47,884 nucleotides of DNA, from sequence record OM258170. One strand, 5' to 3'. The translations under genes were made by a program, and so were the position numbers. The notes under the pieces are model-generated. The model had not been told where the DNA came from. It saw nothing but the letters and a program-made list of their open reading frames with translations, and did no database searches. This DNA comes from Escherichia phage ZL19. Below, piece after piece: positions 1 through 47,884 of this stretch; positions within the stretch are counted from its first letter, which is position 1; every line of letters begins with the position of its first letter.

Positions 1-45
1 AGCTGACGCGTAATCGCCGTAGCGCGATGTAAGCCAACGCCTATC

Positions 46-83
46 GTTACGCTAGTTACGCGCAGCTACGCCCAGACTTACAC
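46..83. repeat. GTTACGC-type iteron-like repeats
   Basis: GTTACGC at 46-52 and 55-61, GCTACGC 65-71, CTTACAC 77-83. Confidence 0.5.
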
Positions 84-94
84 TATAAGTGCCT

Positions 95-146
95 AATATA
101 TATATATATCTTCTTTCTATTATTATTATTATTATTAATATTATTG
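95..146. repeat. (TA)n and (ATT)n microsatellite, AT-rich
   Basis: ATATATATATATAT followed by 5x ATT. Confidence 0.8.
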
Positions 147-284
147 TATGTAAGTCGTGTAACGGGGGTCTCGGCGATATTTATATGTTTTTTCCTCTCA
201 GTTATAGCCTTGTCTATAATTTAGGATATGGGGGGTGTTTTTGGGCTATTTGCCTCGTTACACGCACGACACGCTACTTACACC

Positions 285-309
285 GAGCTATAGCTGGGCT
301 GAAATGCCA
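285..309. repeat. conserved 25-bp box with AGCTATAGCT palindrome (copy 1)
   Basis: GAGCTATAGCTGGGCTGAAATGCCA, 24/25 identical to 30410-30434. Confidence 0.8.
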
Positions 310-348
310 TTTCGCGTAACGACCCCTCAAAGTTACCAAAAATTACAC

Positions 349-377
349 TTGACTACATGTGTAAGTCGGGATATGAT
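349..377 (+). promoter_or_regulatory. sigma70-like promoter TTGACT-17-TATGAT
   Basis: TTGACT 349-354, 17-nt spacer, TATGAT 372-377, ~30 nt upstream of first gene. Confidence 0.6.
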
Positions 378-408
378 GGACTCAACTTAAACGAGAGGAG
401 TGATAGAA

Positions 409-888
409 ATGAACGAGAAAGTAACATTAGGCCAAGTGATTCGTGAGATGGTGAAAGCAGCGCTTAAGTCTGAGGACAAGCAAATCAGCGTGACGCTCAA
501 CAAGATTGAGAGCCTTATTGGCGCTGAGGAGGGCGGTCTACATAAGCTTAAAAGCTCATACATCTATAATACGACGGCTCGCATGCCAGAGCTGAGAGAT
601 GCAGGGCTGAAGGCAACTCACTATTATGATGAGGATGAGGGTGATAGTGAGTTTGGTGAAACCACTCTAGCTGGAGACAAAAAGCTTGTTATTAAGCTGA
701 TTCCAGGCTCAGCAAACATTGGAATCAGGAAGAAGACCAACGACGCGATCAAGGATGAGGCAATCACTGAGTTCAAGGCGAAGATTTCTAAGGTGATGCC
801 AGACATTTCGGAGTATGAGGGTGAGGCGCTTACCGCGGCTATGAAGGCCATCAAGGATTACCGTTTAATTATCGATGATATTAAGTAA
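409..888 (+). CDS. hypothetical early protein (acidic)
   Basis: Track ORF 400..888 starts at GTG; in-frame ATG 409 has RBS GAGAGGAG 9 nt upstream. Confidence 0.5.
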   Translation: MNEKVTLGQVIREMVKAALKSEDKQISVTLNKIESLIGAEEGGLHKLKSSYIYNTTARMPELRDAGLKATHYYDEDEGDSEFGETTLAGDKKLVIKLIPGSANIGIRKKTNDAIKDEAITEFKAKISKVMPDISEYEGEALTAAMKAIKDYRLIIDDIK

Positions 889-964
889 TGCTTGACTTCA
901 ACTAGGACAAATTGACGACAAGGCATCTTGCGAGGTGCCTCAATAAGACAACTGGAGATAAAAC

Positions 965-1159
965 ATGAAAACTAAAATGGTACACAAGAGCGAAGTTAAG
1001 ATTGGGGATACTGTTATTCATCGTGGCTATCTTAGAACTGTAAACGCCAACACTTTTAGTGAGGATGAGTTTATGGGCCTACTCCTTTGGGGTGACTCCT
1101 ACCAACTTGGGCAGGAGAAGGTTGAGGTGATAATTGATGTTAAGCAGGCAAATTGCTAA
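965..1159 (+). CDS. hypothetical protein (64 aa)
   Basis: ORF with GGAGA RBS. Confidence 0.45.
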   Translation: MKTKMVHKSEVKIGDTVIHRGYLRTVNANTFSEDEFMGLLLWGDSYQLGQEKVEVIIDVKQANC

Positions 1160-1227
1160 ACAATGGATCGGGTAGTCAGCTATGATTACCCCATAGACAA
1201 CAAAGAGAAAGTATTGAGGATTGTAGG

Positions 1228-1491
1228 ATGAAACGTTTAATGAAATGCATGACTATTATTGCGGCAATGGTTGATCTTACTGGCTGCAAGAAGGTGTCGG
1301 AGGTTCAGATTCAGTCAGGTGAGTTCAATGTGGAGCGTCTATTCACAGTGGATGGATGTACCGCCTACCGATTCCTAGATAACGGTAGAACCGTCTACTA
1401 CACAAATTGCCATGGCAGTACGCAGAGTGAGTGCAATTCAGGCAAGGTCATGAAACAAGAAACAGTTCAGACAAATAGCACTAATTGGTAA
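1228..1491 (+). CDS. putative lipoprotein (signal peptide ending LTGC)
   Basis: N-terminal hydrophobic segment with lipobox-like LTGC; GAGGA RBS. Confidence 0.45.
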   Translation: MKRLMKCMTIIAAMVDLTGCKKVSEVQIQSGEFNVERLFTVDGCTAYRFLDNGRTVYYTNCHGSTQSECNSGKVMKQETVQTNSTNW

Positions 1492-1548
1492 AAAGGGATC
1501 ATCCTGACTGGTATAATCCACACATCAGCCACACTAAATGGTAGCAAT

Positions 1549-2001
1549 ATGAGAAAGGTAGATGAATTAATAATAATGATAAGTAGGCAAACGGATGATT
1601 GTATAGAGTGGAATAACTCAAGGACCGTTGATGGATATGGCCAGGTAAGATATGCTGGAACAACTAGAAGGGCGCACAAAGTAGCTTACTGCATAAGCAA
1701 TGATATAGATTATGAATGCGTAAAAGGTGTAATAATGCATTCATGCGATAATCCTTCTTGCATTAATCCAAAGCACCTATCGGTAGGTAGTCAGCATGAT
1801 AACGTGATTGATTGCGTATCAAAGGGCAGGTTCCGAAGCGTTGAGGGGCTTAAGAACCCGAAGTCAATAGTAACCATCGAAGACTCAAGAAAGATGTTAA
1901 GAATGAGAACTGATGGCATGACCTATCAGGATATAGCTGACGCAATGGTCGTTGGCAAAAGCACAGCATACAGAGTGATAACTACAGGATACTTACTATG
2001 A
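1549..2001 (+). CDS. HNH homing endonuclease
   Basis: HNH-type His/Asn/Cys motifs (HSCDNPSCINPKHL, GSQHDN); start uncertain. Confidence 0.55.
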   Translation: MRKVDELIIMISRQTDDCIEWNNSRTVDGYGQVRYAGTTRRAHKVAYCISNDIDYECVKGVIMHSCDNPSCINPKHLSVGSQHDNVIDCVSKGRFRSVEGLKNPKSIVTIEDSRKMLRMRTDGMTYQDIADAMVVGKSTAYRVITTGYLL

Positions 2002-2537
2002 ATCAGCTATACACCATGATTAAACACCATTTAGAAACAGTTGCAGTCAATAAAAAAGTATACTGCTTTGATTTCGACGGCACTCTGTCAGACGGAACTC
2101 ACCGCCTGCATAAGCTGCCGACCAAGGATTTGCACCTCACTGAGTCATGGCTTGAATTTAACTCATTGAGCAAGTTCGATCAGCCATTCCAGGAAACGAT
2201 TGACGTAATGAATAGCCTATTCGCTTCCGGCGCTTTCATCATCGTACTCACTGGTCGATCTGATGCTGTTGTTGAGGAATCAACGCAATGGCTGCATGAT
2301 GCTGGCGCTAAATATAGCGTTCTGGTCATGCGCCAGGCTGATGATAACCGAAAGGATACGATCATCAAGGAAGAGTTTTTACGATACATTGGCTTGCACC
2401 GCATCACCGCAGCGTGGGATGATAGCGTGAGTGTTATAAAGCACTTCCGCAGCTTAGGCATTACCACGTATCAGGTATGTGACTATGGCGATAAACTACA
2501 CGCCGGACTCGGATCGCATGGCGTTCATCATAAGTGA
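1998..2537 (+). CDS. HAD-superfamily phosphatase-like protein
   Basis: HAD motif I FDFDGTL near N-terminus; ATGA overlap with upstream stop. Confidence 0.55.
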   Translation: MNQLYTMIKHHLETVAVNKKVYCFDFDGTLSDGTHRLHKLPTKDLHLTESWLEFNSLSKFDQPFQETIDVMNSLFASGAFIIVLTGRSDAVVEESTQWLHDAGAKYSVLVMRQADDNRKDTIIKEEFLRYIGLHRITAAWDDSVSVIKHFRSLGITTYQVCDYGDKLHAGLGSHGVHHK

Positions 2538-2655
2538 CGATATACGAACATAAATTCAGCAGCAGGGGTATTGATATGCTCCTGCACTATATAGACGAAA
2601 AATACGCAAGGCTAATGCTTAAGACGCATGGCGGCACAATAACGAGGATTAATAT

Positions 2656-2916
2656 ATGAGCAAGTACGACCGCAAAATCATTGGTATTGATGGCACGGTA
2701 ACAACAGTAGATGTTTATCGTGTTCTTGATGCTTTTGGCGTAACTGACCCAGCAACGCAGCACGCGGTAAAGAAGATGCTTTGTATGGGATTGCGTGGCC
2801 ACAAAGATTACTTAACTGATCTTAATGACTCTATTGAGTCACTACAGAAAGCTAAGGAGCTTTACTTGCAGAGGATGATTAGTGAATCGCCTAAATCAAT
2901 TCAGGCTGGTAAATAG
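2656..2916 (+). CDS. hypothetical protein (86 aa)
   Basis: ORF with GAGGA RBS; stop TAG lies inside downstream promoter palindrome. Confidence 0.45.
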   Translation: MSKYDRKIIGIDGTVTTVDVYRVLDAFGVTDPATQHAVKKMLCMGLRGHKDYLTDLNDSIESLQKAKELYLQRMISESPKSIQAGK

Positions 2917-2956
2917 CACGAATTGCTAAAACCGCTCCGGCGGTTTTAGTTATAGT
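2914..2956 (+). promoter_or_regulatory. palindrome-type promoter module (TAGCACGAATTGCTA + TATAGT -10)
   Basis: 15-bp palindrome 2914-2928, -10 TATAGT 2951-2956 (37 bp downstream), then leader and RBS. Confidence 0.55.
2929..2947 (+). terminator. intrinsic terminator hairpin inside promoter module
   Basis: AAACCGC-TCCG-GCGGTTTT hairpin with T-run. Confidence 0.5.
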
Positions 2957-2985
2957 TAGTTAACACCAAACGAGAGGAAAGAGAA

Positions 2986-3078
2986 ATGAAGCAATACCCA
3001 TCAAGCAATCACCATAACGGTCACATCATGCAGTTCTACCGCCACAATCTGAAGACTAAGGGAGTATTTGGAAAATGA
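2986..3078 (+). CDS. small ORF (30 aa)
   Basis: ATG with GAGAGGAAAGAG RBS directly after promoter module; ATGA overlap with next gene; below track cutoff. Confidence 0.3.
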
Positions 3079-3371
3079 TTACAATTAACCTATCAGATAA
3101 AGACGCCGCAATCCTGAAGAGCATAGCTCAATTCAGTAACTCCAGCCCATTCGAGCAGATGAGGGTTGCCAAAGAGGTCGTGGCGCAGATTAATAACCAG
3201 CAGTTCGACGTCGGCGAATTCGAGTCATCACGTCAGTACGAGTCGCTTAGCGTGCAGAGTGCAGGGTTCATACCAAAGAGCGAGTTCACTAAAGGGAAGG
3301 GGTGGAGCATGAAAAAATCGCAGTCAGAATACTCATACCTAGATAACTGGGATAAGGCGAATAAGAAATGA
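3075..3371 (+). CDS. hypothetical protein (98 aa)
   Basis: ORF translationally coupled to upstream small ORF. Confidence 0.45.
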
Positions 3372-3556
3372 AAGATATTAAAACCACAGATCGAAGCGAT
3401 GACCCCCTAATGTTCCAGGTTGACAGCAAGACAACGAAAGAGCACATGAATAAACTGGAGTCATTTGGGATTGATGTTGGCGCATCGAAAGCAACATATG
3501 CCGATAAAATAATCAAATCAGCCATTCAATATGATGTTGGGTTCGGAGAGGGCTGA
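3368..3556 (+). CDS. hypothetical protein (62 aa)
   Basis: ORF with ATGA start/stop overlap. Confidence 0.4.
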   Translation: MKDIKTTDRSDDPLMFQVDSKTTKEHMNKLESFGIDVGASKATYADKIIKSAIQYDVGFGEG

Positions 3557-3559
3557 AGG

Positions 3560-3697
3560 ATGATTTACATTCACACTTACTACACAGGTAAGTTTAACAG
3601 CGTCAAGCATGTTCGCGTGCATGATAGCTACGAGAGTGCAAAGGCGCAATGGCTTATTCTTGGCGGTGACATTAATTCATATAGAGTCGCTGAATAG
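3560..3697 (+). CDS. small ORF (45 aa)
   Basis: ATG 3560 with GGAGAGGG RBS; stop TAG inside next promoter palindrome. Confidence 0.3.
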   Translation: MIYIHTYYTGKFNSVKHVRVHDSYESAKAQWLILGGDINSYRVAE

Positions 3698-3737
3698 CAC
3701 GAATTGCTAAAGCAGTATTGGGGTAATCTGATATAGT
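3695..3737 (+). promoter_or_regulatory. palindrome-type promoter module
   Basis: TAGCACGAATTGCTA 3695-3709; TG-n-TATAGT 3729-3737; TACCCCATTGAAACGAG leader. Confidence 0.55.
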
Positions 3738-3768
3738 TACCCCATTGAAACGAGATGAGGAATTGGAA

Positions 3769-4086
3769 ATGAAAGATCTTAGAATGTTTACTGTTTTTGT
3801 TGCAGTGGATGATGTTGATGGCGAAAATTCATTCTTTGTTTTCGAGCACGAAAAAGTAGCGGAATGGGAAAGATACTATTCTTATGTTGTTTTACCTGTA
3901 TCCGTGTTTGAAGGTCAATATATAATCGATAAGATAGGTAAGTTAAAGGAATACATCATGAAGGAAAAGAAATGCGAATGGCCTGAGATCAACAAGAGGA
4001 AAAGAATGAACGATATGGTTAATCCAATAATGGTTTGCTCATTTGCTATTGATGAATCTAAAAGTGATGATGGGGTAAAAAGATGA
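3769..4086 (+). CDS. hypothetical protein (105 aa)
   Basis: Track ORF 3745..4086 starts at TTG; ATG 3769 has GAGGA RBS. Confidence 0.45.
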   Translation: MKDLRMFTVFVAVDDVDGENSFFVFEHEKVAEWERYYSYVVLPVSVFEGQYIIDKIGKLKEYIMKEKKCEWPEINKRKRMNDMVNPIMVCSFAIDESKSDDGVKR

Positions 4087-4122
4087 ATAGCGACCAAATA
4101 TTTGACATGATGATGAGTCAAT

Positions 4123-4329
4123 GTGAAGAGGTTGGTAAAAAAAATGGCAATGCGATTCCACCAATCAGAACCCAAGCTCCAGGCCAACCACTTCGACGGC
4201 TACGCGACATTCATCATTGCCCAGGCTTGCGGGATGCGTGACGAGCCACAGGTTCACACCATCCACTTAACAGAAGAACAGGCTCGAGAGTTGGCCTACG
4301 AAATTCTAGAGCAATTGAACCGAATTTAA
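4123..4329 (+). CDS. hypothetical protein (start uncertain: GTG 4123 or ATG 4144)
   Basis: Protein-like frame; a competing 52-codon frame from ATG 4083 is Pro/Arg-rich and looks non-coding. Confidence 0.35.
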   Translation: MKRLVKKMAMRFHQSEPKLQANHFDGYATFIIAQACGMRDEPQVHTIHLTEEQARELAYEILEQLNRI

Positions 4330-4380
4330 CGAGCCTAAAACGAATTCTAACGAACTATAATTTAAGTAAGGTGATTCATC

Positions 4381-4506
4381 ATGGAAGTACAAGAAAGCCC
4401 AGTAGAGTGGTGCAGGCGAATGCAGGACGAAGCTAAAACGGGCGAAGAGGCGATGGCTTACTACGAGCTGGCGAAAATGTGGATGGAGCGGGAGAAGAGA
4501 CAATGA
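4381..4506 (+). CDS. small ORF (41 aa)
   Basis: ATG with TAAGGTGA RBS; ATGA overlap with next ORF. Confidence 0.3.
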   Translation: MEVQESPVEWCRRMQDEAKTGEEAMAYYELAKMWMEREKRQ

Positions 4507-4655
4507 GCTTCACTGAATATGTTATCGCATGCGAGAGGTTGGTTTTCGATATGAAGACTTTCCACTGGTTCGTCATTAAGGATTTGATTAAGCCTTATAA
4601 GCAGGGCGTGACACCTGAGGCATTTATCAAGAGCTTCTATAGCACTAAAAGCTAA
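4503..4655 (+). CDS. small ORF (50 aa)
   Basis: Coupled to upstream ORF; 3' end overlaps promoter palindrome. Confidence 0.3.
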   Translation: MSFTEYVIACERLVFDMKTFHWFVIKDLIKPYKQGVTPEAFIKSFYSTKS

Positions 4656-4682
4656 ACGCAGTCGCCACGGATGGCATATAAT
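4640..4682 (+). promoter_or_regulatory. palindrome-type promoter module (variant TAGCACTAAAAGCTA)
   Basis: Motif 4640-4654, CCACGGATGGC box, -10 TATAAT 4677-4682. Confidence 0.5.
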
Positions 4683-4712
4683 TACCCAATCAACACAGCG
4701 AGAGATTGAGAA

Positions 4713-4949
4713 ATGTTCGGACTAAATGACGCATACTTCAACGCAGTTAAGCGACAGGCTGACAAGCTAAACGATGAGTACAGCAAATTGGGAGTAAAGA
4801 AGAAAGATGATAAGGTTGTGGCTGCACTGATCACACAGGTTTGGGGCCCGGTATCAACACTTATCGCTCGCGATAAATTTGTGTGGATTGCTGGTTATCG
4901 AAAGGGTCGAGTTGGTCATGACGAGAATGGGAATAGCCTTTATGAATAA
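4713..4949 (+). CDS. hypothetical protein (78 aa)
   Basis: ORF downstream of promoter module with GAGAGA RBS. Confidence 0.45.
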   Translation: MFGLNDAYFNAVKRQADKLNDEYSKLGVKKKDDKVVAALITQVWGPVSTLIARDKFVWIAGYRKGRVGHDENGNSLYE

Positions 4950-5127
4950 TTGTAAGCACCACTATTACTACGCATACGAGTCGAAAGTGGAGAAGTCTGA
5001 CATTGATGGGCTTAAACATGGATGGGCTGACACAACTGCGCCATGTATCTTCGTAGGAATGAAAATGGCATTCTACGTTTGCAGTAAGTGCTACAATATA
5101 CTTATCGCGGAGAGGCTAGGTAAATGA
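4942..5127 (+). CDS. hypothetical Cys-containing protein (61 aa)
   Basis: Track ORF 4879..5127 trimmed to ATG overlapping upstream stop; start uncertain. Confidence 0.35.
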   Translation: MNNCKHHYYYAYESKVEKSDIDGLKHGWADTTAPCIFVGMKMAFYVCSKCYNILIAERLGK

Positions 5128-5210
5128 GCGAGTTAACAATCTGGTTTATCGCAGGGCTGATTACTTGGGGTTACTTTTTAATCGCTTAGATGGAGATTGT
5201 CAAAAAGAGC

Positions 5211-5239
5211 TTGCATCACTGACCGGAATTACCTAATAT
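5211..5239 (+). promoter_or_regulatory. sigma70-like promoter TTGCAT-17-TAATAT
   Basis: Hexamers with 17-nt spacer upstream of a ~180-nt non-coding stretch and the tRNA. Confidence 0.45.
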
Positions 5240-5422
5240 TGACCACGTAGAAGACAGCCATCCAAGATGGAACGGCGCACGGAGCGCACTACACGGTAAG
5301 TCCGTTGCTCATTAAGTAGCGTATGCGGCACACCCTTACGGGACTTGCAAGACCTAGCGCAAATAGGCAGATTAACCGGCTGTATCAGGCAGCCCCGGAG
5401 CCGTAACCGGGACTCATTCAAA

Positions 5423-5500
5423 GCTCTGCTAGCTCAACAGGATAGCAGCAACGACCTTCTAAGTCGTAGGTTACTGGTTCGAATCCAGTGCGGAGCGCCA
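5423..5500 (+). tRNA. tRNA-Arg (anticodon UCU), CCA encoded
   Basis: 7-bp acceptor stem GCTCTGC/GCGGAGC, anticodon stem ACGAC/GTCGT with loop CTTCTAA, T-arm ACTGG-TTCGAAT-CCAGT, GG in D-loop; D-arm atypical (3-bp stem, long loop). Confidence 0.7.
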
Positions 5501-5514
5501 ATAAAGGAGTCATT

Positions 5515-5697
5515 ATGTGGGATGTGAAGTTGTCCATTCGCTTAATGGGCCGCTCGTGCAAGAATTGCACTCAAGATTACATCGCGTCAGTTGCCGCAAT
5601 CAGCGCTGAGGATGCGGTAGCGAAAGTAAAGGAGTTGTCGGGCGCTGACCCTGATACCCACAAATTCCTGGTAGCTTACGTTCGTGAGCGAAAGTAA
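5515..5697 (+). CDS. hypothetical protein (60 aa)
   Basis: ATG with AAAGGAG RBS just after tRNA; track ORF 5488 starts at GTG inside the tRNA. Confidence 0.4.
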   Translation: MWDVKLSIRLMGRSCKNCTQDYIASVAAISAEDAVAKVKELSGADPDTHKFLVAYVRERK

Positions 5698-5740
5698 AAA
5701 GTGTTATACCCTCGTTAAGTTTCGTTTCTCTCGTTGTTTT

Positions 5741-5764
5741 AGCCCTCGCTTGAGGGCTTTTTTC
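5741..5764 (+). terminator. intrinsic terminator
   Basis: AGCCCTC-GCTT-GAGGGCT hairpin followed by T-run. Confidence 0.65.
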
Positions 5765-5773
5765 GACTGCATG

Positions 5774-5802
5774 TTGACAATAATATGTAGGTGCATTAGT
5801 AT
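5774..5802 (+). promoter_or_regulatory. sigma70-like promoter TTGACA-17-TAGTAT
   Basis: Consensus -35 with 17-nt spacer, 47 nt upstream of ATG 5844. Confidence 0.6.
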
Positions 5803-5843
5803 TAACTCATCGGGGCGACCCACTAACCAGAAGGAGATTCAAA

Positions 5844-6047
5844 ATGATGACATTAAAGGCAGTATACAAAGATGGCAGTGAGCAGATTATAGAAGTTAAA
5901 AGAGTTGGCTACGCTCATGGGTCTAGACTTGTTGACTTCGTTGATTGCGATGGACCCGGCCAGTTCTTCATGGAGGACCGCGTCTTGTCTGTTTATGTGA
6001 TGAATTCAGCCGGCAGCACAGTTGGGAAATACCAACTAGCGGAGTGA
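5844..6047 (+). CDS. hypothetical protein (67 aa)
   Basis: ORF with AAGGAG RBS. Confidence 0.45.
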   Translation: MMTLKAVYKDGSEQIIEVKRVGYAHGSRLVDFVDCDGPGQFFMEDRVLSVYVMNSAGSTVGKYQLAE

Positions 6048-6056
6048 GTTGCCACC

Positions 6057-6081
6057 AAGCCCCTTAATTGGGGCTTTTTTA
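6057..6081 (+). terminator. intrinsic terminator
   Basis: AAGCCCC-TTAATT-GGGGCTT hairpin plus T6. Confidence 0.65.
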
Positions 6082-6125
6082 CGCCTGTAATATGGTATAA
6101 TCTACCATCAACAAAGGAGGATTAA

Positions 6126-6632
6126 ATGAGCAAAGCAGCATTAAAGATGGGTGAGGGAAATTTCAAGGCGCTCTACAACAAGAAGTATGGCGACATTGCT
6201 ATGGTGGCAATCAACCGCAAGTACACGCCTGAGGAAGTTTTTGACTTCGCTGTTCGATACTTCTCTTGGGCAGAGAGTGAGGCAATCAAGGCTATTGAGA
6301 CGGCAGCATTCCAGGGGGTTGTTGGTGAAAGCCTCGTACATAAACCGCGAGTATTCACCTTGACGGGGCTTGCGCTCTTCATGGGTGTTAATATCAATAG
6401 ATTCGCTCGCTGGCGCACTGAGGCTGGATACTCTGATGTTATGGAATTCATTGATAACGTAATCTACGAGCAGAAATACCAACTTGGCGTTGCAGGCATT
6501 ATCAACTCCACCATCGTTGGTAAAGAGCTTGGCATTGATAAGCCACAGGAGATTACCATCAGTAATAACTCTACAGCTAACGACGTTGATAGCATGAAGG
6601 AAGCACTGGAATCTGTGATTGGTAAATTATAA
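6126..6632 (+). CDS. terminase small subunit (putative)
   Basis: Directly upstream of TerL; motifs TLTGLALFMGV and GVAGIINSTIVGKELG resemble small-terminase family. Confidence 0.6.
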   Translation: MSKAALKMGEGNFKALYNKKYGDIAMVAINRKYTPEEVFDFAVRYFSWAESEAIKAIETAAFQGVVGESLVHKPRVFTLTGLALFMGVNINRFARWRTEAGYSDVMEFIDNVIYEQKYQLGVAGIINSTIVGKELGIDKPQEITISNNSTANDVDSMKEALESVIGKL

Positions 6633-6651
6633 CAATAAGAGGGTATAACAC

Positions 6652-8217
6652 ATGTCTTTAGTATGGGAAGAAATGACCATTCAGGAAAAGATGGCCGTCA
6701 AGGCGATATCAGAACACAGCTTCGAGGGCTTTCTTCGCTGCTGGTTCCAAATCACACAAGGCGAGCGATACATCCCTAACTGGCACCACAAATATCTATG
6801 CCGAATTATCGACGAGATTATAGCAGGGGAGCGAAAGGACACCATCATCAACATAGCGCCGGGTAGTGGAAAGACGGAAATCGCTTCAATTCACTTTCCG
6901 GCCTACTCTATGGTTAAGTTAAAGAAGGTTCGCAACCTTAACATCTCTTTTGCCGACTCACTGGTTAAGCGCAACTCCAAGCGCGTACGTGACCTCATCA
7001 AGTCTCAAGAATTTCAGTCACTCTGGCCATGTAAGTTTGGCACTTGCAAAGACGATGAGCTTCAGGTTCTTGATGAGAGTGGCAAGGTGAGATTTGAGTC
7101 AATCTCGAAAGCGGCTGGTGGTCAGATTACTGGTGCTCGAGGTGGGTACATAACTGAAACATATAGCGGCGCGGTTTTGCTGGATGATTTTGACAAGCCC
7201 GCCGATATGCTATCAGCAGTGTACCGCTCGAATAATCACGTAATGCTAAAGAACACGATTCGCTCACGTCGCGCTAGCTCTGTAAAAGGAAAGGCGACAC
7301 CAATAATTTCGATACAGCAGCGACTGCACGTCAATGACTCAACGTATTTCATGATGGAAGGCGGTATGGGTATCGACTTTGACTTGATTAAGATACCTGC
7401 GCTAGTTACTGAGGATTACATAGATTCGCTTCCTGACTGGATTAAAGAACAGTTTGCGGAAGACGTATTAAGCAGTGAGTGCATTGAGCGAGATGGCGTA
7501 AAGTACTACAGCTACTTTCCTAAAAAGGAGTCAGTAAACGACCTTGTTGCGATGTGGGATAGTGACCCGTACACTTTCCTTAGTCAATATCAGCAGGAAC
7601 CTGTAGCACTAGGTGGAAACCTCATTAATGTGGATTGGTTCCAGCGAATCAGCGATACTTTCAGACCTCCAGCTAAGTATGACTATAGATTCATCACATG
7701 CGATACCGCGATGACTACAAAGAGTTATAGTGACTTCTCTGTGCTTCAACTGTGGGGATATAAGGATGCTAAGATTTACCTTATAGACCAGCGTCGAGGC
7801 AAATGGGAGGCGCCTGAGTTGGAGGCGGAACTACTGGACTTCGAGAGGAAATCAAGGGCAACCAGTCAGGTAGATGGCATCCTACGAAAAATCATCATCG
7901 AGAAGAAATCATCCGGAATCGGACTTATTCAGTCGGCAGGCAGAGTGATGAGAACGCCGATAGAGCCATACGTACCTGATAACGACAAGCTAACCAGGGT
8001 AATGAGCGCACTGCCACAGATTAAGGCTGGCAATGTAGTTCTTCCAGAATCAGCGCCGTGGTTAAGCGGATTGCTCACGGAGATTGCAGCTTTTACGGCA
8101 GATGATAGCCACAAACACGATGACCAAATTGACTGTCTAACAATGGCAGTAAACCTTGTTCTCAATATCGCAGATGATCCTAAGTCCAGATTAATGCGCA
8201 TAGCGGGAATTAAATAG
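6652..8217 (+). CDS. terminase large subunit
   Basis: 521 aa, Walker A APGSGKT, C-terminal nuclease-like region, position before portal. Confidence 0.85.
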   Translation: MSLVWEEMTIQEKMAVKAISEHSFEGFLRCWFQITQGERYIPNWHHKYLCRIIDEIIAGERKDTIINIAPGSGKTEIASIHFPAYSMVKLKKVRNLNISFADSLVKRNSKRVRDLIKSQEFQSLWPCKFGTCKDDELQVLDESGKVRFESISKAAGGQITGARGGYITETYSGAVLLDDFDKPADMLSAVYRSNNHVMLKNTIRSRRASSVKGKATPIISIQQRLHVNDSTYFMMEGGMGIDFDLIKIPALVTEDYIDSLPDWIKEQFAEDVLSSECIERDGVKYYSYFPKKESVNDLVAMWDSDPYTFLSQYQQEPVALGGNLINVDWFQRISDTFRPPAKYDYRFITCDTAMTTKSYSDFSVLQLWGYKDAKIYLIDQRRGKWEAPELEAELLDFERKSRATSQVDGILRKIIIEKKSSGIGLIQSAGRVMRTPIEPYVPDNDKLTRVMSALPQIKAGNVVLPESAPWLSGLLTEIAAFTADDSHKHDDQIDCLTMAVNLVLNIADDPKSRLMRIAGIK

Positions 8218-8257
8218 CACTAATTGCTAAACATTGAGGCCACGGATGGCGTATATT
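8215..8257 (+). promoter_or_regulatory. palindrome-type promoter module
   Basis: TAGCACTAATTGCTA 8215-8229 overlapping TerL stop; CCACGGATGGC; -10 TATATT 8252-8257. Confidence 0.5.
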
Positions 8258-8288
8258 TACCTTACACAAACGAGAGGAGAAAAGACAA

Positions 8289-8645
8289 ATGGCACGCACT
8301 TCAAAGGCTGTATATCTTGGCAACAACGATGATGTGTATTATGGCTTCACCGTAGGTAAGGAATATGAGATTGTATCGTATACTGATGATGACCTCATTC
8401 TGATCGTTGATGATGATGGCGAATGCCGTGGCATCAATAACGGGGCATTCCACAAGTTCGAACTCTCAGTAACAGAATGCGCAGCCGCAGCCACTGGCAA
8501 TAATAAAAGACCGGATCTCAGATATTACATAAACGGGCATGAGGTTGACATGATTGAGTTCGAAAATGTGCGCTATAAGGTGGATCAGCTTGATGAGGAT
8601 GGCGTAAAATGCGACACAATAAAGTTCGAGGTAAAATTCGAGTAA
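8289..8645 (+). CDS. hypothetical protein with internal duplication (moron-like)
   Basis: Own promoter module and terminator, inserted between TerL and portal; acidic D/E-D-G-x-x-C repeat. Confidence 0.45.
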   Translation: MARTSKAVYLGNNDDVYYGFTVGKEYEIVSYTDDDLILIVDDDGECRGINNGAFHKFELSVTECAAAATGNNKRPDLRYYINGHEVDMIEFENVRYKVDQLDEDGVKCDTIKFEVKFE

Positions 8646-8666
8646 CCACAAAAGCTATGATAAACT

Positions 8667-8689
8667 AGCCCCTACATGGGGCTTTTTTA
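8667..8689 (+). terminator. intrinsic terminator
   Basis: AGCCCC-TACAT-GGGGC hairpin plus T6. Confidence 0.65.
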
Positions 8690-8701
8690 TTGGAGAAAAA
8701 C

Positions 8702-9970
8702 ATGGTCAAGACAGACAGCTACGCCAATATCTTTCTCGGCGGTAGTGATGGTAGTGAGATTTACGGGAGCTTGCAGAACCAGGCTCCTACAATTCTGGCT
8801 TCGCTATATGCGGACAATGCTCTGGTGCGTCGAATTATCGACACAATCCCGGAGACAGCATTGGCGGCAGGATTCCATATTGACGGCATTGATGACGAAC
8901 CTGCATTCTGGTCGAGATGGGATGATTTGGAGATGACGCAGAATATCAACGATGCCTGGTCATGGGCCAGATTGTTCGGTGGGGCTGCTATTGTCGCTAT
9001 CGTCAAGGACAATAGAGCATTAACAAGCCCCGCCAGGGAAGGCGCTGAGCTTGAAACCGTTCGCGTTTACGACCGCACTCAAGTGAAAGTTCAGACTCGC
9101 GAGGAGAATCCGCGCAACGCACGTTTTGGTAAGCCATTAACCTATCGCATCACAACTAATGAGAGCGATATGTTCTATGATGTTCATTACAGCCGCATTC
9201 ATATCATCGATGGCGAGCGAATCCCTAACGTAATGCGTCGGCAAAATGACGGCTGGGGCCGTAGCGTTCTATCCAGTGACATTCTTGACTCAATCAAGGA
9301 TTACACCAACTGTGAACGACTTGCTACGCAATTACTGAAACGTAAGCAGCAAGCGGTATGGAAAGCCAAAGGTCTGGCTGAACTGTGTGATGATAGCGAA
9401 GGATTTGGTGCAGCAAGATTACGCCTGGCCCAGGTTGACAACAATAGCGGTGTTGGTCAGGCGATTGGCATTGACGCAGAATCTGAAGAGTACAGCGTTC
9501 TAAACTCTGATATTGGCGGCATCGACGCGTTTCTGGATAAGAAGTTCGATAGAATCGTTGCTCTGAGCGGCATTCATGAAATCATCCTGAAGAACAAGAA
9601 CGTTGGAGGGGTATCATCAAGCCAGAATACGGCACTGGAGACATTCCACAAGCTGGTTGACCGCAAGCGCAATGCTGAGTTGCTCCCTATTCTTGAGTTC
9701 TTGATCCCGTTCATCGCGAACGCAGAAGAGTGGTCAGTTGAGTTTAATCCGTTGGCTCAGGAATCAAGCAAGGATAAGGCCGAGATTCTTGAGAAGAACG
9801 CAAACAGCATTGCGGCACTAATTGCGGCAGGCGCTATGGATATCGACGAGGCTCGTGATACACTACGAACTATAGCCCCAGAGGTTAAGATCAATGATGG
9901 TTCAGTAGAGACAAAGGTGACAATTAGTGAAACCAGTAACGACCCGTTGGAAGTACCCACAGACAATTGA
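8702..9970 (+). CDS. portal protein (putative)
   Basis: ~420 aa ORF after TerL; track ORF starts at TTG 8690, ATG 8702 has GGAGA RBS. Confidence 0.65.
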   Translation: MVKTDSYANIFLGGSDGSEIYGSLQNQAPTILASLYADNALVRRIIDTIPETALAAGFHIDGIDDEPAFWSRWDDLEMTQNINDAWSWARLFGGAAIVAIVKDNRALTSPAREGAELETVRVYDRTQVKVQTREENPRNARFGKPLTYRITTNESDMFYDVHYSRIHIIDGERIPNVMRRQNDGWGRSVLSSDILDSIKDYTNCERLATQLLKRKQQAVWKAKGLAELCDDSEGFGAARLRLAQVDNNSGVGQAIGIDAESEEYSVLNSDIGGIDAFLDKKFDRIVALSGIHEIILKNKNVGGVSSSQNTALETFHKLVDRKRNAELLPILEFLIPFIANAEEWSVEFNPLAQESSKDKAEILEKNANSIAALIAAGAMDIDEARDTLRTIAPEVKINDGSVETKVTISETSNDPLEVPTDN

Positions 9971-10655
9971 GAGCCAGGTTAACCGCAATCTCAGTATTGC
10001 GGTAACTGAGTTAATTTCGGCAATGAGGGAGTCTGCAACAAGGCTTAAAATTGATACTGCAGATGAGCTTGAGGAAGAGGATGGATACCTTGACGGGATA
10101 ATTGCGGCGCTGGTGGCGTCATTTATATCAACCATCCCAGCTATAGGGGCAGCAATATACAGATACAATAGTTCGCAATTTCTTGTTCTTGCAATCAAGA
10201 CTGGAGGGAGATCTAATCCTAGCGTTCTAGACCTTGAATTTAACGGAATAAATGGCGATGAGCCGTGGTATAATGATGACCTCAAGAAGTGGATTTACAC
10301 CACGGATAAGTCAGCCAGAAAACTGCTAAACAACATCAAGGATGATTTCTTACAGACGGCTGCAACAATACAGAATGGTGACTACGTTAAGCTATCTGAC
10401 AGGTACAAAATCTACAGGAAGCGAACAGCAAACATTGCTTCTGGGATTGTTTCAAGCCTAAACTCGACACTCATGAGGCGCAGGCTTGAGGATGCTGGTG
10501 TTAGCCGCTATATCTGGCATGGCATGCTAGATGAGAGGGAGCGCCAATCACACATAGCAAGAGAAGGCCTTAGCTTTAAACTTGGTGGGGCAGATATATT
10601 TCCGGGCCAAGAGTACGGCTGTCGTTGCTGGTCAGTTCCAGATTGGGAATCATAA
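9927..10655 (+). CDS. head morphogenesis protein (Mu F / SPP1 gp7-like)
   Basis: C-terminal DERERQSHIA-type motif; overlaps portal 3' end; GTG start. Confidence 0.6.
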   Translation: MKPVTTRWKYPQTIESQVNRNLSIAVTELISAMRESATRLKIDTADELEEEDGYLDGIIAALVASFISTIPAIGAAIYRYNSSQFLVLAIKTGGRSNPSVLDLEFNGINGDEPWYNDDLKKWIYTTDKSARKLLNNIKDDFLQTAATIQNGDYVKLSDRYKIYRKRTANIASGIVSSLNSTLMRRRLEDAGVSRYIWHGMLDERERQSHIAREGLSFKLGGADIFPGQEYGCRCWSVPDWES

Positions 10656-10668
10656 TAGGAGAGTTTAA

Positions 10669-11757
10669 ATGAGTAAAATCCGCTATGACAGCGCAAAGTT
10701 TAAGGCAACAATCGACGAGAATGGATTCTTAGTCGACACACCAGTAGTCGCACGTCTCGGCGTGCAAGTCTACTACATGGAGGACGGTCGCACCGTTCGA
10801 GAGTTTCGTCCAGCAGAGGAGGTTTTCAAGTATGAGTCTCTGGCAAGTTACCAGGGCAAGCCAATGACGCTGGACCACGTCTTCGTTAACTCGGAGAATG
10901 CTAAAGACGTAGTGGTAGGTTCCGTTACTGGCAAGGCTGAACCATTGGGTAGCTCGGTCGTTGCTCCGATTGTTGTTTACGACAACACGGCCATTCAGGA
11001 AGCTATGGCAGGTAACGCCAAAGAGTTATCGGTTGGGTACTCCGCAGTTCTTGATGAGACCCCTGGCTGGGGCGACCCTATTACTGGCGAGTATGTACTT
11101 AAATCTGATGGTGAGCAATTCGATGCGCCTGAAGGATGGCAGGAGTTCGACGCAATTCAGCGTGACATTAAAGTTAACCATCTCGCAATGGTATATCGCG
11201 GTCGCGCAGGTATTGCCAAATTGAATATGGACGGTGAGCAGGAAAACCCGTATACTACTGACGTTGATATCAATAAAGAGGATAAACAGGAAATGACAGT
11301 TAAAATTAAACTCGACGGCGCGCAGGAATTTGAAGTCGCACCGGAAATCGCTTCTCACATCGAAGCGCTGAACGCAAAGGCTGACACTGCAATCGCAGAA
11401 CGCGATGCACTGAAAGCTAAAGTAGATGCAATCCCCTCTGAAATCGAGGCTGCTGTTGCTAAAGCGAAAGCTGATGCTGATGCTCTGGCTGCTCTGGTTG
11501 CTGTTGCTGCTGAAGCTGGTGTGAAAGCTGATGGTCTGGACGCTAAAGGCATCAAGATTGCTTACGTTAAAGAAGTCTCCGGCCTTGATGTTGCTGAGAA
11601 ATCTGACGCGTACATCGACGCAGCGTTCGACATTGCCAAAGAATCTGATAAAATGGCTGAAGTACGTAAAGCGACTACCGCTTCCGACAAATCTGACAGC
11701 GCCGATGAGCCTAAGAAATTAGACCCGCGTGCTCGTTTAGCTAAAATCAAGAAATAA
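10669..11757 (+). CDS. scaffolding protein, possibly with N-terminal prohead-protease-like domain
   Basis: C-terminal Ala/Lys/Glu-rich coiled-coil; N-terminal ~200 aa globular region; position before capsid gene. Confidence 0.5.
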   Translation: MSKIRYDSAKFKATIDENGFLVDTPVVARLGVQVYYMEDGRTVREFRPAEEVFKYESLASYQGKPMTLDHVFVNSENAKDVVVGSVTGKAEPLGSSVVAPIVVYDNTAIQEAMAGNAKELSVGYSAVLDETPGWGDPITGEYVLKSDGEQFDAPEGWQEFDAIQRDIKVNHLAMVYRGRAGIAKLNMDGEQENPYTTDVDINKEDKQEMTVKIKLDGAQEFEVAPEIASHIEALNAKADTAIAERDALKAKVDAIPSEIEAAVAKAKADADALAALVAVAAEAGVKADGLDAKGIKIAYVKEVSGLDVAEKSDAYIDAAFDIAKESDKMAEVRKATTASDKSDSADEPKKLDPRARLAKIKK

Positions 11758-11769
11758 GGAGTTATAAAC

Positions 11770-12249
11770 ATGGCAATTCGTTCTGTAGCACTCGCTGGTA
11801 TGATTTCTGATACCTCTCTGTATAACATCGACGGCGCATGTGTAGTTGGCGGCACTACTGCAATTCCAGTTGGGACTGTTGTTGGTGCGTCAGTGCCTGC
11901 TGATGAGCGCCTGGCTGGTCACAAGGTGATTGCAGCCACTGGCATCACTGCTGATAATGTTTACGGTGTGGTTGTTCGCTCTCATTACGAGACTCCTGAT
12001 GGGGCTGCTAAACCGCAAGAAGCTGTTAACGTGATGACACATGGTCGAATCTGGGTTCGCACCAGCCTTACTGCCGCGCCTACATTTGGTGCCCCAGTTC
12101 TTGTATCTGCCACTGGACTGGTTGAATCAGCAGGTGCAGTTGAGACTGGTTGGACTTTTGCAGGTGGTTACATCGCAAACACTGGCACAGACCCACAAAA
12201 CCTGAGCGTTGATGGCGCCCTGGTTGAAGTTCAGGTCAAGCAGAAGTAA
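11770..12249 (+). CDS. head structural/decoration protein (putative)
   Basis: Gly/Ala/Val-rich 159-aa ORF between scaffold and capsid genes. Confidence 0.4.
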   Translation: MAIRSVALAGMISDTSLYNIDGACVVGGTTAIPVGTVVGASVPADERLAGHKVIAATGITADNVYGVVVRSHYETPDGAAKPQEAVNVMTHGRIWVRTSLTAAPTFGAPVLVSATGLVESAGAVETGWTFAGGYIANTGTDPQNLSVDGALVEVQVKQK

Positions 12250-12266
12250 ATATTAAAGCTAAATTA

Positions 12267-12290
12267 AAGCCTCCTTCGGGAGGTTTTTTA
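12267..12290 (+). terminator. intrinsic terminator
   Basis: GCCTCC-TTCG-GGAGGT hairpin plus T6. Confidence 0.65.
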
Positions 12291-12614
12291 TTACCCATAA
12301 TCTGTTAGACTTATTATGTCTATTAACCAATCAGGAGATTAAGATGGATAGCGAATTAAGAGCAGCGCCCTAACACTTGGCGCCAGCTCTGCAGGACTTG
12401 GCTTGAGGACCGTTCACTACACGATAAAAGAGTGGGGTTCAAGATACATAGTGGAAATAGATATAACTCAACATGGAAGGGTTGGTGATTCTTCAATCCC
12501 AATTCAGGTAAGGATGGCATCTTATAAGTACTAACAAAGAGCCCACCATTGCGTGGGCTAAAAACTCGTGTATAATGAATCCGTAAACACATAACCGAAA
12601 AGGAACAACAAAGA

Positions 12615-13559
12615 ATGGCCATTAAATTTGATGCAGAACAAGCAAAAATCACCGCTCACCTCGAGCAAATGGGCGTAGAGAAAGCCGACGCCGCTGGTAT
12701 CTGGACTGTTAAGCAGCTTACCGCAACTCTGAATCGTGCTTACGAAAAAGAGTATGCAGACAATTCTGTTGTTAATATCTTCCCTGTAACCAATGAAATT
12801 CCTGGTCACGCGAAGTATTTCGAATACCCAGAGTTTGATGGTGTTGGTATCGCGCAGATTATCGCTGATTACTCTGATGACCTGCCGCTGGTTGATGCTT
12901 TCATGACCGAGAAACAAGGTAAAGTGTTCCGTTTCGGTAACGCATTCCTGATTTCTACTGATGAAATTAAAGCAGGCGCTGCAACTGGTCAGCCTCTGTC
13001 AGCTCGCAAGCAGGCACTGGCTTTCGAAGCGCACGACAACCTGCTGGATAAACTGGTTTGGTCTGGTTCCGCTCCCCACGGTATCGTAAGCGTATTCGAT
13101 CAGCCGAACATCAACAACGTTGTCGCAACACCAGACTGGAGTGCCCCGCAGAACGCAATTAATGACGTTACCGCAATGATTGACGCAGTTGAGACTTCAA
13201 CTCAGGGCTTCCATCATGTAACTGACATTCTGCTTCCGGCATCTGCCCGTCGAGTAATGCAGCGCCTTGTTCCGAATACAACTCTGAGCTACGGCGAGCT
13301 ATTCACTCGTAACAACCCAGGTATGACCATTCGTTTCATGCAGTTCCTGGACAACTACGATGGCGCAGGTGGTAAAGCTGCTCTGGCGTTTGAGAAGGAT
13401 CCGCTCAATATGTCCATTGAGATTCCAGAGGTTACCAACGTACTTCCGGCCCAACCTAAAGATCTGCATTTCCGCTACCCTGTAACATCAAAGGCTACAG
13501 GATTGATTGTTTATCGTCCGCTGACGATGGCTGTAATCAAAGGCATCACCTTTGCATAA
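12615..13559 (+). CDS. major capsid protein (putative)
   Basis: 314-aa ORF with GGAACAACAAAGA RBS, positioned after scaffold and followed by strong terminator. Confidence 0.65.
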   Translation: MAIKFDAEQAKITAHLEQMGVEKADAAGIWTVKQLTATLNRAYEKEYADNSVVNIFPVTNEIPGHAKYFEYPEFDGVGIAQIIADYSDDLPLVDAFMTEKQGKVFRFGNAFLISTDEIKAGAATGQPLSARKQALAFEAHDNLLDKLVWSGSAPHGIVSVFDQPNINNVVATPDWSAPQNAINDVTAMIDAVETSTQGFHHVTDILLPASARRVMQRLVPNTTLSYGELFTRNNPGMTIRFMQFLDNYDGAGGKAALAFEKDPLNMSIEIPEVTNVLPAQPKDLHFRYPVTSKATGLIVYRPLTMAVIKGITFA

Positions 13560-13563
13560 TAAA

Positions 13564-13588
13564 TCGCCCTCTTCGGAGGGCTTTTTTA
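13564..13588 (+). terminator. intrinsic terminator
   Basis: GCCCTC-TTCG-GAGGGC hairpin plus T6. Confidence 0.7.
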
Positions 13589-13651
13589 CGCCTGTACCAA
13601 ATGGAATTGTTGGGTTATAATCACCCAATCAGATAAACAAAGGAGACAAAG

Positions 13652-13897
13652 ATGATTAGTTTAGAACACACTGGTGCTTGCCTTATCGTTTACAAGGGTG
13701 AGAAATATTTGCCTGGTGACACTTTCGAGGTTGACGTAATTTGCGACGGCCTTAAGCGTTTAATCGCAGAGGGCAAGCTCACTATCGAAGGTGACGCCAA
13801 AACAACCAAGCAGATCGCGCAAGAAGTTATTAGCAAGAAAAAGCGCAAAGAACCGAAAACTATCTCCGAAGCTGAGACCGGTAACGAGTACAAATAA
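13652..13897 (+). CDS. hypothetical protein (81 aa, Lys-rich C-terminus)
   Basis: ORF with AAAGGAGA RBS. Confidence 0.4.
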   Translation: MISLEHTGACLIVYKGEKYLPGDTFEVDVICDGLKRLIAEGKLTIEGDAKTTKQIAQEVISKKKRKEPKTISEAETGNEYK

Positions 13898-13902
13898 CAA
13901 AC

Positions 13903-13922
13903 AGGGCGCTTCGGCGTCCTTT
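13903..13922 (+). terminator. intrinsic terminator (weak T-run)
   Basis: AGGGCGC-TTCG-GCGTCCT hairpin. Confidence 0.45.
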
Positions 13923-13938
13923 ATTGTATGGAGCTAAT

Positions 13939-14340
13939 ATGAATGATGAAATCTTGGCGTTTATGCGATCGCTTGTTCCTGCGCTCAAGGCAGTGGATGA
14001 TGAATCAATTAATGTGTGGATCGATTTGGCGCGTCTCTACGTATGTGCGGATAAGTTTGGTAATGATGCAGATCGCGCTGTGGGCCTTTATGCACTACAC
14101 CTGATGCTTTCTGATGGCGCATTTAAGGGGGAGAATGAAGGCTTGGAAACATACAGTCGTAGAATGGCAAGTTACGCACTGAGCGGTGAGTTCTCTATCA
14201 CTTATGATAATCAATCAGCAATCCAGGGTGACTTATCATCTTCCTCTTGGGGTCGCATGTACAAGGCACTTCTCCGCAAGAAAGGCGGCGGATTTGGATT
14301 GATTACTTCCGCTGCTGGCGGTGGGTGCGGTTGCCGATGA
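13939..14340 (+). CDS. head-tail connector/adaptor protein (putative)
   Basis: Track ORF 13924 starts at TTG; ATG 13939 after GGAG; position after capsid. Confidence 0.45.
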   Translation: MNDEILAFMRSLVPALKAVDDESINVWIDLARLYVCADKFGNDADRAVGLYALHLMLSDGAFKGENEGLETYSRRMASYALSGEFSITYDNQSAIQGDLSSSSWGRMYKALLRKKGGGFGLITSAAGGGCGCR

Positions 14341-14708
14341 ACTACAATGAAATCGAATCAATCACTCGCGCTGGCATTAACTTCTTTAGTGATGCCAATG
14401 GCGTTTACGAGATGAGCACTGGCGCTGGGTATGTTGAAATCGTTAACGGAGTTGAGGTTGAGGTTCCAGCAAGAAAATTCCAACTAAAGGGTTTGGTGCG
14501 AGAGATCAAGACTCGCGATATCGATGGCGAGTTTATCCAGTTTGGCGATAAGCGCGGAATCTTCACGGCCCAGGTAGAAATCAAGCAGGGTTATCAGATT
14601 AAAGTCGATGGTGAGACTTTTGTTGTTGTTGACCCGCGCCCCGTTAAACCAACAGGGACGACTGTTGGTTATCGTCCGATTCTTCGCAGGGTGGCTACTT
14701 ATGGCTAG
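14337..14708 (+). CDS. head-tail joining protein (putative)
   Basis: ATGA overlap with upstream gene; track ORF 14247 trimmed. Confidence 0.4.
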   Translation: MNYNEIESITRAGINFFSDANGVYEMSTGAGYVEIVNGVEVEVPARKFQLKGLVREIKTRDIDGEFIQFGDKRGIFTAQVEIKQGYQIKVDGETFVVVDPRPVKPTGTTVGYRPILRRVATYG

Positions 14709-15138
14709 AAACATGGGGAGTGTAGTTACGTTTGAGAAATCTATTGCTGACTGGATTGACAGAGCGGAGGATGGTTTTGGGATTGTGGTATCCAATACGG
14801 TTATCAAGACAGCAAACGCAATTGTTGACCTTTCACCCGTCGATACCGGCAGATTCAAGGCTAACTGGCAAATCTCCGCAAACTCACCAGCTCAGCAGTC
14901 ACTCAATGAGTACGACCAGACTGGCGGCCAGACCAAAACATATCTCGCCAGACAGGCTAGAGCGGTTGCCAACTCAAAAGCTACAAGTGTTATTTATATC
15001 ACCAATCGACTTGATTACGCGGTCGACCTTGAATACGGAGCTTCAAGCCAGGCTCCAGCTGGCGTTTTAGGTGTGGTGCAAGCAAGGCTGGGTAGGTATT
15101 TCCAGGAAGCAGTAGAGGAGGCTCGCCGTGCAATATGA
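14701..15138 (+). CDS. neck/tail component (putative)
   Basis: Track ORF 14608 trimmed to ATG overlapping upstream stop. Confidence 0.4.
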   Translation: MARNMGSVVTFEKSIADWIDRAEDGFGIVVSNTVIKTANAIVDLSPVDTGRFKANWQISANSPAQQSLNEYDQTGGQTKTYLARQARAVANSKATSVIYITNRLDYAVDLEYGASSQAPAGVLGVVQARLGRYFQEAVEEARRAI

Positions 15139-15529
15139 ATTATCATTAGCAGCAAGGAAATTCGTCAACGATTTGTTGGTAAATGAATTTCCTGTCAGAT
15201 ATCCAGTTGCTTGGGAGAACGCTGCCTTTGCGCCTCCTGCGGACGGCTCAATCTGGCTTAAGTACGACTACACAGAAGTTGACACAGTAACATACGGGTT
15301 AAGCAGGAAGTGCAAATACTACGTTGGCATGGTGCAGATTTCAGTGTTCTTCAGTCCGGGGACTGGGATTGATAAGCCGAGACAAATAGCTAATCAATTG
15401 GCAGAATCTATCGTTGATGGTACAATGCTTGACAGCGGGACCATTTATGAGTCTGGAGTTGTTAACCCGGTTATCAAATCCAAGTCTGGGTGGTTTATCC
15501 CGGTTCGTTTTTATGTTCGTCTAGACTAA
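15128..15529 (+). CDS. tail completion/terminator protein (putative)
   Basis: 133-aa ORF overlapping upstream gene, precedes major tail gene. Confidence 0.4.
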   Translation: MQYELSLAARKFVNDLLVNEFPVRYPVAWENAAFAPPADGSIWLKYDYTEVDTVTYGLSRKCKYYVGMVQISVFFSPGTGIDKPRQIANQLAESIVDGTMLDSGTIYESGVVNPVIKSKSGWFIPVRFYVRLD

Positions 15530-15544
15530 CAAAAGGAAAAATAC

Positions 15545-16201
15545 ATGGCCCATCTCAGCAATGGCACGCAGGTCTTCGTAGAAGGCTCTCGCGGAGCTGC
15601 AATCGACGTAACTGCAATTTCTAACGCAGTTACCCCTGTTTTAACTGTATCTGACGCGTCTGGTTTGGTCGTTGGTGATTACCTGCTTTTCACCTCTTCT
15701 GCTTCAACGCTTCTAGCTGACAAGCAAGTTCGAGTGACTGCAATCACTGGTACGTCAGTAACTGTTGAAGGTATTGATACCTCCAGCACCACAAAGTTCC
15801 CGGCTGGCTTAACTGGTGAAGTTGTCAAGATCACCTCCTGGTTCGAAGTTCCGTGCGTTCAGGACGTATCTACTGACGGTGGCGAACAGCAATTCGTTAA
15901 CTTCCAGTGCTTGTCCGATGACCGCGAACAGCAGATTCCGACTTATAAATCTGCGGTAACAAACACCTTCACCTTTGCTCACGAGTACACCAACCCGGTC
16001 TATCCGGTTCTGCGTAAATACGATGAGTCTGGCCAGGTTGTCGCGATTCGTCTGTTCGTACCTCGCGCTCAGGAAATGCGTTTGCAGTCCGGCACTATCG
16101 CTTTCAACGACACCCCTACCATTGGTGTTAACGAAATCGAAACGGTATCCATCGCAGTATCAATTCGTGGTCGCCTGTCCTCTGTGGCAGCTGAAGTTTA
16201 A
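15545..16201 (+). CDS. major tail protein
   Basis: 218-aa ORF with AAGGA RBS, followed by strong terminator, upstream of chaperones and tape measure. Confidence 0.6.
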   Translation: MAHLSNGTQVFVEGSRGAAIDVTAISNAVTPVLTVSDASGLVVGDYLLFTSSASTLLADKQVRVTAITGTSVTVEGIDTSSTTKFPAGLTGEVVKITSWFEVPCVQDVSTDGGEQQFVNFQCLSDDREQQIPTYKSAVTNTFTFAHEYTNPVYPVLRKYDESGQVVAIRLFVPRAQEMRLQSGTIAFNDTPTIGVNEIETVSIAVSIRGRLSSVAAEV

Positions 16202-16207
16202 AACACA

Positions 16208-16230
16208 AACCCTCTTCGGAGGGTTTTTTA
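16208..16230 (+). terminator. intrinsic terminator
   Basis: CCCTC-TTCG-GAGGG hairpin plus T6. Confidence 0.7.
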
Positions 16231-16235
16231 TTGCA

Positions 16236-16278
16236 TAGCACTTTTTGCTAAAGCACTTATTCAGCTTTACTGTATAGT
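16236..16278 (+). promoter_or_regulatory. palindrome-type promoter module
   Basis: TAGCACTTTTTGCTA 16236-16250; TG-TATAGT 16271-16278; CATCGAAACGAAATGAGAG leader. Confidence 0.55.
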
Positions 16279-16311
16279 TATCTCATCGAAACGAAATGAG
16301 AGATTAAAGAA

Positions 16312-16560
16312 ATGAATAACGTTAAAAACATCATCAAACTTGCTGCAGTTCTTGTTGCTTTTTATGCAGTAGTTCAGATTGTTAACCCAACTGGTGAGGC
16401 TGATGCCAATAGCAAGGCAAACAAATATACCGTTGAGTTCGCTAAAGCTGAGCGAGCATGTCAGGAGCTTGTGGGTAGTAAAGTTGACCAAATCATGAAA
16501 TATGGCAAAGAGGTCTGCAAGGACTCAGCTGCTAAGATTGCAAAAGAAAACACTAAGTAA
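16312..16560 (+). CDS. small secreted/membrane protein (moron-like)
   Basis: N-terminal hydrophobic segment; own promoter module between major tail and chaperone genes. Confidence 0.45.
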   Translation: MNNVKNIIKLAAVLVAFYAVVQIVNPTGEADANSKANKYTVEFAKAERACQELVGSKVDQIMKYGKEVCKDSAAKIAKENTK

Positions 16561-16599
16561 TAGAATACATACTCACAAACAATAAGAGGATTAACTAAG

Positions 16600-16914
16600 A
16601 TGGCTAAGTTCAAACTTTCACTGGCAGCACTCCCTGACTTCAAGCTTCCGGTAAAATTCAAGCTGGCTAACGACCAGGATGTAGAGGTTATCTTTACAGT
16701 CAAGCATAAGAAAACATCTGAGCTTCAGGAGCTTTTGCAGAAAGAAGACTTGAGTACTAAAGAATTGATTATGGCAATCGCCTCTGATTGGGATTTGGAA
16801 GAAGAATACAACGAGGATAACGTTAATGAGTTCTCCGACCTGTTCCCAGCGTCAACAGTTGCACTGACTACCGCTTACATGCAGGCACTGGCAGGCCAGC
16901 GGGTAAAAAACTAA
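16600..16914 (+). CDS. tail assembly chaperone (lambda G-like)
   Basis: Acidic 104-aa ORF immediately upstream of tape measure; ends at slippery site. Confidence 0.6.
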   Translation: MAKFKLSLAALPDFKLPVKFKLANDQDVEVIFTVKHKKTSELQELLQKEDLSTKELIMAIASDWDLEEEYNEDNVNEFSDLFPASTVALTTAYMQALAGQRVKN

Positions 16915-17234
16915 AGAGGGCGGTGTATCTACAGTACCAGTCAGATCCAACTGATGCCGAACTGGAAGCTATTGGGATGCGCCGCTCTGATTACGAAGAT
17001 GAAGAGCCTGAAGTTTTACACTTCGACGACAACATGATGAAGGCTTGGGACATTTATTGTTCAATGGCCACGCAATGGAGGGTTGGAGCTAACGGAGCTA
17101 CAGGGTTAGATTACAACGTGCTAAATTTCCTCTTTAGAGTGTATAATGTCTCAGAAGAAGAATTGGTGCTCAGTGATTTACGCATCCTTGAAGCTAAGGC
17201 TCTCGAGATGATGGATAATCTGAGAAAAAAATAA
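16600..17234 (+). CDS. tail assembly chaperone, frameshift-extended product (G-T-like)
   Basis: Predicted fusion of ORF 16600..16914 with -1 frame ORF ending 17234. Confidence 0.5.
16905..16911 (+). other. -1 programmed frameshift slippery heptamer A_AAA_AAC
   Basis: Heptamer 4 nt before G-frame stop; -1 frame is open from here through ORF 16923..17234. Confidence 0.6.
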
Positions 17235-17254
17235 CCCGCTTCGGCGGGTTTTCT
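17234..17254 (+). terminator. intrinsic terminator (short T-run)
   Basis: ACCCGC-TTCG-GCGGGT hairpin. Confidence 0.5.
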
Positions 17255-17269
17255 ATTATGGAGGCTTAG

Positions 17270-20245
17270 ATGGCAACAAATGAATTAGCCGGAATCACAC
17301 TAGCCGTAGACGTCTCGCAGGTAGACAGAGGTACACAGTCCCTGCGGAAGTTCAGGCAGGCAAACCAGCAGGCCGCTTCCGGCATTAGTGAGTTCGTCAA
17401 CGCCGAGCAGGTTGCAAAGAATCAAGCCAGAGACACAGCTCGCGCACTGGCTGAACAGCAATCATCTTTGGCTAAATTGCAAACGGCTATTGACCCAACT
17501 GCGGCAAAGTTCCGTAAACTCCAGGAGGCTGCTGTAGGTCTTGATAAGGCTTTCGCGGCTGGAGTAGTTCCTGATGAGGAGTTTTTCCGCTTAGGTGAGG
17601 CGCTTGAAACGCAGAACGCAAAACTTGCTCGTTCACGTGCGGCACTAACTGAAGAGGGTAGAGCGGCGGCGCAAGCTGCAAAGGATAAGGCAAAGGCAAA
17701 GGCTGAAGCGGATAGATTCATTGCATCACTTGAGCGTCAGGCTCAGGCGGCAACATTGACGCGAGAGGAGTACCTAAAGTTACAAGCGGCCCAGCTTGGC
17801 GTAAGTTCTCAGGCGGCGCCTATTATTGACAGAATCGCCGATGTATCACGGAAGGCAAACACCCAGCTAATTGCTCAGAGCAAGGCCTTTCAACGCTCTG
17901 GCTTAAGCGCAGGTCAATACAAGGCTGCAATCTCTCAATTGCCAGCGCAGATTACAGATATTGGGACATCACTTGCTGGCGGCATTCCGATTTGGCTTAT
18001 TGCAATTCAGCAAGGTGGACAAATTAAGGATGCATTTGGAGGTATTGGTAACACATTTAGTTTTGCGCTTGCTGCTTTAAACCCGTTCAACGTAGCAGTT
18101 GGGGTTCTCGGTGGCGCGCTTGTTGCTTTAGGCGTCGGTGCTGCGCAGGCTGAAAGTGAATTCAGGGCGTTAAACTCCGCCATTGCGTTCTCAAACAACT
18201 CCACAATCGCATCAATCTCGCAGGTTAGAGAGTTGGTTAGCTCTGTTTCTGATGCCACTGGTGCAACCAGAGGACTTGTGACTAGCATCGCAACAAGCCT
18301 TGTTGAGCAAGGAAACCTTACGCTAACGCAGATTGACAAGATTACTAAATCAACAGCCAGATGGGCTCAGTTGACAGGTAAGGATGCAAAGGAAATTACT
18401 GGTTACTATAACCAGATTGCGAGCGACCCAATTCAAGGACTTGCTGATTTAGACAAGAGGTTTAACTTCCTTACACAGGGGCAGTTAACAACAATTGAAA
18501 GATTGAGGGAGACTAGGGGTGAGGTTGAAGCCGTAACTGCTGCTATTGATATATTTAGCAAATCACAAGAGGCAAACCTTAACGATATTGCAGCCCAGCT
18601 TACTCCTCTTGAATTGGCCTGGAATGACTTCAGGAAGTACATATCTGATGTATGGGATGCAATTAGTCGCAGAACGGTTGGGGCGCTAAACCTGTTTGTT
18701 GACGTAATCGCCGGAACAATTGAGCAAATTAGGGTCTTCATCAACCAGGGTGATGTGCTGATTGGTGAATTCGTAATTAGCGCAACACAGGCACTGCAGA
18801 ACATCCCCGGCCTTGATGGTGTTGGTGATGATGTTGTCAAGGGACAGCAGAAGATTATCGATGCCGCTAAGAAGCAAAACATTGAGCTAGAGAAGTCTAT
18901 CAAGGAGCGCGATGCCAGAATCAGAGAAGGAGAACTTGGCTACGTTACTCGCAGAGAAAATCAGAATACCAATGAGCAGTCAGGCACGGATGAGGAGTTT
19001 GCAAAAAGGAAGAAAGCGCTTCAGGATGAACTTGATGCGATCAAGAAGAGCAGGAAAGAAGAAAATGGTAGGGTTAAAGAGCAAAGAGACCTTACAATTG
19101 GTTACGAATCTGGCGTACTTGCACTACAGGCACAACTCAAGGTGCTTCAGGAAAACAGGGATATTGGCGCAGTAATAAGCAATGAGCGCAAGCAGTATCT
19201 TCAGGAGGTTGCAAAATTCCAGATTCTTGAGCAAAGGCAGCGTGATGGCTCAATAAAAAAAGAGCAAGCAAGACTTCTCATTGAAAAGGATAAAGTTCTT
19301 GAGTTGGCCAGGCAGAAGGCTGAGCTAGGTGATCAGATTGTTTTGCAAGAAAGAGCCAATAAGTTGGCTGAAGATAACCGCAAGAAGATTCTTCAGATTA
19401 ACAATGAGGCAAGCAATATTGATTTGGGTACTGGATTATCATCTCGTGAACTGCAAAGAGCCAAAGAGATTCAGGCTCTTCAGTCCAATCAGGTCAATGC
19501 TGGTGGCTCTCTTGATGACGTTGATTTTCAGCAGCTACTGGAAGCAAGACGTAACTTTTATGCCCAGGAGGATGCGCTACGTGAAAACTGGCTCGCTGGT
19601 GTGAATCAATCCTTTGCCAATTGGGCTGAGAGCGCGACGGATGCATTCTCAATTGCTGGAAGTTTAACCACAACAGTCTTTGAAGGCATTACCGACCAGA
19701 TTACAAACCTCGTAACAACTGGCGAAACAAACTTCAGAGAGTTTACTGTTAGCATCCTTAAACAGATTGCTAAGATTGCAACCCAACTTCTTATTGTTAA
19801 GGCTATAGAGTCTAGCTTAAGTAGCTTCGGTGGTACTGGTGGCGCTATTGGTTCAATTTCTTCAGGTCTTGGTTTCGCTGGCGGCGGCTACACTGGTAAT
19901 GGCGGGAAATACCAACCAGCAGGTACTGTACATAAGGGTGAGTTTGTATTCACAAAAGAAGCGACTAGCAGAATTGGTGTTAAGAACCTTTACGCACTAA
20001 TGAAGGGATACGCAAACGGTGGCGCTGTAGGTGGTCCATCTGGTTATGCTAATGGTGGCTATGTTTCCGGCGGCTCGGATATTAATGTTAGTGGCATCAC
20101 TGTTAACGTTAATGGTGGCGTTGGTAGCGACCCAGAACAAGCTAAGGCGCTGCAAAGCGGAGTCAGGGCTATCGTAGCAGAGGAGATTGCTCAGTCCTTC
20201 CAGCAGGGCGGAAAAGCTTATCAGTACCTTCGCGGATTCAACTAA
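17270..20245 (+). CDS. tail tape measure protein
   Basis: 991 aa, Ala/Gln-rich coiled-coil with Gly-rich C-terminus, GGAGG RBS. Confidence 0.85.
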
Positions 20246-20275
20246 TTAACGGGGCTTTGGCCCCTAAGGATTTTT

Positions 20276-20626
20276 ATGGCTATTGATACTTTTAATTGGT
20301 GCACTCAGATACAGGGTGGATCAGCTTCATTCAGTAATACGAACAACGTGAGAGTTGTTAGCTTTGGCAATGGCTTTGAGCAAAGAGGCACGGGTGGTTA
20401 TCGCAGCAACAAGCGTAGCTACCAGATGACTTACACCAACAAGGATTGGCGCGATGTGATGGATTTCTGCTTCAACCACATCATCACTCCATTCTTCTGG
20501 ACCACTCCGCAGGGTGACACATCAATGTTTGTGATTCAGCAGGATAGCATTAGTGTTACACCGCTCAGTAAGGAAGTTCAGACTGTAAGTATGCAATTCG
20601 TAGAAGTATTTAGTTCAATGCGTTAA
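20276..20626 (+). CDS. minor tail protein (lambda M-like)
   Basis: 116-aa ORF directly after tape measure; FGNGFEQRG motif. Confidence 0.6.
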   Translation: MAIDTFNWCTQIQGGSASFSNTNNVRVVSFGNGFEQRGTGGYRSNKRSYQMTYTNKDWRDVMDFCFNHIITPFFWTTPQGDTSMFVIQQDSISVTPLSKEVQTVSMQFVEVFSSMR

Positions 20627-20630
20627 ACTA

Positions 20631-20653
20631 AGCCCCTATGCGGGGCTTTTTTA
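20631..20653 (+). terminator. intrinsic terminator
   Basis: AGCCCC-TATGC-GGGGC hairpin plus T6; near-duplicate of 8667-8689. Confidence 0.6.
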
Positions 20654-20665
20654 TTGGAGAAATAT

Positions 20666-21421
20666 ATGCTAAGTCCAAAGTTTGAAAATCAGTTGCAAAG
20701 CCTTTTTCCTGGCGAGATTGTGACACTAATCCAGGTAGACGGAACCTCATTTGGAAGTCTCGTTTACAACTTCCACAATGAGAACATTTCATACACACCA
20801 GAAGAGATTATGCTGGCCCAGATGAATGGCGAGCCACTACCAGAGAAGACTATTACATTTCGCGGTGAAGAGTATGGTCCTAGACCTTTCGGTATCTCGG
20901 GCATCAATATGACGTCTGACGGAAAGGCCAACAAAGTTACGCTAACAGTATCAAACGTAGATCAGCGTATTAGCGCGTTGATTCGCACATACAATGGACT
21001 CGTTAAGGCCAAGGTCACTATCTGGATTACTACGCGAGACAACATCAATGAGGATGGAAGTATTGCTGATGGGGATTATCGCCGCTTTGTATACTTCATT
21101 GAGCGACCAAAGCAGGTTGACTATAAGACTGCATCATTTGAGCTAAGCAGCCCGATGGATATGGATGGAATTTACATTCCTGCACGACTTGTTCAGTCGG
21201 TTTGCTATTGGGCTTCAAGGGGGTGGTATCGTAGCGGTAATGGGTGTTCATATGCTGGTAACAGATACTTTAGCAAGGATGATGAGCCAGTTGCAGACCC
21301 TTCATTAGACTTCTGTGCAGGAACTGTTAACAGTTGCAAACTTAGATTTGGTGAGAATAATCAGTTAGATTTCGGCGGCTGCGCTGCAGCAAGTCTTCAG
21401 GCTAAAGCCAATCAATCATAA
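20666..21421 (+). CDS. minor tail protein (lambda L-like)
   Basis: C-terminal Cys cluster typical of L-like tail tip proteins; track ORF 20654 starts at TTG. Confidence 0.65.
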   Translation: MLSPKFENQLQSLFPGEIVTLIQVDGTSFGSLVYNFHNENISYTPEEIMLAQMNGEPLPEKTITFRGEEYGPRPFGISGINMTSDGKANKVTLTVSNVDQRISALIRTYNGLVKAKVTIWITTRDNINEDGSIADGDYRRFVYFIERPKQVDYKTASFELSSPMDMDGIYIPARLVQSVCYWASRGWYRSGNGCSYAGNRYFSKDDEPVADPSLDFCAGTVNSCKLRFGENNQLDFGGCAAASLQAKANQS

Positions 21422-21445
21422 AAAAGGCCCCGAAAGGGGCCAAAA
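21422..21445. terminator. bidirectional terminator
   Basis: GGCCCC-GAAA-GGGGCC hairpin flanked by A-run and T-rich sequence, between convergent genes. Confidence 0.6.
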
Positions 21446-21943
21446 TTACCATCCAAGAGTTAACTGTGCTTCCTTGTAAAGGTTCTCCATTTCTTCTTTC
21501 CGCTGCTTCTTGACCCTCTTCCACTCAGATAGTGTCTTTCCGCAACTGCTAGCAATCTCAACCTCTGACTTTAACGTTCCGATTAACTCATTGCATTTCT
21601 GCATTACTGATTTATTTTCTTCTTTATACTCCTCTTTAAGAATTCGCTCCATTTCGTTAAAAGCATTAATGTAAGCTTCCTTCCACTTTGCTGCCTCCTT
21701 TCCGGTAAAGCCCATTGCTAGGAATGAGAAACCATCACGTGTAATGTCATAGCAATCTAACTTCTTGTTTTGCTTGGAAATATAAGATGAGGGCCGAAAA
21801 TTAGGCTCTCTAAATTCTTCGCTACAATCAAGTCCTCGAATAGCATCAAGCACGTGCTTGTGCGACTTACCAAACTTTTCTGAAACATCCTTTGATGTGA
21901 CTGTAATGCGACCATCTTTGCCTAAAGATACTAAATCGTTCAT
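21446..21943 (-). CDS. Rha-family phage regulatory protein
   Basis: N-terminal ITVTSKDVSEKFGKSHKHVLDAIRGL matches Rha domain pattern; track ORF trimmed to ATG with AGGTAGG RBS. Confidence 0.6.
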   Translation of the reverse strand: MNDLVSLGKDGRITVTSKDVSEKFGKSHKHVLDAIRGLDCSEEFREPNFRPSSYISKQNKKLDCYDITRDGFSFLAMGFTGKEAAKWKEAYINAFNEMERILKEEYKEENKSVMQKCNELIGTLKSEVEIASSCGKTLSEWKRVKKQRKEEMENLYKEAQLTLGW

Positions 21944-22039
21944 AATATACCTACCTGGTGAGTTGATTATTTGTTTATGGAGATTCAAATATAAAACTCC
22001 TAATAGGATTTGTCAAATCTTAAAATCATAGAGGTGAAG

Positions 22040-22798
22040 ATGTTAACACCAAAAGTTAAACTGGAAATCTTCCAGCACGCAAAAGAAGTTTACCCGCACG
22101 AATGTTGCGGGGTTGTCACGCAGAAAGGTCGCGCGCAGAAATACCACAGAATCAAGAACGCCAGCAAAGACCCAGAGAATGAATTCATCCTTGATTCAAA
22201 TGAGTATGCAGACGTTCTCTTTGAGTTGGCTCACAACGAGTCAATTGTTTATGTAGTTCACTCTCATACAGGCGATGGAGCCACAACAAGACCAAGCCCA
22301 GCGGACATTTGCAGCTGCAATGAGTGCGAGATTCCTTACGTTATCGTCAGCATTCCGGAAGGAGACATGCGGATCCTTGAACCTTCAACCATGCCACTGA
22401 TTGGTCGCCCATGGGGTCTTGGTAGCTTTGACTGCTGGGAGTTGGTAATGGCATTTCACAAGAAATACGGCGTCAAACTGAATGACTACCGCGTTAATTA
22501 CCCGTGGTGGGAGAAGCGATACAATGAGAATATCTATGAAGACAACTGGATTAAGGAAGGATTTGAGCTAGTAAAAACTTCAGATATTCCTATTGGCTCA
22601 ATGATTATGATGCAGGTTCAAAGTGAGGTGACAAACCACGCCGGAATCTATATTGGCAACAACAGATTCATTCATCACCTTTATGGTAAAATGAGTTCAG
22701 TTGATATCTACTCCGATTACTGGCGAGAGCGCACTGTGCGAATCGTTCGCCATAAGGATTTACCAGAGGATGTAATTTATGACCCAGAAACTGATTGA
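22040..22798 (+). CDS. tail assembly protein (lambda K-like, JAB/MPN + NlpC/P60)
   Basis: HECCGVV and HSH motifs plus C-terminal Cys/His region; track ORF 22010 starts at TTG. Confidence 0.7.
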   Translation: MLTPKVKLEIFQHAKEVYPHECCGVVTQKGRAQKYHRIKNASKDPENEFILDSNEYADVLFELAHNESIVYVVHSHTGDGATTRPSPADICSCNECEIPYVIVSIPEGDMRILEPSTMPLIGRPWGLGSFDCWELVMAFHKKYGVKLNDYRVNYPWWEKRYNENIYEDNWIKEGFELVKTSDIPIGSMIMMQVQSEVTNHAGIYIGNNRFIHHLYGKMSSVDIYSDYWRERTVRIVRHKDLPEDVIYDPETD

Positions 22799-23351
22799 TA
22801 TTAAGTTAGGCTTGTCTCTAGGCCGCAAGTTTGGAAAGATTCACCAGATGGCAGTGAATAGCGTGCCAGAGGCTATGCGAGCGCTTTGCTCTCAGATTCC
22901 TGCATTCAAGGAGTTCATGAGCAGCCACGTTGGGCAGAACACAAGATACGCAGTCTTTGTAGATGGTAAAAATGTGAACGAGCATCAAATCTCTGATTTT
23001 AGTGCCGTTCAGGAGATACGCATCTTGCCAATCCCGCAAGGCCGAAAGTCCGGCGGTTTGTTTCAGACAATTTTAGGTGCAGCGCTTATCACGGTTGGCA
23101 TCTTCACTGGGCAGATTTATCTTGTTGGTGCTGGCGTATCTTTGGCAGCAGGTGGTATTGCCCAGCTACTCTCACCGCAGGCAACTGGATTAAAGACCCA
23201 GAACAACCAAACAAGCAACAGAGCATCTTACGCATTTGGCTCCTCTGTAAACACGGTGGCTGCTGGTTATCCGGTTTGCCTTCCTTACGGCTATCGGACG
23301 GTTGGCGGGTCTGTATTTAGTGCAGGCAGTTATAGTGAAGATATTTCTTGA
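22779..23351 (+). CDS. tail assembly protein (lambda I-like)
   Basis: 190-aa ORF overlapping K 3' end, Gly-rich hydrophobic C-terminal half. Confidence 0.6.
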   Translation: MTQKLIDIKLGLSLGRKFGKIHQMAVNSVPEAMRALCSQIPAFKEFMSSHVGQNTRYAVFVDGKNVNEHQISDFSAVQEIRILPIPQGRKSGGLFQTILGAALITVGIFTGQIYLVGAGVSLAAGGIAQLLSPQATGLKTQNNQTSNRASYAFGSSVNTVAAGYPVCLPYGYRTVGGSVFSAGSYSEDIS

Positions 23352-23408
23352 TAATTAAATTATTCTGCATTACAGTCACCTTAAGATTTACTCTTTTGGT
23401 GACTTAAA

Positions 23409-23897
23409 ATGCAAAAATTCGAGAATTACCTTTACGAGATTGATGGAAAGCTATACTGGAAGGAGGCGAGAAACAACTCGGCCAAAATAGAGTCAGAGGC
23501 TGGATTTATTCATCATTCTGGCTATAGGTATGTTAAATTGAATGACAAACAGACTTCATCTCACAGGATTCTTTGGTACTTAAGAAATGGATTCAAGATG
23601 CCACCTAAAGGCATGGAGATTGACCATATAAATGGAAACAGGCTTGACAACTCAGCTAGTAACTTACGGATTGTATCTTCATCGGTAAACTCAAAAAACA
23701 GGTCAAAAAGGTCAGATAACTCAAGCGGCGTTGCGGGAGTTGGATTTCATAAGTTAACTGGAACGTGGTGGGCTACGATATCAATAAACAAAAAGAGAAA
23801 GCACTTGGGGCTATTCGTTGATTGGTTTGAAGCAGTGTGCGCCAGAAAGAGCGCTGAGAACTTAAATGGTGAGTACACCTATAGACATGGTAAGTAA
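23409..23897 (+). CDS. HNH homing endonuclease with AP2-like domain
   Basis: EIDHINGNRLDNSASNLR HNH motif plus GVAGVGFHKLTGTWWATI AP2-like segment; free-standing between I-like and J-like genes. Confidence 0.65.
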   Translation: MQKFENYLYEIDGKLYWKEARNNSAKIESEAGFIHHSGYRYVKLNDKQTSSHRILWYLRNGFKMPPKGMEIDHINGNRLDNSASNLRIVSSSVNSKNRSKRSDNSSGVAGVGFHKLTGTWWATISINKKRKHLGLFVDWFEAVCARKSAENLNGEYTYRHGK

Positions 23898-23905
23898 AAT
23901 CAGAA

Positions 23906-23926
23906 CCCGCCTGGCGCGGGTTTTTT
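23906..23926 (+). terminator. intrinsic terminator
   Basis: CCCGC-CTGGC-GCGGG hairpin plus T6. Confidence 0.6.
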
Positions 23927-23938
23927 ATTTACTGTAGA

Positions 23939-26900
23939 ATGGCACAAATGATCAAAACAAACATGAGGCTTTGTGATATGGCTGAAGAGATTAAGATTTA
24001 TGGTGCCAAGGGTGGTAGCCAAAAGCAGCATCAACCAGTGGAGCAGGAAGATAACCTAATTTCACTTAACAAGGTTAAGGTTCTTTTGGCGGTTGCTGAC
24101 GGTGAGGTGGATCCTAACTTCTCATTGAAGGATTTATACCTTGCTGACGTTCCGGTACAAAATCAGGATGGTAGCTACAACTATGAAGGTGTTCGCGCTG
24201 AGTTCCGTGCTGGCACGCAGTATCAGGACTATATCGCCGGGCTTGACGGTGCTAACTCAGAGATTCAGGCATCCAGAGAAATCAAGAACGATACCCCGTA
24301 CATCATTGCAGTTAACAATACTCAGCTTTCAGCAATTCGAGTTAAGCTATTCTGGCCTCGACTGGTTAAGCAAGAAAGCAATGGAGACCTGAACGGAACA
24401 ACCTGCGAGTATGCAATTGACCTTTCTGTTAATGGTGGCGCTTACCAGGAATACACTCGCGGAGTTGCTAACGGAAAGACCACTACAGGTTACGACCGAA
24501 GCATTCGCGTAAACCTTCCGGCAGAATTTGATAGCGCGCTTGTTCGCATCCGTAAGATTACGCCGGATTCAACAAGTAGCACCCTGGTTAACGGTATGCA
24601 GATTACAACCTATCAGGAAGTAATTGACGCTAAATTCCGCTATCCGCTTACGGCTCTGGTTTACGTTGAGTTTGGTTCTGACTTGTTCCCTAACGGCATC
24701 CCAACAATCTCAATCAAGAAGAGATGGAAGTTGATTCAGGTTCCTACAAACTATAACCCTGAAACCAGAACTTATAGCGGCACATGGAATGGTCTATTCA
24801 AGATGGCATGGTCAAACAACCCAGCATGGGTTCTTTATGACCTAGTAACAAACCGCCGTTACGGACTTGACCAGCGAGAGCTGGGTGTAGAGATTGATAA
24901 GTGGGGCCTGTACGAAGCTGCACAATTCTGTGACCAGATGGTTCCAGATGGCAAGGGTGGCTTAGAGCCGCGTTACCTTTGCGATATGGTTGTACAGAAC
25001 AAGGTTGAGGCTTACACGCTAATTCGTGATATCTGTTCAATCTTTCGCGGCCTGACTTTCTATGACGGCGAAAAGATTGGCATCGTGGTTGATAAGCCTC
25101 GCAACCCATCTTACATCTTCACCAATGATAACGTTGTAAACGGATTGTTCAGTCGCACATTTGCCAGCGATAAAAGTCTTTACACCACGGCAAACGTTCA
25201 GTTTGATGATGTAGAGAACAACTATCAGCAGGATGTTGAGCCAGTATTTGAGCTTGAGGCTACTCGCAGGTTCGGGTTTAATCCAGTCGACCTTACGGCA
25301 ATTGGCTGCACTCGCAGAAGTGAAGCAAACAGACGCGGCAGATGGCTCCTAAAAACCAACCTGAGAAGCGAAACTATCAGCTTCACTACCGGGTTGGAAG
25401 GCATGATTCCGATGATTGGCGAGGTTATTGCAGTTAATGATGCGGCATGGTCGAGCAACTATCAGTTGAACCTTTCCGGCCGCATTGAATCAGTGCAGGG
25501 GCTACAGGTTTTTACACCGTTTAAAGTTGACGCAGCGCCGGGTGACAGAATTCTTCTTAACAAGCCAGACGGAAGCCCGGAGGCAAGAACTATTGCCAGT
25601 GTTTCGGAAGACGGCAGAACAATCAACCTTAACACTGCTTTCAGTTTTGTAGCTCAGCCAGACACTGTGTTCGCAATTGATAAGGATAACCTTGCGCTTC
25701 AGCAGTATGTTGTGACCGGGATTCAAAAGGCAGATACTGACGGCTCTGATTCATTTCAGTACACGATTACTGCGGTGGAGTATGACCCTAACAAGTATGA
25801 CGAGATTGACTACGGCGTTAATATTGTTGACCGTCCAACTTCAGTCGTAGAGCCTGATAGATTGTCGCCACCTGAGAATTTAACAGTGTCAAGCTACAGC
25901 AAGGTTGTTCAAGGATTATCAGTTGAGACGATGGTTATCGGGTGGGATAAAGCGCCATACGCTAAAACCTACAATGTTCAATGGAGGAAAGAGAATGGTA
26001 ACTGGATTAACGTACCCAGAACAGCAAGCACAGAAGTTGATATCGAAGGTATTTACGCAGGAATCTATGACGTTAGGGTTCGCAGCGTATCAGATACTGA
26101 AAACGTGTCTGCCTGGTCTGACATTGTAACGGTGTCGCTAACTGGCAAGATTGGTCGCCCATCGGCGCCTACTGTTATCACGGCATCAACAGATGAGGTA
26201 TTTGGCATCCGTGTTAAGTGGGGTTTCCCTGAAGGCTCTGGTGACACTGCTTACACTGAACTTCAGCAGGTCCCTGATAATGGTGACGGCACTTACAATC
26301 CTGATAACGCAAGTTTGCTTACGTTACTTCCGTATCCGGCATATGAATACTGGCACACTCCGATTCAGCCAGGTAAGGCTATCTGGTATCGCGCAAGATT
26401 GATTGACAGAATAGGTAATACGTCTGATTGGTCTAGTTTCGCAAGAGGCATGAGTACTGACGACGAAAACATTATCAATGATTACATCAAAGTTGATATT
26501 GAAGGCTCAGAAGGATTCAAATACCTCGAACAGAATGCGATTCAAAAGAATCAGGACATCCAGAACCAGGCAGAATCAATTCTTGAGAACGCATTAGCTA
26601 ATGACACTGATGTTCGTCGCATGACAAAGGAGAATGGCGCAAGAAAGGCGGAGTATGTTCAGGCTGTGAATCTCATAGCCGATGAAACTCAGGCGCGCGT
26701 AGAGGCTCTAACGGCCCTTAAGGCGCAGATAGATGATGAAGTTGTAGCATCGATTACAGAAGTTCAGACTGCATTAGCCACAGAGACAGAAGCAAGGACT
26801 ACTGCAGACACGACTCTATCAGCAAGACTTGGTGAAAATGAGGCGGCTTTAAACCAGAAGCTGGACGCATTCTCTAATGCCACATCGACTGGTGTGCAGT

Positions 26901-27295
26901 ACGGAATTAGTCTTGGCCTGAAATACAATGGACAGACTTATTCATCCGGTATGAGCATGGAGCTTGTTGGTACTGGTGGTAATGTTCGCAGTCAGTTCAT
27001 CTTTGACGCAAACAGATTCGCAATCAGTAATGGTATTGGTTCTGGCTCCGGTCAATGGCAGCTCCCCTTCGTTGTAGAGAACGGAAACGTAATCATCCAA
27101 AGCGCGGTAATTGGCGATGGATCAATCAGCAACGCGAAGATTGGTAACTTCATTCAGTCTAATGACTGGGGTACAAATTCAGGCTGGAGGCTAGATAAGG
27201 ATGATGGATTGACGCTTAGGGGTTCCGATCGTGGCAAGATGAGAGTCCTGGACCGGAATGGAGTGGTTAGGGTAAAATTAGGATACTTGGGTTAA
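23939..27295 (+). CDS. central tail fibre / host specificity protein (lambda J-like)
   Basis: 1118 aa; segment QVPTNYNPETRTYSGTWNGLFKMAWSNNPAWVLYDLVTNRRYG aligns by eye with lambda J; start may be ATG 23978. Confidence 0.85.
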   Translation: MAQMIKTNMRLCDMAEEIKIYGAKGGSQKQHQPVEQEDNLISLNKVKVLLAVADGEVDPNFSLKDLYLADVPVQNQDGSYNYEGVRAEFRAGTQYQDYIAGLDGANSEIQASREIKNDTPYIIAVNNTQLSAIRVKLFWPRLVKQESNGDLNGTTCEYAIDLSVNGGAYQEYTRGVANGKTTTGYDRSIRVNLPAEFDSALVRIRKITPDSTSSTLVNGMQITTYQEVIDAKFRYPLTALVYVEFGSDLFPNGIPTISIKKRWKLIQVPTNYNPETRTYSGTWNGLFKMAWSNNPAWVLYDLVTNRRYGLDQRELGVEIDKWGLYEAAQFCDQMVPDGKGGLEPRYLCDMVVQNKVEAYTLIRDICSIFRGLTFYDGEKIGIVVDKPRNPSYIFTNDNVVNGLFSRTFASDKSLYTTANVQFDDVENNYQQDVEPVFELEATRRFGFNPVDLTAIGCTRRSEANRRGRWLLKTNLRSETISFTTGLEGMIPMIGEVIAVNDAAWSSNYQLNLSGRIESVQGLQVFTPFKVDAAPGDRILLNKPDGSPEARTIASVSEDGRTINLNTAFSFVAQPDTVFAIDKDNLALQQYVVTGIQKADTDGSDSFQYTITAVEYDPNKYDEIDYGVNIVDRPTSVVEPDRLSPPENLTVSSYSKVVQGLSVETMVIGWDKAPYAKTYNVQWRKENGNWINVPRTASTEVDIEGIYAGIYDVRVRSVSDTENVSAWSDIVTVSLTGKIGRPSAPTVITASTDEVFGIRVKWGFPEGSGDTAYTELQQVPDNGDGTYNPDNASLLTLLPYPAYEYWHTPIQPGKAIWYRARLIDRIGNTSDWSSFARGMSTDDENIINDYIKVDIEGSEGFKYLEQNAIQKNQDIQNQAESILENALANDTDVRRMTKENGARKAEYVQAVNLIADETQARVEALTALKAQIDDEVVASITEVQTALATETEARTTADTTLSARLGENEAALNQKLDAFSNATSTGVQYGISLGLKYNGQTYSSGMSMELVGTGGNVRSQFIFDANRFAISNGIGSGSGQWQLPFVVENGNVIIQSAVIGDGSISNAKIGNFIQSNDWGTNSGWRLDKDDGLTLRGSDRGKMRVLDRNGVVRVKLGYLG

Positions 27296-27336
27296 TAAAT
27301 TATTGGCGGGTAAATCCCGCCTAAGGTTTTATTTGT

Positions 27337-27708
27337 ATGGCTGGTTTGTATGGTTGGGAGATGTACGATTCTGCGGGGCGGCTTGTAGCTGACAATAGCA
27401 GCATAATGAGCAGGAGGCTATTCACTTATAGCGTGCCACTGATAAGGGCTTTATCTGCAAACATACCATGGGAAGTCTCATTTAATGTTAACTTCTCAAA
27501 TGGAACGCCTTATGCGCATTGCAATACCAGAACAGGGGTGGTGGTCCCTGCATCTACTAACTGGTATCCAGTATCACCTGATATAATAATATCTGGAAAT
27601 GCAGTTACACTCAGGTATACAAACAGGCATGTTTCCTATCCGGACGATCTTGGGTACATACTTGCAGTTGGTGGTGTTGATGTTCACTTAGGAGTTTATA
27701 ATAAATGA
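27337..27708 (+). CDS. hypothetical protein, paralog of next gene (tail/host-range associated?)
   Basis: N-terminus YGWEMYDSAGRLVAD resembles N-terminus of ORF 27705. Confidence 0.4.
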   Translation: MAGLYGWEMYDSAGRLVADNSSIMSRRLFTYSVPLIRALSANIPWEVSFNVNFSNGTPYAHCNTRTGVVVPASTNWYPVSPDIIISGNAVTLRYTNRHVSYPDDLGYILAVGGVDVHLGVYNK

Positions 27709-28502
27709 GTGATTATGGTGTTGAACTAATAAATGACTATGGTTTAAAGGTTGCTGACGCAGAGGATGTAAATTACGTACTAAGAAGTTCTGGTACATTT
27801 AATGATTCAAATTTCTACTCATATGCAAACTCCACATCTGCAATTAGCCTCATGACCACAGGAATGAATTCGCCTCTTCTATTTCTAAAGATGAACGAAA
27901 GTAGGTCAAGGATAAGCCAGAAGCCTGGAGTTAACAAAATATCACCTGATTTTGTTAACCCAAATACCACAATAACAAAGACAAGCATAGACCTATTCAA
28001 GTGGTGGAACATACCGCTAGGAACTGTAGAGTATTACATATTTGACAAGTGGATCCCGCCAGAAAGAAGTGATTATGGAATGCAGATATTTAATGAATCT
28101 GGTTCTATAATCTTTGATTCTGGCTGGTACTTCCTCAAACTTAGGGATGTGCTATGGCTTGATCCAAGTTATCCAAACCATTCAGATCAGGAAGGTGGTA
28201 GTAACTGGACTAACGTCGGGAATATTGTCAACTCCGCGAACGTATCAAACTCAGCATTATCAATGCCTGTTGGTAGGGGGTGGGTTGAAACATCATTGCA
28301 GGGTGGGTACTACTATAATGAATGCTGTCACCTTGACTCATCCGGTAATCTATTTATATCCATAATACCTACAGGTATATACCTTGATGTTTCACCAACT
28401 GGCGGCTGGGTTGGCAATATGAGGACGCAAGTTATGGTTTGCGACACCTCGAGGCTGCCTCTTAATTACAATCCAGTTGAGATAAGAAAGGAAAACAAAT
28501 AA
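27705..28502 (+). CDS. hypothetical Asn/Ser-rich protein with repeated DYG motif
   Basis: ATGA overlap with upstream paralog; two DYG-x-x-x-x-N-x-x-G segments. Confidence 0.4.
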   Translation: MSDYGVELINDYGLKVADAEDVNYVLRSSGTFNDSNFYSYANSTSAISLMTTGMNSPLLFLKMNESRSRISQKPGVNKISPDFVNPNTTITKTSIDLFKWWNIPLGTVEYYIFDKWIPPERSDYGMQIFNESGSIIFDSGWYFLKLRDVLWLDPSYPNHSDQEGGSNWTNVGNIVNSANVSNSALSMPVGRGWVETSLQGGYYYNECCHLDSSGNLFISIIPTGIYLDVSPTGGWVGNMRTQVMVCDTSRLPLNYNPVEIRKENK

Positions 28503-28504
28503 AA

Positions 28505-28528
28505 ATAAGGCCCTTAATGGGCCTTCTT
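28505..28528. terminator. bidirectional terminator
   Basis: AGGCCC-TTAAT-GGGCCT hairpin between convergent genes. Confidence 0.5.
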
Positions 28529-28699
28529 GTTAAAACAATATCCAGCTGGTAAAACCGAATAAAGATTTTGATTTACCTCTCCATTGCTGTATTCACAACC
28601 TCTAATTGTAACTGAGTAGTCACTGATAAGAACTATAGTTCTTTCACCGCCTGAACAACCAGCTAAAATCATTGCAGTGATAACGATTAATTTTTTCAT
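28514..28699 (-). CDS. small lipoprotein (Cor/Llp-like superinfection-exclusion candidate)
   Basis: Signal peptide with lipobox LAGC, 61 aa, located beside tail fibre genes. Confidence 0.45.
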   Translation of the reverse strand: MKKLIVITAMILAGCSGGERTIVLISDYSVTIRGCEYSNGEVNQNLYSVLPAGYCFNKKAH

Positions 28700-28700
28700 C

Positions 28701-28805
28701 TTAGAACCCTTTAAAGTTGCTAGCCAGCATCAGAAGCCATACGAAGAAACCAGTAGCTGCTACACCGAAGATTGCAGAGATTACGTTAGTAGTTAAGTTA
28801 GTCAT
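28701..28805 (-). CDS. small hydrophobic membrane peptide (34 aa)
   Basis: ATG with AAGGA RBS; stop abuts lipoprotein start; single predicted TM; below track cutoff. Confidence 0.35.
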   Translation of the reverse strand: MTNLTTNVISAIFGVAATGFFVWLLMLASNFKGF

Positions 28806-28826
28806 TTTGTATTCCTTAGTAAGTGT

Positions 28827-28866
28827 GTTTCGTTTCGATGGAAAGATAATACCGCATCCTTGCGAT
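28827..28866 (-). repeat. 40-bp perfect repeat (promoter -10 plus leader), copy A
   Basis: Identical to 46447-46486. Confidence 0.8.
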
Positions 28867-28888
28867 AAGTGTTTAGCAATTAGTGCTA
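28846..28888 (-). promoter_or_regulatory. palindrome-type promoter module (minus strand)
   Basis: Motif TAGCACTAATTGCTA on minus strand, -10 TATTAT 37 bp downstream, leader CCATCGAAACGAAAC. Confidence 0.5.
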
Positions 28889-29158
28889 TTAGTGAATATC
28901 CTCACAGCCAGGAATGGACTTAACATTGTAATGCCGATAAGCGAATATCAAGTTAAGAGCCTGCTCGACCGTGCATTTAAGGGCGCCAGAGATAATAAAT
29001 GAAGACTCAGTGATGTGATTTATTAACTCATTTCTGACAGGGTCGTCATCTGCTAGTAACTCTGCGCGCTTAACAAAAAGAGCGTTGTTTACCAGGATTG
29101 TCACAACCTTTTCATTGAGCTCTTTCTTCGCTTTTGCAATCTCTTTCTCGTAGTTCAT
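28889..29158 (-). CDS. hypothetical protein (89 aa)
   Basis: ORF with AAGGCGG RBS. Confidence 0.4.
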   Translation of the reverse strand: MNYEKEIAKAKKELNEKVVTILVNNALFVKRAELLADDDPVRNELINHITESSFIISGALKCTVEQALNLIFAYRHYNVKSIPGCEDIH

Positions 29159-29300
29159 CTTATACCGCCTTGTTTTCGATTTGCATTACGCTATTAACTG
29201 ACATCATAACATTCCGATTCTGCTGCTGAGTAGTGGTTACTACATGCTGCATTTTATTGCAGTCACTTTAAATGACCACATCTTATTGTGGTCATTAGTG

Positions 29301-29948
29301 CTACTTATCTTTAAGTAGCAACTTGATATCAATTCCTAGATTATTCTCAATCAATCCAGTCAGTGCACCTACCTTTTCCTTAAGCGCGAAGCATTGCGAT
29401 TCATACTTAAATCTTTCCTCCATCTCATCAGAACGACTAACCCAACACTGGCGAGCCTCACAAGCCAACATGTCGAGTTTTTCATCGGTATTCTTATCCA
29501 TGAGTAAGATCTCATTTATCCTTTGCTCTGCAACAATGCGCTGACTCAGGTGTGCATTTTGCGCATTAGCCACACCAAGCATCATGCGCGCTTCTTTTAA
29601 CTCATCAATGCTTACCATCTTACTGATTACTTCTTCTTGTTTTTTGACTAACGCCTCAAGTTCATGAAGTCGACGGATAACCCTGTGACGAAGAACGACG
29701 CTATAGCCAGTTATTAGCGTTTCTGTAAGTTCCTTGTTAAGTAAAATCTCTGATGTATAGCCGCGATTGTCCGTAAGTACTTGATAATCATCATGACCCA
29801 AATCTGGGGCATCGTTATAATGTAACAATTCATTGATCATTTCCTTTGTGTCGCGAACGACGTGATCATGACGCTTACCTGTCAATTCAGCAATTTCCTT
29901 CGTGCTCATCATGGTTTTTGGCTGTTCTTTGTACGCCTCAATGTTCAT
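29301..29948 (-). CDS. Rha-family regulatory protein with coiled-coil C-terminus
   Basis: MSTKEIAELTGKRHDHVVRDTKEMI matches Rha pattern; track ORF trimmed to ATG with AAGAGAGA RBS. Confidence 0.55.
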   Translation of the reverse strand: MNIEAYKEQPKTMMSTKEIAELTGKRHDHVVRDTKEMINELLHYNDAPDLGHDDYQVLTDNRGYTSEILLNKELTETLITGYSVVLRHRVIRRLHELEALVKKQEEVISKMVSIDELKEARMMLGVANAQNAHLSQRIVAEQRINEILLMDKNTDEKLDMLACEARQCWVSRSDEMEERFKYESQCFALKEKVGALTGLIENNLGIDIKLLLKDK

Positions 29949-30052
29949 TTTAGTCTCTCTTATGTTTTTCATGTCTCAGATTTTAGCCATCGTTTGGTTT
30001 TGGTCTATCGATTTTCGGTAGACCAAGCAGCACCATTGCCGCCATGCGCCTA

Positions 30053-30095
30053 AATATACCCAAAGATAGCTAGTTGTCTTTAGCAATTGGTGCTA
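30053..30095 (-). promoter_or_regulatory. palindrome-type promoter module (minus strand) for Rha gene
   Basis: Motif TAGCACCAATTGCTA on minus strand, -10 TATATT at 30053-30058. Confidence 0.5.
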
Positions 30096-30122
30096 TTTAT
30101 CGCCAATTCCACCATAAATCAC

Positions 30123-30215
30123 AGTTACACGTAACCGATGTAACTCGATGTATACAATCTCATCCGCGGAAAATGATATACGCACTGTTACGCCAATTTA
30201 CGCATTAGTTACATT
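30123..30215. repeat. GTTAC(A/G)C iteron-like repeats including palindrome GTTACACGTAAC
   Basis: Several GTTACGC/TTTACGC/GTTACAT copies in non-coding DNA. Confidence 0.5.
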
Positions 30216-30220
30216 AAAAT

Positions 30221-30270
30221 ATCTATATATATCAACCTTTTACTCTTATTATTATTATTATATATATTAC
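30221..30270. repeat. (TA)n and (ATT)n microsatellite, AT-rich
   Basis: ATCTATATATAT and 5x ATT then TATATAT. Confidence 0.8.
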
Positions 30271-30409
30271 TGTGTATATCATGTAACTACTTCTATAGAG
30301 TGTTTCGGTTATAATTTTAATATAATGTGGATTTATACAGTATTGCGTGGCAGCTATACCAATGCACCCCGCAAGGAATGGTATACACGATATACACACT
30401 GGTTACATT

Positions 30410-30434
30410 GAGCTATAGCTGGGCTGAGATGCCA
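30410..30434. repeat. conserved 25-bp box with AGCTATAGCT palindrome (copy 2)
   Basis: GAGCTATAGCTGGGCTGAGATGCCA, 24/25 identical to 285-309. Confidence 0.8.
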
Positions 30435-30514
30435 AAAAACGTAACTAGCGGCAATACCTACACGGAATTACAAAGATTCACGCGTAAGTCTGAATCAACG
30501 ATTGGCAAAACCAA

Positions 30515-30544
30515 TTGGACTGGCTACGGTGCCGAATATATAGT
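30515..30544 (+). promoter_or_regulatory. sigma70-like promoter TTGGAC-18-TATAGT
   Basis: Followed by TACCACATCGAAAG leader and RBS of gene 30582. Confidence 0.5.
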
Positions 30545-30581
30545 TACCACATCGAAAGCAAACAACCAGAGAGATAAATAA

Positions 30582-30776
30582 ATGACCTACTACATTATCA
30601 AAGAGAAAAACAACGCACTGTTCGGTGATTGCTACTTTGGTGGGCCGGCCGGATACACCACAGATAAGAGTGAAGCTGACAGATTCGAAACTAAAGAAGA
30701 AGCCCGAGATGTGCTGACCGGTTACTTCACTGAAGAAGATTTGAAGTCTGTTAAAGTAGTTAAGGTTAAGGAATAA
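30582..30776 (+). CDS. hypothetical protein (64 aa)
   Basis: ORF with GAGAGA RBS, first gene of recombination module. Confidence 0.45.
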   Translation: MTYYIIKEKNNALFGDCYFGGPAGYTTDKSEADRFETKEEARDVLTGYFTEEDLKSVKVVKVKE

Positions 30777-30779
30777 ATT

Positions 30780-31745
30780 ATGGGCTTTAAAGTTTACACA
30801 CGAGAAGAGCTATCAAACTGGGAGTACCACGCCGAAACTGAACACATCTCAGGTAGCTCGCTTGTTGAGATTATCCAGGGATCCCCAGCTAAATGGAAGT
30901 TCAAGCAGCGCAATAATGACAGCAAGGCGCTTAAATTCGGAACGCTTAGTCACACGTACATCCTGGAAGGTGACATGTTTGATAAAGAATACCTTCGAGC
31001 TACAGACCTTGACGCGATTGAAGGATTAATTACAAGCCAGACCGGATTATCGGCAGCGCTGAAAAAAGTTGGCGTGGCTGGCACGTCAGGGAAGGGCTAT
31101 AGCGAGCTCGTAGAGATGATGTATCGCTCTGGTGAGGATTGGCCTATTGAATGGCTAATTGAGCAGCAGGAGAGCGCCAGGGCGCTTGTGGAGGGTAAGG
31201 AGCTAGTTAGCGCAGCAGACTACGACAAGGTGGTGGCGATGCGTGAGGTTCTTTGCAACATCCCGGCGTATGATGCAATTGTGAATAGCGAAACGGCGCA
31301 GAAGGAGTTATCAATCTTTGGTGAGATTCTCGGTGTTGGAGTTAAGATTCGAATAGACCACGTTGATGTTGTTGATGGTGCGGTTAAGATCACAGATTTT
31401 AAAACGACCGCCGACGCAAGCCCGGAAGGATTCGGAAAGTCTGCATTCAATCACGGATACCTTGCAAAAATGTCGCTTCAGCGCGATCTGTTTGTGAAGG
31501 CATTCAACGAGAAGCGCAAGGTTGTTGTAGGATTGCTGGCGCAGGAGAAGGTGGAGCCATACTTACCAATGCTGTACACCCTAACTGACGAACAGCTACG
31601 AATCGGCCGTCTTCAGTATCTTGAGGCGCTGGCTACTTATAAGAAGTGCAAGGAGCTAGATATCTGGCCTGGATATTCGAATGGAATTACAGAGCAAGAG
31701 CTAATGATTCCTGAGTGGGCATTAAAACAATACAAAGAAATCTAA
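30780..31745 (+). CDS. PD-(D/E)xK recombination exonuclease (putative)
   Basis: IDHVDVVDGAVKITDFKT D..D-x-K motif; adjacent to ERF and SSB. Confidence 0.6.
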   Translation: MGFKVYTREELSNWEYHAETEHISGSSLVEIIQGSPAKWKFKQRNNDSKALKFGTLSHTYILEGDMFDKEYLRATDLDAIEGLITSQTGLSAALKKVGVAGTSGKGYSELVEMMYRSGEDWPIEWLIEQQESARALVEGKELVSAADYDKVVAMREVLCNIPAYDAIVNSETAQKELSIFGEILGVGVKIRIDHVDVVDGAVKITDFKTTADASPEGFGKSAFNHGYLAKMSLQRDLFVKAFNEKRKVVVGLLAQEKVEPYLPMLYTLTDEQLRIGRLQYLEALATYKKCKELDIWPGYSNGITEQELMIPEWALKQYKEI

Positions 31746-31746
31746 A

Positions 31747-31789
31747 TAGCACGAATTGCTAAAGACAAAATTAAAAGGCGGGGTATGAT
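31747..31789 (+). promoter_or_regulatory. palindrome-type promoter module
   Basis: TAGCACGAATTGCTA 31747-31761, -10 TATGAT 31784-31789, TACCCCATC leader. Confidence 0.55.
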
Positions 31790-31818
31790 TACCCCATCAA
31801 CAACGAACGAGGTTAAAG

Positions 31819-32469
31819 ATGCAAATTTCAGAATCATGCAAATCAATTTTAAACGCTCTACACACTGCAAAATCGCTATTTGCGAAGGCTGAAAAATCAA
31901 AGCAGAACTCACACTTAAAGAACAAGTACGCTACCTTAGAAGACGTACTAGCGGCTGTTGAGCCAGGCCTAGATGAGTGTGGCTTGGTTATGTTCCAGAG
32001 CGTGCTTGATGATGAACAAGCCAACCGTATGAAGGTTGAGACAAAATTGTTTCATGCTGAATCTGGAGAGTGGGTTAGCTTCTTGATGATCGTCCCAATC
32101 AGTAAGAATGATGCACAAGGTTACGGATCAGCATTAACATACGCTCGACGATACGGCATTACAGCAGCTTTAGGTCTTAGTCAGGCAGATGACGATGGTA
32201 ATCTCGCAGCTAAAGGTGTTAAAGACTTTAAGCGAGAACTTGAGAAGTGCAACACTCTTGATGAGCTTCGCAATGTCTGGAAAGATGCTAAGCAGTCACT
32301 CGATGCGGCTGGATGGAAGGTGTTTGAGCCTTACATTATCGAGCGAAAAGCAGAGATTGAGGCAAATGCAGCAACTGGCTTCAACCCAGCAACACCAAAG
32401 AAAGTTGCAGAAAAAAGTAGTACTACTGAAAAGATTGAAGTAGAATCACAACAAATCGACACATTCTAA
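31819..32469 (+). CDS. erf: ERF-family single-strand annealing protein
   Basis: KYATLEDVLAAVEPGL and GSALTYARRYGITAALGL resemble P22 Erf conserved segments. Confidence 0.8.
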   Translation: MQISESCKSILNALHTAKSLFAKAEKSKQNSHLKNKYATLEDVLAAVEPGLDECGLVMFQSVLDDEQANRMKVETKLFHAESGEWVSFLMIVPISKNDAQGYGSALTYARRYGITAALGLSQADDDGNLAAKGVKDFKRELEKCNTLDELRNVWKDAKQSLDAAGWKVFEPYIIERKAEIEANAATGFNPATPKKVAEKSSTTEKIEVESQQIDTF

Positions 32470-32512
32470 ATTAAGCGGGGATTCGTCCCCAACAAAACAG
32501 AGAGAGATAACA

Positions 32513-32932
32513 ATGCACGTAATTACTGGTCAGATTCGCAAAGCACCATTCACCAAAGAAGGCAGCAACAACAACGGACGTTGGAAAATGTACGCAGTAG
32601 AACTTTCTGAACGAATGAAGATTCGAAATCAGAATGGCGAGGATGAGACTGTTTACAGTAACTACCGCGCTACGTTCTTCGCAAAGGAAAATGTCATGGC
32701 ATGGTATGACGAAGCGTTCCAGGAAGGTAAGGTGGTCTCTATTTCGTCAGATACGTTACACATTACGGCGCGTGATCATAACGGAACTACATACACAACA
32801 GCGGAGCTTATCCGCCCTCAGTTGCAATTCAGCCAGCGCGAGCCAGCACAACAGCAGCCTCAGCAACAACAGCAGCAACCTCAGCGGTCACCGCAGCAGC
32901 AAAAACAATTCGATGACGACATTCCATTCTAA
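32513..32932 (+). CDS. ssb: single-stranded DNA-binding protein
   Basis: C-terminal acidic tail DDDIPF after Gln/Pro-rich linker. Confidence 0.75.
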   Translation: MHVITGQIRKAPFTKEGSNNNGRWKMYAVELSERMKIRNQNGEDETVYSNYRATFFAKENVMAWYDEAFQEGKVVSISSDTLHITARDHNGTTYTTAELIRPQLQFSQREPAQQQPQQQQQQPQRSPQQQKQFDDDIPF

Positions 32933-32944
32933 TGATAAAACTAA

Positions 32945-32970
32945 CCCCGCCTCCGCGGGGTTTTTGTTTT
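32945..32970. terminator. bidirectional terminator
   Basis: CCCCGC-CTCC-GCGGGG hairpin plus T-run, between convergent SSB and tailspike genes. Confidence 0.65.
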
Positions 32971-35533
32971 ATATTGGATAATTAGATACCTTGATGTCAG
33001 AAAAAATTGTTGTTCCGGTAAGCGCAGAATCAGCGTCAGATGCAGCTGCCGGAGCTAAAAGTATTTCAACCGCAGCACAATTCGCATTAGTCACTGCATA
33101 TATAAGAGACTTCAATTCCCATGACGAGTTAGGAACTAAAGGTCTGTAAGTATTAACCAGTGCAGCTCCAGATGAATCAAGTTCTCTGAATATCACAGAG
33201 GCGACACTCGAACTACCACGTAGAACATACAAATCAAGATAAACCCAACCTTTTGTCGACGCAAGAATTGTAGCAACACTAAGAGACTGAATGCTGGCCC
33301 TATTTTCGTCGCCCAATGTAAACGCATATCCGGTTCCCAGGGGCCACGAAGCGCTATCGGTTTTTTTTGGAGCAGTGCTTGTGACATTTTTTAACAGTCT
33401 GTCGTAATTTAAGTAATTTGGTTTTACTACAGAGTATGGTTTGTTCCCATGGTATGTTATTGAACTGCTAGATACCTTTGTTTTACCGTTATTATTATTG
33501 ACAACGCCTGATAATGTTACATTGTGGCCTGTATCGACATTGAGGTCATAGGAGTTGTCGTACGACATAGCGGAACCTTGCGTGTTATCGGTAGGTACTA
33601 TCTCAGCGAGCGTAGTACCGTCTATTCTACCGCGAACCAGTTCCCATGACACCGCCGCGCCGTTGCAAAACTTAGCCCACACACCATCAACAGTGCAATG
33701 TGATGTATTTGCTAACCTAATGGCACTGTTGTTAACTCGTTCAATACTCGCTGAAAGGATATTTATATAGAGACTTTGATGGTAATTAGTTTCGCTTGGA
33801 TACTTATAATCCGTCACGAAAAGACCTGCTTGACCTGCCCGTGAAGCAGGTGACGCACTGTATCGGAAGCCCTCAATTGTTATATGCTCTCCCTGTACTT
33901 CCAGGTAGTTCTTTGTGGTCTGGGATGCCCCCGTCTGTACACCTTCGTTTGAAGAAGTGAATACCCCATAGCTAGAACCATCAGTACTATGGTGGCAGTC
34001 ATTCATATCGTATGTTTGACACCCATCAATAATCCAATGCTCACAACCACGCTTAAGATCTGCCAGGGTTCGGTGGCCATTGGCCGTACTATTACGACAT
34101 ACAATATTTTTAATTGTGTACGTTCCGTAAGGCCCTGGCGCGTCAATAGTTCCATTCATGCATTTGAATGCGTTGAATCCAATCGCAGTAACTGTTGGGT
34201 CTGTACCCTCAGACGAGCAGTTAATATAGCGTATACCGTCAATCTTCCCACCACCTGTGGTATAGCCTTCCCACGCCTCATGAGGGCAATTTTTAAAGTG
34301 ACAACCGTTAGCCTCTATATCACGGATAATATTACCGACACCGTCACTGTGCCAGCAAAAAGCGCGAATCAGGTTTTCGGATGGAGTTGAATACCCACCC
34401 TGATACTGACCGTCAAATCCGATATTCTCCAGGCGCGCGAAGGTTAGCCCCGTGGCTGGGTTCTTTCTGGAAAACCAGGCATACACACTACCATAGTTAC
34501 CAGAATACGCAGCACCTAATGCAGTTCTCGTCAGGGTTAATGGTTTGATTGTAGTGTTGAACCTTCCGTTGGATTTCCAGTGGAAAAAATCTCCAACTCT
34601 GACCATGCCAGAGAAAACAACCTCTTCAATGCCACTAAAATCTATTGGTAAGCGAAGTGACTCTGATAGATCCTGTATCTCTTGGATTATAGAAGAACAA
34701 TCAACCCCGCTAACAACACCGTATAGTTTTGCTGAAATCACGCCAGAAGAGGATGCGAAATTCCCTATGTGTAACGCTCCTTTTTCAGATGCAAGCTCAC
34801 TTCTCAAAGCAGCATCGCCAACACTAACCCACGCCCCTAATTCAATCCCACCAGTGCTATCTGGGGTTGAACCACCTGGAAACATCTTTGGCAATGATCC
34901 AGTCCATATATAAGACTTAACATCGCTTCCATTGACGTATAAAACCTGCTGATTTTTAGACTCTAGCGTTCCTCCATCTGAGAAGTTTAAAGTTAATGAC
35001 CCAGACACAGAATTTGCCGCTGCCTCTGCTCTATCGGCGGCAGATGATGCATTGGTAGCGTTAATTTGTGATGATGATACATCATTTGAAACCTGTGTTG
35101 CATCACTTGAAACCTGCGCACCAATAGAAACAACATCACCATGCTGAGTGTTTACCTGAGCTACCTTCGATTCAAAATCCGCAGAGTCAAAGTTGTTAAA
35201 AGCATCAACGGCATCTGCAACTTCTGTTTCTCGAGACTGATAATATCGAAGCGTTTCAGCAACATCCTGAGCCAAACCCTGAACGGTAATCCCATCGTGT
35301 GCAAGAATCGCGTAACCAGTTCCGGCAGGAACAGTTTCAGAATTAGGATTATAAACATTAACCTGAGTGTCGCTGATAATTTCTGAGATAGTGTAAATCT
35401 GTACTGGTTCAGTTTTGAAAACAATGGTAGCACCAATGCGAATCAGTGTAAGCGGCGCTTTCCATGTCGTTCCTACGCCAGTTACCTCGCCATTCGCGGC
35501 TAGCGATGCTGTTCCTAAGTCATAAATTGCCAT
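32969..35533 (-). CDS. tail fibre / tailspike protein (depolymerase-type, putative)
   Basis: ~854 aa from ATG 35533 (GGAGA RBS); Gly/Asn/Ser-rich central region; track ORF starts at upstream GTG. Confidence 0.65.
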   Translation of the reverse strand: MAIYDLGTASLAANGEVTGVGTTWKAPLTLIRIGATIVFKTEPVQIYTISEIISDTQVNVYNPNSETVPAGTGYAILAHDGITVQGLAQDVAETLRYYQSRETEVADAVDAFNNFDSADFESKVAQVNTQHGDVVSIGAQVSSDATQVSNDVSSSQINATNASSAADRAEAAANSVSGSLTLNFSDGGTLESKNQQVLYVNGSDVKSYIWTGSLPKMFPGGSTPDSTGGIELGAWVSVGDAALRSELASEKGALHIGNFASSSGVISAKLYGVVSGVDCSSIIQEIQDLSESLRLPIDFSGIEEVVFSGMVRVGDFFHWKSNGRFNTTIKPLTLTRTALGAAYSGNYGSVYAWFSRKNPATGLTFARLENIGFDGQYQGGYSTPSENLIRAFCWHSDGVGNIIRDIEANGCHFKNCPHEAWEGYTTGGGKIDGIRYINCSSEGTDPTVTAIGFNAFKCMNGTIDAPGPYGTYTIKNIVCRNSTANGHRTLADLKRGCEHWIIDGCQTYDMNDCHHSTDGSSYGVFTSSNEGVQTGASQTTKNYLEVQGEHITIEGFRYSASPASRAGQAGLFVTDYKYPSETNYHQSLYINILSASIERVNNSAIRLANTSHCTVDGVWAKFCNGAAVSWELVRGRIDGTTLAEIVPTDNTQGSAMSYDNSYDLNVDTGHNVTLSGVVNNNNGKTKVSSSSITYHGNKPYSVVKPNYLNYDRLLKNVTSTAPKKTDSASWPLGTGYAFTLGDENRASIQSLSVATILASTKGWVYLDLYVLRGSSSVASVIFRELDSSGAALVNTYRPLVPNSSWELKSLIYAVTNANCAAVEILLAPAAASDADSALTGTTIFSDIKVSNYPI

Positions 35534-35557
35534 TGTGTAAAGTCTCCATATGTAAAA

Positions 35558-35602
35558 TAGCACGAATTGCTAAAGTGGATTGTAGCATCTTTCAGGTATA
35601 AA
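35558..35602 (+). promoter_or_regulatory. palindrome-type module in plus orientation, function ambiguous
   Basis: TAGCACGAATTGCTA 35558-35572 with TATAAA at 35597-35602; no plus-strand gene downstream; 25 nt upstream of tailspike ATG on minus strand. Confidence 0.35.
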
Positions 35603-35623
35603 AAAAACCTCCCGAAGGAGGTT
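35598..35623 (-). terminator. intrinsic terminator of primase gene
   Basis: AACCTCC-CGAA-GGAGGTT hairpin followed by T8 on minus strand. Confidence 0.65.
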
Positions 35624-36596
35624 AGCTGTTCAATAAATCACTTGCCTTATATATCTTCTTCCTGATTCCGCTCTTGAATGAGTATTCATCATTTGGTATT
35701 ACCACATCAAGATTCCTCTCATCAGCAACGCAAAGCAATTCCCTATCAAGATAGCAAGCAACTCTTAACTTGAAATCTTTGAGTGCGTAAGCAACCATCT
35801 CCATGTTGTAGCTAGAGTGGCAAACAAGTACACATCGGTTGCCAGTAGCAAGATGAACACGAATACCATCAATCCAATTATCCACAAGATAAGCGTACTC
35901 ATCACTTTTAAAGGAACCAATAACAGCAACTGACTGGCGTGTGTAATATTTTGCAGCATAACTAACACCTCCCTCCTCGTTAATAAACATTACATTGCAC
36001 ATTTCTTCTGATATACCGTCACTATAAACCATAAAGCACGGTATTGCGTGTATTATTTCACCGGATTTTGTCCTGCCAACATCAAAACCAAACTCGCTAT
36101 AGATACCCTCGTATGTACTGAGCGGGGTTGATTCTACTCTTTCAGTCCTCTCCATTATCTCTAAGCATCTCTCGTGGTCAATTTGAGCGCCCATTTTGTA
36201 GAGCTTGGTTCTTGATGCTTGCTTGTTTGCCTTGTTAACAACCTCAACAGGGATAAGGCTTAACCACCCACCGAGAACATCGATACATTCACTAAATGAC
36301 TCACCTCGCATTTTCTGGACCCAAACAACACCATCTCCTGAACCGCATTGGTTGCAGATAATTCCACCATCACCATCTTCGCTAACCTTATTAGTCCATC
36401 TTGCGCGATCGTTGCCGCCGCAATAAATGCACGGCTGATGCTTTTTGGTCTGGAAAAACTTAGGGTCAGCGCCGCAGATGTTGATAAGTGCTTTATCCCA
36501 CAGGCCGCGCATTCTTGGTATAACTTCTTTCTTATCGTAGTGCATATCAATCTGTCTCTTAACAAATAAAAAAAGGATGTACCGATTATGGCACAT
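35622..36596 (-). CDS. DNA primase (zinc-ribbon + TOPRIM-like)
   Basis: CIYCGG...CNQCGSGDG zinc-ribbon motif; start could be M18 at 36545. Confidence 0.55.
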   Translation of the reverse strand: MCHNRYILFLFVKRQIDMHYDKKEVIPRMRGLWDKALINICGADPKFFQTKKHQPCIYCGGNDRARWTNKVSEDGDGGIICNQCGSGDGVVWVQKMRGESFSECIDVLGGWLSLIPVEVVNKANKQASRTKLYKMGAQIDHERCLEIMERTERVESTPLSTYEGIYSEFGFDVGRTKSGEIIHAIPCFMVYSDGISEEMCNVMFINEEGGVSYAAKYYTRQSVAVIGSFKSDEYAYLVDNWIDGIRVHLATGNRCVLVCHSSYNMEMVAYALKDFKLRVACYLDRELLCVADERNLDVVIPNDEYSFKSGIRKKIYKASDLLNS

Positions 36597-36604
36597 CCCA
36601 TTCT

Positions 36605-37078
36605 TTACTCTTTAGCTTTTCGTGCTGCCTCGTTGGCGGCCTTAATCTTACGCCATGATCGACACTCTGGCTTGGTGGCTAATTCAGCTTCGGTAACCAC
36701 GCGCAGCATATGACGCTTTTTGCAACGTAGTGTAAGAGGCTTGCCGTTACCGTCGAATTGCAGGTCTGGTCGGCAGAATGTAGCTCGAAAACCTTCTCCG
36801 GTTCGTTTGTAGTAGTTGTGCGACAGCTGAGCACCACGCGCAGAAATCATACCACGATTGAACCATTCTTCTACAGTTTGGGGAGTTACCTTTAACTGCT
36901 TTGCGATGTTTGCCTTTGTTCCGAAGAAATCAAGGAGCATCTCAAGCCGTGCGCGTAACCCTGCCCTTACCTCGTCTTTTAAAACGTAGTAGCCTGAAGG
37001 TCGTTTCCGTTGTTTTTTGTCTTCAGTGCGGATGGTTCCGTTATTACCGTTAGTGGTTCGCTTGTCAACTGCACTCAT
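36605..37078 (-). CDS. HTH DNA-binding protein (putative regulator)
   Basis: Basic protein with helix-turn-helix-like IAKQLKVTPQTVEEWFNRG; ATG with GAGGT RBS; divergent from helicase. Confidence 0.5.
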   Translation of the reverse strand: MSAVDKRTTNGNNGTIRTEDKKQRKRPSGYYVLKDEVRAGLRARLEMLLDFFGTKANIAKQLKVTPQTVEEWFNRGMISARGAQLSHNYYKRTGEGFRATFCRPDLQFDGNGKPLTLRCKKRHMLRVVTEAELATKPECRSWRKIKAANEAARKAKE

Positions 37079-37091
37079 TTTGTTACCTCGA

Positions 37092-37133
37092 TAGCATTTT
37101 TTGTTAAAAGTCATTCTTATTTGATGGTAGTAT
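37092..37133 (+). promoter_or_regulatory. palindrome-type promoter module (variant) for helicase
   Basis: TAGCATTTTTTGTTA 37092-37106, -10 TAGTAT 37128-37133. Confidence 0.45.
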
Positions 37134-37179
37134 TGTACTCAATTAAACGCTACAAGACAATTTTTATAGGAATTTAGAT

Positions 37180-39174
37180 ATGTTGCCTATCGAGAAGCTG
37201 GTTGCCAACTTTGATAAAGAAAGAATCAAACAGATTCAGAAAGATTATCAGTTTGGCGAGATAACCCCTTACGAATTCCAGTGCGTAACATTTGATGCAA
37301 TCGGAAAGTCTATTGGCAAGTACGAGGCACCATTTATCGCTGACCTTTCAGTATCCGCTGGTAAGACAATCATTCTTGCTATGATTGGAAAGCGTATGGA
37401 GCAGCTTGGGCTTCCTTATATGGTTCTTTCTCGCCAGTCAGAAATAATTAGCCAGAACTCAGAAGAGCTTCGTAATTTCGGCATCCGTAATAGCGTCTAT
37501 TGCGCCGGACTTAACGTTAAATCAGTTTACTACCCAACCATAGTGGCTAGCGAGGGTACAGCAGCTAACGGCTTGTTTAAGGGGCTTGGTGACTATGTTC
37601 CTGCCGTTATCGCGATAGATGAGGTCCATCATATGGACCATATGGATATCGTGGAGGCTGAAGAGAACGAAGAAACATTTGAGCAAATGAGCACAAAGAA
37701 AGGAGAGATGGTTTTCAAGGATGGCGTTAATACCGGATTGCTTGGCACTGGTCGCGCGCAGTACACGCTAATAATTATTGAGATGAAGCGCCGCTGCAAA
37801 GAAAAGTACGGTCGTGAGCTTCGTATCTTTGGCCTTACTGGCAGCCCGTATCGTAACAACGATCACATTGTCATTAGCAACCCAAACATCCGTGGATTCT
37901 GGCGCAAAACAGTGATTCAGGTGCCAACCAATTACCTGGTTGATTTGGGGTTTGTTGTGCCAACTGTTTACGGAGAGGTTGGTGATTTGGGTTACGACCT
38001 TAGCGAATTTGCTCCAGACGGTAGTGATGGTGTGAAAGACTTTAGTAAGAAAGAAATGGATGCAATGCAGGAAAAGATTCATCAAAACCAGTCCATGACG
38101 CAAAAGATTATGCAATTTGCCGCAAAGTTCATGGAGACTCGCAACGCTGCGCTTGTGACATGTGCCGGTAAACGTCATTGTGAGGAGGCAGCAGCAGCGC
38201 TTCCTGAGGGTGTAACCTGGGCTATAGTAACTGACTCTACTGGTGAGAAAAAGCGTAGGGAGATTCTTTCTGACGCAGTTGAAGGTAAGTATAAATTCAT
38301 ATTTCAGATCGGTTGTCTCACAACTGGCGTGAACGTCCCGCCATGGGATACATCAATCATTCTGCGCAAAGTTGGTAGTATCACGCTTCTTATTCAGCTT
38401 TTGGGGCGAGGCATGCGAATACTTAAGAAGAAACATAAGGACATGGGGATGGTCAAGGATGATCACGTGGTGCTAGACTTTGCTGGCACTCTTGATGACA
38501 TGGCAGAATTATACTTTGATCCAATCATAGAGGAGGTGCAGGATCAGAAATTCAAGTCCTCTCGTAAAGTTGGGGATAAGTCAAGAGTATGTCAGGCCTG
38601 TGGATATAAAAACTCCCCACTTGCTCGTCGTTGCAATAACGTAATTGACGGAAAGCGTTGTGATAATTTTTTTACATTTCGCTTGTGTGAAGATATAGAG
38701 GACCCGCAGACAAAATCTATTATTAAGAAAGGTTGTGGTGAGAAGAATGATATTGCCGCTAAAAACTGTCGGTGCTGCGGTGAGATGTTAATAGACCCGA
38801 ATGCAAAGTTATCTGGGAAAATGTATCGTAAAGGAGACTGGTTGCGAGTCTACGACTTTAAGATTGGATTAACAAAGAATCAATCAGGGATTGTTGCCTC
38901 ATACGAGGTCATGGCTCATAGTGGTGATAGGTTCCGGGCCTATGAGACGTTTTTTCCAGAGTCAGACCATCGCGTTTGCTCTGTAAGATGGAAAGCATTT
39001 TGCTCAACTCACATAGAGAACAGGACTGAGGCTTTTAGAATTGGCAGGTTACGTAATGCTAAGATGATTATGACTAATGCTCACCTTTTTCGTGCGCCAT
39101 TAAGGATTACGCACAGAAAAAACCAGAAAGGTCAGGATATTATCGCCAATAAATCTTTTACTATGGAGGATTGA
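37180..39174 (+). CDS. superfamily-2 DNA helicase (DExH)
   Basis: Walker A SAGKT, motif II AIDEVHH, 664 aa with C-terminal Cys-rich zinc-finger-like region. Confidence 0.75.
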   Translation: MLPIEKLVANFDKERIKQIQKDYQFGEITPYEFQCVTFDAIGKSIGKYEAPFIADLSVSAGKTIILAMIGKRMEQLGLPYMVLSRQSEIISQNSEELRNFGIRNSVYCAGLNVKSVYYPTIVASEGTAANGLFKGLGDYVPAVIAIDEVHHMDHMDIVEAEENEETFEQMSTKKGEMVFKDGVNTGLLGTGRAQYTLIIIEMKRRCKEKYGRELRIFGLTGSPYRNNDHIVISNPNIRGFWRKTVIQVPTNYLVDLGFVVPTVYGEVGDLGYDLSEFAPDGSDGVKDFSKKEMDAMQEKIHQNQSMTQKIMQFAAKFMETRNAALVTCAGKRHCEEAAAALPEGVTWAIVTDSTGEKKRREILSDAVEGKYKFIFQIGCLTTGVNVPPWDTSIILRKVGSITLLIQLLGRGMRILKKKHKDMGMVKDDHVVLDFAGTLDDMAELYFDPIIEEVQDQKFKSSRKVGDKSRVCQACGYKNSPLARRCNNVIDGKRCDNFFTFRLCEDIEDPQTKSIIKKGCGEKNDIAAKNCRCCGEMLIDPNAKLSGKMYRKGDWLRVYDFKIGLTKNQSGIVASYEVMAHSGDRFRAYETFFPESDHRVCSVRWKAFCSTHIENRTEAFRIGRLRNAKMIMTNAHLFRAPLRITHRKNQKGQDIIANKSFTMED

Positions 39175-39175
39175 T

Positions 39176-39595
39176 ATGAATATTACAGACAAAGTTGATT
39201 ACATTGAGTTTTACCCTGGCCCGGTTAAGTCATGCCCTAAAGAGGATGATGAACAAATCTTTTGCTCTGATTGGGTTAAGTATAACTACCCAGGGATGGT
39301 ATTTTTCCACTGCGTGAATGAGGGTAAGAAAACCATTGGTCAAGCAAGAAAAGATCAGGCTAAGGGTCTCCTTAAGGGAGTGTCAGACTGTATGTTTCTT
39401 ATACCTGAATCTATCCGAGGCAAATACCCTTTCGGAGCTATAGAGCTAAAGAGAGCAGGAAAAACGCAGGCAAGCCCAGTCAGTGAGGAGCAGAAAGCTT
39501 TCCTTAAAAGCGTAATGGAATCAGGTGGTTTCTCCGCAGTCGCCTACGGCAGGGAAGGGTTCCTTGCAGCATTCAAAGAAATGATTTCAAAATAG
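39176..39595 (+). CDS. VRR-NUC domain nuclease
   Basis: PD-(D/E)xK-type core GAIELKRAG; immediately after helicase. Confidence 0.6.
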   Translation: MNITDKVDYIEFYPGPVKSCPKEDDEQIFCSDWVKYNYPGMVFFHCVNEGKKTIGQARKDQAKGLLKGVSDCMFLIPESIRGKYPFGAIELKRAGKTQASPVSEEQKAFLKSVMESGGFSAVAYGREGFLAAFKEMISK

Positions 39596-39635
39596 CACGA
39601 ATTGCTAAATGAGATTTCAAAAGATGGGGTATAGT
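39593..39635 (+). promoter_or_regulatory. palindrome-type promoter module
   Basis: TAGCACGAATTGCTA 39593-39607 overlapping stop; -10 TATAGT 39630-39635; CATCGAAACGAAACGAAG leader. Confidence 0.55.
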
Positions 39636-39671
39636 TACTTCATCGAAACGAAACGAAGAGAGAGAAACAAA

Positions 39672-39872
39672 ATGGCTACTATCTACACTGGAAAATTCTA
39701 CGAGTCACGCAAAACTGGTTATATTTATGAGTTGCAAATCACTGAGGATGGTTATGTTTTGGTTGATATCGAAGATTGCACTTACGCATTCGAGGTTAGC
39801 CCGACCTACAAGGATGACTTGGAAACTGTTAAAAACGCATTTGGAGAAAAATTTAATGAGGTATCAGAATAA
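39672..39872 (+). CDS. hypothetical protein (66 aa)
   Basis: ATG with GAGAGAG RBS; track ORF 39609 trimmed. Confidence 0.4.
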   Translation: MATIYTGKFYESRKTGYIYELQITEDGYVLVDIEDCTYAFEVSPTYKDDLETVKNAFGEKFNEVSE

Positions 39873-40093
39873 TGGCAATTTTTACATTTGAGCAACAATG
39901 GGAAGCATTCAAGGTAATGGCGGCGGAGGAATTATACAACGCACATTATAAGCGTGATTTATGGGGTGTTGTGAGTTGCCTGGATATGAGCTTCGAAGAA
40001 GACTACCTGAACACTGATATCGAAACATGGCGAGACCGTATGGTTGCTGATATCGAAGAGATGAAAAAAGATTGCCCGGAGGATTTTTTATGA
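39872..40093 (+). CDS. hypothetical protein (73 aa)
   Basis: TAATG overlap coupling. Confidence 0.4.
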   Translation: MAIFTFEQQWEAFKVMAAEELYNAHYKRDLWGVVSCLDMSFEEDYLNTDIETWRDRMVADIEEMKKDCPEDFL

Positions 40094-40278
40094 TTGGCAT
40101 CTGCGTAAAAACAAATGGCTTCTTTACACTTCTTGAGGATTATGAAATTAATTTCGATTCAAATGAAATAACAGTGTTAAGCGATGATGGGTGCTATTGG
40201 TTCCTTAGTTATCAAGGTGATGGTTATTACGGTTGCAGAGATTCAGGCGGAAAAGAGGTTAGTTTCTTAGTCGAATAG
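40090..40278 (+). CDS. hypothetical protein (62 aa)
   Basis: ATGA overlap; GGAGGA RBS. Confidence 0.4.
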   Translation: MIGICVKTNGFFTLLEDYEINFDSNEITVLSDDGCYWFLSYQGDGYYGCRDSGGKEVSFLVE

Positions 40279-40318
40279 CACTTTTTGTTAAAAATCAAAT
40301 CCATGGATGGATTATATT
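40276..40318 (+). promoter_or_regulatory. palindrome-type promoter module (variant)
   Basis: TAGCACTTTTTGTTA 40276-40290; CCATGGATGG; -10 TATATT 40313-40318. Confidence 0.45.
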
Positions 40319-40348
40319 AAACACATCAACAACGCAGAGGATTGAGAG

Positions 40349-40474
40349 ATGAAAATTGTAGACAGAGAGATGTTTGAGATCGCACAGATGTACGCAAATG
40401 ATGCTGTAAAAACTGGCTCTGATTATTGCTGGATGTGCGCTAAAGAATACCTGAAAATGGCCTACGGCTTATGA
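40349..40474 (+). CDS. small ORF (41 aa)
   Basis: ATG with GAGGATTGAGAG RBS; ATGA overlap with next gene; below track cutoff. Confidence 0.3.
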   Translation: MKIVDREMFEIAQMYANDAVKTGSDYCWMCAKEYLKMAYGL

Positions 40475-40713
40475 TAGTTAAAACCGGACGCGCGGAAGTA
40501 TGGGCGCACTGTGGGGAGGCTGGCATTCAGGATGATATTAAACAAATTTCTCGCTTCTTCGACATAAAAGATATAAGCGTAGTCTATGATGGTAAATTCT
40601 CATACGTTGATGAGCGCCCAAGAAAGTACGTAAGAGTTAAGCCAGGTGTAAGCATAGATGTTAACGAATTCCTGAAATCTCAGGGATGCAAATTTAAGAT
40701 AACTAAGGCATAA
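40471..40713 (+). CDS. hypothetical protein (80 aa)
   Basis: Coupled ORF. Confidence 0.4.
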   Translation: MIVKTGRAEVWAHCGEAGIQDDIKQISRFFDIKDISVVYDGKFSYVDERPRKYVRVKPGVSIDVNEFLKSQGCKFKITKA

Positions 40714-40716
40714 ATT

Positions 40717-40968
40717 ATGTTGGGATTGGACTTTCAGCCAGAGCATTACGATTTAGTTCATGGTCAGAGTGGGGTAAAGTTTAGAGCTATACCTATTGCT
40801 GACTGGTTTCCTCCTGATTATGTGGATGTGAACGCAAAAACTAAAGACGGGAAGTGGGTTCAGATTTACTACTCCCCAGCATGCGGAAACCTTTGCATGA
40901 CTGACCTTGATAAGAAATTAGCAATTAGTGCGGAAGTTATCGACTACTGGTTGAAAGAAGTTGAATGA
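40717..40968 (+). CDS. hypothetical protein (83 aa)
   Basis: ORF 3 nt after upstream stop. Confidence 0.4.
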   Translation: MLGLDFQPEHYDLVHGQSGVKFRAIPIADWFPPDYVDVNAKTKDGKWVQIYYSPACGNLCMTDLDKKLAISAEVIDYWLKEVE

Positions 40969-41050
40969 AGAGCCTGATACTAGTAGCATTAGTCCCACTG
41001 TTTAGCTTTACTATCTTATACTTTATCGTAATGAATTAAGGAACTTATAA

Positions 41051-42187
41051 ATGGCAACTGCAAAAATTACCAACGAAGAACTGCGCGAAGAACTGGCAAA
41101 TGGCATGACAAACAAGGCAATCGCAGAGAAGTACGGCATGAACATTCGCAACGTTGAATTGCGTCGCAGTAAGCTGGCGAAGAGTGGAGAATTGCACGGA
41201 AACCCAGGCATCAAGAAGCTAGTTCCTGACGGTTATATGGTTAAGGGTACGTCAACCATGATTGACGCTGATGGTAACGAGAAGATTAGATGGGTCAAAA
41301 CCTCAATAGACAATGAGCGCCTTGAGGTTTTAATGGAGCAAGCTCGCGAGGCATTCTGCTCTGAGTTGCCAAAGGCCACTCCATCTGAATCACCAAATGT
41401 TAACTTTGATAATGACACACTTGCGATGTATCCAGTTTTTGATTTGCACATTGGGGCGATGGCCCACAAACATGAGTGTGGCGAAAACTATGATACAGCA
41501 ACAGCAGAGAATGTTATGAATGGGTTCTTTGACTACGCTGTAGATAAGGCGCCAAACTCTAAGAATGCTGTATTGGTATTGGGTGGTGATTTCCTACATT
41601 ACGATTCCCTAGAGGCTAAAACCCCGGCCTCAGGCCATATCTTAGACTCTGACAGTCGTTACGCTAAGATTGTTTATGTCGCAATCCGGTCAGTTCGTCG
41701 TGCGATCTCTCGAATGATGGAGAAGCACCAAGTTATTGATATTAAAGTAATAAGTGGAAATCACGACGAAGCAGGGATGGTTTGGCTTCGCGCTGCTCTT
41801 GCTGCATTTTATGAAGACGAGCCTCGCGTAAATGTTGATGTTAGCCCAGCTGCAATGATGATGACAAGCTTTGGAACGACGCTTATTGGATACACTCATG
41901 GCCACCAAATGCGGAAAGCCGATACTCGACTAACTGTTATGGCAACTGATTTTCGTAAGTTATTTGGTCAAAGTGAGTATGTTTACACACATAGTGGCCA
42001 CTGGCATTCTCAGAAGATTACAGAAACAAACTTGGGAATTGATGAGGTTCATGGGCAGCTGGGAAGTCCTGACGCGTACTCAGCAAATGGCGGCTGGCGC
42101 TCTCAACGTCAAGCGGCAGTTATTGTCTACCATAAAGAATTCGGTGAAGTTGGCCGCTTCATTTGTCGCCCTAAAATGTTTAGCTAA
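41051..42187 (+). CDS. metallophosphoesterase with N-terminal HTH-like domain
   Basis: Calcineurin-like motifs GGDFLHYD, GNHDE, GHWH; N-terminal MTNKAIAEKYGMNIRNVELRR HTH-like segment. Confidence 0.6.
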   Translation: MATAKITNEELREELANGMTNKAIAEKYGMNIRNVELRRSKLAKSGELHGNPGIKKLVPDGYMVKGTSTMIDADGNEKIRWVKTSIDNERLEVLMEQAREAFCSELPKATPSESPNVNFDNDTLAMYPVFDLHIGAMAHKHECGENYDTATAENVMNGFFDYAVDKAPNSKNAVLVLGGDFLHYDSLEAKTPASGHILDSDSRYAKIVYVAIRSVRRAISRMMEKHQVIDIKVISGNHDEAGMVWLRAALAAFYEDEPRVNVDVSPAAMMMTSFGTTLIGYTHGHQMRKADTRLTVMATDFRKLFGQSEYVYTHSGHWHSQKITETNLGIDEVHGQLGSPDAYSANGGWRSQRQAAVIVYHKEFGEVGRFICRPKMFS

Positions 42188-42230
42188 TAGCACTTTTTGC
42201 CTAACCCATGCCGTAGAAATGCGGCATAAT
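42188..42230 (+). promoter_or_regulatory. palindrome-type promoter module (variant)
   Basis: TAGCACTTTTTGCCT 42188-42202; -10 CATAAT 42225-42230; CATCGAAACGAG leader. Confidence 0.45.
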
Positions 42231-42271
42231 TACCACATCGAAACGAGATGAACTAAGCGAGGAAACACAAG

Positions 42272-42448
42272 ATGACCAAGATGATTTATTGCACAAAGAA
42301 CAACTCCAAGACCCTGCCATTTACAGTTAACCAGCCGTACAATGCAGAGTACCAGGGTGATGGATATTACAAGATTTACAGCGACGATATGACGTGGATT
42401 TTAGCGCCGATTGAAGGTTCACTGGTTGAATTTATTATCGCTGACTAG
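42272..42448 (+). CDS. small ORF (58 aa)
   Basis: ATG with GAGGAAACACAAG RBS after promoter module; below track cutoff. Confidence 0.35.
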   Translation: MTKMIYCTKNNSKTLPFTVNQPYNAEYQGDGYYKIYSDDMTWILAPIEGSLVEFIIAD

Positions 42449-42474
42449 CACAGAAAAAACATAGCGTTACGCAC

Positions 42475-42500
42475 GGGGAGCCTTTGGGCTCCCTTTTTTT
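42475..42500 (+). terminator. intrinsic terminator upstream of lysis cassette
   Basis: GGGGAGCC-TTTG-GGCTCCC hairpin plus T7. Confidence 0.7.
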
Positions 42501-42578
42501 GTGCTTCTTTTACGAGCAGGGCTAATGTATCATTCTTTTACTAACTTAAACATTGACAAATACATAAAGGTGGATCAC

Positions 42579-42794
42579 ATGAGGGAAGTAATCAACGCCG
42601 CTACGGCATCAACTGGCGGTGCTGCGGTAACTGGCGCGGCAACTGGTCAAATGACTATAGCAATAATCAGCCTTATCGCTCTAATCATTTTTGGAGCTTG
42701 GGGTGCTTACTGGAAGTATAAGGATAGCCAGGCAATTCGACGAGCGCTTGAATCAAGGGATTTAAAGACGGCAATCAAGATAAGGAGCAGGTAA
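42579..42794 (+). CDS. holin (pinholin-like)
   Basis: 72 aa; Gly/Ala-rich weak TM1 and strong TM2 then charged tail; abuts endolysin start; track ORF starts at upstream GTG. Confidence 0.55.
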   Translation: MREVINAATASTGGAAVTGAATGQMTIAIISLIALIIFGAWGAYWKYKDSQAIRRALESRDLKTAIKIRSR

Positions 42795-43280
42795 ATGAAG
42801 CAGAAGCTGGTAGTTGGTGCTGCGACCGCTGCGGCAATATACATCGCAGCGCCGCTTATTGAGCTTGTAGAGGGTGTTGAGAATAGGCCTTACATGGACA
42901 TTGCTGGGGTGAAAACTGTTTGTGCTGGCGTAACTGGTCCTGACGTAGTTTGGGGTAAGACTTACAGTAACAGGGAGTGCCGGAACCTGCTGGAGAAACA
43001 CATTCAGATTCATGGGAAGCATGTTCAGGATGCAGTTACCTACCCAATTTCACCGCAGACAAGAGCGGCGTTAATCAGCTTTAGCTACAATGTTGGTGGT
43101 CATGCTATGAAGAACTCAACAGCAGTTCGACTTATTAACCAGGGTAAAGTGGAGCAGGGTTGCAGGGCTCTCGGGGTGTGGAATAAAGCTACCATTAACG
43201 GCAAGAAGGTTGTGGTTAAGGGGTTGGTAAATCGCAGGAATGAGGAGATTAAGTTATGCTTAAGTGGATTGCAGCGTTAG
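42795..43280 (+). CDS. SAR endolysin (lysozyme)
   Basis: N-terminal signal-anchor-release-like TM; PYMDIAGVKTVCAGVTG...GKTYSNRECRNLL resembles phage 21 R-type lysozymes. Confidence 0.8.
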   Translation: MKQKLVVGAATAAAIYIAAPLIELVEGVENRPYMDIAGVKTVCAGVTGPDVVWGKTYSNRECRNLLEKHIQIHGKHVQDAVTYPISPQTRAALISFSYNVGGHAMKNSTAVRLINQGKVEQGCRALGVWNKATINGKKVVVKGLVNRRNEEIKLCLSGLQR

Positions 43281-43645
43281 TAATGTGCGTAGCTTTATCT
43301 GGATGTTCAGCAACATCCGCGCTGACCGGATTAATTGGCAGCAAGCCAGAGATTAGCGCCCAGGCTGGCGCTGAGAACAATAAGGTTGGTGTTGGGTTAA
43401 CGAACAAGGTTGACTCAAGTAACTCAAGTGAAGCCACGGTTAAAGATTCTAAGGTTGGGTCACTGGATAGCTCGAGCGGGAAAAAGACTGCTGACAACTC
43501 GATTAAGGCCTCAACAATCACTGCTGAAAAGATTGAGATCACAAATAACGAATCATCAGCGCTTCCGTGGGTCGGAACAGGAGCAATGGGGTTGCTGGTT
43601 CTTATTCTCATGGCATTAATCTTAAGACGTAAAAAAGCCCCCTAA
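43256..43645 (+). CDS. unimolecular spanin (T1 gp11-like)
   Basis: N-terminal lipoprotein signal (LSGC) plus C-terminal TM followed by RRKK; overlaps endolysin 3' end. Confidence 0.7.
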   Translation: MLKWIAALVMCVALSGCSATSALTGLIGSKPEISAQAGAENNKVGVGLTNKVDSSNSSEATVKDSKVGSLDSSSGKKTADNSIKASTITAEKIEITNNESSALPWVGTGAMGLLVLILMALILRRKKAP

Positions 43646-43653
43646 TGGGGGCT
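43636..43653. terminator. bidirectional terminator
   Basis: AGCCCCC-TAAT-GGGGGCT hairpin between convergent genes. Confidence 0.5.
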
Positions 43654-43658
43654 ATATT

Positions 43659-43994
43659 TTAGCTAAATAACTCGTCGTCAGTCATTGTTCCTATATTCAT
43701 CATCTCTTTTATGTACTTGCTCTGATACCCGCTAAGTGCCTCGAAATTAAACTCAAATGGCCTTTTCAAACTCCCCTTGCTAACAAACTCACCGCACTTA
43801 CCATCAATGTAACCCGCGCTAAGCATCTTCGCGCAGAACTCCTTTGAAGCAGCACTGCAAAACTCTCTATGCGATAAACCCGATGCCTTGCTGAACCTCT
43901 CAGAGTCCTTATGTTGGTATATGAACCGCGCCAAATGCTGTCGCGTGAAAAAGCTGTAAGATTCGCAGAACTTAAATATATCGAGCATGAACAT
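43659..43994 (-). CDS. hypothetical protein (111 aa)
   Basis: Track ORF trimmed to ATG with GGAGTT RBS. Confidence 0.45.
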   Translation of the reverse strand: MFMLDIFKFCESYSFFTRQHLARFIYQHKDSERFSKASGLSHREFCSAASKEFCAKMLSAGYIDGKCGEFVSKGSLKRPFEFNFEALSGYQSKYIKEMMNIGTMTDDELFS

Positions 43995-44083
43995 AATTAA
44001 CTCCATTGCATGCTTAAAACAAATATGACACCAGAAATCACCACAAGGAAACCAAACAATATAAGTAGAATGTCAAGCATAAA

Positions 44084-45667
44084 TCACCCCAACAGTCGTG
44101 GATTAATGTAAACTTTATCACCAATCAGGCACGTATAGTTTTTCTCATCAAGCATTGGCAGTAAGTGATCTTTAATCTTTGTCATTACACCAGCCTGAGC
44201 TTCGAACGGCTTAACCTTACGAGCCGCTTCATATAGAGAACGAATACCCACTACTCCTTTACCGTTCTTGCCTTGCTTAATTAGAATATCAATCAGCTTA
44301 TTCATCTCGGCATTGTCGCCAGCGTGACCAGCGGCGTTTGCAGATGACAGATAAGTCTTGCTAAGTTCATGGAACATAATTACAGCTTCTTGCATGGTGT
44401 CGAGCTCGATCTCTCTGGACTTCTGTGGACTACCGCCATTTGGGTTGAACCAGTTGCGCACAGTGTGAAGAACAGCTGCAATCCTTATGGCCTGCTTATC
44501 GAACTTACCCAACGCGCCACGTAACATTGTGTGTGAATACTTCCCGCCATCTGCAAGGTGAGGCTCCATCTCCTGACGCGCACGGTTGAGGTATTTCATC
44601 GCTGAGTTGCTAACTGTCAATTTCACTTCTTGCTCGTTCATGATCTCGTGAACCAGACGGAAATAGTTAGCCTTCAGCTCACCATCAATTGGCTCGTATG
44701 TTGAGTTGCCATTCTCATCAACGAATACGCGCTCACCAAGGAATGATTTTTCACGAACCAAAAGGAAACGTTCAGATACACCGATACCACGCGCACCAGC
44801 ATTCATGATGGCGTTGATTGTTTCATCCTGCGCAATTACAGAGATGCAACCCATAGCAACGAAACTCATGTTATTTTCTGCGTTGGCACGCGCGATAGAT
44901 ACGTTACCAGCGTCCCACGCTTTCAGTACAAGCTCGCTGTTCGTTTTCTTGGATCCGTCGCCATATGTCATACCAAGTAGTGAGTTCACGCTCGTTGCTT
45001 CATCCGAGATCACGGCAAAGTTACCCTGGCGGTTGTTTATTCGCGCAAGACCTTCAGGTGTGGTATCTGACACGGGGAAAACGATATCGCATAGCTTCTC
45101 GAGCTTCTCCTCTAACTCCTCTTTCTCCTCAAAAAGTGAGGCCATCTCTGATGGTGACTTCTCCTGCTTCATCTCTTTGGATAATGCAGATAGTTTTGCC
45201 ATGATCTTCTTGCGCTCACGCTTTCGCACTTCATTCAGTCGCTCAGTCTCAGCAATCATTGGAGCAATTGAAAGTGAGTTAATGGCTGACTTACCAGTCG
45301 ATGGTGGCTGGCTTGTTACGACGTAAAGCGAAGTCGGTTGCTGGGTTCCATGATACTCTACAGTAAAACGTCCAAGCATCGCCGCAGAAATACATCCCAG
45401 GAAGTGCATATAAGCAGATGACTCAGGGAACTGGACTGAGCGAGCGATGTTAGATGAAAGTTTACCAACAACATCAATGTCATTGCCGAGTGAGATTACG
45501 GGGTACTTGTCATTAGCAGCATCAATCTCGACTGGTGCTTTCCAGAATGATTGAGACTGACGATAGCCATTAGCATTAATAGCGACGCGCAGGGGTGAGA
45601 GGTTGTCTGCGGCAGCAATTGCCATAACCTGTTCAACAGATAGTTTATCTTCGTTGAAATCAAACAT
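44084..45667 (-). CDS. P-loop NTPase of unknown function (possibly DUF3987-like)
   Basis: 527 aa; Walker A SQPPSTGKSA and Walker B VISDEAT; GGAGAGAAG RBS. Confidence 0.6.
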   Translation of the reverse strand: MFDFNEDKLSVEQVMAIAAADNLSPLRVAINANGYRQSQSFWKAPVEIDAANDKYPVISLGNDIDVVGKLSSNIARSVQFPESSAYMHFLGCISAAMLGRFTVEYHGTQQPTSLYVVTSQPPSTGKSAINSLSIAPMIAETERLNEVRKRERKKIMAKLSALSKEMKQEKSPSEMASLFEEKEELEEKLEKLCDIVFPVSDTTPEGLARINNRQGNFAVISDEATSVNSLLGMTYGDGSKKTNSELVLKAWDAGNVSIARANAENNMSFVAMGCISVIAQDETINAIMNAGARGIGVSERFLLVREKSFLGERVFVDENGNSTYEPIDGELKANYFRLVHEIMNEQEVKLTVSNSAMKYLNRARQEMEPHLADGGKYSHTMLRGALGKFDKQAIRIAAVLHTVRNWFNPNGGSPQKSREIELDTMQEAVIMFHELSKTYLSSANAAGHAGDNAEMNKLIDILIKQGKNGKGVVGIRSLYEAARKVKPFEAQAGVMTKIKDHLLPMLDEKNYTCLIGDKVYINPRLLG

Positions 45668-45741
45668 TACTTCTCTCCGTGTTGTTTCTGAGCGGCCATT
45701 ATATCAACGACCGCTTATAATTCATTATCAATTTGTGCTAT

Positions 45742-46095
45742 TTACAGGTATTGCGCCTCGAAGTGATATGTCTCACAAAGAGTGTAAAATCCAACATCCT
45801 CACTTCGGTAAAGCTGCCATGCGTTACCATCTTCGTCATAAATGTATCCGGCAGACTGACCAAGACCCGTATGAAGATTTACTTGATAACGATTATTCTC
45901 TTTAAAGTCTTTTTTAACTCCTGACTTGTGGTTAACCTTTGTGCAGTAAAGAGTCTTGGTCTTGATATACTTGCCGCGCTCTTCCAGGTTAATCCATTTG
46001 CCATCTTTCTTGATTTGCTCTACACCATCTTTAACGCGAGCTTTGTAGAGTACGTTTTCGCTGCTAATCCAGTTTTTAGTCAGTGTGGTAGTCAT
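45742..46095 (-). CDS. hypothetical protein (117 aa)
   Basis: Track ORF 45742..46119 trimmed to ATG 46095 that overlaps upstream stop (TAATG). Confidence 0.45.
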   Translation of the reverse strand: MTTTLTKNWISSENVLYKARVKDGVEQIKKDGKWINLEERGKYIKTKTLYCTKVNHKSGVKKDFKENNRYQVNLHTGLGQSAGYIYDEDGNAWQLYRSEDVGFYTLCETYHFEAQYL

Positions 46096-46256
46096 TATTT
46101 CGCTCTCTTCGTTGTCCACATGAATTTGTTTGGTACTGATTTGCGCACTATTCGTACAACAATCTTATCAGTCTTCTGAACTAAACCGTAAATCTTTCCA
46201 TCAAGGGAGGCTCGGTAAACGGCCTCCTCCATTGCGTCATGAAAGTTGTCGAACAT
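46095..46256 (-). CDS. small ORF (53 aa)
   Basis: ATG overlapping stop of upstream gene, stop overlapping next ATG; below track cutoff. Confidence 0.3.
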   Translation of the reverse strand: MFDNFHDAMEEAVYRASLDGKIYGLVQKTDKIVVRIVRKSVPNKFMWTTKRAK

Positions 46257-46429
46257 TAGTGAGCCTTGTAGTTGGTAGAGAATTTAGCACCTTCGAATTT
46301 TGAAGGGCGGCGGTTAGCGTTAATTGCTTCGTAAGTTTTTTTAGTGTCGCGAGCATCAATCACTTCAACAACCATCATGGCAACCATCGGGAAAACTACT
46401 GCGATAACCATCAGAGTTAAAATAATCAT
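46256..46429 (-). CDS. small membrane protein (57 aa)
   Basis: ATG 46429 with AAAGGTAAAG RBS; N-terminal TM segment; track ORF extends upstream into promoter leader. Confidence 0.4.
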   Translation of the reverse strand: MIILTLMVIAVVFPMVAMMVVEVIDARDTKKTYEAINANRRPSKFEGAKFSTNYKAH

Positions 46430-46446
46430 TTTCTTTACCTTTCGTT

Positions 46447-46486
46447 GTTTCGTTTCGATGGAAAGATAATACCGCATCCTTGCGAT
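46447..46486 (-). repeat. 40-bp perfect repeat (promoter -10 plus leader), copy B
   Basis: Identical to 28827-28866. Confidence 0.8.
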
Positions 46487-46508
46487 TCTGTTTTAGCAAT
46501 TCGTGCTA
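46466..46508 (-). promoter_or_regulatory. palindrome-type promoter module (minus strand)
   Basis: Motif TAGCACGAATTGCTA on minus strand at 46494-46508, -10 TATTAT 46466-46471. Confidence 0.5.
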
Positions 46509-46653
46509 TTTCGTGCCTTTTCTATCGCCTTGAGCATAATTTCATGACTCTCAAGCAAGTCTTCGCGAAACCAGTCGCCGCAGGGCCAACCCTTTCCGCT
46601 GTAGGCGCTAATAACTTCCAGATCGAAATAATTTATCTCAGATGGTAGAAGCA

Positions 46654-46893
46654 TCATTTCACCTCGTCAAAAGTTGCAACCCCAGGAATAAACATCCCAA
46701 CCTTCCAACCTGCAATGGCAATCCATCCAGAATCGTGCCTGTGTGGTCGATCAGCGCCATTAATCACCCATTCGTTCGGGATTATCTTCCCGTTAATGAT
46801 TAGCGGCTCAGCGTCGTATACAGGGCCTTTAACGAATGGCGTTAATACTTTCTTGTCGGTACTTGTAATGCAATTGGTGCAGCGAATTTTCAT
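46654..46893 (-). CDS. hypothetical protein (79 aa)
   Basis: Track ORF 46654..46959 trimmed to ATG with GAGGA RBS. Confidence 0.4.
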   Translation of the reverse strand: MKIRCTNCITSTDKKVLTPFVKGPVYDAEPLIINGKIIPNEWVINGADRPHRHDSGWIAIAGWKVGMFIPGVATFDEVK

Positions 46894-46903
46894 ATCTAAA
46901 TCC

Positions 46904-47080
46904 TCAAATAAATGGTAAACATTCGGCACAGCCAAGACCATCACAGCACAGTAATTCATCCTCTGACTGGAATTGCCTTGCTAAATCAATGTCCAACTTT
47001 CCGCGCACCACAAGGTCTGTGTAATCTTCGTTAAGCCCAATCAGTGCGCATTCGTGACGCAACTTATCTTTCTTATTCAT
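46904..47080 (-). CDS. small Cys-rich ORF (58 aa)
   Basis: ATG with GAGG RBS; five Cys near C-terminus; below track cutoff. Confidence 0.3.
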   Translation of the reverse strand: MNKKDKLRHECALIGLNEDYTDLVVRGKLDIDLARQFQSEDELLCCDGLGCAECLPFI

Positions 47081-47088
47081 GAATAACC

Positions 47089-47286
47089 TCAGAAGTTACC
47101 AAGTACCAAAGACATTTGCTTGCGTGTCTTGCACTCAGACAGCTTAGCGAACAAAGCCTTAGCTTCAGGGTCATCTGTCTGCTTTACACAGAATGCGCAA
47201 CTTTCTGCGATATCCTTCACACGGCGGCGAGCATCCTTAATTTCCATTGCGATTTCGTTTAAAGTGTTCTTGATTGCGATATCCAT
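47089..47286 (-). CDS. hypothetical protein (65 aa)
   Basis: ATG with GAGGG RBS; first gene of right-arm minus operon. Confidence 0.45.
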   Translation of the reverse strand: MDIAIKNTLNEIAMEIKDARRRVKDIAESCAFCVKQTDDPEAKALFAKLSECKTRKQMSLVLGNF

Positions 47287-47411
47287 TTTATTCCCTCGTC
47301 TCGTTTAAGTTGTTAGAGGTTCGCTTTGATGCCATCGCTGCTTGGGTGGTTATCCTGTTCCTTCAGGAGGCCGCTCGGCTCTTTACTTCCCACCCCGTTC
47401 TCTATGTATTA

Positions 47412-47454
47412 ACTATACTTCTTTTCTTTACTGCTGTTTTAACATTTCGTGCTA
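47412..47454 (-). promoter_or_regulatory. palindrome-type promoter module (minus strand, variant)
   Basis: Motif TAGCACGAAATGTTA on minus strand at 47440-47454, -10 TATAGT at 47412-47417. Confidence 0.45.
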
Positions 47455-47652
47455 TTTAATAACTTTCCACTTCATTTACTTCTTTCGAGGAACCCGGTCA
47501 GACTTTGCTGCCGGAGAAGGTGTCTGGGAGTTTACCTATTCGGAAGTGACTCAACGTGCCCTTTCTCAACACTCGCCAGCATTTTTCATCTGGACGATTC
47601 GACCTCTGGGAGGCAGCTACTTGGCGTTCGCTTCACTGCTTCCTTGAGGTAC
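47455..47652 (-). ncRNA. candidate non-coding transcript between two promoter modules
   Basis: ~200 nt downstream of minus-strand promoter 47653-47695 without an RBS-preceded ORF; speculative. Confidence 0.25.
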
Positions 47653-47695
47653 ATATTACCAGTTTCTTGATTTATGTCTTTAGCAAAAAGTGCTA
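47653..47695 (-). promoter_or_regulatory. palindrome-type promoter module (minus strand)
   Basis: Motif TAGCACTTTTTGCTA on minus strand at 47681-47695, -10 TAATAT at 47653-47658. Confidence 0.45.
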
Positions 47696-47715
47696 TTCGT
47701 CAGATTTATGGATTG

Positions 47716-47796
47716 TTGCAGATATTGCAATGATTTAGATGACTATTGCACATATAGCAATATTTCTTCATATGCAATGATGTTTTTGATTGTTGC
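47716..47796. repeat. cluster of inverted and direct repeats (TTGCA-N5-TGCAA, ATTGC-N7-GCAAT, TGCAATGAT x2, GATTGTTGC x2)
   Basis: Palindromes at 47716-47730 and 47745-47761 plus direct repeats, non-coding, near window end. Confidence 0.6.
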
Positions 47797-47884
47797 GAAA
47801 AGTGAAATGAATTGGGGAGCGAGTGAATGAAAGATTGATGGACTACCATACAAGTTGATTTTGATTCTGGGTGAACCATTTTTG

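What the first reader, a model, noticed from the sequence alone, without database searches (positions are those of the whole stretch)
16236..16560. Promoter-equipped small secreted protein inserted between major tail and chaperone genes
An 82-aa protein with an N-terminal hydrophobic segment has its own palindrome-type promoter and follows the major-tail terminator, interrupting an otherwise conserved tail order. A similar promoter+terminator moron (8289..8645, internally duplicated acidic protein) sits between TerL and portal. Such morons often encode host-interaction functions.
Basis: partly seen in the sequence, partly recalled or inferred. Interest (0 to 1): 0.4.

Follow-up and report, generated by a model that had tools for sequence, protein, structure and literature searches.

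The report
Swappable exported-protein gene in phage tail operon
A T1-like E. coli phage carries a small, probably secreted protein of unknown function in a promoter-equipped slot between two tail genes; close relatives hold an unrelated lipoprotein in the same slot, and more distant relatives hold nothing there.

Summary
The window is a Braunvirinae (Drexlerviridae) coliphage, 99% identical to vB_EcoS-IME253.

**Layout.** ORF 16312..16560 (82 aa) follows the major-tail terminator (16207..16226) and precedes the tail chaperone genes. Upstream lies a perfect copy of the family's 21-nt palindromic repeat (16236..16252), with a TATAGT hexamer exactly 20 nt further on.

**Protein.** It has a Sec-type leader (K5/K9, 15 hydrophobic residues, NPTG, A-D-A|N). 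The ~50-aa basic helical mature part has two conserved Cys.

**Distribution.**
- About 1,070 of 1,160 related phages have no gene at this position.
- All 87 close relatives have the slot filled: 81 with this gene, 5 with the unrelated Rtp34 lipoprotein, 1 with a distant Rtp34 homologue.
- The promoter and leader are the same right up to the ATG, whatever the cargo.

**Homology.** Exhaustive sequence and fold searches found nothing outside this clade.

**Reading.** It is a moron-like, non-virion envelope effector, most likely acting after the receptor step, as HK97 gp15 and T4 Sp/Imm do. The function is inferred, not shown.

**Caveats.**
- No terminator separates the gene from the chaperone genes.
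- The repeat's promoter role is untested.
- The companion gene 8289..8645 has a promoter and a terminator and is acidic, but its internal duplication is marginal.

Modest interest.

The parts
15545..16201 (+). Major tail (tube) protein gene; upstream boundary of the slot
   Evidence: PF08813, E 2.6e-68; phrog_584
16207..16232 (+). Intrinsic terminator of the major tail gene (8-bp stem, GC-rich, T run)
   Evidence: Terminator scan. Invariant in 7 relatives.
16236..16252 (+). Drexlerviridae 21-nt intergenic repeat core TAGCAC-TTT-TTGCTAAA (imperfect palindrome TAGCA-N5-TGCTA). Inferred upstream promoter element spanning about -49..-33.
   Evidence: No mismatch to the consensus; 21 copies against 2 expected. 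Same element described for phage TLS in PMC11447400. Conserved in relatives.
16273..16278 (+). -10-like hexamer TATAGT, 20 nt after the repeat
   Evidence: Fixed 20-nt spacing in 14 of 18 window copies and 14 of 21 T1 copies. CTGTATA.TT is conserved while the spacer varies.
16284..16311 (+). Conserved start region and leader CATCGAAACGAAATGAGAGATTAAAGAA. Inferred transcription start near 16285; Shine-Dalgarno-like GAGAG at 16298..16302.
   Evidence: CATCGAAACGA recurs after 6 repeat-type promoters in the window. The leader is identical up to the ATG in phage Rtp, which has a different cargo gene.
16312..16407 (+). Codons 1-32: predicted Sec signal peptide (n-region K5/K9; h-region L10-V24; NPTG; A30-D31-A32, cleavage before N33)
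   Evidence: Sequence; hydropathy. Small residues are kept at -3/-1 in most homologues. SignalP-positive in phage MSK.
16408..16560 (+). Predicted mature 50-aa basic (pI 9.2) helical domain with conserved C50 and C69, plus the stop codon
16600..17234 (+). Tail assembly chaperone G/GT-type pair (16600..16914 and 16923..17234), co-transcribed downstream because no terminator intervenes
   Evidence: PF08748 and DUF1799. No terminator between 16560 and 16600.
17233..17250 (+). Next intrinsic terminator; probable end of the unit started at 16285
8215..8683 (+). Companion insertion: repeat 8215..8231, TATATT 8252..8257, 118-aa acidic ORF 8289..8645 (Rtp22 homologue), terminator 8667..8683
   Evidence: Absent between TerL and portal in phage OzMSK.

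Best explanation
The 82-aa ORF is the cargo of a clade-specific expression slot between the major tail and tail chaperone genes of Braunvirinae phages.

Proposed sequence of events:
1. Host RNA polymerase starts near 16285. The promoter consists of the family's 21-nt palindromic repeat (centre about -42) and a -10 hexamer. This is the same promoter type that heads nearly all non-structural transcription units of the phage.
2. The pre-protein is exported by the Sec pathway and is probably cut after Ala32.
3. This releases a ~5.5-kDa basic helical protein, with two conserved cysteines, into the periplasm.
4. There it acts on a conserved host envelope component rather than joining the virion.

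The most likely role is to protect the infected cell from further phage attack at a step after receptor binding (periplasm or inner-membrane DNA entry), or otherwise to condition the envelope.

What is shown: the anatomy, the insertion status, the cargo swapping, the lack of any homologue, and the independence from receptor type.

What is inferred: promoter activity, export and cleavage, periplasmic location, and the exclusion-type function.
For: **Insertion.** 1,160 phage records have major-tail + chaperone homologues. Sampled records below 80% identity show the two genes adjacent (span 1,030-1,145 nt). Spans of 1,366-1,509 nt occur only among the 87 records at 80% identity or more. T1, AHP42 and phiEB49 were confirmed gene-less.

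**Cargo swapping.** 81 records carry this gene. Five carry the 128-aa Rtp34 lipoprotein. TR1 carries a 126-aa lipoprotein 31% identical to Rtp34. 81 + 5 + 1 = 87. The two cargo families are unrelated (hhalign probability 0.3%). The terminator, repeat, -10 hexamer, leader and ribosome-binding site are conserved up to the ATG in all of them. CY1 adds a 46-aa two-transmembrane ORF in the same slot. Every cargo is an envelope protein.

**Hypervariability.** ACG-M12 is 97% and 96% identical in the flanking tail proteins but only 48% in the cargo.

**Promoter class.** There are 18 repeat-type promoters in the window. They lie ahead of small early-region genes, recombination, replication and lysis genes and the region holding the Cor-like lipoprotein. 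Only two lie in the 22-kb structural module, and both are at inserted genes.

**Export.** The leader has signal-peptide features. Most homologues keep small residues at -3/-1. Two Cys are conserved in all full-length homologues. The identical MSK protein was called positive by SignalP and TMHMM.

**Not receptor masking.** The protein is 100% identical in OzMSK, whose record annotates a putative LptD-binding receptor protein. It is 98.8% identical in IME253, a FepA user. The LptD users AugustePiccard and JeanPiccard carry different cargos. The window already has a Cor-like exclusion lipoprotein at 28514..28699.

**Precedent.** HK97 gp15 is a small inner-membrane protein encoded by a moron in the tail operon next to the chaperone and tape measure genes. 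It blocks DNA entry without touching the receptor (PMC3594210).
Against: - There is no functional evidence of any kind for this family. PHROG 22925 is 'unknown function'.
- No homologue exists outside one 50%-identity cluster among 1.84 billion representatives.
- There are no Pfam, NCBIfam, PADLOC or PDB hits.
- The AlphaFold model is weak (pLDDT 66), and fold searches gave nothing at E <= 0.001.
- The repeat has never been shown to be a promoter.
- No terminator separates the gene from the chaperone genes, so its expression may simply be coupled to tail assembly.
- The hydrophobic leader is the best-conserved part (23 of 28 residues against 24 of 54 elsewhere, versus AN_ECEAS). That is unusual for a disposable signal peptide and could mean a retained membrane anchor.
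- In ACG-M12 the -3 residue of the main predicted cleavage site is Glu.
- In the model C50 and C69 are not obviously opposite each other, so an intramolecular disulfide is unproven.
- Virulent phages gain less from exclusion than prophages do.
Confidence: 0.45

Rival explanations
1. Same gene and expression, but the N-terminal segment is not cleaved. The protein stays as a bitopic inner-membrane protein (N-in, C-out) and works inside the membrane, like HK97 gp15 or T4 Imm, for example by interfering with tape-measure-mediated channel formation.
For: The hydrophobic segment plus the QIVNPTG motif is the most conserved part of the family. TMHMM called a transmembrane helix in the identical MSK protein. 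The ACG-M12 variant has Glu at -3 of the main predicted cleavage site. The gene sits next to the chaperone and tape measure genes, as HK97 gene 15 does.
Against: The hydrophobic core is only 15 residues (L10-V24), short for a stable anchor. A helix breaker (NPTG) and an A-x-A motif follow it at the canonical distance. SignalP called a secretory signal peptide in MSK. There is no sequence similarity to YebO/gp15 (no Pfam hit).
Confidence: 0.22
2. The protein regulates lysis timing or lysis inhibition from the periplasm, as T4 RI antiholin does, or otherwise modulates the holin/endolysin/spanin system.
For: It is a small exported helical protein encoded outside the lysis cassette, like T4 rI (own knowledge). 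Its repeat is of the 'TTT' subtype, which also precedes the lysis cassette at 42188.
Against: No similarity to RI or to any PDB entry. The TTT subtype also precedes the helicase and other genes. The alternative cargo is a lipoprotein unrelated to known antiholins. The leader is not rich in Gly/Ala/Ser as signal-anchor-release domains are.
Confidence: 0.08
3. It is a tail-related protein, either a minor virion component or an assembly factor, as its position among the tail genes would suggest.
For: It is located in the tail module and probably co-transcribed with the chaperone genes, since no terminator lies between them. It is present in every close relative that lacks the lipoprotein.
Against: More than 1,000 related phages with homologous tail proteins lack it. 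Phages with 94-97% identical major tail proteins replace it with an unrelated lipoprotein. Tails assemble in the cytoplasm, whereas this protein has an export signal. Its promoter is of the type otherwise found at non-structural genes.
Confidence: 0.06
4. The important feature is the promoter, which restarts transcription of the chaperone and tape measure genes after the strong major-tail terminator. The small ORFs are interchangeable passengers with little or no function.
For: Gene-less relatives also have a -10-like TATAAT right after the major-tail terminator (AHP42 TGTTATAAT, phiEB49 TATAAT). T1 has a copy of the repeat in the same spacer, in inverted orientation. The cargo identity varies.
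Against: The ORF is kept intact at exactly 82 codons in 81 genomes and 39 metagenomic clusters, with mostly synonymous change among close relatives and conserved Cys, Gly and Lys positions across 48-57% identical subtypes. All the alternative cargos are envelope proteins, which is not expected of random passengers.
Confidence: 0.07

Closest known systems
HK97 gp15 moron (Juhala et al. 2000; Cumby et al. 2012; reviewed in PMC3594210)
   Same: Both are extra small genes inside a siphophage tail operon, next to the chaperone and tape measure genes, with a promoter of their own, encoding a small envelope-targeted protein. gp15 blocks DNA entry without touching the outer-membrane receptor. That matches the receptor-independence seen here.
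   Different: There is no sequence relationship (no YebO or other Pfam hit). The position is before the chaperone genes, not after them. No downstream terminator is present. The phage is virulent, so there is no prophage expression. The product is probably cleaved and soluble rather than membrane-inserted. No function has been tested.
T4 Spackle (Sp) and Imm, superinfection-exclusion proteins of a virulent phage (own knowledge)
   Same: These are small proteins made by a virulent phage, exported to the periplasm (Sp, with a cleaved signal peptide, helical) or inserted in the inner membrane (Imm). They act after adsorption.
   Different: No detectable sequence or fold similarity. Sp's target is a tail lysozyme, and I did not find one in this phage's tail genes.
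Cor / Llp / Rtp45 receptor-blocking lipoproteins of T1-like, T5 and Rtp phages (bioRxiv 10.1101/2025.07.07.663478; PMC13164509)
   Same: They are small exported proteins of the same phage family, made during lytic growth and located in the periplasm.
   Different: Those are lipoproteins encoded next to the receptor-binding gene, and they co-vary with the receptor. This protein has no lipobox and lies elsewhere. It is identical or nearly so in phages that use LptD and FepA. The window has its own Cor-like lipoprotein at 28514..28699.
Rtp34 lipoprotein family (phages Rtp, AugustePiccard, MM01, RobRod40; distant homologue in TR1)
   Same: It occupies exactly the same slot behind the same terminator, repeat, -10 hexamer and leader. 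It is also an exported protein with two conserved Cys beyond the lipid-anchor Cys, and also an orphan of unknown function.
   Different: The sequence and predicted fold are unrelated. It is a lipoprotein of 126-128 aa, against 82 aa with a signal-peptidase-I-type leader here.
21-nt intergenic direct repeat of T1-like phages, aaATAGCACnnnTTGnTAAAA (PMC11447400)
   Same: The 'palindrome-type promoter' at 16236..16252 is a perfect copy of this published repeat, lying in the direction of transcription about 76 nt before the start codon.
   Different: The authors left its function open (stoperator, enhancer site or UP element). The fixed 20-nt distance to a -10 hexamer found here argues that it is the upstream half of a promoter lacking a normally placed -35 element.

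Membership tests
Moron (Hendrix/Juhala sense) | Extra gene present in some genomes and absent at the same position in related genomes | tested here: met
   Sampled relatives below 80% identity, including T1, AHP42 and phiEB49, have the major tail and chaperone genes adjacent. The slot is filled only in the 87 close relatives.
Moron (Hendrix/Juhala sense) | Own promoter | tested here: inconclusive
   There is a perfect repeat plus TATAGT at the family-typical 20-nt spacing, with a phylogenetic footprint. No sigma-70 consensus hit was found. There are no transcript data, and the repeat's function is unproven.
Moron (Hendrix/Juhala sense) | Own downstream terminator, making an independent transcription unit | tested here: not met
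   No terminator-like site lies between 16560 and 16600; the next is at 17233..17250, after the chaperone genes. The companion gene 8289..8645 does have one, at 8667..8683.
Moron (Hendrix/Juhala sense) | Base composition different from the neighbouring genes | tested here: inconclusive
   GC is 40.2%, against 45.9 +/- 3.8% for 249-nt windows of the structural module. That puts it in the lowest 9%.
Moron (Hendrix/Juhala sense) | Expression from a repressed prophage to the benefit of the lysogen | not testable with these tools
   Drexlerviridae are virulent, so this criterion does not apply as written.
Sec signal peptide cleaved by signal peptidase I | Positively charged n-region, 7-15-residue hydrophobic h-region, helix breaker, and small residues at -3 and -1 | tested here: met
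   K5 and K9; L10-V24 (hydropathy 2.55); N25-P26-T27-G28; A30-D31-A32 before N33. The -1 residue is Ala in nearly all homologues, and -3 is A/T/V/S in most, but Glu in ACG-M12. SignalP was positive for the identical MSK protein, with gene identity inferred from locus-tag order.
Sec signal peptide cleaved by signal peptidase I | Demonstrated processing and periplasmic location | not testable with these tools
   This needs fusions and fractionation.
Bacterial lipoprotein (Cor/Llp/Rtp45-type exclusion proteins) | Lipobox [LVI][ASTVI][GAS]C at the end of the leader | tested here: not met
   There is no Cys in residues 1-49. The window's Cor-like protein (LAGC) and Rtp34 (LAGC) do have a lipobox.
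HK97 gp15 / YebO family | Sequence homology to YebO/gp15 | tested here: not met
   No Pfam family at E <= 1. The exhaustive profile search found nothing outside the protein's own cluster.
PHROG 22925 | Full-length profile match | tested here: met
   E 1.3e-55, residues 1-82 matched to profile positions 1-82 of 82; category 'unknown function'.
T1-like 21-nt intergenic repeat (PMC11447400) | Match to aaATAGCACnnnTTGnTAAAA, intergenic, in the direction of transcription, about 76 nt before a start codon | tested here: met
   gcATAGCACTTTTTGCTAAAg at 16234..16254, with the core starting 76 nt before the ATG at 16312.

The most novel reading that the evidence does not exclude
Braunvirinae phages keep a hypervariable 'envelope-effector' slot between the major tail and chaperone genes, driven by the family's unexplained 21-nt repeat promoter. 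The 82-aa protein would be the first member of a new class of periplasmic effectors of virulent siphophages. It would act independently of the outer-membrane receptor, for example by blocking the periplasmic or inner-membrane stage of DNA entry by competitors. The unrelated Rtp34 lipoprotein would be an alternative answer to the same problem.
Probability: 0.3. Interest if true: 0.55.

Novelty: new member of a known kind. Interest (0 to 1): 0.35.

Why it matters
T1-like phages are common laboratory and fermentation contaminants and are candidates for phage therapy. Their accessory genes decide how infected cells deal with competing phages.

This slot offers a natural experiment. Near-identical tail modules carry two unrelated exported proteins, or none, behind one conserved promoter. 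Swapping or deleting the cargo should show directly what it does.

The locus also gives a clean, well-footprinted test case for the function of the 21-nt repeat, which the authors of the TLS genome paper list as an open question. If the protein turns out to block infection after the receptor step, it would add a tool for studying siphophage DNA entry.

If it has no such role, it is one more small orphan phage gene.

Tried and rejected
**Homology.** All of these gave nothing useful for the 82-aa protein:
- Pfam, NCBIfam, PADLOC and PDB sequence searches.
- A word-indexed search of 5.8 billion proteins, which returned only close relatives.
- An exhaustive profile search of 1.84 billion representatives, which returned only the protein's own cluster plus one spurious hit.

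**Structure.** The AlphaFold2 model is three helices with pLDDT 66. Foldseek against PDB and BFVD gave no match at E <= 0.001.

**Is Rtp34 a known exclusion or inhibitor protein?** The Rtp34 model reached pLDDT 77.8 in only one of five models, and Foldseek against PDB gave nothing. Only leader-level PHROG hits appeared.

**Are the two cargo families distant homologues?** Rejected: hhalign probability 0.3%.

**Lpp-like C-terminal lysine for peptidoglycan attachment.** All cargo proteins end in Lys. This was rejected as evidence because 19 of 86 crude ORFs of this phage (22%) also end in Lys.

**Conserved N-terminus as proof of selection on a membrane anchor.** Inconclusive. Synonymous divergence is also lower in that region (6 of 23 conserved-residue codons against 11 of 24), so RNA-level constraint or recombination cannot be excluded.

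**Standard sigma-70 promoter.** None was found upstream of the ORF. TTGCTA lies 22 nt from the -10 hexamer, which is too far to serve as a normal -35 element.

**Literature.** The papers opened (PMC13164509, PMC13035648, PMC3347319, PMC8421802, PMC8594841) and a search for 'rtp34' gave no virion proteomics or functional data for this gene.
Full report
**What the window is.** Region 15500..17300 is 99.2% identical to Escherichia phages vB_EcoS-IME253 and phiA2-1. It is 88-96% identical to about 80 other coliphages of the subfamily Braunvirinae, family Drexlerviridae (T1-like siphophages). The local gene order is:
- tail terminator protein
- major tail protein, 15545..16201 (PF08813)
- the 82-aa ORF, 16312..16560
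- tail assembly chaperone, 16600..16914 (PF08748), and its frameshift partner, 16923..17234 (DUF1799)
- tape measure protein, 17270..20245

**Checking the observation.**
- A GC-rich hairpin plus T run (16207..16226) ends the major tail gene.
- The sequence TAGCACTTTTTGCTAAA lies at 16236..16252. This imperfect palindrome (TAGCA-N5-TGCTA) occurs 21 times in the window at 3 or fewer mismatches, against 2.0 expected, and no shuffle reached that count. The copy here is perfect.
- It is the published '21-nt intergenic direct repeat' of T1-like phages, aaATAGCACnnnTTGnTAAAA. The authors of the TLS genome paper found it in TLS, T1, Rtp and Rogue1 and explicitly left its function open (PMC11447400).
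- I aligned the 18 best window copies and the 21 copies in phage T1. A TAnnnT hexamer lies exactly 20 nt after the repeat in 14 of 18 and 14 of 21 copies. It is followed by a conserved start region, cCATCGAAACGA.
- The repeat would then span about -49 to -33, with the palindrome centre near -42, and no -35 hexamer at normal spacing. This looks like an activator-dependent, class-II-like promoter. That is my inference; no transcript data exist.
- The ordinary sigma-70 consensus scan finds nothing in 16230..16311.
- In seven relatives the terminator, repeat, CTGTATA.TT, CATCGAAACGAAATGA and the ribosome-binding region are conserved, while the 15-nt spacer between repeat and -10 hexamer varies freely. 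This is a clean phylogenetic footprint.

**The ORF is a real gene.** It is kept at exactly 82 codons in 81 phage records and 39 metagenomic protein clusters. Among close relatives most changes are synonymous (EC3a: 9 synonymous against 3 non-synonymous).

**The protein.**
- The leader is M-NNVKNIIK-LAAVLVAFYAVVQIV-NPTG-EADA|NS. It has two lysines, a 15-residue hydrophobic core (hydropathy 2.55), a helix breaker and an A-x-A motif.
- Across homologues position -1 is almost always Ala. Position -3 is A/T/V/S, except in ACG-M12, where an alternative T-R-A site lies three residues earlier.
- The paper on phage MSK reports that SignalP found only two signal peptides in that genome, one of them in MSK_000011. 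That gene follows the major tail gene MSK_000010 and precedes the tape measure gene MSK_000014 (PMC8421802). The MSK genome is the same length as OzMSK and matched the query region with identical statistics. The OzMSK protein is 100% identical to the window's. The gene identity is inferred from the locus-tag order.
- The predicted mature part is 50 aa with pI 9.2 and is predicted helical. Across three subtypes that are only 48-57% identical it keeps C50, G55, K57, Q60, G65, E67, C69 and a C-terminal K.
- The AlphaFold model is weak (pLDDT 66).
- The leader is the best-conserved part. This could mean it is retained as an anchor, but synonymous divergence is also low there, so this stays open.

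**Distribution.**
- I searched all phage records with the major tail and chaperone proteins fused into one query, so that the span of the match reports the size of the gap between them. Of 1,160 records with homologues, those sampled below 80% identity span 1,030-1,145 nt, which leaves no room for a gene. They include Rogunavirinae, Tunavirinae, Tempevirinae and the Klebsiella Webervirus phages.
- Spans of 1,366-1,509 nt occur only among the 87 records at 80% identity or more.
- T1 has a 113-nt spacer. AHP42 and phiEB49 have 72-74 nt, with no repeat.
- Within the clade the slot is always filled. 81 records carry the 82-aa gene. Five carry the 128-aa lipoprotein Rtp34: Rtp (two records), AugustePiccard, MM01 and RobRod40. 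TR1 carries a 126-aa lipoprotein that is 31% identical to Rtp34. These add up to 87.
- Two metagenomic homologues also sit in the same slot.

**The slot is a cargo-swapping site.**
- In Rtp the sequence from the terminator to the ATG is almost identical to the window's, including GAAACGAAATGAGAGATTAAAGAA-ATG. The coding sequence then changes to MKAIIAIMATLLLAGC..., a classical lipoprotein.
- The two cargo families are unrelated (hhalign probability 0.3%).
- CY1 has an additional 46-aa ORF with two hydrophobic segments (phrog_16572) between the promoter and its 82-aa gene.
- The flanks are far more conserved than the cargo. ACG-M12 is 97% and 96% identical in the major tail and chaperone proteins but 48% in the cargo. 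Rtp is 94% identical in the major tail protein with an unrelated cargo.
- So this is a fixed expression slot with exchangeable or fast-evolving cargo, and every cargo seen is an envelope protein.

**Expression class.** The 18 repeat-type promoters in the window lie ahead of:
- the small genes of both genome arms
- the recombinase, the helicase and other replication genes
- the lysis cassette
- the region holding the Cor-like lipoprotein

In the 22-kb structural module (6126..28502) there are only two, at 8215 and 16236. Both are at inserted genes. This links the 82-aa gene to the non-structural regulon. However, there is no terminator after the gene, so the same transcript should continue through the chaperone genes to the terminator at 17233..17250. 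Gene-less relatives have a -10-like TATAAT directly after the major-tail terminator. T1 has an inverted copy of the repeat in its spacer. Re-initiation at this point may therefore be older than the insertion, and the promoter is not strictly private to the gene.

**What it is not.**
- It is not a lipoprotein, because it has no lipobox.
- It does not track the receptor. The protein is 100% identical in OzMSK, which carries a putative LptD-binding protein. It is 98.8% identical in IME253, a FepA user according to PMC8594841. The LptD users AugustePiccard and JeanPiccard carry different cargos.
- The window already has a Cor-like lipoprotein, MKKLIVITAMILAGC..., at 28514..28699 on the minus strand beside the receptor-binding module.
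- A virion role is unlikely. It has an export signal, it is replaced by a lipoprotein in phages with near-identical tails, and it is absent from over a thousand phages with homologous tails.

**Function.**
- Nothing is known. PHROG 22925 is 'unknown function'. No homologue exists outside one 50%-identity cluster in 1.84 billion representatives. There are no Pfam, NCBIfam, PADLOC or PDB hits and no fold matches.
- Rtp34 is equally orphan.
- By anatomy and context, the best-supported model is a Sec-exported small periplasmic effector acting on a conserved envelope component after the receptor step.
- The nearest functional analogue is the HK97 gp15 moron, a small inner-membrane protein encoded in the tail operon next to the chaperone and tape measure genes. 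It blocks DNA entry independently of the receptor (PMC3594210). T4 Sp and Imm show that virulent phages use such proteins too (own knowledge).
- I put about 0.75 on 'exported, non-virion accessory protein', and about 0.3 on superinfection exclusion specifically.

**The companion gene, 8289..8645.**
- It has a perfect repeat (8215..8231), TATATT at the same 20-nt spacing, and a terminator at 8667..8683, so it is a full promoter-gene-terminator unit.
- The 118-aa product is acidic (pI 4.46) and is a homologue of Rtp22 and JK06 JK_35P. It is found in only 24 records and is absent between TerL and portal in OzMSK.
- PHROG 14592 and RefSeq label it 'virion structural protein'. I could not trace the evidence for that label.
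- The proposed internal duplication is marginal (17 of 500 shuffles score as high).

**Verdict.** What is new is modest: a clade-wide, cargo-swapping slot for exported proteins, and a fixed spacing that argues the family's enigmatic 21-nt repeat is half of a promoter. The protein itself is a new member of a known kind, the small exported phage accessory proteins, and its function is still untested.

Noticed in passing
window-wide: 1476, 2914, 3695, 4640, 8215, 16236, 28888(-), 30095(-), 31747, 35558, 37092, 39593, 40276, 42188, 45740(-), 46508(-), 47454(-), 47695(-); also L010 (phage T1): The published 21-nt T1-like intergenic repeat, whose function is listed as an open question in PMC11447400, is followed by a TAnnnT hexamer exactly 20 nt downstream in 14 of 18 window copies and 14 of 21 T1 copies. 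A conserved cCATCGAAACGA start region comes next. The palindrome centre falls near -42, with no normally spaced -35 element. It looks like an activator-dependent promoter family.
   Followed up: partly
L010 (phage T1) about 18833..18849, minus strand: T1 has no gene between its major tail and chaperone genes, but its 113-nt spacer holds a copy of the same 'TTT'-type repeat in inverted orientation. A TAAGAT hexamer lies 20 nt after it, pointing back into the major-tail terminator.
   Followed up: no
L002 (OzMSK) about 13785..13800: OzMSK has a 1-nt deletion in the T run of the repeat upstream of its 82-aa gene (TAGCACTTTTGCTAAA). It also has a G-to-T change in the conserved CATCGAAACGA. This could be a weakened promoter or a homopolymer sequencing error.
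   Followed up: no
L005 (CY1) about 1340..1480: CY1 has an extra 46-aa ORF with two hydrophobic segments (MILIGMLTAFFYYATGLTFWVSLGAAIGTYFVSALLALIVRALRNR; phrog_16572, E 2.2e-5). It lies between the slot promoter and the 82-aa gene and is not annotated in the record.
   Followed up: partly
window 28514..28699 (-), with a repeat-type promoter at 28888..28872 (-): An unlisted-size (61 aa) lipoprotein, MKKLIVITAMILAGC..., weakly matches the Cor superinfection-exclusion family (phrog_1119, E 7e-5). It lies beside the receptor-binding module 27337..28502. A perfect repeat-type promoter lies about 170 nt upstream, and another small ORF starts after that promoter.
   Followed up: partly
window 23409..23897 (+): An HNH endonuclease gene (PF13392; phrog_99, E 7.9e-55) sits inside the tail module, just before the central tail fibre (J-like) gene at 23939..27295. 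OzMSK has no gene at this position. It is a likely homing-endonuclease insertion.
   Followed up: no
window 8289..8645: The acidic 118-aa Rtp22 homologue is labelled 'virion structural protein' in PHROG 14592 and in RefSeq. Yet it is present in only 24 phage records and missing from OzMSK. I could not find the basis for the structural label.
   Followed up: partly
database records: Near-identical genomes are filed as 'Campylobacter phage A110b' (94.5%) and 'Pseudomonas phage PsgS01F' (91.7%). One homologue (P0036) is named as a Nitratidesulfovibrio liaohensis protein on a 46.7-kb contig. These are probably coliphage contaminants or mislabelled hosts.
   Followed up: no
P0054 / L012 1848..2243: A metagenomic Rtp34 homologue has lost the lipobox cysteine (..AAIGHN.. 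instead of ..LAGCN..) but keeps the rest of the protein and the same slot. This suggests a switch from a lipid anchor to a signal peptide or membrane anchor.
   Followed up: no

Follow-up and report, generated by a model that had tools for sequence, protein, structure and literature searches.

How the second of two small, overlapping open reading frames (ORFs) comes to be translated is the question raised by the interval between the tail tube and tape measure genes of Escherichia phage ZL19, which we have examined in a window of 47,884 nucleotides (sequence record OM258170). An earlier note on this DNA had proposed that the two frames are joined by a programmed -1 ribosomal frameshift at a heptamer A_AAA_AAC, after the fashion of the conserved G/G-T frameshift of long-tailed phages. 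Sequence comparison makes it highly probable that a frameshift of the lambda G/G-T type does yield a G-T fusion at this site, and the proposal is now supported by gene order, by Pfam and PHROG family membership, by conservation of the heptamer and its phase, by a conserved L-K-R-A continuation in the -1 frame and by a predicted structure downstream.

The phage is an Rtp-like coliphage of the T1 family (Rtpvirus, Drexlerviridae), and between positions 15500 and 17600 the window is 99.3% identical to Escherichia phage vB_EcoS-IME253 (Drexlerviridae; Braunvirinae; Rtpvirus). All of the features concerned lie on the plus strand. The major tail tube protein gene, the counterpart of lambda V, occupies 15545..16201 (Pfam Phage_tail_3, 2.6e-68; phrog_584, major tail protein, 1.6e-87), and the tape measure protein gene, the counterpart of lambda H, occupies 17270..20245 (Pfam TMP_2, 1.1e-48; Tape_meas_lam_C, 3.7e-20; phrog_24, 4.8e-234). 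Between them are a G-like ORF of 104 aa at 16600..16914, a putative tail assembly (tape-measure) chaperone that matches Phage_TAC_4 over residues 1-104 (3.2e-33) as well as phrog_569 and phrog_17368, and a T-like segment of 107 codons plus stop at 16911..17234, in the -1 frame, that matches DUF1799 (5.5e-16) and positions 109-210 of phrog_17368 (9.7e-43). Both halves pass their Pfam gathering thresholds comfortably, G with 115 bits against 21.1 (PF08748) and T with 59 bits against 26 (PF08809). The order is thus tail tube, G, T and tape measure, with the two small ORFs that characterise the lambda-type G/G-T arrangement, and in the annotation of PQ659294 the G-like ORF is named as a tape measure chaperone. 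G aligns to positions 1-107 of the 213 positions in phrog_17368 and T to positions 109-210; since this one profile covers both halves as a single protein, relatives have already been catalogued as one fused protein. A search of Protein Data Bank sequences with the family profile found no relative.

The surroundings of the gene pair have features of their own. Rtp-like phages carry an 82-aa ORF (16312..16560, plus strand; phrog_22925, 1.3e-55) between the tail tube gene and G, where T1-like phages and other relatives have a gap of just about 100 nt. Terminator-like GC hairpins with T-tails flank the unit formed by this small ORF, G and T on the plus strand, one at 16207-16226, just 3' of the tail tube gene, and the other at 17233-17250, between the T stop and the tape measure start; a match to a sigma-70-like promoter (16538-16566, plus strand) lies upstream of G. 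From their sequences, the flanking hairpins and the promoter-like site might tune the level of chaperone transcripts relative to those of the tape measure.

The 0-frame codons of ORF 16600..16914 around the site read ...CAG CGG GTA AAA AAC TAA AGA GGG CGG TGT... on the plus strand. The slippery heptamer A_AAA_AAC occupies 16905..16911 in the X_XXY_YYZ phase of this ORF, exactly where the earlier note had put it; the note had also placed it 4 nt before the stop, and here the sequence corrects it, the actual distance being 0 nt, with the 0-frame stop TAA (16912..16914) abutting the heptamer directly. That the -1 frame is open through 17234 stands as described. Its opening point does not: the frame is open not merely from the heptamer but already from 16830, 75 nt 5' of it, and continues to the stop codon at 17232-17234, overlapping the G frame by 82 nt. 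A tandem -1 slip at the heptamer would give the coding sequence join(16600..16911,16911..17234), the conceptual translation of which passes through ...QRVKN-LKRAVYLQYQ... and amounts to 211 aa and 24.3 kDa, compared with 104 aa and 11.8 kDa for G alone. In the conceptual fusion, trypsin reduces the junction to the tiny peptides VK and NLK, while the junction peptide released by Asp-N is DLFPASTVALTTAYMQALAGQRVKNLKRAVYLQYQS.

AAAAAAC occurs six times on the plus strand of the window, and heptamers of the form X_XXY_YYZ lie in phase within ORFs of at least 80 aa at 32 places on that strand. Only the heptamer at 16905-16911 among these 32 has a -1 frame extending for at least 50 codons beyond the 0-frame stop, the actual run being 106 codons. 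T itself ends with A_AAA_AAA (17225-17231, plus strand) directly 5' of its TAA; the -1 frame there runs for just 11 codons, and this sequence is probably just the Lys-rich C-terminus of T.

From this anatomy we infer the following course of events. Most ribosomes translating 16600..16914 would terminate at the TAA at 16912-16914 and release the 104-aa G, while a minority would slip one base back on A_AAA_AAC, the Lys and Asn tRNAs re-pairing from AAA_AAC to AAA_AAA. Slipped ribosomes would next read CTA (16911-16913) and proceed in the -1 frame to 17234, making the 211-aa G-T. A stem-loop at 16917-16988, beginning 5 nt downstream, probably promotes the slip, and the stop codon abutting the site may contribute to it. 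On the lambda analogy, the tape measure protein would be coated by G and by the G part of G-T, with the T part recruiting the tail tube protein, and tail assembly would depend on a G:G-T ratio set by how often ribosomes shift. In E. coli, A_AAA_AAC is far less shift-prone than A_AAA_AAG (PMC5009743), and frameshifting here may consequently be of low efficiency; lambda, for its part, needs just ~1 G-T per 30 G (PMC5009743). A weak site combined with a strong structure would be a reasonable route to a low, fixed ratio.

The gene pair is widely distributed: a tblastn search with the conceptual fusion matched 1135 phage records, and in 1000 of these the match extends over at least 80% of the query. 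Among the matches listed that cover both halves the match is always split in two pieces, that is, into two frames. We surveyed the junction in 118 loci (a redundant set) from IMG/VR and GenBank phages, which comprise 53 distinct contexts, 50 of them interpretable; the tally leaves out a locus in which the motif pattern had matched another ORF and another in which an A8 run fuses the frames and a second frame break follows. A canonical heptamer is present in 41 of the 50 distinct junctions, in Drexlerviridae, Dhillonvirus and one Ralstonia phage. It is A_AAA_AAC followed by TAA or TGA in 40 (Rtp-like, T1-like, Tempevirinae, Dhillonvirus and others) and G_GGA_AAC followed by TGA in one, the Ralstonia phage, at 26% identity; the remaining nine (Webervirus and Rogunavirinae) have a non-canonical A_AAR_GYN followed by TAA. 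All 50 have their stop, TAA or TGA, directly against the slip position, and the heptamer is found at the same place in phages with just 26-58% protein identity.

It could be argued that the heptamer arises by chance from the Lys-Asn end of G, and that the T frame is a relic, decaying or without function, given that A-runs arise naturally from Lys-rich C-termini and that nine of the 50 junctions have no canonical heptamer. Against this, T has a Pfam match, DUF1799, and is preserved in more than 1000 phage records, and its frame is about 101-106 codons long in all of the relatives surveyed. Synonymous codons that would spoil the heptamer, AAG for Lys or AAT for Asn, do not occur once among the 40 distinct A_AAA_AAC junctions, even as the codons next to it vary freely among relatives (CGG, CGA, CGT or CGC; GTA or GCA). 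All 11 of the distinct Rtp-like sequences have the heptamer unchanged, and among them 52% of the third positions of codons elsewhere in G-T are variable. As far as sequence comparison can decide the matter, conservation effectively refutes coincidence or decay, to which we allow hardly any probability.

The earlier note had suggested a search for a stimulatory structure downstream, and a candidate was found: a predicted stem-loop of 72 nt and 29 pairs (16917..16988, plus strand), separated from the heptamer by a spacer of 5 nt, which falls in the range of ~5-9 nt expected of stem-loop-stimulated -1 signals of the dnaX or IS-element type. Its 14-bp basal stem is predicted to form between AGGGCGGUGUAUCU (16917-16930) and GGAUGCGCCGCUCU (16975-16988). 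The 79-nt segment over the stem-loop has a minimum free energy of -32.5 kcal/mol (z -4.0), with none of 200 dinucleotide shuffles as stable, and windows over it rank third to fourth among the 9561 overlapping 79-nt windows of the plus strand, which makes it the third distinct locus; one of the two loci ranked above it is not significant relative to shuffles. The most stable 79-nt locus on the strand, at 29240-29330 (-34.2 kcal/mol, z = -6.8), consists of three tandem hairpins in an AT-rich stretch (34% GC) between, and overlapping the end of, two minus-strand ORFs.

When the same peptide was recoded synonymously 1000 times, no version was as stable as the native sequence (mean -17.7, sd 3.6), which indicates that the fold is not a by-product of the protein sequence. 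It is kept in the 11 distinct Rtp-like sequences, at -31 to -35 kcal/mol. Among these 11, variable columns make up 4 of the 58 paired positions and 125 of 556 elsewhere in G-T (Fisher p = 0.004), while variable third codon positions number 3 of 18 in the paired set and 97 of 186 elsewhere (p = 0.005); the variability minimum of the G/T gene pair coincides with the stem-loop, and there is a second stretch of low variability near 17110-17140. The stem arms are nearly invariant among Rtp-like records that are at least 89.8% identical here, and the next relatives, at ~70%, do not form the stem. The stem-loop at 16917-16988 is, on these folding predictions, a plausible frameshift stimulator.

Comparable structures in other lineages take other forms. 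T1-like and Tempevirinae phages have a compact hairpin of ~30 nt (GGGCGGUUU...AAACCGCC) 6-7 nt downstream, with z of -3 to -5, and Rogunavirinae, which encode nearly the same peptide with non-pairing codons, show no significant downstream fold (z about 0). A downstream structure common to the whole family was considered and rejected, for z falls below -2 at 80 nt in just about half of the junction contexts, in a scan set of 71 contexts that includes a few stray pattern matches elsewhere in some loci. Because the significant structures differ between lineages, the stem-loop is a lineage-specific feature and not a family-wide requirement. An Rfam scan of 16500-17400 at E <= 10 gave no match on the stem-loop, frameshift elements included, and its sub-threshold matches lay only around the terminator-like hairpin at 17233-17250. 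Inspection by eye of the window and its relatives revealed no conserved upstream Shine-Dalgarno (SD)-like stimulator of the dnaX kind, ~10-14 nt 5' of the heptamer.

The same frame change could in principle be made in the transcript, since one A added by RNA polymerase within the A6 run (16905-16910) would put G and T in frame just as a -1 ribosomal slip does. Some relatives have A7 runs (GAAAAAAAC), and in one contig an A8 run fuses G and T in frame. However, bacterial polymerases usually slip productively on runs of about 8-9 or more, and A6 is short by this measure. In the Ralstonia relative the site is G_GGA_AAC, with just A3, which fits tandem tRNA slippage and not polymerase slippage, and the site in Rogunavirinae is A_AAG_GUC; as neither offers a homopolymer run, transcriptional slippage is an unlikely source of the fusion. 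The ZL19 site bears the signature of ribosomal frameshifting, in that the C following the run is conserved, the heptamer is in phase and a stem-loop lies 5 nt downstream, and we regard slippage by the polymerase as exceedingly unlikely.

A further alternative is that T is a separate protein, translated by independent initiation at the GTG at 16923 or by re-initiation after the TAA at 16912-16914, so that no frameshift is needed. ORF 16923..17234 does begin at GTG, as the earlier note had said, 9 nt after the stop; it encodes 103 aa, and an SD-like AAGAGG (16914-16919) lies just 5' of the start. G and T stand as two distinct genes in RefSeq and in most GenBank records, and the annotators of phage OzMSK mention an 'independent RBS'. 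Yet the SD-like core ends just 3 nt 5' of the GTG, and the usual spacing between a Shine-Dalgarno sequence and a start codon is longer than this. The AAGAGG of the window is one way of writing Lys-Arg, and in other Rtp-like phages it is AAACGA; the GTG is replaced in T1-like, Tempevirinae and Rogunavirinae phages by GTT, GTC or GTA, which encode Val and are not start codons. In those genera the -1 frame has its first start codon 50-221 nt beyond the stop of G and within the conserved domain. With the GTG a non-start codon in other genera and the SD-like element variable, independent initiation is not a conserved feature, and in the window both elements would also be held within the basal stem of the -32.5 kcal/mol fold.

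The codons that precede the GTG also bear on this choice. Directly 3' of the site the -1 frame reads L-K-R-A-V-Y-L nearly everywhere, with the Arg written as AGG, CGA, CGG or CGC, and an alignment of eight divergent relatives has a gap-free junction at which L105 and A108 of the fusion are invariant. This pattern of substitution shows selection at the protein level on the stretch of -1 frame that separates the heptamer from the GTG. Such selection on the four codons before the GTG (L-K-R-A) would be unexplained if they were untranslated; they come after the 0-frame stop and before any start codon, and their maintenance is explained only by ribosomes entering the frame at the heptamer. At 30% identity, the Dhillonvirus KarlBarth has a -1 frame that becomes open precisely at the heptamer, and no start codon appears in it until 221 nt beyond the G stop. 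Separate translation of T in place of frameshifting is, on this evidence, very unlikely, though a little free T could be made by termination-reinitiation in Rtp-like phages. What the phage actually makes is most likely a 104-aa G and a 211-aa G-T, with the T start at GTG an artefact of annotation.

Frameshifting at this junction has well-studied parallels, beginning with the G and G-T chaperones of lambda (Levin 1993; Xu, Hendrix and Duda 2004, 2013, 2014; summarised in PMC5009743). In both systems two overlapping ORFs lie between the major tail and tape measure genes, the second being in the -1 frame and without a conserved initiation site; the first carries a canonical X_XXY_YYZ heptamer close to its 3' end, and there are a short and a long product (predicted, in the present case). 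They differ in the site itself, G_GGA_AAG 15 nt before the G stop in lambda and A_AAA_AAC flush with the stop in ZL19; in the protein families, Phage_TAC_2 and Phage_tail_T in one and Phage_TAC_4 and DUF1799 in the other; in the length of the fusion, which is 279 aa for lambda G-T and 211 aa here; and in the long stem-loop that follows the ZL19 site. When the family profile was aligned with lambda G-T in hhalign, the probability was 0.4% (E 0.17), and sequence homology to gpG/gpT was not detected. A local resemblance to lambda (WR...G[LI][DT]Y.VL..[LF]F) was noticed and set aside as weak and without statistical support. Lacking detectable similarity to the lambda pair, the ZL19 genes are best regarded as its positional and functional analogue in a different chaperone family; the definition of a lambda-type G/G-T frameshift given by Xu et al. 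(2004), which goes by position and recoding, reportedly does not require sequence homology to lambda gpG/gpT. That definition also calls for a short product and a fusion made at a fixed low ratio, each necessary for tails to assemble and neither present in virions.

Closer parallels are found within the family, where the frameshift is already recognised, both as a joined coding sequence in OzMSK and in genome papers on T1-like phages. OzMSK (vB_ecoS_OzMSK, PQ659294) is 95.1% identical over the region with an identical junction, and its 'frameshifted' tape-measure chaperone is annotated as a joined CDS at homologous coordinates. In T1 gp40/gp39 and in its T1-like relatives Stevie, U136B and Skenny, A_AAA_AAC is likewise followed by TAA and the -1 frame continues as LKRAVYL, and the genome announcements of these three relatives state that the frameshift is conserved; T1-like and Tempevirinae phages differ in that the ~30-nt hairpin replaces the 72-nt Rtp-type stem-loop and in having no GTG at the Val codon. 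The E. coli dnaX site resembles that of ZL19 in its A-rich, Lys-type heptamer, its spacer of 5-6 nt and its stable stem-loop (see also PMC5009743), but has the far more slippery A_AAA_AAG and an SD-like stimulator upstream, of which ZL19 has no conserved equivalent. Finally, Rogue1 and JK06 (Rogunavirinae) have homologous genes of the Phage_TAC_4/DUF1799 type in the same arrangement, but GCA_AAG_GUC_UAA in place of a canonical heptamer and no significant downstream fold, where ZL19 has both; a G-T-type fusion has been proposed for these phages and the non-canonical case discussed (Kropinski 2012, PMC3496638). Our literature searches turned up no protein, genetic or reporter data on the T1/Rtp-type G-T frameshift, the support for which is all comparative.

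At eight surveyed loci in Rogunavirinae the conserved position is occupied by GCA_AAG_GUC_UAA and at 25 loci in Webervirus by GCA_AAA_GUU/GUC/GCC_UAA, the canonical heptamer being absent from both; T is nevertheless still in the -1 frame in each group, with LKRAVYL or LRRAVYL right after the site. Given nine junctions of 50 with no canonical heptamer, and Rogunavirinae with no significant fold, neither element is universally required in the family. A tentative reading, to which we would give somewhat less than an even chance, is that recoding in the Phage_TAC_4/DUF1799 family has its own distinct architecture, made up of a stop-flush slip site, RNA stimulators that are lineage-specific and interchangeable, and replacement of the heptamer in whole genera. 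A slip site that is always flush with the 0-frame stop would, on such a reading, suggest slippage coupled to termination. The stimulators would be the 72-nt stem-loop in Rtp-like phages and the ~30-nt hairpin in T1-like phages, with none detectable in Rogunavirinae, and A_AAR_GYN with T in the -1 frame would imply that a P-site slip of a single tRNA-Lys, or an undescribed mechanism, suffices. If this architecture is real, the Rtp-type stem-loop at 16917-16988 would be a genuine and previously undescribed stimulator.

Measured against what the family's annotators have already recognised, our additions are modest: the Rtp-specific stem-loop, the family-wide placement of the slip site flush with the stop and the lineages that do without a canonical heptamer. 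The main value of the analysis lies in correct annotation, because the closest RefSeq record, that of IME253 (NC_047810.1), and most relatives list G and T as separate genes. In NC_047810.1 and other RefSeq records both are named 'tail length tape measure protein', a name that appears to carry over a PHROG label and not to describe a chaperone role. Lambda cannot build tails of correct length without the G:G-T ratio that its frameshift sets, and the heptamer and stem-loop should for this reason be kept when phages of the T1/Rtp type are engineered or prepared for therapy, for instance during codon optimisation. The family also offers natural variants in both slip site and stimulator, which can be compared by reporter assay.

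A few records in the survey are anomalous in ways that concern the records themselves. Phage 2725-N35 (MN840485.1, locus ~2906) has A5 in place of the A6 slip run, which lengthens the annotated G ORF to 117 aa and leaves T in the wrong relative frame; this is probably a homopolymer sequencing error. The contig with the A8 run (IMGVR_UViG_2619619144_000009, locus ~1120), the closest relatives of which have A7, carries G and T in one frame and has its second frame break later in T, and represents either a degraded prophage or sequencing errors. Two records labelled with other hosts, Campylobacter phage A110b (MG065688.1) and Pseudomonas phage PsgS01F (PP134917.1), are 91-94% identical to the Rtp-like region, and their host labels are doubtful, possibly reflecting contamination or misassignment.

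Follow-up and report, generated by a model that had tools for sequence, protein, structure and literature searches.

Two optional Rha-family genes in the virulent Rtp-like coliphage ZL19

A preliminary description of the genome of Escherichia phage ZL19 (record OM258170) reported two Rha-family genes on the minus strand, both placed inside the late-gene region, in a phage that appeared to be virulent. Rha proteins were regarded there as usually tied to lysogeny control. This raises the question of what such genes do in this phage, and of how one of them came to lie between two tail genes.

The window, by which we mean the whole stretch of 47,884 nt that was analysed, is the essentially complete 47.9-kb genome of a coliphage of the Rtp type (Drexlerviridae, Braunvirinae, Rtpvirus), with about 98% identity to vB_EcoS-IME253 (98.5% overall) and Rao1 and 89-91% identity to Rtp. 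The gene order is tape measure, M, L, the first Rha gene (Rha#1), K, I, an HNH gene, J, and two genes of the receptor-binding locus, followed by a leftward block that contains the second Rha gene (Rha#2) and then by exonuclease VIII, Erf, and SSB. Both reading frames exist as described (Table 1), both products belong to the Rha superfamily, and the phage is without a lysogeny module. In agreement with the preliminary description, neither an integrase nor a CI-type repressor was found by Pfam among the ORFs of regions without an Rtp or IME253 counterpart, or in the full annotations of Rtp and IME253. The sole other helix-turn-helix protein seen is encoded at 36605..37114 and is a conserved homolog of T1 gp23 and rtp52. 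The PADLOC defence models gave no match.

The genes themselves have been annotated before. GenBank lists IME253 gp55 as a "Rha-like transcriptional regulator", Rao1 gp31 as a "Rha protein", and EC3a gp45 as an "anti-repressor". Both Rha genes are optional additions to the genome, and their presence is largely ordinary.

Table 1. Features of the two Rha loci in the window. Positions are those of the whole stretch.
Feature	Position	Strand	Description
Rha#1 cassette	21422..22039	.	From after the stop codon of tail gene L (21421) to before the start of tail gene K (22040)
Rha#1 promoter	22016..21988	-	TTGACA-17-TATATT, 11/12 matches
Rha#1 leader	21944..21987	-	Conserved TGAATCTCCAnAnACAAA; RBS AGGTAGGT
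Rha#1 CDS	21446..21943	-	165 aa; N-terminal Rha domain aa 15-100, C-terminal ORF11CD3 helical domain aa 112-163
Rha#1 intrinsic terminator	21441..21426	-	GGCCCCTTTCGGGGCC hairpin, GGCCCC-TTTC-GGGGCC then T6; -14.5 kcal/mol
Rha#2 operon promoter region	30053..30095	-	Palindrome TAGCACCAATTGCTA (30081-30095); -10-like TATATT (30058-30053)
Rha#2 CDS	29301..29948	-	215 aa; divergent Rha-type N-domain aa 14-98, helical C-terminal domain of Drexlerviridae relatives
Post-Rha#2 hairpin	29295..29272	-	-16.8 kcal/mol, z -5.4, then only UUU; weak terminator or attenuator
89-aa ORF downstream of Rha#2	28889..29158	-	No family match (Pfam, PHROG, NCBIfam)
Second palindrome promoter of leftward block	28874-28888	-	Distal part of leftward block
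Membrane ORF, 34 aa	28701-28805	-	Distal part of leftward block
Cor-like lipoprotein	28514-28699	-	Distal part of leftward block
Leftward-block terminator	28507-28525	-	Distal part of block, 28507..28888

Family membership, predicted structure and lifestyle

Rha#1 matches the Pfam family Phage_pRha (PF09669) with an E-value of 1.3e-31 (109.4 bits, cut-off 29.9), ORF11CD3 with 1.5e-8, and PHROG 518, "Rha-like transcriptional regulator", with 4e-57; it also passes the cut-off of NCBIfam TIGR02681 (92.4 bits against 45.95). Rha#2 passes the Phage_pRha cut-off marginally (1.8e-8, 35.2 bits) and matches PHROG 8235, "anti-repressor", from end to end (5e-86). Its score of 17.1 bits with TIGR02681 lies below the cut-off, and it is therefore placed as a relative at the superfamily level only. 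The N-terminal Rha-type signature on which the preliminary description had relied is present in both proteins (TSKDVSEKFGKSHKHV and TKEIAELTGKRHDHV). Its G-K-x-H core is invariant or nearly so across the Rha#1 homologs. The N-domain family is found very widely among bacteria: genomes from many phyla gave at least 575 matches, none above 63% identity.

The type members of the family are the rha genes of phi80 and P22, whose phenotype is inhibition of phage growth in IHF-deficient hosts. The phi80 rha gene itself has been described as a gene of the late operon, so a location in the late region is not unusual for this family. The genes of the window have in common with phi80 and P22 rha an N-domain that scores above curated cut-offs, those of Pfam and TIGR02681 for Rha#1 and that of Pfam only for Rha#2. 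They differ in that their host phage is virulent and in their C-terminal parts: Rha#1 has an ORF11CD3 tail, and Rha#2 another helical tail that is common to Drexlerviridae relatives.

The two genes had been presented as a pair, but little unites them. Alignment of Rha#1 with Rha#2 is limited to a stretch of 18 residues (E 0.004), and since this is their sole similarity they are not duplicates. Each is present or absent independently of the other in close relatives. Independent acquisition is the best explanation.

In AlphaFold2 models of both proteins, built on homolog alignments, the N-terminal part forms an alpha/beta domain predicted with confidence (pLDDT about 90; above 90 across aa 11-100 of Rha#1), and long helices of lower confidence come after it. 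Sequence searches of PDB chains with both proteins gave nothing meaningful, and fold searches gave no significant PDB match; the best were MarR and MerR-like winged-helix proteins with E≥0.6. Family membership and the models together suggest that both are Rha-superfamily DNA-binding proteins with a compact N-terminal winged-helix-like domain, and the helical C-terminal parts would fit coiled-coil oligomerisation, probably dimerisation.

A different function is implied by some of the names in use. The PHROG families matched by both proteins are called "anti-repressor" or "anti-repressor Ant", RefSeq names the Rha#2 homologs of EC3a and IME253 "anti-repressor", and in Pseudomonas and Acinetobacter more distant relatives of Rha#2 join a Rha domain with KilAC. 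If the names were apt, the proteins would not bind DNA; their partners, which they would inactivate, would be CI-type repressors encoded by resident prophages or by satellites, or repressor-like factors of the host. However, searches with Pfam and NCBIfam detect neither a KilAC/ANT (PF03374) nor an AntA domain in Rha#1 or Rha#2, which have long C-terminal helices instead, and because KilAC/ANT is missing from both the label is without domain support. The names are annotation transfers, not assayed functions. Like P22 Ant and the Rha + KilAC proteins of Pseudomonas prophages, the two proteins have a related N-domain, the annotation label, and a separately transcribed accessory gene, but no cognate repressor was found, the phage being without one of its own in the scanned window-specific ORFs and in the Rtp and IME253 annotations. 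We consider it unlikely that they are true anti-repressors.

The preliminary description also implied that a Rha gene in a virulent phage is surprising. Rha-domain genes are, on the contrary, common in virulent phages. They occur in many Drexlerviridae, and 164 records of Salmonella phages have N-domains like that of Rha#2. SE2 and wksl3 are among them, and these are virulent Jersey-type siphophages. The virulent Vibrio phage ICP1 has a Rha-domain gene that adjoins its CRISPR-Cas locus (PMC8263062). As with the genes studied here, that gene belongs to a strictly lytic phage and is transcribed divergently from its neighbors, and its regulatory role is a suggestion only (PMC8263062); its context is unrelated, however, and identity across the N-domain is no more than about 41%. 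Matches to Rha or "anti-repressor" families often serve as markers of a temperate lifestyle when phages are screened for therapy. Such matches alone should not disqualify a phage, because they are present in strictly lytic Drexlerviridae without integrase or repressor.

The Rha#1 cassette and the L/K junction

Each Rha gene had been described as flanked by its own terminator or promoter. Rha#1 has both. Its promoter is the single best sigma-70 consensus match of the whole window, and its terminator hairpin begins 5 nt past the stop codon. When the hairpin is read on the plus strand it is succeeded by AAAAUUACC, so rightward transcription from L to K should pass it. Translation is assigned to the ATG at 21943, which is preceded by the RBS AGGTAGGT; the TTG at 21988, used in the Rao1 annotation (180 aa), is rejected as a start, since it lies partly within the -10 hexamer of the Rha#1 promoter. 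The G+C content of the cassette is 38.7%, compared with 44.5% in L, K, and the genome. The conserved leader motif, sought throughout the window as a marker of possible targets, occurs there in its original copy only.

Morons, as defined by the Hendrix group, have their own promoter and terminator, lie between genes that are adjacent in relatives, and deviate in composition from their surroundings. All four properties known from lambdoid morons are found here. The flanking genes abut or overlap in EC3a, P817, and T1: L and K are separated by 10 bp in EC3a (Guelphvirus), in P817 (Nouzillyvirus), which has no cassette, the stop codon of L is overlapped by the start codon of K, and the two genes overlap in T1. 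Rha#1, with its promoter, gene, and terminator in about 620 bp, is a classical self-contained moron. It differs from the lambdoid examples in one respect. Those are expressed from a repressed prophage, whereas the host phage of Rha#1 is virulent, so the cassette can act in lytic infection only.

The same junction receives other genes. In Rtp and JulesPiccard the L/K slot is occupied by a plus-strand HNH_3 endonuclease gene behind a palindrome-type promoter, and its left boundary, at the stop codon of L, is that of the Rha cassette. These free-standing HNH homing-endonuclease genes (rtp40 of Rtp, bas03_0025 of JulesPiccard) resemble Rha#1 in their intergenic slot, left boundary, and patchy distribution; Rha#1, too, is a patchy insertion between conserved genes. 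It differs from them in lying on the opposite strand, in having a sigma-70 instead of a palindrome-type promoter, and in the absence of any nuclease domain (HNH, GIY-YIG, LAGLIDADG, and others in Pfam and NCBIfam). Among 784 phage records that match L/K, Rha is present in 4 records, which represent 3 phages, and of the junctions that were sized in sampled rows most are empty and a few have other small ORFs. The L/K junction is therefore a recurrent landing site for unrelated cargo (the Rha cassette, HNH genes, and small ORFs) and a handy natural system in which to follow the movement of accessory genes among lytic phages. Further HNH genes are located at other tail-gene junctions, between I and J in the window and between the tape measure gene and M in IME253.

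Beyond the window, cassettes related to Rha#1 fill this slot in at least three further lineages of T1-like phages. Exact-protein look-ups of homologs with 84%, 81%, and 61% identity place all of them between L and K in the same orientation. A scan of IMG/VR for close relatives returned only IME253 and distant N-domain relatives. In the contigs with same-slot cassettes (designated L008, L010, and L030) the tail proteins are just 36-83% identical to those of the window, and the nearest isolates are ESCO41-like and P817-like phages. Presence of the cassette varies within at least three lineages, as in the window compared with EC3a, in L010 compared with P817, and around the ESCO41-like L008. L010 is 87% identical to P817 in DNA, yet P817 has no Rha cassette. 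Fidelity of the Rha cassette to the L/K junction in several Drexlerviridae lineages, in a slot shared with HNH genes, is modestly new.

The four cassettes (window, L008, L010, and L030) have in common the TTGACA promoter, the leader TGAATCTCCAnAnACAAA, the RBS, and the hairpin terminator. Comparison of Rha#1 with its same-slot homologs gives pN values of 0.08-0.28 and pS values of 0.63-0.77. Silent sites are saturated while pN remains low, which indicates that the protein is under purifying selection. The non-coding part is constrained as well, because promoter and leader are 72-92% identical between cassettes compared with 43-55% at the third codon positions of the gene.

Identity of the cassette does not follow that of its flanks. 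Between the window and L030 the flanks are 66-83% and Rha is 81% identical; between the window and L008 the values are 45-69% and 84%. This mismatch suggests that lineages exchanged the cassette long ago or that constraint is unequal. A recent transfer between the window and L008 is rejected, since silent sites are saturated (pS 0.75), and an old transfer or differential constraint is possible for this pair. The incongruence, the variable presence inside at least three lineages, the rarity of Rha among the isolate records, the occupation of the same junction by HNH_3 genes in Rtp and JulesPiccard, and the high DNA conservation of the L 3' end and the K 5' end would also fit a selfish passenger specific to the L/K site. 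Such an element would spread by recombination in mixed infections, possibly through immunity of the filled site to HNH endonucleases directed against the empty junction, and would be of little benefit to the phage. However, Rha#1 lacks any domain of a nuclease, integrase, or transposase, the L/K insertion shows no target-site duplication, and the retention of protein and promoter despite saturation at silent sites argues for long-term selection on the product. A mainly selfish cassette is accordingly an unlikely explanation.

Rha#2, its leftward block and the promoter palindrome

Location inside the late genes was correct for Rha#1, which lies antisense between L and K, but Rha#2 heads a leftward accessory operon between the tail and receptor-binding genes and the recombination genes. 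A palindrome-type promoter is present upstream of Rha#2, and behind its stop codon there is only a hairpin with a weak U-tract. The leftward arrangement is also found in EC3a, CY1, and AugustePiccard; in the latter two, as in the window, an ORF of 86-89 aa lies behind the gene of the Rha#2 type. Neither the arrangement nor Rha#2 itself occurs in Rtp, JulesPiccard, or T1. The gene is the first of this conserved operon, which has a Cor-like superinfection-exclusion lipoprotein as its last product, and it would be driven by the phage's own promoter of the ATAGCAC-N3-TTGCTA type.

Rha#2 is modular. Its C-terminal part of about 115 residues is conserved across Drexlerviridae, and the N-domain attached to it is either of the Rha type or unrelated and without a Pfam match. 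IME253 and CY1 keep the C-terminal part and have a non-Rha N-domain in this position. Strong similarity of Rha#2 to its IME253 counterpart is confined to the C-terminal residues despite the overall identity of the two genomes. The swap of this N-domain between near-identical phages is, again, modestly new.

The preliminary description proposed both proteins as candidate binders of a promoter palindrome, TAGCA-N5-TGCTA. This motif occurs 11 times in the window, compared with 0.08 occurrences expected by chance. The element is oriented, with ATAGCACnnnTTGCTAAA, about 22 nt, a -10-like hexamer, and the conserved leader CATCGAAACGA, and with this spacing the palindrome is centred at about -42. In favor of the proposal, Rha#2 has one palindrome upstream of it, and both proteins are probably dimeric DNA binders according to the models. 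The distribution of the repeat argues strongly against such a role. Rtp and T1 each have 10 strict copies, or 14-16 copies of the relaxed motif, at corresponding positions, and profile HMMs of Rha#1 and Rha#2 found no match at E≤10 among their ORFs in all frames, with the window and IME253 recovered as positive controls. The repeat, to which no function is assigned, has been published for TLS, T1, Rtp, and Rogue1 (PMC11447400) and is family-wide among T1-like phages. In addition, there is no palindrome near Rha#1, and IME253 has a non-Rha N-domain at the Rha#2 position. Because Rtp and T1 keep the repeats without a Rha ORF, the Rha proteins cannot be its general reader, and recognition of the palindrome by either of them is extremely improbable. 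The factor should be looked for among proteins common to all T1-like phages, or in the host.

Origin and probable role

Homologs of Rha#1 with 53-56% identity have the same Rha + ORF11CD3 architecture. They come from contigs of siphophages and from an E. coli prophage that has an integrase, and they head rightward replication operons, ahead of genes for a replisome-organiser-like protein and for DnaB or a DnaC-like loader. The promoter in front of them, TTGCAA-17-TATATT with ATGCAAA/TTTGCAT on its flanks, resembles that of Rha#1, including an AGGAG spacer element and TTTG(C/A)AT past the -10 hexamer. Rha proteins also lie in the replication region of Stx "Eru" phages, adjoining cI (PMC8951638). 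Rha#1 thus agrees with the proteins of replication modules in its two domains and its promoter (PMC8951638), but they head an early operon whereas Rha#1 is an isolated cassette inside the tail operon.

Since the promoter and leader of Rha#1 are better conserved than the silent codon positions and resemble the early promoters of replication modules, Rha#1 is most likely a captured, autoregulated early DNA-binding regulator. We infer that promoter and gene were taken together from an early module of this kind and that the protein regulates its own synthesis. The candidate operator repeats (ATTTGNA-like, an 18-nt direct repeat 28 bp apart) are weak and poorly conserved in L010.

The position of the homologs of about 55% identity directly upstream of replisome-organiser-like and DnaB/DnaC-like genes, together with the location of Rha in the "Eru" phages (PMC8951638), might instead suggest an accessory factor of replication or recombination, for example a DNA-binding protein associated with the origin or the replisome organiser. 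Within the window, however, Rha#1 is distant from the primase and helicase genes, and most Drexlerviridae replicate without it. We regard such a role as very unlikely.

As a captured regulator, Rha#1 could act as follows. Its near-consensus sigma-70 promoter would be read by unmodified host RNA polymerase upon DNA entry, and the terminator would end the cassette transcript ahead of L. Later, rightward transcription of the tail operon would cross the cassette in antisense and damp its expression. Early expression is most likely, the timing hinging on the order of genome entry and on a promoter whose strength is a prediction from sequence. Both proteins would modulate the transcription of targets outside the core programme, in the host, in resident prophages, or in co-infecting phages. 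A literature search on Rha in Drexlerviridae and on transcriptomes of T1-like phages found nothing specific.

The suggestion in the preliminary description that the proteins act as transcription regulators or host-interference factors is still the most reasonable reading. On balance, we favor the view that both are functional but dispensable accessory DNA-binding regulators of non-core targets, and that they serve neither the core programme, nor the reading of the palindrome, nor lysogeny. A more specific version, which we offer as a long shot, is that Rha#1 is a weapon. In this proposal a regulator from the Cro position, acquired with its cognate promoter from siphophages or prophages and borne as an immediate-early cassette, would act in trans on the early promoters of such phages, whether resident or co-infecting, and shut them down or mis-time them, while the cassette would fill the L/K junction and make it immune to the HNH homing endonucleases that rival T1-like phages direct against it. 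It would then be a nuclease-free, site-faithful module of competition between phages. Small self-contained Rha cassettes such as this one are also an easy entry point to the function of the Rha family.

The palindromic promoter repeat and its candidate reader

The TAGCA-N5-TGCTA promoter palindrome is already known from the TLS paper (PMC11447400). Strict copies of the oriented repeat ATAGCACnnnTTGCTAAA are far more frequent in the window than expected (11 observed versus 0.08 expected). About 22 nt beyond each copy comes a -10-like hexamer and then a conserved leader, CATCGAAACGA, which places the centre of the palindrome near -42. This is where class II activators typically bind. The preliminary description had proposed the Rha proteins as binders of the repeat. 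Better candidates are a host factor or a protein that every T1-like phage shares, for example the gp23/rtp52 homologue.

The copy at 35558-35572 appears to be orphaned or used differently. The start of the lateral tail-fibre gene lies on one side of it and the end of the primase gene on the other; it is oriented into primase antisense and is directly followed by a terminator-like hairpin (AAAAAACCTCCCGAAGGAGGTT). The arrangement in Rtp is the same.

Features of the ZL19 window. Palindrome copies are given by the position of each 15-nt site.
Feature	Position	Strand	Remarks
Sigma-70 promoter match	349-377		10/12; upstream of the first early-region gene
DUF7174 protein	400-888		in an early-region segment lacking a DNA match in Rtp or IME253
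Homing-endonuclease-like gene	1549-2001	+	early region; weak His-Me-finger match, C-terminal HTH
tRNA-Arg	5423-5500	+	anticodon TCT; Rfam / ARAGORN
HNH_3 gene	23409-23897	+	insertion at the tail I/J junction
Intergenic region	29973-30581		flanked by the Rha#2 operon and the rightward recombination genes
gp23/rtp52 homologue	36605..37114	-
Palindrome copies	2914, 3695, 8215, 16236, 28874, 30081, 31747, 35558, 39593, 46494, 47681

Rha loci and their regulatory regions

Rha#2 is the divergent Rha-type gene that heads the leftward accessory operon. Its N-terminal DNA-binding domain is replaced by an unrelated one between the window (29648-29942) and IME253 (L002 10027-10692), genomes that are ~98.5% identical. 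The exchange occurs close to the boundary of the domain, suggestive of an intragenic recombination hot spot. The divergent intergenic region is unusually long (~600 bp); near 30240-30290 it is AT-rich, with (TAA)n-like runs. Within this region no convincing gene was found before ~30360, and no plus-oriented palindrome promoter was seen.

Three metagenomic siphophage contigs (L012, L031 and L032) encode homologues of Rha#1, the Rha + ORF11CD3 protein. Repeated ATGCAAA/TTTGCAT motifs occur there in divergent regulatory regions, ~130 nt upstream of the Rha homologue and on both sides of a TTGCAA-17-TATATT promoter. These motifs are candidate operators for the Rha + ORF11CD3 subfamily. In all three contigs, a repressor gene is absent between the two divergent operons.

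Homing-endonuclease-like genes and the early region

Two homing-endonuclease-like genes in the window are free-standing. In EC3a and Rtp, tail gene I is directly next to J, whereas the HNH_3 gene separates the two here; IME253 has an additional HNH gene, located between the tape-measure and M genes and absent from the window. Neither Rtp nor IME253 has a DNA match to the early-region homing-endonuclease-like gene or to early-region segments 1-1214 and 3775-4148, which contain several small ORFs without a family match. The tRNA-Arg is the sole Rfam or ARAGORN match in the window, and a tRNA-Arg has likewise been reported in other T1-like phages.

Follow-up and report, generated by a model that had tools for sequence, protein, structure and literature searches.

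The tail-tip genes of Escherichia phage ZL19 raise a simple question: why does an open reading frame (ORF) for a small nuclease-like protein stand between tail assembly gene I and host-specificity gene J, and how did it get there? The ORF occupies positions 23409..23897 on the plus strand of sequence record OM258170; the whole stretch of 47,884 nucleotides was analysed and is referred to here as the window. The first-pass annotation, made from the letters alone, took the gene for a mobile element, a reading borne out here except for its claim that the gene has a terminator of its own. The evidence presented here makes it very probable that the ORF is a free-standing HNH-AP2 homing endonuclease gene, combining an I-HmuI-like nuclease with an AP2-like domain, that was inserted between I and J and is mobile. 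Such an assignment fits the label "HNH homing endonuclease" already attached to the same gene in phages IME253 and phiA2-1, and it is as an ordinary selfish homing endonuclease gene that the ORF is best understood.

The tail-tip locus and its surroundings

Over its full length, the window is colinear with coliphage Rtp (Drexlerviridae, Braunvirinae; ~90% identity), and its nearest relatives are IME253, Rao1 and phiA2-1; it is therefore a complete Rtp-like phage genome. Pfam and PHROG matches identify the neighbours of the nuclease ORF as the lambda-like tail-tip genes M, L, K, I and J. Gene K (22040..22798, plus strand) matches Pfam Prok-JAB (4.8e-15) and NLPC_P60 (3.2e-16) as well as PHROG 30; its frame is open from TTG 22010, and the ATG at 22040 agrees with the Rao1 annotation. 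Tail assembly gene I (22779..23351, plus strand) matches Lambda_tail_I (2.1e-09) and PHROG 32 (2.2e-64). These matches, with those of J, bear out the earlier description of a K-I-J order interrupted by a nuclease gene.

Gene J, the central tail fibre or host-specificity gene, spans 23939..27295 on the plus strand in its longest form and matches FNIII-A_GpJ (2.5e-39), Phage_Tail_Tip (9.6e-32) and Phage-tail_3 (4.2e-16). The ATG at 23939 has no Shine-Dalgarno sequence. A second ATG at 23978, with GAGG 9 nt upstream, is the start chosen in the Rao1 annotation and in Logan metagenome gene calls, and it is probably the true start of J. The genes that flank the nuclease ORF, I and J, are both of full length, so that the insert is intergenic and lies in neither an intron nor an intein.

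The surrounding operon shows further variability. Between tail genes L and K, the window carries a Rha-family regulator gene on the minus strand (21446..21988; Phage_pRha 1.8e-31, plus ORF11CD3). In Rtp (rtp40) and AHP42 (gp22), this slot is taken by an HNH-AP2 paralogue, and in JeanPiccard and Sd1 it is empty, which makes it a second insertion hotspot of the tail-tip operon. Downstream of J, the region 27203..30126 does not align to Rtp. It includes two plus-strand ORFs, one without a family match (27337..27708) and one matching PHROG 4062, of unknown function (27705..28502), together with a minus-strand gene for a small lipoprotein (28514..28699) that has a weak match to the Cor superinfection-exclusion family (7e-05). 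In Rtp, the region after J carries rtp44 and rtp45 on the minus strand, and the module downstream of this host-range gene appears, from the alignment, to have been swapped relative to Rtp.

An I-HmuI-like nuclease domain

The ORF begins with ATG, encodes 162 amino acids and matches the Pfam HNH_3 family over residues 52-95 (E=1.1e-13; 51 bits against a cut-off of 24.8). This profile search, which the first-pass annotation had proposed, places the expected HNH motif at the expected ORF. The protein also matches PHROG 99, "HNH endonuclease" (7.9e-55), and HNH_3 is matched by all 65 of the 65 homologues collected. Among solved structures, I-HmuI (1U3E) is the sole relative detectable by sequence, at E=0.02 with the single protein and at E=3.8e-08 with the 65-member family profile. 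Together, HNH_3 and the I-HmuI alignment define a beta-beta-alpha-metal core at residues 52-97 (nt 23562-23699, plus strand).

Within this core, D72, H73, N85, N94 and N97 align with I-HmuI D74, H75, N87, N96 and N99, which act as catalytic residues in that enzyme. D72, H73, N85 and N97 never vary across the 65 homologues, and conservation of N94 is at least 90%. Because the catalytic residues align with those of I-HmuI and are nearly invariant in the family, the nuclease domain looks intact. The AlphaFold model of the protein (pLDDT 92.1) agrees with this picture: strands 69-73 and 86-90 and helix 91-95 surround the HNH motif, and beta-hairpins precede it. A Foldseek search with the model returns 1u3e as its top match (92 columns, rmsd 3.7, E=2.7e-03). 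Every Foldseek E-value in this analysis lies above 0.001, as expected because each match covers only one of two small domains.

Small HNH proteins encoded by phages also assist terminase during packaging, as in HK97-like phages, and the ORF shares both its size class and its HNH nature with them. Its position is quite different: it belongs to the tail-tip module and stands ~16 kb away from the terminase genes, and it is missing from most close relatives, which package normally. The homing-type HNH_3/I-HmuI nuclease joined to an AP2 domain points the same way. A role as a packaging helper is rejected on position and dispensability, and its probability is negligible.

Other nuclease genes in the window and its relatives

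A second HNH gene had been placed in the early region, at 1549..2001 on the plus strand. A free-standing nuclease gene is indeed present there (PHROG 6254, "HNH endonuclease", 1.3e-24), but it is of another type, a His-Me nuclease with a C-terminal HTH. Its Pfam matches to zf-His_Me_endon and HTH_7 both fall below threshold, and BLAST detects no similarity between it and the I-J nuclease gene. Window positions 1525-1998 have no counterpart in Rtp, which marks an indel.

Related phages harbour paralogues of ~160 aa with the HNH-AP2 architecture, which are 32-49% identical to one another and to the window gene. They include JeanPiccard bas02_0018 (L004, 866..1342), AHP42 gp22 (L005, 1784..2272) and Rtp rtp20 and rtp40 (L006, 6388..6864 and 21464..21979). 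In Drexlerviridae, the paralogues occupy slots between H and M, between L and K, and between the genes of the small and the large terminase subunit, and every slot is polymorphic. The Rtp gene between the terminase subunits, rtp20, is missing from the window phage.

A diverged AP2-like domain

The C-terminal part of the protein was predicted to contain an AP2-like DNA-binding segment, and here the outcome depends on the level of comparison. A direct match to Pfam AP2 (PF00847) is absent, both for the whole protein at E<=0.01 and for residues 99-162 at E<=10. At the family level, PF00847 is matched by 23 of the 65 homologues (best 3e-13), and the C-terminal ~50 positions of the family profile match the AP2 domains of WRI1 (E=0.0054) and TEM1 (E=0.054). 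The AlphaFold model shows strands 111-114, 119-126 and 129-136 followed by helix 139-153, within residues 111-153, and this part superposes on the AP2 domains of TEM1 (56 columns, rmsd 2.6 A) and AtERF1 (49 columns, rmsd 1.4 A). The profile and the predicted fold thus give good but not overwhelming evidence for a weak AP2-like domain at residues ~105-154 (nt 23721-23870, plus strand), and the prediction holds at these two levels while failing at the level of a Pfam match to the protein itself.

Insertion polymorphism at the I-J junction

Comparison with relatives that lack the gene reveals a precise insertion. At 587 nt, the I-J spacer of the window is exactly 546 nt longer than the 41-nt spacer of Rtp, JeanPiccard and AHP42. 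The difference corresponds to an insert at 23349..23894 (plus strand; 546 bp, with boundaries good to a few nt), which brings gene I a new stop codon, a 57-nt leader and the nuclease ORF. Empty I-J sites are found in Rtp, JeanPiccard, AHP42 and DTL, and in each insert-free relative examined the empty site is intact.

Empty sites are also the common state. When an artificial "empty-site" query was compared with GenBank phages, it was at least 80% covered in 118 records, and in an evenly spaced sample of the full-length rows from these records each gave one unbroken match, except Rao1. Of the 12 IMG/VR contigs that have the conserved junction block, ten are empty, and two, Sd1 and IME253, are occupied. 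Occupied sites were seen only in the window clade (Rao1, IME253 and phiA2-1), in Sd1 and in three metagenomic contigs (L007-L009). The I-J junction, whose comparison among relatives had been suggested as a check, is polymorphic for the insert, and the gene is not conserved at this position in all relatives.

Where the gene does occur, it keeps to this place. The GenBank orthologues are 100% identical in amino acid sequence in IME253 and phiA2-1, 99.4% in Rao1 (gp34) and 88.9% in Shigella phage Sd1 (gp29), which belongs to another subfamily, Rogunavirinae. The proteins on the metagenomic contigs (P0002 and P0003) are 75% identical, and the gene lies between I and J in each contig. All copies with at least 74% amino acid identity therefore sit between I and J, across two phage subfamilies. 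The next-closest homologue checked, from phage KFS-SE2 (48% identity), has an unrelated location.

This distribution bears on whether the protein has been domesticated by the phage, as an AP2-type regulator of tail or J expression or as a weapon that cuts the genomes of co-infecting competitors (marker exclusion, interference competition). AP2 is a transcription-factor fold, the gene adjoins both the host-range gene J and a terminator, T4 I-TevI is also an autorepressor (PMC2988022), and cutting a competitor would require the same biochemistry as homing. Most relatives, however, build tails without the gene, so that tail expression can do without it; the nuclease residues are conserved; and a sporadic, site-faithful distribution is the pattern of a selfish element. 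Any competitive benefit would follow from homing rather than replace it. Domestication in either form is accordingly highly improbable, and a selfish homing endonuclease gene remains the preferred reading.

Cassette boundaries and the ancestral terminator

The right edge of the insert lies at the nuclease stop codon. In a multiple alignment, sequence from TAA 23895-23897 onward aligns with the empty allele, and from there on carriers read like the empty allele of their own clade: the window resembles Rtp, and Sd1 and L008 resemble AHP42. A terminator scan places a hairpin and T run, ACCCGCCTGGCGCGGGTTTTTT, at 23902..23930 on the plus strand (-12.9 kcal/mol), the hairpin proper covering 23902..23924. 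This structure lies outside the insert, and every empty site has the same hairpin 7 nt past the stop codon of gene I. It is therefore the ancestral I-J terminator, and the earlier proposal that the nuclease gene carries its own terminator does not hold. The terminator is likewise rejected as part of the cassette, which was inserted upstream of it.

At the left edge, the cassette takes along the end of gene I, its last ~7 codons and its stop codon (about 23329..23351). The sequence AGTTATAGTGAAGATATTTCTTGA at the end of gene I is common to the window and Sd1 and does not occur in Rtp, JeanPiccard or AHP42, and the high-identity tract shared by L008 and L009 begins ~30 nt before the gene I stop codon. 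Recoding of the target for immunity was considered as a reason for the altered codons and rejected: almost the same variants occur in the empty alleles L015 and L016, and gene I of L007 ends differently. The altered gene I codons are better read, from these alignments, as donor flank transferred together with the cassette.

Beyond the insert, a block of 46 nt (23905..23950) covers the I-J terminator and the first codons of J. It shows no differences among Rtp, JeanPiccard, AHP42, Sd1, L007 and L008, phages that otherwise differ by ~25-30%. The window clade differs from this block at three positions (23913, 23915 and 23932) and L009 at one. Such conservation is unusual for a non-coding element and makes the block a plausible candidate for the nuclease recognition site. 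The three substitutions of the window clade might be taken as protection against self-cleavage, a reading that found no support; Sd1, L007 and L008 carry the gene with an unaltered block, and in L009, also a carrier, the block differs at one other base. A simpler reading of positions 23913, 23915 and 23932 is a recombination endpoint at about 23933.

Lateral transfer and recombination

Two of the metagenomic contigs offer the clearest view of movement. Aligned with each other, L008 and L009 show 98.2% DNA identity in the leader and 97.9% in the ORF, but 73.1% at the 3' end of gene I and 75.7% at the 5' end of J. Their backbones belong to different groups: the J gene of L009 is Rtp-like (90% to the window), and that of L008 is Rogunavirus-like (92% to AHP42). 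A near-identical cassette in two diverged backbones is direct evidence, at the sequence level, of recent lateral transfer into a specific site, and the mobility proposed in the first-pass annotation gains its strongest support here. The discordance between element and backbone is based on pairwise identities rather than formal trees.

The pair formed by the window and Sd1 gives a weaker signal that seems to point in the same direction. At the DNA level, their nuclease genes share 80% identity and their M, L, K, I and J genes 64-74%, and at third codon positions the identity is 56% in the nuclease gene, compared with 42-50% in the flanking genes. Because the cassettes are just 80% identical, any transfer between these lineages would be old. 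The cassette also has a GC content of 38.8%, against 44.5% genome-wide, which places it in the lowest 4.5% of equal-sized windows.

An ancestral origin would explain part of this pattern. The common ancestor of Braunvirinae and Rogunavirinae could have carried the gene between I and J, and the gene could then have descended vertically, been lost precisely from most lineages and become an immobile relic; the shared position in both subfamilies and the 20% DNA divergence between the window and Sd1 copies, too large for a recent transfer, are compatible with such a history. Vertical descent does not produce ~98% identical cassettes in L008 and L009 backbones with 73-76% flanks, though, and it would need many independent, base-perfect deletions that each restored the same 41-nt junction. 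The nuclease genes of the window and Sd1 are more alike than any flanking structural gene, third positions included, and the catalytic residues are intact. An immobile relic is thus clearly improbable, and a mobile homing endonuclease gene accounts for the distribution more simply.

Recombination close to the gene is visible as well. A tract ~99.5% identical to Rtp (23933..25400, plus strand) begins ~35 nt past the nuclease stop codon, whereas to the left of 23933, in K and I, identity to Rtp is 65-95%. The genome contains 12 Rtp-like tracts of at least 98% identity, and by a rough estimate (24 ends in 47.9 kb) the chance of a tract end within ~40 nt of a given point is ~4%. For the expectation that such genes mark recombination hotspots, the window offers a single case, one breakpoint relative to Rtp within ~35 nt of the stop codon. 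This coincidence is mildly unlikely by chance and is consistent with nuclease genes marking exchange boundaries, a pattern reported for phage nuclease genes including HNH genes with AP2 domains (Barth, Dunham & Seed 2023, PMC10448857); the HNH-AP2 family is also described in PMC2248197.

A leader hairpin and a promoter-like site

The 57-nt leader contains features that may govern expression of the nuclease. A promoter-like site, TTGATA-N17-TACAGT (23348..23376, plus strand), has a -35 element that overlaps the gene I stop codon. In a consensus scan, this site has 9 of 12 matches, and 5 such sites were found against 3.0 expected, which is not significant alone. Four diverged cassettes retain the -35 and -10 hexamers at a spacing of 16-17 nt but vary in the first ~10 nt of the spacer.

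Overlapping this site, the leader RNA is predicted to fold into a hairpin at 23366..23413 (plus strand) with a minimum free energy of -20.1 kcal/mol (z = -6.4; none of 200 shuffles folds as well). In the predicted stem, the AUG at 23409-23411 falls within AAUGCA, the partner of UGCAUU, and the Shine-Dalgarno sequence GGUGA at 23398-23402 falls within GGUGACU, the partner of AGUCACC. The same fold is predicted for Sd1 (-28.7 kcal/mol), L007 (-21.2 kcal/mol) and L008 (-18.6 kcal/mol). Among the four distinct cassettes, covariation is absent from the stem: no pair has changed on both sides, and 10 of the 15 pairs never vary. The -10 hexamer lies inside the 5' arm, so that the putative promoter would yield RNA without this arm; an RNA with its 5' end at 23385 has almost no predicted structure (-1.1 kcal/mol). 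The paralogues rtp40, AHP42 gp22 and JeanPiccard 0018 have different stems with the same layout, the -10 over the 5' arm and the Shine-Dalgarno sequence in the 3' arm.

A separate motif emerged from the same comparisons. The element ATAGCACTNNNTGKTAA occurs in 19 copies in the window with up to 2 mismatches, against 0.76 expected, for example at 1475-1491, 8214-8230, 16235-16251 and 40275-40291 on the plus strand and at 28873-28889 and 47680-47696 on the minus strand. Its strand mostly matches local gene orientation, and in relatives it stands ~65-70 nt upstream of several nuclease start codons, followed by a hairpin and TATAAT. A nuclease-specific role for this ATAGCAC..TTGCTAA motif was rejected given its 19 copies genome-wide, and it is probably the general promoter element of the phage. 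Within the I-J cassette and upstream of the I-J nuclease gene, the motif is absent.

A model for homing at the I-J junction

These observations can be combined into a model in which we infer cleavage activity, a target site, use of the promoter-like site and translational control. Members of the lineage always sit at one point, between the final codon of gene I and the conserved I-J terminator in T1/Rtp-like phages. During co-infection, the enzyme would nick or cut the empty I-J junction of a related phage, and repair would copy the 546-bp cassette with short flanks from the carrier genome. Such copying would spread the gene and could drag neighbouring I and J sequence along.

The tail operon stays intact upon insertion. 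Gene I gains the stop codon supplied by the cassette, the nuclease ORF ends on the old gene I stop codon, and neither the old terminator nor the start region of J is touched. On read-through tail mRNA, the predicted hairpin would bury the ribosome-binding site and the AUG. Initiation at the promoter-like site in the 5' arm would instead give a shorter transcript in which the hairpin cannot form.

A more ambitious extension combines three ideas. The AP2 domain would read the conserved GC-rich terminator block ACCCGCCTAGTGCGGGTTTTTTATTTAGTGTAGAATGGCACAAATG; homing would act as a recurrent crossover that shuttles J between subfamilies; and the promoter-in-hairpin arrangement would be a general, independently evolved control module for homing endonuclease genes in T1-like phages. 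The block ACCCGCCTAGTGCGGGTTTTTTATTTAGTGTAGAATGGCACAAATG is identical in Rtp, JeanPiccard, AHP42, Sd1, L007 and L008 and differs at one to three bases in the window clade and L009. Taken as a whole, this extension is speculative and rather unlikely.

The locus shows the cassette of a free-standing homing endonuclease gene cleanly and at base resolution, with near-identical copies in two diverged backbones beside J. The gene is a standard member of a known family, and it has little importance beyond correct annotation. Such sites can nevertheless seed mosaicism in tail genes, and they should be masked in Drexlerviridae phylogenies and when host-range swaps are read from sequence. Hairpin-promoter control, if confirmed, would extend the T4 paradigm to T1-like phages.

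Comparison with known systems

The closest counterparts are the GenBank orthologues in IME253, phiA2-1, Rao1 and Sd1, which represent the same gene at the same I-J position, already under the name HNH homing endonuclease, with no difference of substance; functional work on these four was not found in the literature searched. Among proteins of solved structure, the nearest is I-HmuI, the intron-encoded HNH nicking enzyme of the Bacillus phage SPO1, which shares the DH...N...N constellation and the N-terminal beta-hairpin region. The resemblance is limited to 92 aligned columns at 25% identity, and the I-HmuI gene resides in an intron, whereas the window gene is free-standing. The C-terminal DNA-binding part of I-HmuI is helical and not of the AP2 type.

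For the control of expression, the precedent comes from T4-like phages, in which I-TevI, I-TevII, I-TevIII, segB and Aeh1 mobE are regulated by hairpins and promoters (PMC2988022). In the window cassette, a predicted hairpin would likewise bury the ribosome-binding site on read-through RNA, and a putative promoter in or near the 5' arm would give transcripts that cannot fold, but this promoter-like site looks sigma-70-like, with -35 and -10 elements, and unlike a T4 late promoter. By analogy, expression of the window nuclease is probably restrained as in T4 homing endonucleases.

The exchange boundaries described by Barth et al. (PMC10448857) are similar in two respects: a sharp change of identity to Rtp adjoins the window nuclease gene, and the gene belongs to the HNH-AP2 class. 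That study concerns ICP1 and other phage groups, while the window contributes one breakpoint of modest statistical weight.

PMC10448857 and PMC2248197, citing Magnani, Sjolander & Hake 2004 (PMC520932), describe HNH-AP2 proteins as a phage homing endonuclease family with several copies in the coliphages T1, Rtp and T5 and in Xanthomonas phages. Like them, the window protein joins an N-terminal HNH(N) nuclease to a C-terminal AP2-like DNA-binding domain, and its gene, at ~160 aa, is likewise free-standing, intergenic and sporadic among related phages. Two features set it apart: its AP2 segment has diverged beyond what the Pfam model recognises, and its lineage is strictly faithful to one site, in contrast to the sequence-independent spread inferred for the Xanthomonas-phage nucleases.

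Follow-up and report, generated by a model that had tools for sequence, protein, structure and literature searches.

In Drexlerviridae and small siphoviruses, the locus downstream of gpJ has been defined as an exchangeable receptor-binding protein (RBP) locus (PMC8594841). In the available parts of that paper and of a 2026 preprint (bioRxiv 10.64898/2026.04.02.716166), families of this locus are linked to FhuA, BtuB, LptD and YncD, and domains of J to TolC, LamB and NupG. The same part of the preprint calls these locus families unrelated, without mention of FepA, and reports that the C-terminal tip of J co-varies with the locus-encoded RBP and that the accessory protein of Rtp acts in superinfection exclusion by binding LptD on the periplasmic side (bioRxiv 10.64898/2026.04.02.716166). 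A solved structure is available for the Oekolampad (Bas18) RBP in complex with LptDE (bioRxiv 10.1101/2025.07.07.663478). Phage IME253 requires FepA and TonB, as established with spontaneous resistant mutants, fepA deletion, complementation and adsorption assays (PMC6499177), and the BASEL paper lists it, with FepA, among the Drexlerviridae with a known receptor (PMC8594841). FepA-type proteins are not described in the available text of PMC8594841 and bioRxiv 10.64898/2026.04.02.716166, where FepA figures only as the receptor of IME253, and we found no description of a Drexlerviridae FepA RBP in the literature searched. In T1, J (ST33) is followed by ST32 (101 aa), ST31 (229 aa), an annotated terminator and cor on the reverse strand; in the T1 cryo-EM paper, the C-terminus of J is not resolved, and gp31 and gp32 are without mention.

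The DNA analyzed here, a stretch of 47,884 nucleotides that we call the window, comes from an Rtp-like Drexlerviridae phage, and its positions 27000-28800 are ~99% identical to IME253, TR3, phiA2-1 and Rao1, whose annotations label A, B and the ORFs that follow them as hypothetical. All four of these phages have the same B (100% identity), A is 100% identical to IME253 gp60, and the lipoprotein encoded next to them is also 100% identical to that of IME253. On comparative and modelling evidence, we consider it probable that 27204..28792 is a single exchangeable host-recognition cassette of a T1/Rtp-like siphovirus, made up of a proposed FepA-specific RBP module and its own putative exclusion lipoprotein. 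The features of the region are as follows.

23939..27295, + strand: J-like central tail fibre / tail-tip protein, 1118 aa; Pfam FNIII-A_GpJ 2.5e-39 (PF24801), Phage_Tail_Tip 1e-31 (PF09327), Phage-tail_3 4e-16; phrog_31
27204..27295, + strand: C-terminal J tail specific to the cassette (final 31 codons, ...LTLRGSDRGKMRVLDRNGVVRVKLGYLG); the similarity stops at 27203 for Rtp and at 27167 for Bas01
27305..27321, no strand: putative terminator-like GC-rich hairpin between J and ORF A (GGCGGG-loop-CCCGCC; consensus scan); a terminator is annotated at the corresponding site in T1
27337..27708, + strand: ORF A, 123 aa; predicted small beta-sandwich protein, proposed adaptor/accessory subunit of the tip module
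27349..27393, + strand: motif copy 1, A residues 5-19, YGWEMYDSAGRLVAD
27705..28502, + strand: ORF B, 265 aa; proposed receptor-binding protein, N-terminal ~150 residues conserved, C-terminal half more family-specific
27714..27758, + strand: motif copy 2, B residues 4-18, YGVELINDYGLKVAD; highly conserved, yet with pLDDT < 50 in the monomer model
28074..28118, + strand: motif copy 3, B residues 124-138, YGMQIFNESGSIIFD; aligns with T1 ST31 RWGMAIWDASGKLV; low pLDDT at 121-124 and 133-135
28507..28525, no strand: bidirectional terminator-like hairpin where ORF B and the lipoprotein gene converge (consensus scan)
28514..28699, - strand: Cor-like lipoprotein, 61 aa (MKKLIVITAMILAGC..., lipobox LAGC, residues 12-15); proposed superinfection-exclusion factor
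28701..28805, - strand: 34-aa hydrophobic ORF spanning the right-hand junction 28792/28793; the conserved 5' end of rtp45 in Rtp and Bas01 supplies its RBS and its first four codons (MTNL)

A previous sequence-only reading had drawn attention to ORFs A and B as paralogous proteins with a repeated DYG motif, placed after a J-like gene. Both ORFs are indeed present on the + strand, the stop of A and the start of B overlap in ATGA at 27705-27708, the peptides that had been quoted are correct, and the internal repeat lies where B residues 124-138 resemble B 4-18 and A 5-19. The position after J was also confirmed, in that ORF A starts 41 nt 3' of the J stop and is followed directly by B.

We determined the limits of the segment by direct blastn against Rtp and Bas01. 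J shows 94.7% nucleotide identity to Rtp rtp43 as far as 27203, and it is 87-95% identical to the J genes of Rtp and Bas01 up to 27167-27203 (27167 for Bas01); similarity to both genomes restarts at 28793, and the exchange breakpoints are placed at 27203/27204 and 28792/28793. When 27000-28800 was used as a query, every other Rtp-like phage matched only the first 160-204 bases, within J. The replaced segment comprises the last 31 J codons, ORF A, ORF B and the reverse-strand lipoprotein gene, while the same slot in Rtp and Bas01 holds rtp44 and rtp45. Rtp44 is in one family with the RBP of Oekolampad (Bas18) (phmmer 8.5e-44 to 9RPT_C). The right-hand junction falls at the extreme 5' end of the lipoprotein transcription unit, with the RBS and MTNL codons of rtp45 kept, and the 34-aa hydrophobic ORF that crosses it ends one base before the lipoprotein ATG. 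GC content was also considered as a marker of the cassette, with ~0.47 in J and ~0.39 in the cassette, but the drop is not diagnostic because GC stays low in the early genes that follow.

An equivalent exchange was found between the Klebsiella Weberviruses VAC2 and NJS1, whose collinearity breaks off ~40 codons short of the J stop and is restored from 3 nt past the end of B. In this interval VAC2 carries a J tail, A and B, and NJS1 a different J tail and an unannotated Rtp44-like ORF. The same swap of cassettes is thus seen, independently, in the Klebsiella Weberviruses. As for the A/B pair itself, an A homologue (115-139 aa) lies directly 5' of the B homologue, with an overlap of 4-8 nt, in 19 of 20 related loci checked, the 19 being those that contain the upstream region (one locus is the IME253 record and duplicates the window).

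The tail of J moves together with the pair. The J proteins upstream of 14 A/B pairs have bodies that are widely divergent in sequence and length (1027-1885 aa as read), yet all end in ...GGW[RQ][IL]xK..N..[IVF].D.NN.VR[FVI][KR].G[KR]L, from which the J ends of Rtp and Bas01 differ. Because this tail is shared by 14 of 14 divergent J proteins that precede A/B pairs, we conclude that J tail, A and B are co-inherited. Such co-inheritance matches the co-variation of J tip and RBP that is described in the available part of the preprint (bioRxiv 10.64898/2026.04.02.716166). We also looked for a fourth copy of the motif in the J tail, and here a J-tail profile compared with A or B by hhalign gave E 0.008 and 0.48; as these values are not significant, the candidate is kept as a lead only.

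This co-inheritance bears on the idea that A and B connect or assemble lateral (Stf-like) tail fibres, for in lambdoid prophages the pair is flanked by J and an stf homologue. An adjacent lipoprotein gene is missing from most prophage copies of A/B, and in prophages of E. coli, Serratia, Pantoea, Mixta and Erwinia the + strand continues after B with a Stf-like side-fibre gene; a role in side-fibre attachment or tip assembly is therefore kept alive at a low probability. However, A and B co-vary with the J tail and not with the fibre, the fibre gene has another location or the opposite orientation, outside the swap, in the window, in Rtp-like phages and in Weberviruses, and the product of the alternative cassette at this site is a terminal RBP. 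We consequently regard a lateral-fibre function as quite improbable and return to the reading of an exchangeable recognition cassette.

Next, we examined how A and B are related to each other. The claim that they are paralogues stood only in part: the shared motif is real, and full-length paralogy did not hold. BLASTP between the two gave nothing significant (E 22), the full-length Smith-Waterman score was ordinary (p 0.3), and by hhalign the likeness never extended past 17-32 columns. The similarity thus hardly outlasts the first 15 residues, comprising ~17 residues and at most the next strand, and because it ends there, A and B are proteins that share a repeated motif and are not demonstrable full-length paralogues.

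The motif itself is well supported. When 25-residue windows centred on the copies were compared by Smith-Waterman, they scored above shuffles (p <= 0.0015), and profile-profile comparison aligns the copies in register between the A N-terminus and B 121-154 (E 7.5e-6), between A and the B N-terminus (E 1e-3) and between the N-terminus and the middle of B (E 2e-3). A search of all six reading frames of the 47.9-kb window with the pattern YG.[EQ][LIM][FIY][ND]..G..[VI].D, written post hoc from the three copies, returned these three and no others. As this pattern test is post hoc, stronger evidence is provided by conservation: the motif ranks with the most highly conserved stretches in 18 homologues of A and 23 of B, from phages or prophages of Escherichia, Klebsiella, Serratia, Pantoea, Erwinia, Mixta, Phytobacter and Brenneria. 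The insignificance of the full-length A/B comparisons might be taken to mean that the motif is a chance resemblance between two unrelated adjacent genes. However, it is kept in both families across genera, its three profile alignments are all in register (E 7.5e-6 to 2e-3), and it recurs at equivalent positions of T1 ST32 and ST31, so that chance is hardly a credible explanation.

We then searched for the families to which the two proteins belong. Neither A nor B matched Pfam, and A matched no PHROG. The sequence-only reading could not name the family, and B can now be assigned to PHROG 4062 (phrog_4062, 3e-53), distantly related to T1 ST31 and N15 gp23 (PHROG 425). An exhaustive HMMER search of 1.84 billion representatives returned 159 relatives of B, 12 of them at E <= 1e-30. 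Distant relatives align to the first ~150 residues only, and some of them (513-597 aa) keep both motifs and have added unrelated S/T-rich C-terminal domains. Judging from these sequences, the relatives of B show an anchor-plus-variable-head layout, which is usual for RBPs.

The relationship to T1 was examined with particular care. T1 ST31 is the seed of PHROG 425 and matches phrog_425 over its full length (9e-68), whereas B matches phrog_425 over residues 101-150 only (E 6.9e-5), without a profile match over most of its length. A direct hhalign comparison of the B profile with ST31 gave E 1.3e-4 at the internal motif. With four bridging sequences added to ST31, the match to the B profile covered B residues 1-159 with 99.4% probability and E 1.8e-21, a value with some circularity in it, as the B profile had itself served to retrieve the bridging sequences. 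In addition, there are family members that match both PHROGs over their full length, for example P0110 (phrog_4062, 1.8e-37; phrog_425, 5e-8). At the superfamily level, B is thus a remote homologue of ST31/gp23 over the N-terminal ~150 residues, both motifs included. The N-terminus of ST32 reads MAYGISTWDANG and that of ST31 MSYGAFIDVNG, with RWGMAIWDASGKLV in the middle of ST31, and the T1 J tail ends in ISVRDASGRLRVQIGRL, of the same kind as the A/B-associated tail. Comparison of the A profile with ST32 by hhalign detected nothing beyond the N-terminal motif visible by eye.

T1 ST32 and ST31 are annotated as ‘outer membrane protein’ and ‘membrane associated protein’, and PHROG 425 is categorized in line with the notion that such genes are ‘morons’ or membrane proteins acting in the host cell for exclusion or host takeover. 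Against this, no signal peptide, lipobox or hydrophobic segment was seen when the sequences of A and B were read by eye, both are predicted to be soluble all-beta proteins, they are translationally coupled in the late tail operon directly after J, and the old T1 annotation is apparently computational only. We therefore give very little credence to a host-cell function of A and B, and continue with that of tail proteins.

To characterize the proteins further, AlphaFold2 models of A and B were made with family alignments, and both were all-beta. A was modelled as a confident sandwich (pLDDT 89.6), for which we found no informative structural match, and B as a two-part structure of moderate confidence (pLDDT 75.7, pTM 0.78). 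The B model shares the fold of the Rtp44/Oekolampad LptD-RBP family (PDB 9RPT_C), with only about half of B superposing on 9RPT_C. This likeness is one of predicted fold: no sequence similarity of A or B to Rtp44 or 9RPT_C was detected, the B profile compared with Rtp44 by hhalign gave no match of note (E 0.49), and a search of the B profile against PDB sequences returned nothing at E <= 10. Comparison of B with BFVD returned matches to uncharacterized proteins only. In B, the segments with pLDDT < 50 (residues 1-21, 121-124 and 133-135) are the two motif copies, which are among its most conserved stretches; the variable stretches are 41-50, 71-100, 171-180 and the C-terminal half. Because low pLDDT is combined here with high conservation, we infer that the motifs may be strands that pair with a partner absent from the monomer model.

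The docking-like appearance of these motifs, conserved and poorly modelled in the monomer, would also fit A and B as tail-tip assembly, adaptor or stabilizing proteins that make no receptor contact, with FepA specificity residing in the J tail or in another tail protein. The lack of an informative structural match for A and the term ‘accessory proteins’ used for such loci in the available part of the preprint (bioRxiv 10.64898/2026.04.02.716166) point in the same direction. However, the cassette exactly replaces an RBP gene, the predicted fold of B is common to a solved RBP, and the cassette-specific J tail is just 31 residues long. Moreover, since the remainder of J is 95% identical to that of the LptD-using Rtp, a different receptor is explicable only by the cassette. 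A purely structural role of the pair is therefore unlikely, and the guess that genes for host range or receptor binding follow the central fibre gene is, in our opinion, well supported by the comparative evidence and the models. We likewise think it likely that the cassette encodes terminal-receptor specificity, and are somewhat inclined to believe that B rather than A contacts the receptor.

The reverse-strand gene that closes the cassette encodes a small protein with a lipobox and sequence similarity to Cor. It matches phrog_1119 (Cor) with E 7e-5, and BLASTP against T1 Cor gave 42% identity (E 1e-7), reaching past the signal peptide. This Cor-like gene lies inside the swapped segment, and the lipoprotein was found only in the five records that carry an A/B cassette of the window type.

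As to the receptor, IME253, with FepA, is the one phage with this A/B allele for which it is known by experiment; phiA2-1 was isolated on a fhuA deletion host. Because A and B match their IME253 counterparts exactly, in a phage whose tail genes are otherwise of the Rtp type, the cassette would be the natural carrier of FepA specificity, a conclusion that we draw from this one typed phage. We considered Klebsiella phage NJS1, cited as FepA-dependent, as a second typed A/B phage and rejected it, as it carries an Rtp44-type cassette instead of A/B. If the citation is right, RBP family and receptor are not strictly one-to-one; either the families are not strictly receptor-specific across hosts, or the receptor assignment of NJS1 needs re-testing.

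Taking these results together, we propose the following model. Late in infection, the late tail operon would yield A and B along with J, and the two would become virion components by docking non-covalently at the tail tip, on the J tail that is specific to the cassette. The YG hairpins and the N-terminal ~150 residues that are conserved in B may make up the docking part. B would be the receptor-binding subunit, its variable stretches and C-terminal half contacting FepA, the TonB-dependent enterobactin transporter that would serve as the terminal receptor for the allele in the window, and A would be an adaptor or second subunit. The lipoprotein would be transcribed towards B, from the same promoter as rtp45 in Rtp, and may block FepA in the infected cell, so that superinfection is excluded and progeny are protected, as Cor does for FhuA in T1.

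The remote sequence homology that links the FepA-type with the FhuA-type locus, and the predicted fold that adds a link to the LptD-type RBP, suggest a common cassette origin. The hairpin occurs once in A and twice in B, in the same places in T1 ST32 and ST31, and a look-alike is seen in the J tail. More tentatively, the YG-x-Q-h-F-D-x-x-G-x-h-h-x-D hairpin (~17 residues) could be a universal plug that strings RBP modules onto the J tip, and the FhuA-, FepA- and, at the fold level, LptD-type RBPs could form one duplicated-domain superfamily; we hold this possible, with rather more doubt than confidence. It departs from the ‘unrelated families’ of current descriptions, and if it is true, specificity could be re-engineered by swapping the C-terminal half of B alone.

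An exchangeable RBP locus after gpJ with an exclusion lipoprotein is a kind of system that is already known. What is new here is an uncharacterized FepA-type allele, its remote homology to the FhuA-type locus of T1, the link in fold between B and the LptD RBP, the repeated hairpin motif and the exact exchange junctions. A concrete gene pair and an exclusion lipoprotein are thereby provided as candidates for FepA recognition by T1-like phages, a receptor class for which the literature searched holds no prior description of the proteins. The precise junctions (the last ~31-40 J codons and the 5' end of the lipoprotein gene) could serve for retargeting Rtp-like phages between FepA and LptD in either direction, and annotation pipelines could label PHROG 4062 proteins after J as putative RBPs.

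Finally, we compared the locus with known systems. With T5 pb5 and Llp (FhuA) and the pb5-like RBP of H8 (FepA), it would share the logic of an RBP held non-covalently on the tip of a straight fibre together with a receptor-blocking lipoprotein. Phage H8 also uses FepA and TonB, and its RBP is pb5-like; for these systems we drew in part on PMC8594841. However, the T5 pb5 and H8 RBPs are much larger than B and lie at a different genomic position, and tblastn with B returned only eight phage records, none of them T5-like. From the Rtp44-type locus it differs in several respects: the Rtp44/Oekolampad RBP is a single 311-aa protein with no small partner, whereas A and B form a pair here; Rtp44 and Rtp45 are encoded on the strand opposite to J, whereas A and B are on the J strand; and the J tail of that type is longer and different, and its receptor is LptD. 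The T1 ST32/ST31/cor locus (N15 gp22, gp23 and cor; PHROG 557, 425 and 1119) has the same gene architecture as the window, with the YG/WG motif N-terminal in both ORFs and again midway through the larger one; the lipoproteins are 42% identical, and both receptors are TonB-dependent. The differences are that the similarity between ST31 and B is remote (E 1e-4 directly) and confined to ~150 N-terminal residues, and that the receptor of T1 is FhuA, whereas that of the allele in the window would be FepA. With the RBP locus of small siphoviruses in general, the window shares the position after J, the exchange of cassettes between similar genomes, the co-varying J tip, the companion exclusion lipoprotein and, in our proposal, an outer-membrane transporter as the terminal receptor.

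All J types, namely the window J C-terminus (27150..27295) and the J tails of the related loci L002-L025, were found to share the sequence GW[RQ][IL]xK..(G/N)N..[IV], which is located at the recombination breakpoint in J or just before it. By eye, this sequence looks like the motif YGWQIFD..GN.V.D of A, the first member of the proposed FepA-type receptor-binding pair (A and B) encoded after J; the similarity was not significant in hhalign (E 0.008). The analysis also covered the following features of the window:

23409..23897, +, HNH endonuclease gene (PF13392, 1e-13; phrog_99)
28701..28805, -, hydrophobic ORF of 34 aa, MTNLTTNVISAIFGVAATGFFVWLLMLASNFKGF, ending 1 nt before the ATG of the Cor-like lipoprotein gene

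The HNH endonuclease gene is an insertion that separates J from the I-like gene (22779..23351); the phages Bas01 and Rtp carry no sequence at this site (alignment gap 23350-23904). The 34-aa ORF shares its ribosome-binding site and first four codons with rtp45, the exclusion lipoprotein gene of Rtp, where they form the conserved 5' end. The ORF may be a leftover of recombination, or it may encode a genuine small membrane peptide that is expressed together with the Cor-like lipoprotein.

Four relatives of B (P0118, P0145, P0153 and P0155; 513-597 aa) keep the N-terminal ~150 residues, in which both YG motifs lie; beyond these they carry long C-terminal regions that are rich in S/T and contain repeated ...TCTY...GGNG..ITYSW... 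units. These four proteins matched no Pfam family; another relative, P0172, touches DUF6453 (PF20051, 3e-5) just under the cut-off.

Neighbouring or equivalent genes at other loci were as follows:

L020 (Erwinia phyllosphaerae prophage), 6802-7095, +, lipoprotein of 97 aa, lipobox LLTSC
L026 (Klebsiella phage NJS1, MH445453), 27699-28655, +, Rtp44-family RBP homologue, unannotated ORF of 318 aa, immediately 3' of J
L005-L008 (lambdoid E. coli prophages), 6877-8979, +, A/B pair with Stf-like neighbour

The L020 lipoprotein gene adjoins the B homologue, directly downstream. Pfam places a TonB C-terminal domain in its product, with a match above the cut-off (PF03544, E 1e-13). The lipoprotein could be an outer-membrane-anchored decoy that binds the TonB boxes of transporters and thereby excludes TonB-dependent phages. 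Such a role would agree with the A/B module having a TonB-dependent receptor.

The NJS1 ORF is homologous to the LptD-type RBP of Rtp, and the NJS1 J tail is Rtp-like, whereas FepA is cited as the NJS1 receptor (PMC10051899). This means either that members of this RBP family can differ in receptor from host to host, or that the receptor of NJS1 should be examined again.

In the E. coli prophages, the A/B pair (75% identity to the window protein for B, 65-67% for A) is flanked by J on one side and on the other by a side-fibre gene resembling lambda Stf (MAVKISGVLKDGAGEPV...). In lambda, lom occupies this position.

Follow-up and report, generated by a model that had tools for sequence, protein, structure and literature searches.

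The DNA analysed here (the window), a stretch of 47,884 nucleotides, belongs to an Rtpvirus-like member of the Drexlerviridae, a T1-like coliphage. Its receptor-specificity locus starts with a gpJ-like gene, which is followed on the plus strand by two locus-specific genes. Convergent to these lies a small minus-strand cassette of 375 nt, which carries the genes of a 34-aa membrane peptide and a 61-aa lipoprotein (Table 1). The earlier note had described both ORFs, including the lipobox LAGC of the second, and they are present at the positions given there; it had also described them as a two-gene unit, but the cassette is not isolated and forms the last part of a longer minus-strand block that includes a Rha/Ant-like gene and an 89-aa ORF. 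Four phages (Rao1, IME253, TR3 and phiA2-1) share 98% nucleotide identity with the window across positions 27300-30600, and the cassette itself is 100% identical in five phage records, IME253 among them. The portion from 27300 to about 29290 is common only to the window and the four phages of the IME253 group.

Table 1. Position of the genes and signals at the receptor-specificity locus, and of the lysis genes, in the window
Feature	Position	Strand	Remarks
gpJ-like central tail fibre / tail tip protein	23939..27295	+	PHROG 31 'central tail fiber J', E = 0
123-aa gene, directly after gpJ	27337..27708	+	receptor-specificity locus
265-aa gene, second after gpJ	27705..28502	+	receptor-specificity locus; convergent to the cassette
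Terminator-like hairpin AAGGCCCATTAAGGGCCTT and T run	28497..28525	-	hairpin at 28525..28507
Lipoprotein, 61 aa	28514..28699	-	MKK, hydrophobic core, lipobox L-A-G-C15, Ser at +2
Mature lipoprotein	28514..28654	-	46 residues after Cys15, and stop; receptor-specific part
Lipoprotein signal peptide MKKLIVITAMILAGC	28655..28699	-	ends in lipobox LAGC
34-aa single-span membrane peptide MTNLTTNVISAIFGVAATGFFVWLLMLASNFKGF	28701..28805	-	from translation, hydropathy and family conservation
Promoter-like element	28846..28889	-	18-mer, spacer and -10-like TATTAT; recurring and conserved
-10-like TATTAT	28851..28846	-	followed by the conserved leader CCATCGAAACGAAAC
Short GC hairpin of the promoter-like element	28867..28850	-	lies in the 20-nt spacer
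Conserved 18-mer ATAGCACTAATTGCTAAA of the promoter-like element	28889..28872	-	
89-aa ORF, minus-strand block	29158..28889	-	upstream of the cassette
Rha/Ant-like gene, minus-strand block	29972..29301	-	
Lysis cassette (holin, endolysin, unimolecular spanin)	42272..43645		canonical place, 14 kb from the lipoprotein cassette

The existence of an exclusion lipoprotein in the receptor-specificity locus of Drexlerviridae, in the same layout as in the window, has been reported in the BASEL paper (PMC8594841), and the cryo-EM study of Rtp45-LptDE describes the same organization (bioRxiv 10.1101/2025.07.07.663478). The cassette is found on the strand opposite to gpJ and the two locus-specific genes and distal to them, a position which agrees with that of the exclusion lipoproteins of T1, Sd1 and JulesPiccard. 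The 123-aa and 265-aa proteins are presumed to be the receptor-binding protein and an accessory protein of a FepA-type allele. The latter matches PHROG 4062, a family of unknown function, with an E-value of 3e-53, and weakly PHROG 425 (E 6.9e-5), while direct BLASTP of both proteins against T1 gp31 and gp32 gave nothing significant. The name of PHROG 425, 'membrane associated protein', is also the RefSeq name of T1 gp31. As regards receptor use in this group, deletion, complementation and adsorption data have demonstrated that IME253 needs both FepA and TonB (PMC6499177); for phiA2-1, isolation had been carried out with a delta-fhuA host.

The cassette would be expressed as a short transcription unit, running from the promoter-like element through peptide and lipoprotein genes to the terminator. 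The promoter claimed for it has a putative counterpart in the promoter-like element, which is one of 16-18 copies in the window, each co-oriented with its downstream gene; in other Drexlerviridae the peptide gene occurs in three genomic contexts, and the element is conserved 5' of it in each of them. The terminator-like hairpin and the lipoprotein stop codon overlap, and the hairpin is found 5 nt past the point where the convergent 265-aa gene stops; an Rfam search returned no match in the cassette region. The peptide gene has its own Shine-Dalgarno sequence (AAGGA, 28817..28813, 7 nt before the ATG), and its stop abuts the lipoprotein ATG, as had been noticed, with one G between them (TAAGATG), the Shine-Dalgarno sequence of the lipoprotein (AAGGG) being placed within the last peptide codons. 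The peptide had been read as spanning the membrane once, and its 19-residue Kyte-Doolittle mean indeed peaks at 2.19 over residues 8-26.

The lipoprotein is predicted to be sorted to the outer membrane, since it carries Ser and no Asp at +2. Its signal peptide is 82-84% identical in nucleotides to the Cor signal peptides of Sd1, MM01 and Sadiya, and the DNA similarity to Cor-type loci halts at the Cys15 codon, where the alignment ends (query position 236). With the full-length protein, PHROG 1119 (Cor) is matched at E 7e-5, and hhalign against seven Cor proteins gives a probability of 97%; both matches owe their strength to the signal peptide and are inflated, this segment being shared through recombination. 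For the mature part, no PHROG matched the 47 residues; BLASTP against T1 Cor gave E 0.003, Smith-Waterman comparison with Cor gave p of about 0.006-0.06 by shuffling, and an HMM built from nine mature Cor proteins scored 8.4 bits, a value reached by 4 of 3000 shuffles. This weak similarity spans the motifs ERT, D/E-YSV and AGY-x-F, which follow the same order in Cor. Cor proteins, however, have 72-77 aa, and are characterized by an invariant C-terminal block (YVSxxNFKxxxC, the C-terminal third) and a Cys pair; both are absent from the window lipoprotein, which ends AGYCFNKKAH, places its cysteines at other positions and misses the N-proximal Cys. The similarity to Cor, with which the earlier note had compared the protein, is thus strong only for the signal peptide, which is shared at the DNA level with FhuA-type phages, and is marginal for the mature part; in the best explanation the lipoprotein would be a Cor-like protein that is highly diverged and shortened at its C-terminus.

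For Llp, also named in the note, a PDB sequence search yielded no match to the T5 protein, nor any to the Rtp45 chains (PDB 9RPS), and Smith-Waterman comparison with AugustePiccard bas01_0029 gave p 0.25. The AF2 model, built from a single sequence, is poor (pLDDT 62) and Foldseek found no match to it in the PDB at E <= 0.001, a fold comparison with Llp that is uninformative because of the quality of the model. The mature lipoprotein is confined to the IME253/Rao1/TR3/phiA2-1 group, and a search of 5.8 billion proteins returned only the lipoprotein itself, with no homologue outside its phage group.

Three known systems are relevant for its interpretation. Cor (T1, phi80, N15, HK022 and many Drexlerviridae; PHROG 1119) is likewise a small lipoprotein with an outer-membrane-type lipobox, encoded at the end of the gpJ/receptor-binding-protein locus on the opposite strand, although its receptor is FhuA, whereas FepA is associated with the window cassette. 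Rtp45/SE_Oeko (Rtp-type, Dhillonvirus; PDB 9RPS) belongs to the same subfamily and occupies the same slot behind the same promoter/leader, but is directed to LptD and has no detectable sequence similarity; its gene comes immediately behind the promoter, with no peptide gene in between, and precedes its own receptor-binding-protein gene on the same strand. Rtp45 has been described as a periplasm-facing lipoprotein of about 6 kDa, which blocks receptor-binding-protein binding from the periplasmic side (bioRxiv 10.1101/2025.07.07.663478). Finally, T5 Llp, from another phage family and with no sequence match, is also encoded beside the receptor-binding protein gene, and acts from the periplasmic side to lock a TonB-dependent transporter (FhuA-Llp complex, PDB 8A60), providing a mechanistic template for a FepA blocker.

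The idea that a small lipoprotein sits here in an exclusion slot thus held up well: its position, its convergence to the two post-gpJ genes and its outer-membrane-type lipobox all fit, and a promoter-like element and a terminator-like hairpin of its own are present. By analogy, the lipoprotein is probably the superinfection-exclusion protein expected at this locus, and probably its FepA allele. FepA is a likelier target than FhuA, given that it is the receptor of IME253, whose cassette is identical, and a block of FhuA would be unexpected because relatives with the identical cassette use FepA or grow on delta-fhuA hosts; position and the receptor of this relative are what point to FepA binding. 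On the model of Cor and Llp acting on FhuA and of Rtp45 acting on LptD, the lipoprotein would most likely bind the periplasmic side of the phage's own receptor, the TonB-dependent transporter FepA, making it unusable for the receptor-binding protein. Such a block would shut out superinfecting phages that share this receptor type and would also spare the progeny from being wasted on debris.

The peptide is a genuine gene. Its conservation goes beyond chance, since the cassette is identical over its 375 nt in five records and, further afield, the frame is kept and dN/dS is low (0.11-0.83, mostly <0.5). Orthologues were read out in at least eight genera or groups; all but two of these keep the frame at 34 codons (31-39 at a few loci). 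The family motif comprises G14, T18-G19, W23, L27-A28, N30-F31 and G33-F34, with the invariant C-terminal pattern W-V-x-x-L-A-S/G-N-F-K/N-G-F. This motif holds while the codons change (Ser by AGC, AGT or TCN; Gly by all four) and while the stop codon varies among TAA, TGA and TAG; moreover, length and hydrophobic character are preserved down to 41-50% identity. Known families offer no counterpart: no match was obtained in Pfam, NCBIfam or PADLOC, the best PHROG (33885) had a non-significant E-value of 0.36, and no relatives were found among 185,579 bacterial and archaeal species genomes (one per species). A large protein search with the peptide padded with upstream codons returned only two near-identical 34-aa proteins, and phmmer on 1.84 billion representatives one real match. 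Gene callers have often overlooked it: its annotation is missing in IME253, phiA2-1, Sd1, Sf12 and MM01 and mis-framed in AAS23. In the literature searched, no mention of a small transmembrane peptide upstream of cor was found, and in a 2026 paper on the cor cassette of KanT1 the word 'transmembrane' is absent.

The peptide family is conserved in 159 phage records. The counts of its contexts come from tblastn with the 34-aa query, which could overlook homologues of high divergence, and some 25 loci were looked at directly. Depending on the lineage, different genes follow it. Most carriers are Klebsiella phages (127 records), and in the five examined (Webervirus) the peptide lies ahead of a Dam methylase gene. 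In Sauletekiovirus and five IMG/VR contigs it precedes a cassette of SH3-like protein, holin, endolysin and spanin, while in Braunvirinae, Rogunavirinae and Nouzillyvirus it is followed by the lipoprotein, stop and start nearly abutting. In every context the peptide is the first cistron after a promoter-like element, with its stop -11 to +10 nt from the next start, whichever gene comes next. Cor homologues occur in 220 phage records, about 24 of which have the peptide beside them; T1 carries Cor without it, and in Rtp-type/LptD-type loci the same promoter/leader leads straight into the lipoprotein gene.

Comparison of the window with Sd1, MM01, Sadiya and JulesPiccard, segment by segment, gave identities of 78-84% for the promoter/leader, 74-89% for the peptide and 61-84% for the signal peptide, falling to about 50%, that is background, for the mature lipoprotein. 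As similarity ends exactly at the lipobox Cys, the boundary of the swapped module leaves the peptide on the side of the conserved backbone: these identities place it in the backbone of a subset of Drexlerviridae, outside the exchangeable receptor module. Furthermore, a dedicated lipoprotein partner is unlikely because the peptide precedes quite different genes in relatives, and from its distribution we conclude that it is probably not one.

The earlier note had suggested that the peptide could be a new exclusion component; as such it might, for example, be an inner-membrane partner aiding the lipoprotein to reach or lock the receptor, or one that blocks the TonB-dependent step while the lipoprotein acts on the receptor. 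The conserved order of the two genes and their tight coupling, with a gap of 1-10 nt wherever a Cor-type gene follows, in three Drexlerviridae subgroups, are compatible with a functional link; besides, all verified peptide-lipoprotein pairs adjoin FhuA-type or FepA-type loci, and the two types with data (T1/FhuA and IME253/FepA) are both TonB-dependent. This proposal has nevertheless been weakened to the point of being improbable by the absence of the peptide from T1 and from Rtp-type loci, by its presence in only about a tenth of the Cor-bearing records, by the Dam or lysis genes downstream in the majority of its carriers, and by its lack of co-variation with the receptor-specific part of the lipoprotein, since the peptide is 88% identical between FepA-type and FhuA-type phages whose mature lipoproteins are unalignable as DNA. 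Moreover, Rtp45 has been shown to bind LptDE when expressed without a phage partner (bioRxiv 10.1101/2025.07.07.663478). The constant first place, the close spacing and the downstream Shine-Dalgarno sequence inside the last peptide codons would also suit a cis-acting translated leader, which hands ribosomes to the next gene and whose product has no function; we regard it as very unlikely, because it is the amino acids which are conserved and not the DNA, dN/dS is below 1, and length and hydrophobicity persist in the most divergent members. A lysis-timing factor (antiholin-like or holin-modulating), displaced in the window to another copy of the promoter, is suggested by the position directly upstream of the lysis genes in Pantoea phage AAS23 and the five IMG/VR contigs and by an N-terminus loosely like that of holins (e.g. 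MKDFI in both L009 proteins), but the peptide is far from the lysis genes in Webervirus, the largest group, as well as in the window, and this role too has little probability. Descent from the first transmembrane segment of the holin, as a paralogue, was considered and rejected, the profile comparison of the family with holin N-termini by hhalign being non-significant (probability 29%).

As to the lipoprotein, the alternative is an envelope lipoprotein that blocks no receptor, for example a lysis protein akin to o-spanins or some unrelated moron. PHROG 6073 ('Rz-like spanin') matches at E 1e-4, nearly equal to the Cor score, and the mature part has neither a PHROG family nor homologues outside the phage group. 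Nevertheless, the spanin match vanishes without the signal peptide, as does the Cor match, there is no i-spanin partner (a periplasmic domain is missing from the 34-aa peptide), the slot houses exclusion lipoproteins in every receptor-type allele examined, and the Cor similarity of the mature part is weak but non-random; such a function is thus most improbable. A two-component Rz/Rz1 spanin, which pairs an o-spanin lipoprotein with an i-spanin made of an N-terminal TM helix and a long periplasmic coiled coil and is encoded within the lysis cassette, was specifically rejected, given the loss of that match and the holin, endolysin and unimolecular spanin which the phage already has in their canonical place. 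Taken together, a FepA-blocking, Cor-like lipoprotein accompanied by an independent backbone peptide is the best explanation of the cassette, and one that we consider reasonably likely.

Under this preferred explanation, the peptide would be translationally coupled to whichever gene comes next and would form a single helix in the inner membrane, acting alone and not as a subunit of the lipoprotein block. The leading guesses on its role are a block that is independent of the receptor and acts at the inner membrane, on DNA entry or energisation, which is a tentative proposal of low probability, and a tuning of envelope or lysis events, which is more doubtful still. Equally doubtful is the broader conjecture that it founds a family of phage inner-membrane micro-proteins conferring receptor-independent protection by disabling an inner-membrane step required by incoming siphophage DNA or by TonB-dependent receptors, such as ExbBD-TonB or a DNA-entry factor; it would form a two-layer unit with the outer-membrane lipoprotein in this phage, and in other Drexlerviridae recombination between promoter repeats would have joined it to different early or late operons. 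T4 Imm, HK97 gp15 and P22 SieA are phage inner-membrane proteins which protect the infected or lysogenic cell; gp15 and Imm have roughly 60-85 aa and SieA is much larger, all of them exceeding the 34-aa peptide. They are its nearest functional analogy if it acts in exclusion, although its Dam and lysis contexts give no specific pointer to exclusion.

The cassette is probably, then, the expected exclusion lipoprotein, probably in a FepA allele, together with an undescribed micro-protein. A link between Cor-like proteins and phages using BtuB has already been made (PMC13164509), so that FepA, if it is indeed blocked, would become the third TonB-dependent transporter targeted by such proteins, after FhuA and BtuB. 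The lipoprotein would in that case represent a minimal ligand, of 46 residues, that binds the enterobactin receptor at its periplasmic face, and would help to explain how blockers change receptor loops and to predict receptors from phage genomes. The peptide, for its part, is a previously undescribed, conserved micro-protein restricted to phages, and its occurrence in three operon-leading positions illustrates how small genes are moved about by recurring promoter elements in T1-like phages.

The minus-strand cassette at 28514-28888, which the earlier note had described as a membrane-peptide gene followed by a lipoprotein gene, was recovered in full: both ORFs are present, with a hairpin and T run downstream and a promoter-like element upstream. 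A single base separates the peptide stop from the lipoprotein start (TAAGATG); AAGGA lies 7 nt upstream of the peptide ATG, and the lipoprotein ATG is preceded by AAGGG, within the last codons of the peptide gene. The lipoprotein has a classical lipoprotein signal peptide (lipobox LAGC, Ser at +2) and the peptide a single hydrophobic span (residues 8-26, peak 2.19 as Kyte-Doolittle 19-residue mean), in agreement with what had been proposed from the sequence. The hairpin also lies 5 nt past the end of a convergent 265-aa gene.

Features of the cassette and of other regions of the window
Feature	Position	Strand	Product or remark
34-aa peptide gene	28805..28701	minus	MTNLTTNVISAIFGVAATGFFVWLLMLASNFKGF
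Lipoprotein gene	28699..28514	minus	61 aa, MKKLIVITAMILAGCSGGERTIVLISDYSVTIRGCEYSNGEVNQNLYSVLPAGYCFNKKAH
Hairpin and T run	28525..28507	minus	downstream end of unit
Promoter-like element	28889..28846	minus	upstream of cassette
89-aa ORF	28889..29158	minus	between Rha/Ant-like gene and cassette
162-aa ORF	23409..23897	plus	between tail assembly genes and gpJ
Lysis cassette	42272..43645		SH3-like gene, holin, endolysin, unimolecular spanin
58-aa protein gene	42272..42448	plus	directly upstream of holin; PHROG 4788, E 4e-33
Near-duplicate of cassette promoter/leader, with small gene	46509..46256	minus	82% over 100 nt
tRNA gene	5423..5497	plus	Rfam RF00005, 55.9 bits
Repeated element (examples)	2913, 3694, 8214, 16235, 31746, 35557, 39592	plus	
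Repeated element (examples)	28889, 30096, 46509, 47696	minus	

The Escherichia phages Rao1, IME253 (Rtpvirus, Braunvirinae, Drexlerviridae), TR3 and phiA2-1 show 98% identity to window 27300-30600 and 100% identity over the 375-nt cassette. Between the end of gpJ, the central tail fibre gene, and about 29290 the window is shared only with these phages; past that point matches to many Drexlerviridae resume. In mutants resistant to IME253 fepA was lost, the phage failed to infect delta-fepA and delta-tonB strains, and both plating and adsorption were regained on complementation (PMC6499177); phiA2-1, moreover, was isolated on a delta-fhuA host. The receptor-specificity locus of the window is therefore a FepA-type allele. 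The 89-aa ORF, annotated as gp63 in IME253, is missing from Rao1, which otherwise matches the window, and has no family match in Pfam, PHROGs, NCBIfam or PADLOC. The 162-aa ORF is likely a mobile insertion in the tail operon, since its counterpart in Rao1 and IME253 is annotated as an HNH homing endonuclease. One arginyl-tRNA has been reported in T1-like phages of this group (PMC4070988).

The lipoprotein occupies the slot of Cor in T1, Sd1, Sf12, JulesPiccard and others, which is held by Rtp45-like proteins in AugustePiccard and CEB_EC3a. Rtp45 has been placed by cryo-EM on the periplasmic side of LptDE, distorting loops required by the phage RBP (bioRxiv 10.1101/2025.07.07.663478). At full length the lipoprotein matches PHROG 1119 'Cor' (E 7e-5), aligns with seven Cor proteins at 97% probability (hhalign) and has about 40% identity with annotated Cor proteins; these matches are judged to overstate the case for homology, because the DNA similarity to FhuA-type phages covers promoter, peptide gene and signal peptide and breaks off precisely at the Cys15 codon. 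Nucleotide identity to Sd1, MM01, Sadiya and JulesPiccard is 78-84% in the promoter/leader, 74-89% in the peptide, 61-84% in the signal peptide and about 50%, the background level, in the mature lipoprotein. Without its signal peptide the lipoprotein gives zero PHROG matches (mature Sd1 Cor, for comparison, E 3.7e-20). The mature part matches mature T1 Cor with E 0.003 (BLASTP), its Smith-Waterman scores against Cor are equalled by 0.6-6% of shuffles, and an HMM built on the mature parts of nine Cor proteins (Drexlerviridae, Dhillonvirus and lambdoid phages) scores it at 8.4 bits, a value reached by 4 of 3000 shuffles; in that alignment D-YSV stands opposite E-YSV, and P-AGYCF opposite the invariant R-AGYPF. 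This points to a similarity that is weak, yet non-random. Unlike Cor, the lipoprotein lacks the conserved C-terminal third, and its cysteines differ. The AF2 model, made from a single sequence, is of too low quality for fold comparison, and among 5.8 billion proteins no homologues were found beyond the IME253 group.

We take the protein to be a Cor-like exclusion lipoprotein, shortened and highly divergent, with FepA as its most likely target. No sequence match to Llp, or to Rtp45, was obtained in the PDB. By analogy, the protein would pass through Sec, Lgt/Lsp and Lol to the periplasmic face of the receptor, which would then lose RBP binding. Cor-like proteins have been noted before beside BtuB-type loci (PMC13164509), so that a further target in FepA would be in keeping with what is known. 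The lipoprotein is an expected part of an established system, to which it adds a divergent new member, probably a FepA allele. A reading as spanin fails: the PHROG spanin match depends on the signal peptide, and the phage already has a unimolecular spanin in its own lysis cassette. The 58-aa protein of that cassette, a putative SH3 protein, corresponds by position to the standalone SH3 gene reported upstream of Drexlerviridae lysis genes (PMC13164509); its homologue in other genera has the 34-aa peptide gene immediately before it.

The peptide ORF is a genuine gene, and its product a conserved micro-protein, new to description. Full-length tblastn matches, nearly all over residues 1-34, were found in 159 phage records (hosts: Klebsiella 127, Escherichia 20, Shigella 4, Enterobacter 4, Pantoea 2, others 2), in many of which the gene is unannotated. 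Its dN/dS is 0.11-0.83, mostly <0.5, in seven orthologues preceding Cor-type genes; G14, W23, L27, A28, F31, G33 and F34 are invariant in ten aligned sequences, from families at 41-50% identity, and the C-terminal W-V-x-x-L-A-S/G-N-F-K/N-G-F is retained in nearly all of 17 loci while the codons beneath it vary (Ser AGC/AGT/TCN, all four Gly codons, stops TAA/TGA/TAG). The low dN/dS and the motif retained through codon changes argue that selection acts on the protein and not just on a ribosome-binding site that overlaps it. The peptide matched no family in Pfam, NCBIfam or PADLOC, PHROGs gave only a non-significant match, no relatives occurred in 185,579 bacterial and archaeal species (one genome each), and no mention was found in the literature searched; a comparison with the holin N-terminus was non-significant. 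In Pantoea phage AAS23, gp41 (locus L032, local 1716-1895) is annotated in a frame differing from the conserved ORF MKNFMNKLTSTLICTGLGMMVTAGFVWVILLASSFKGF on the same DNA, probably a mis-annotation.

Comparative genomics lends no support to the suggestion that the peptide adds a component to the Cor/Llp paradigm, and the peptide is probably not a partner of the lipoprotein. T1 does have Cor, but the peptide could not be traced there; where the locus is LptD-type, the same promoter/leader leads straight into an Rtp45-like lipoprotein, and Rtp45 is functional without the peptide (bioRxiv 10.1101/2025.07.07.663478). A Cor homologue is present in 220 phage records, and the peptide adjoins a Cor-type gene in about 24. 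The majority of peptide carriers show another arrangement: the peptide gene stands after helicase and VRR-NUC genes and abuts Dam methylase in Webervirus (Sushi, Kp109, others) and one further contig, and it lies ahead of the genes for SH3-like protein, holin, endolysin and spanin in AAS23 and five IMG/VR contigs. Nor does it track receptor specificity: it is 88% identical between the window (FepA-type) and Sd1 (FhuA-type), the mature lipoproteins of the two being unrelated in their DNA. The pair is, for its part, retained in three subgroups whose loci are all FhuA-type or FepA-type, and both receptor types with data (T1/FhuA, IME253/FepA) are TonB-dependent, as a functional link might have it; the distribution of the peptide across phages, however, points away from such a link. 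That the peptide acts as a receptor-independent inner-membrane exclusion factor or TonB-system inhibitor, in a two-layer unit with the lipoprotein, seems rather improbable.

In every context the peptide is the first cistron behind the same promoter-like element, its stop lying -11 to +10 nt from the following start, and the simplest reading would be that recombination between repeated elements carried a small, self-contained gene from one operon head to another. Rtp45-type lipoproteins (AugustePiccard, L023 2584-2814; CEB_EC3a, L024 2583-2825; local coordinates) start with MTNL, sharing their first four codons with the peptide (window 28805..28794), where DNA similarity to the window stops; a recombination joint thus seems to fall within these codons, peptide start fused to lipoprotein signal sequence or the reverse.

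The element, an intergenic repeat of about 60 nt, consists of ATAGCAC-G/T-AATTGCTAAA, 19-20 nt, TATAGT/TATAAT/TATTAT and a CCATCGAAACGA-like leader, and may also be written as ATAGCACGAATTGCTAAA, spacer, TATAGT/TATAAT-like hexamer and leader. It is conserved across Drexlerviridae genera and kept upstream of the peptide in each lineage examined; the window holds 16-18 copies, every one co-oriented with the next gene, be it for replication/recombination or structural. TTGCTA lies 22 nt from the -10-like hexamer, a non-canonical sigma-70 spacing, and many spacers contain a short GC hairpin, annotated in some records as terminator. The cassette's "own promoter" does coincide with a conserved, co-oriented element but, because of this spacing and hairpin, is no more than plausible, the element being a candidate promoter, terminator-promoter or regulator site. 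The near-duplicate at 46509 stands ahead of a gene for a 57-aa protein with an N-terminal TM segment (MIILTLMVIAVVFPMVAMMVVEV...) and a weak match to PHROG 7482 (E 3e-4).
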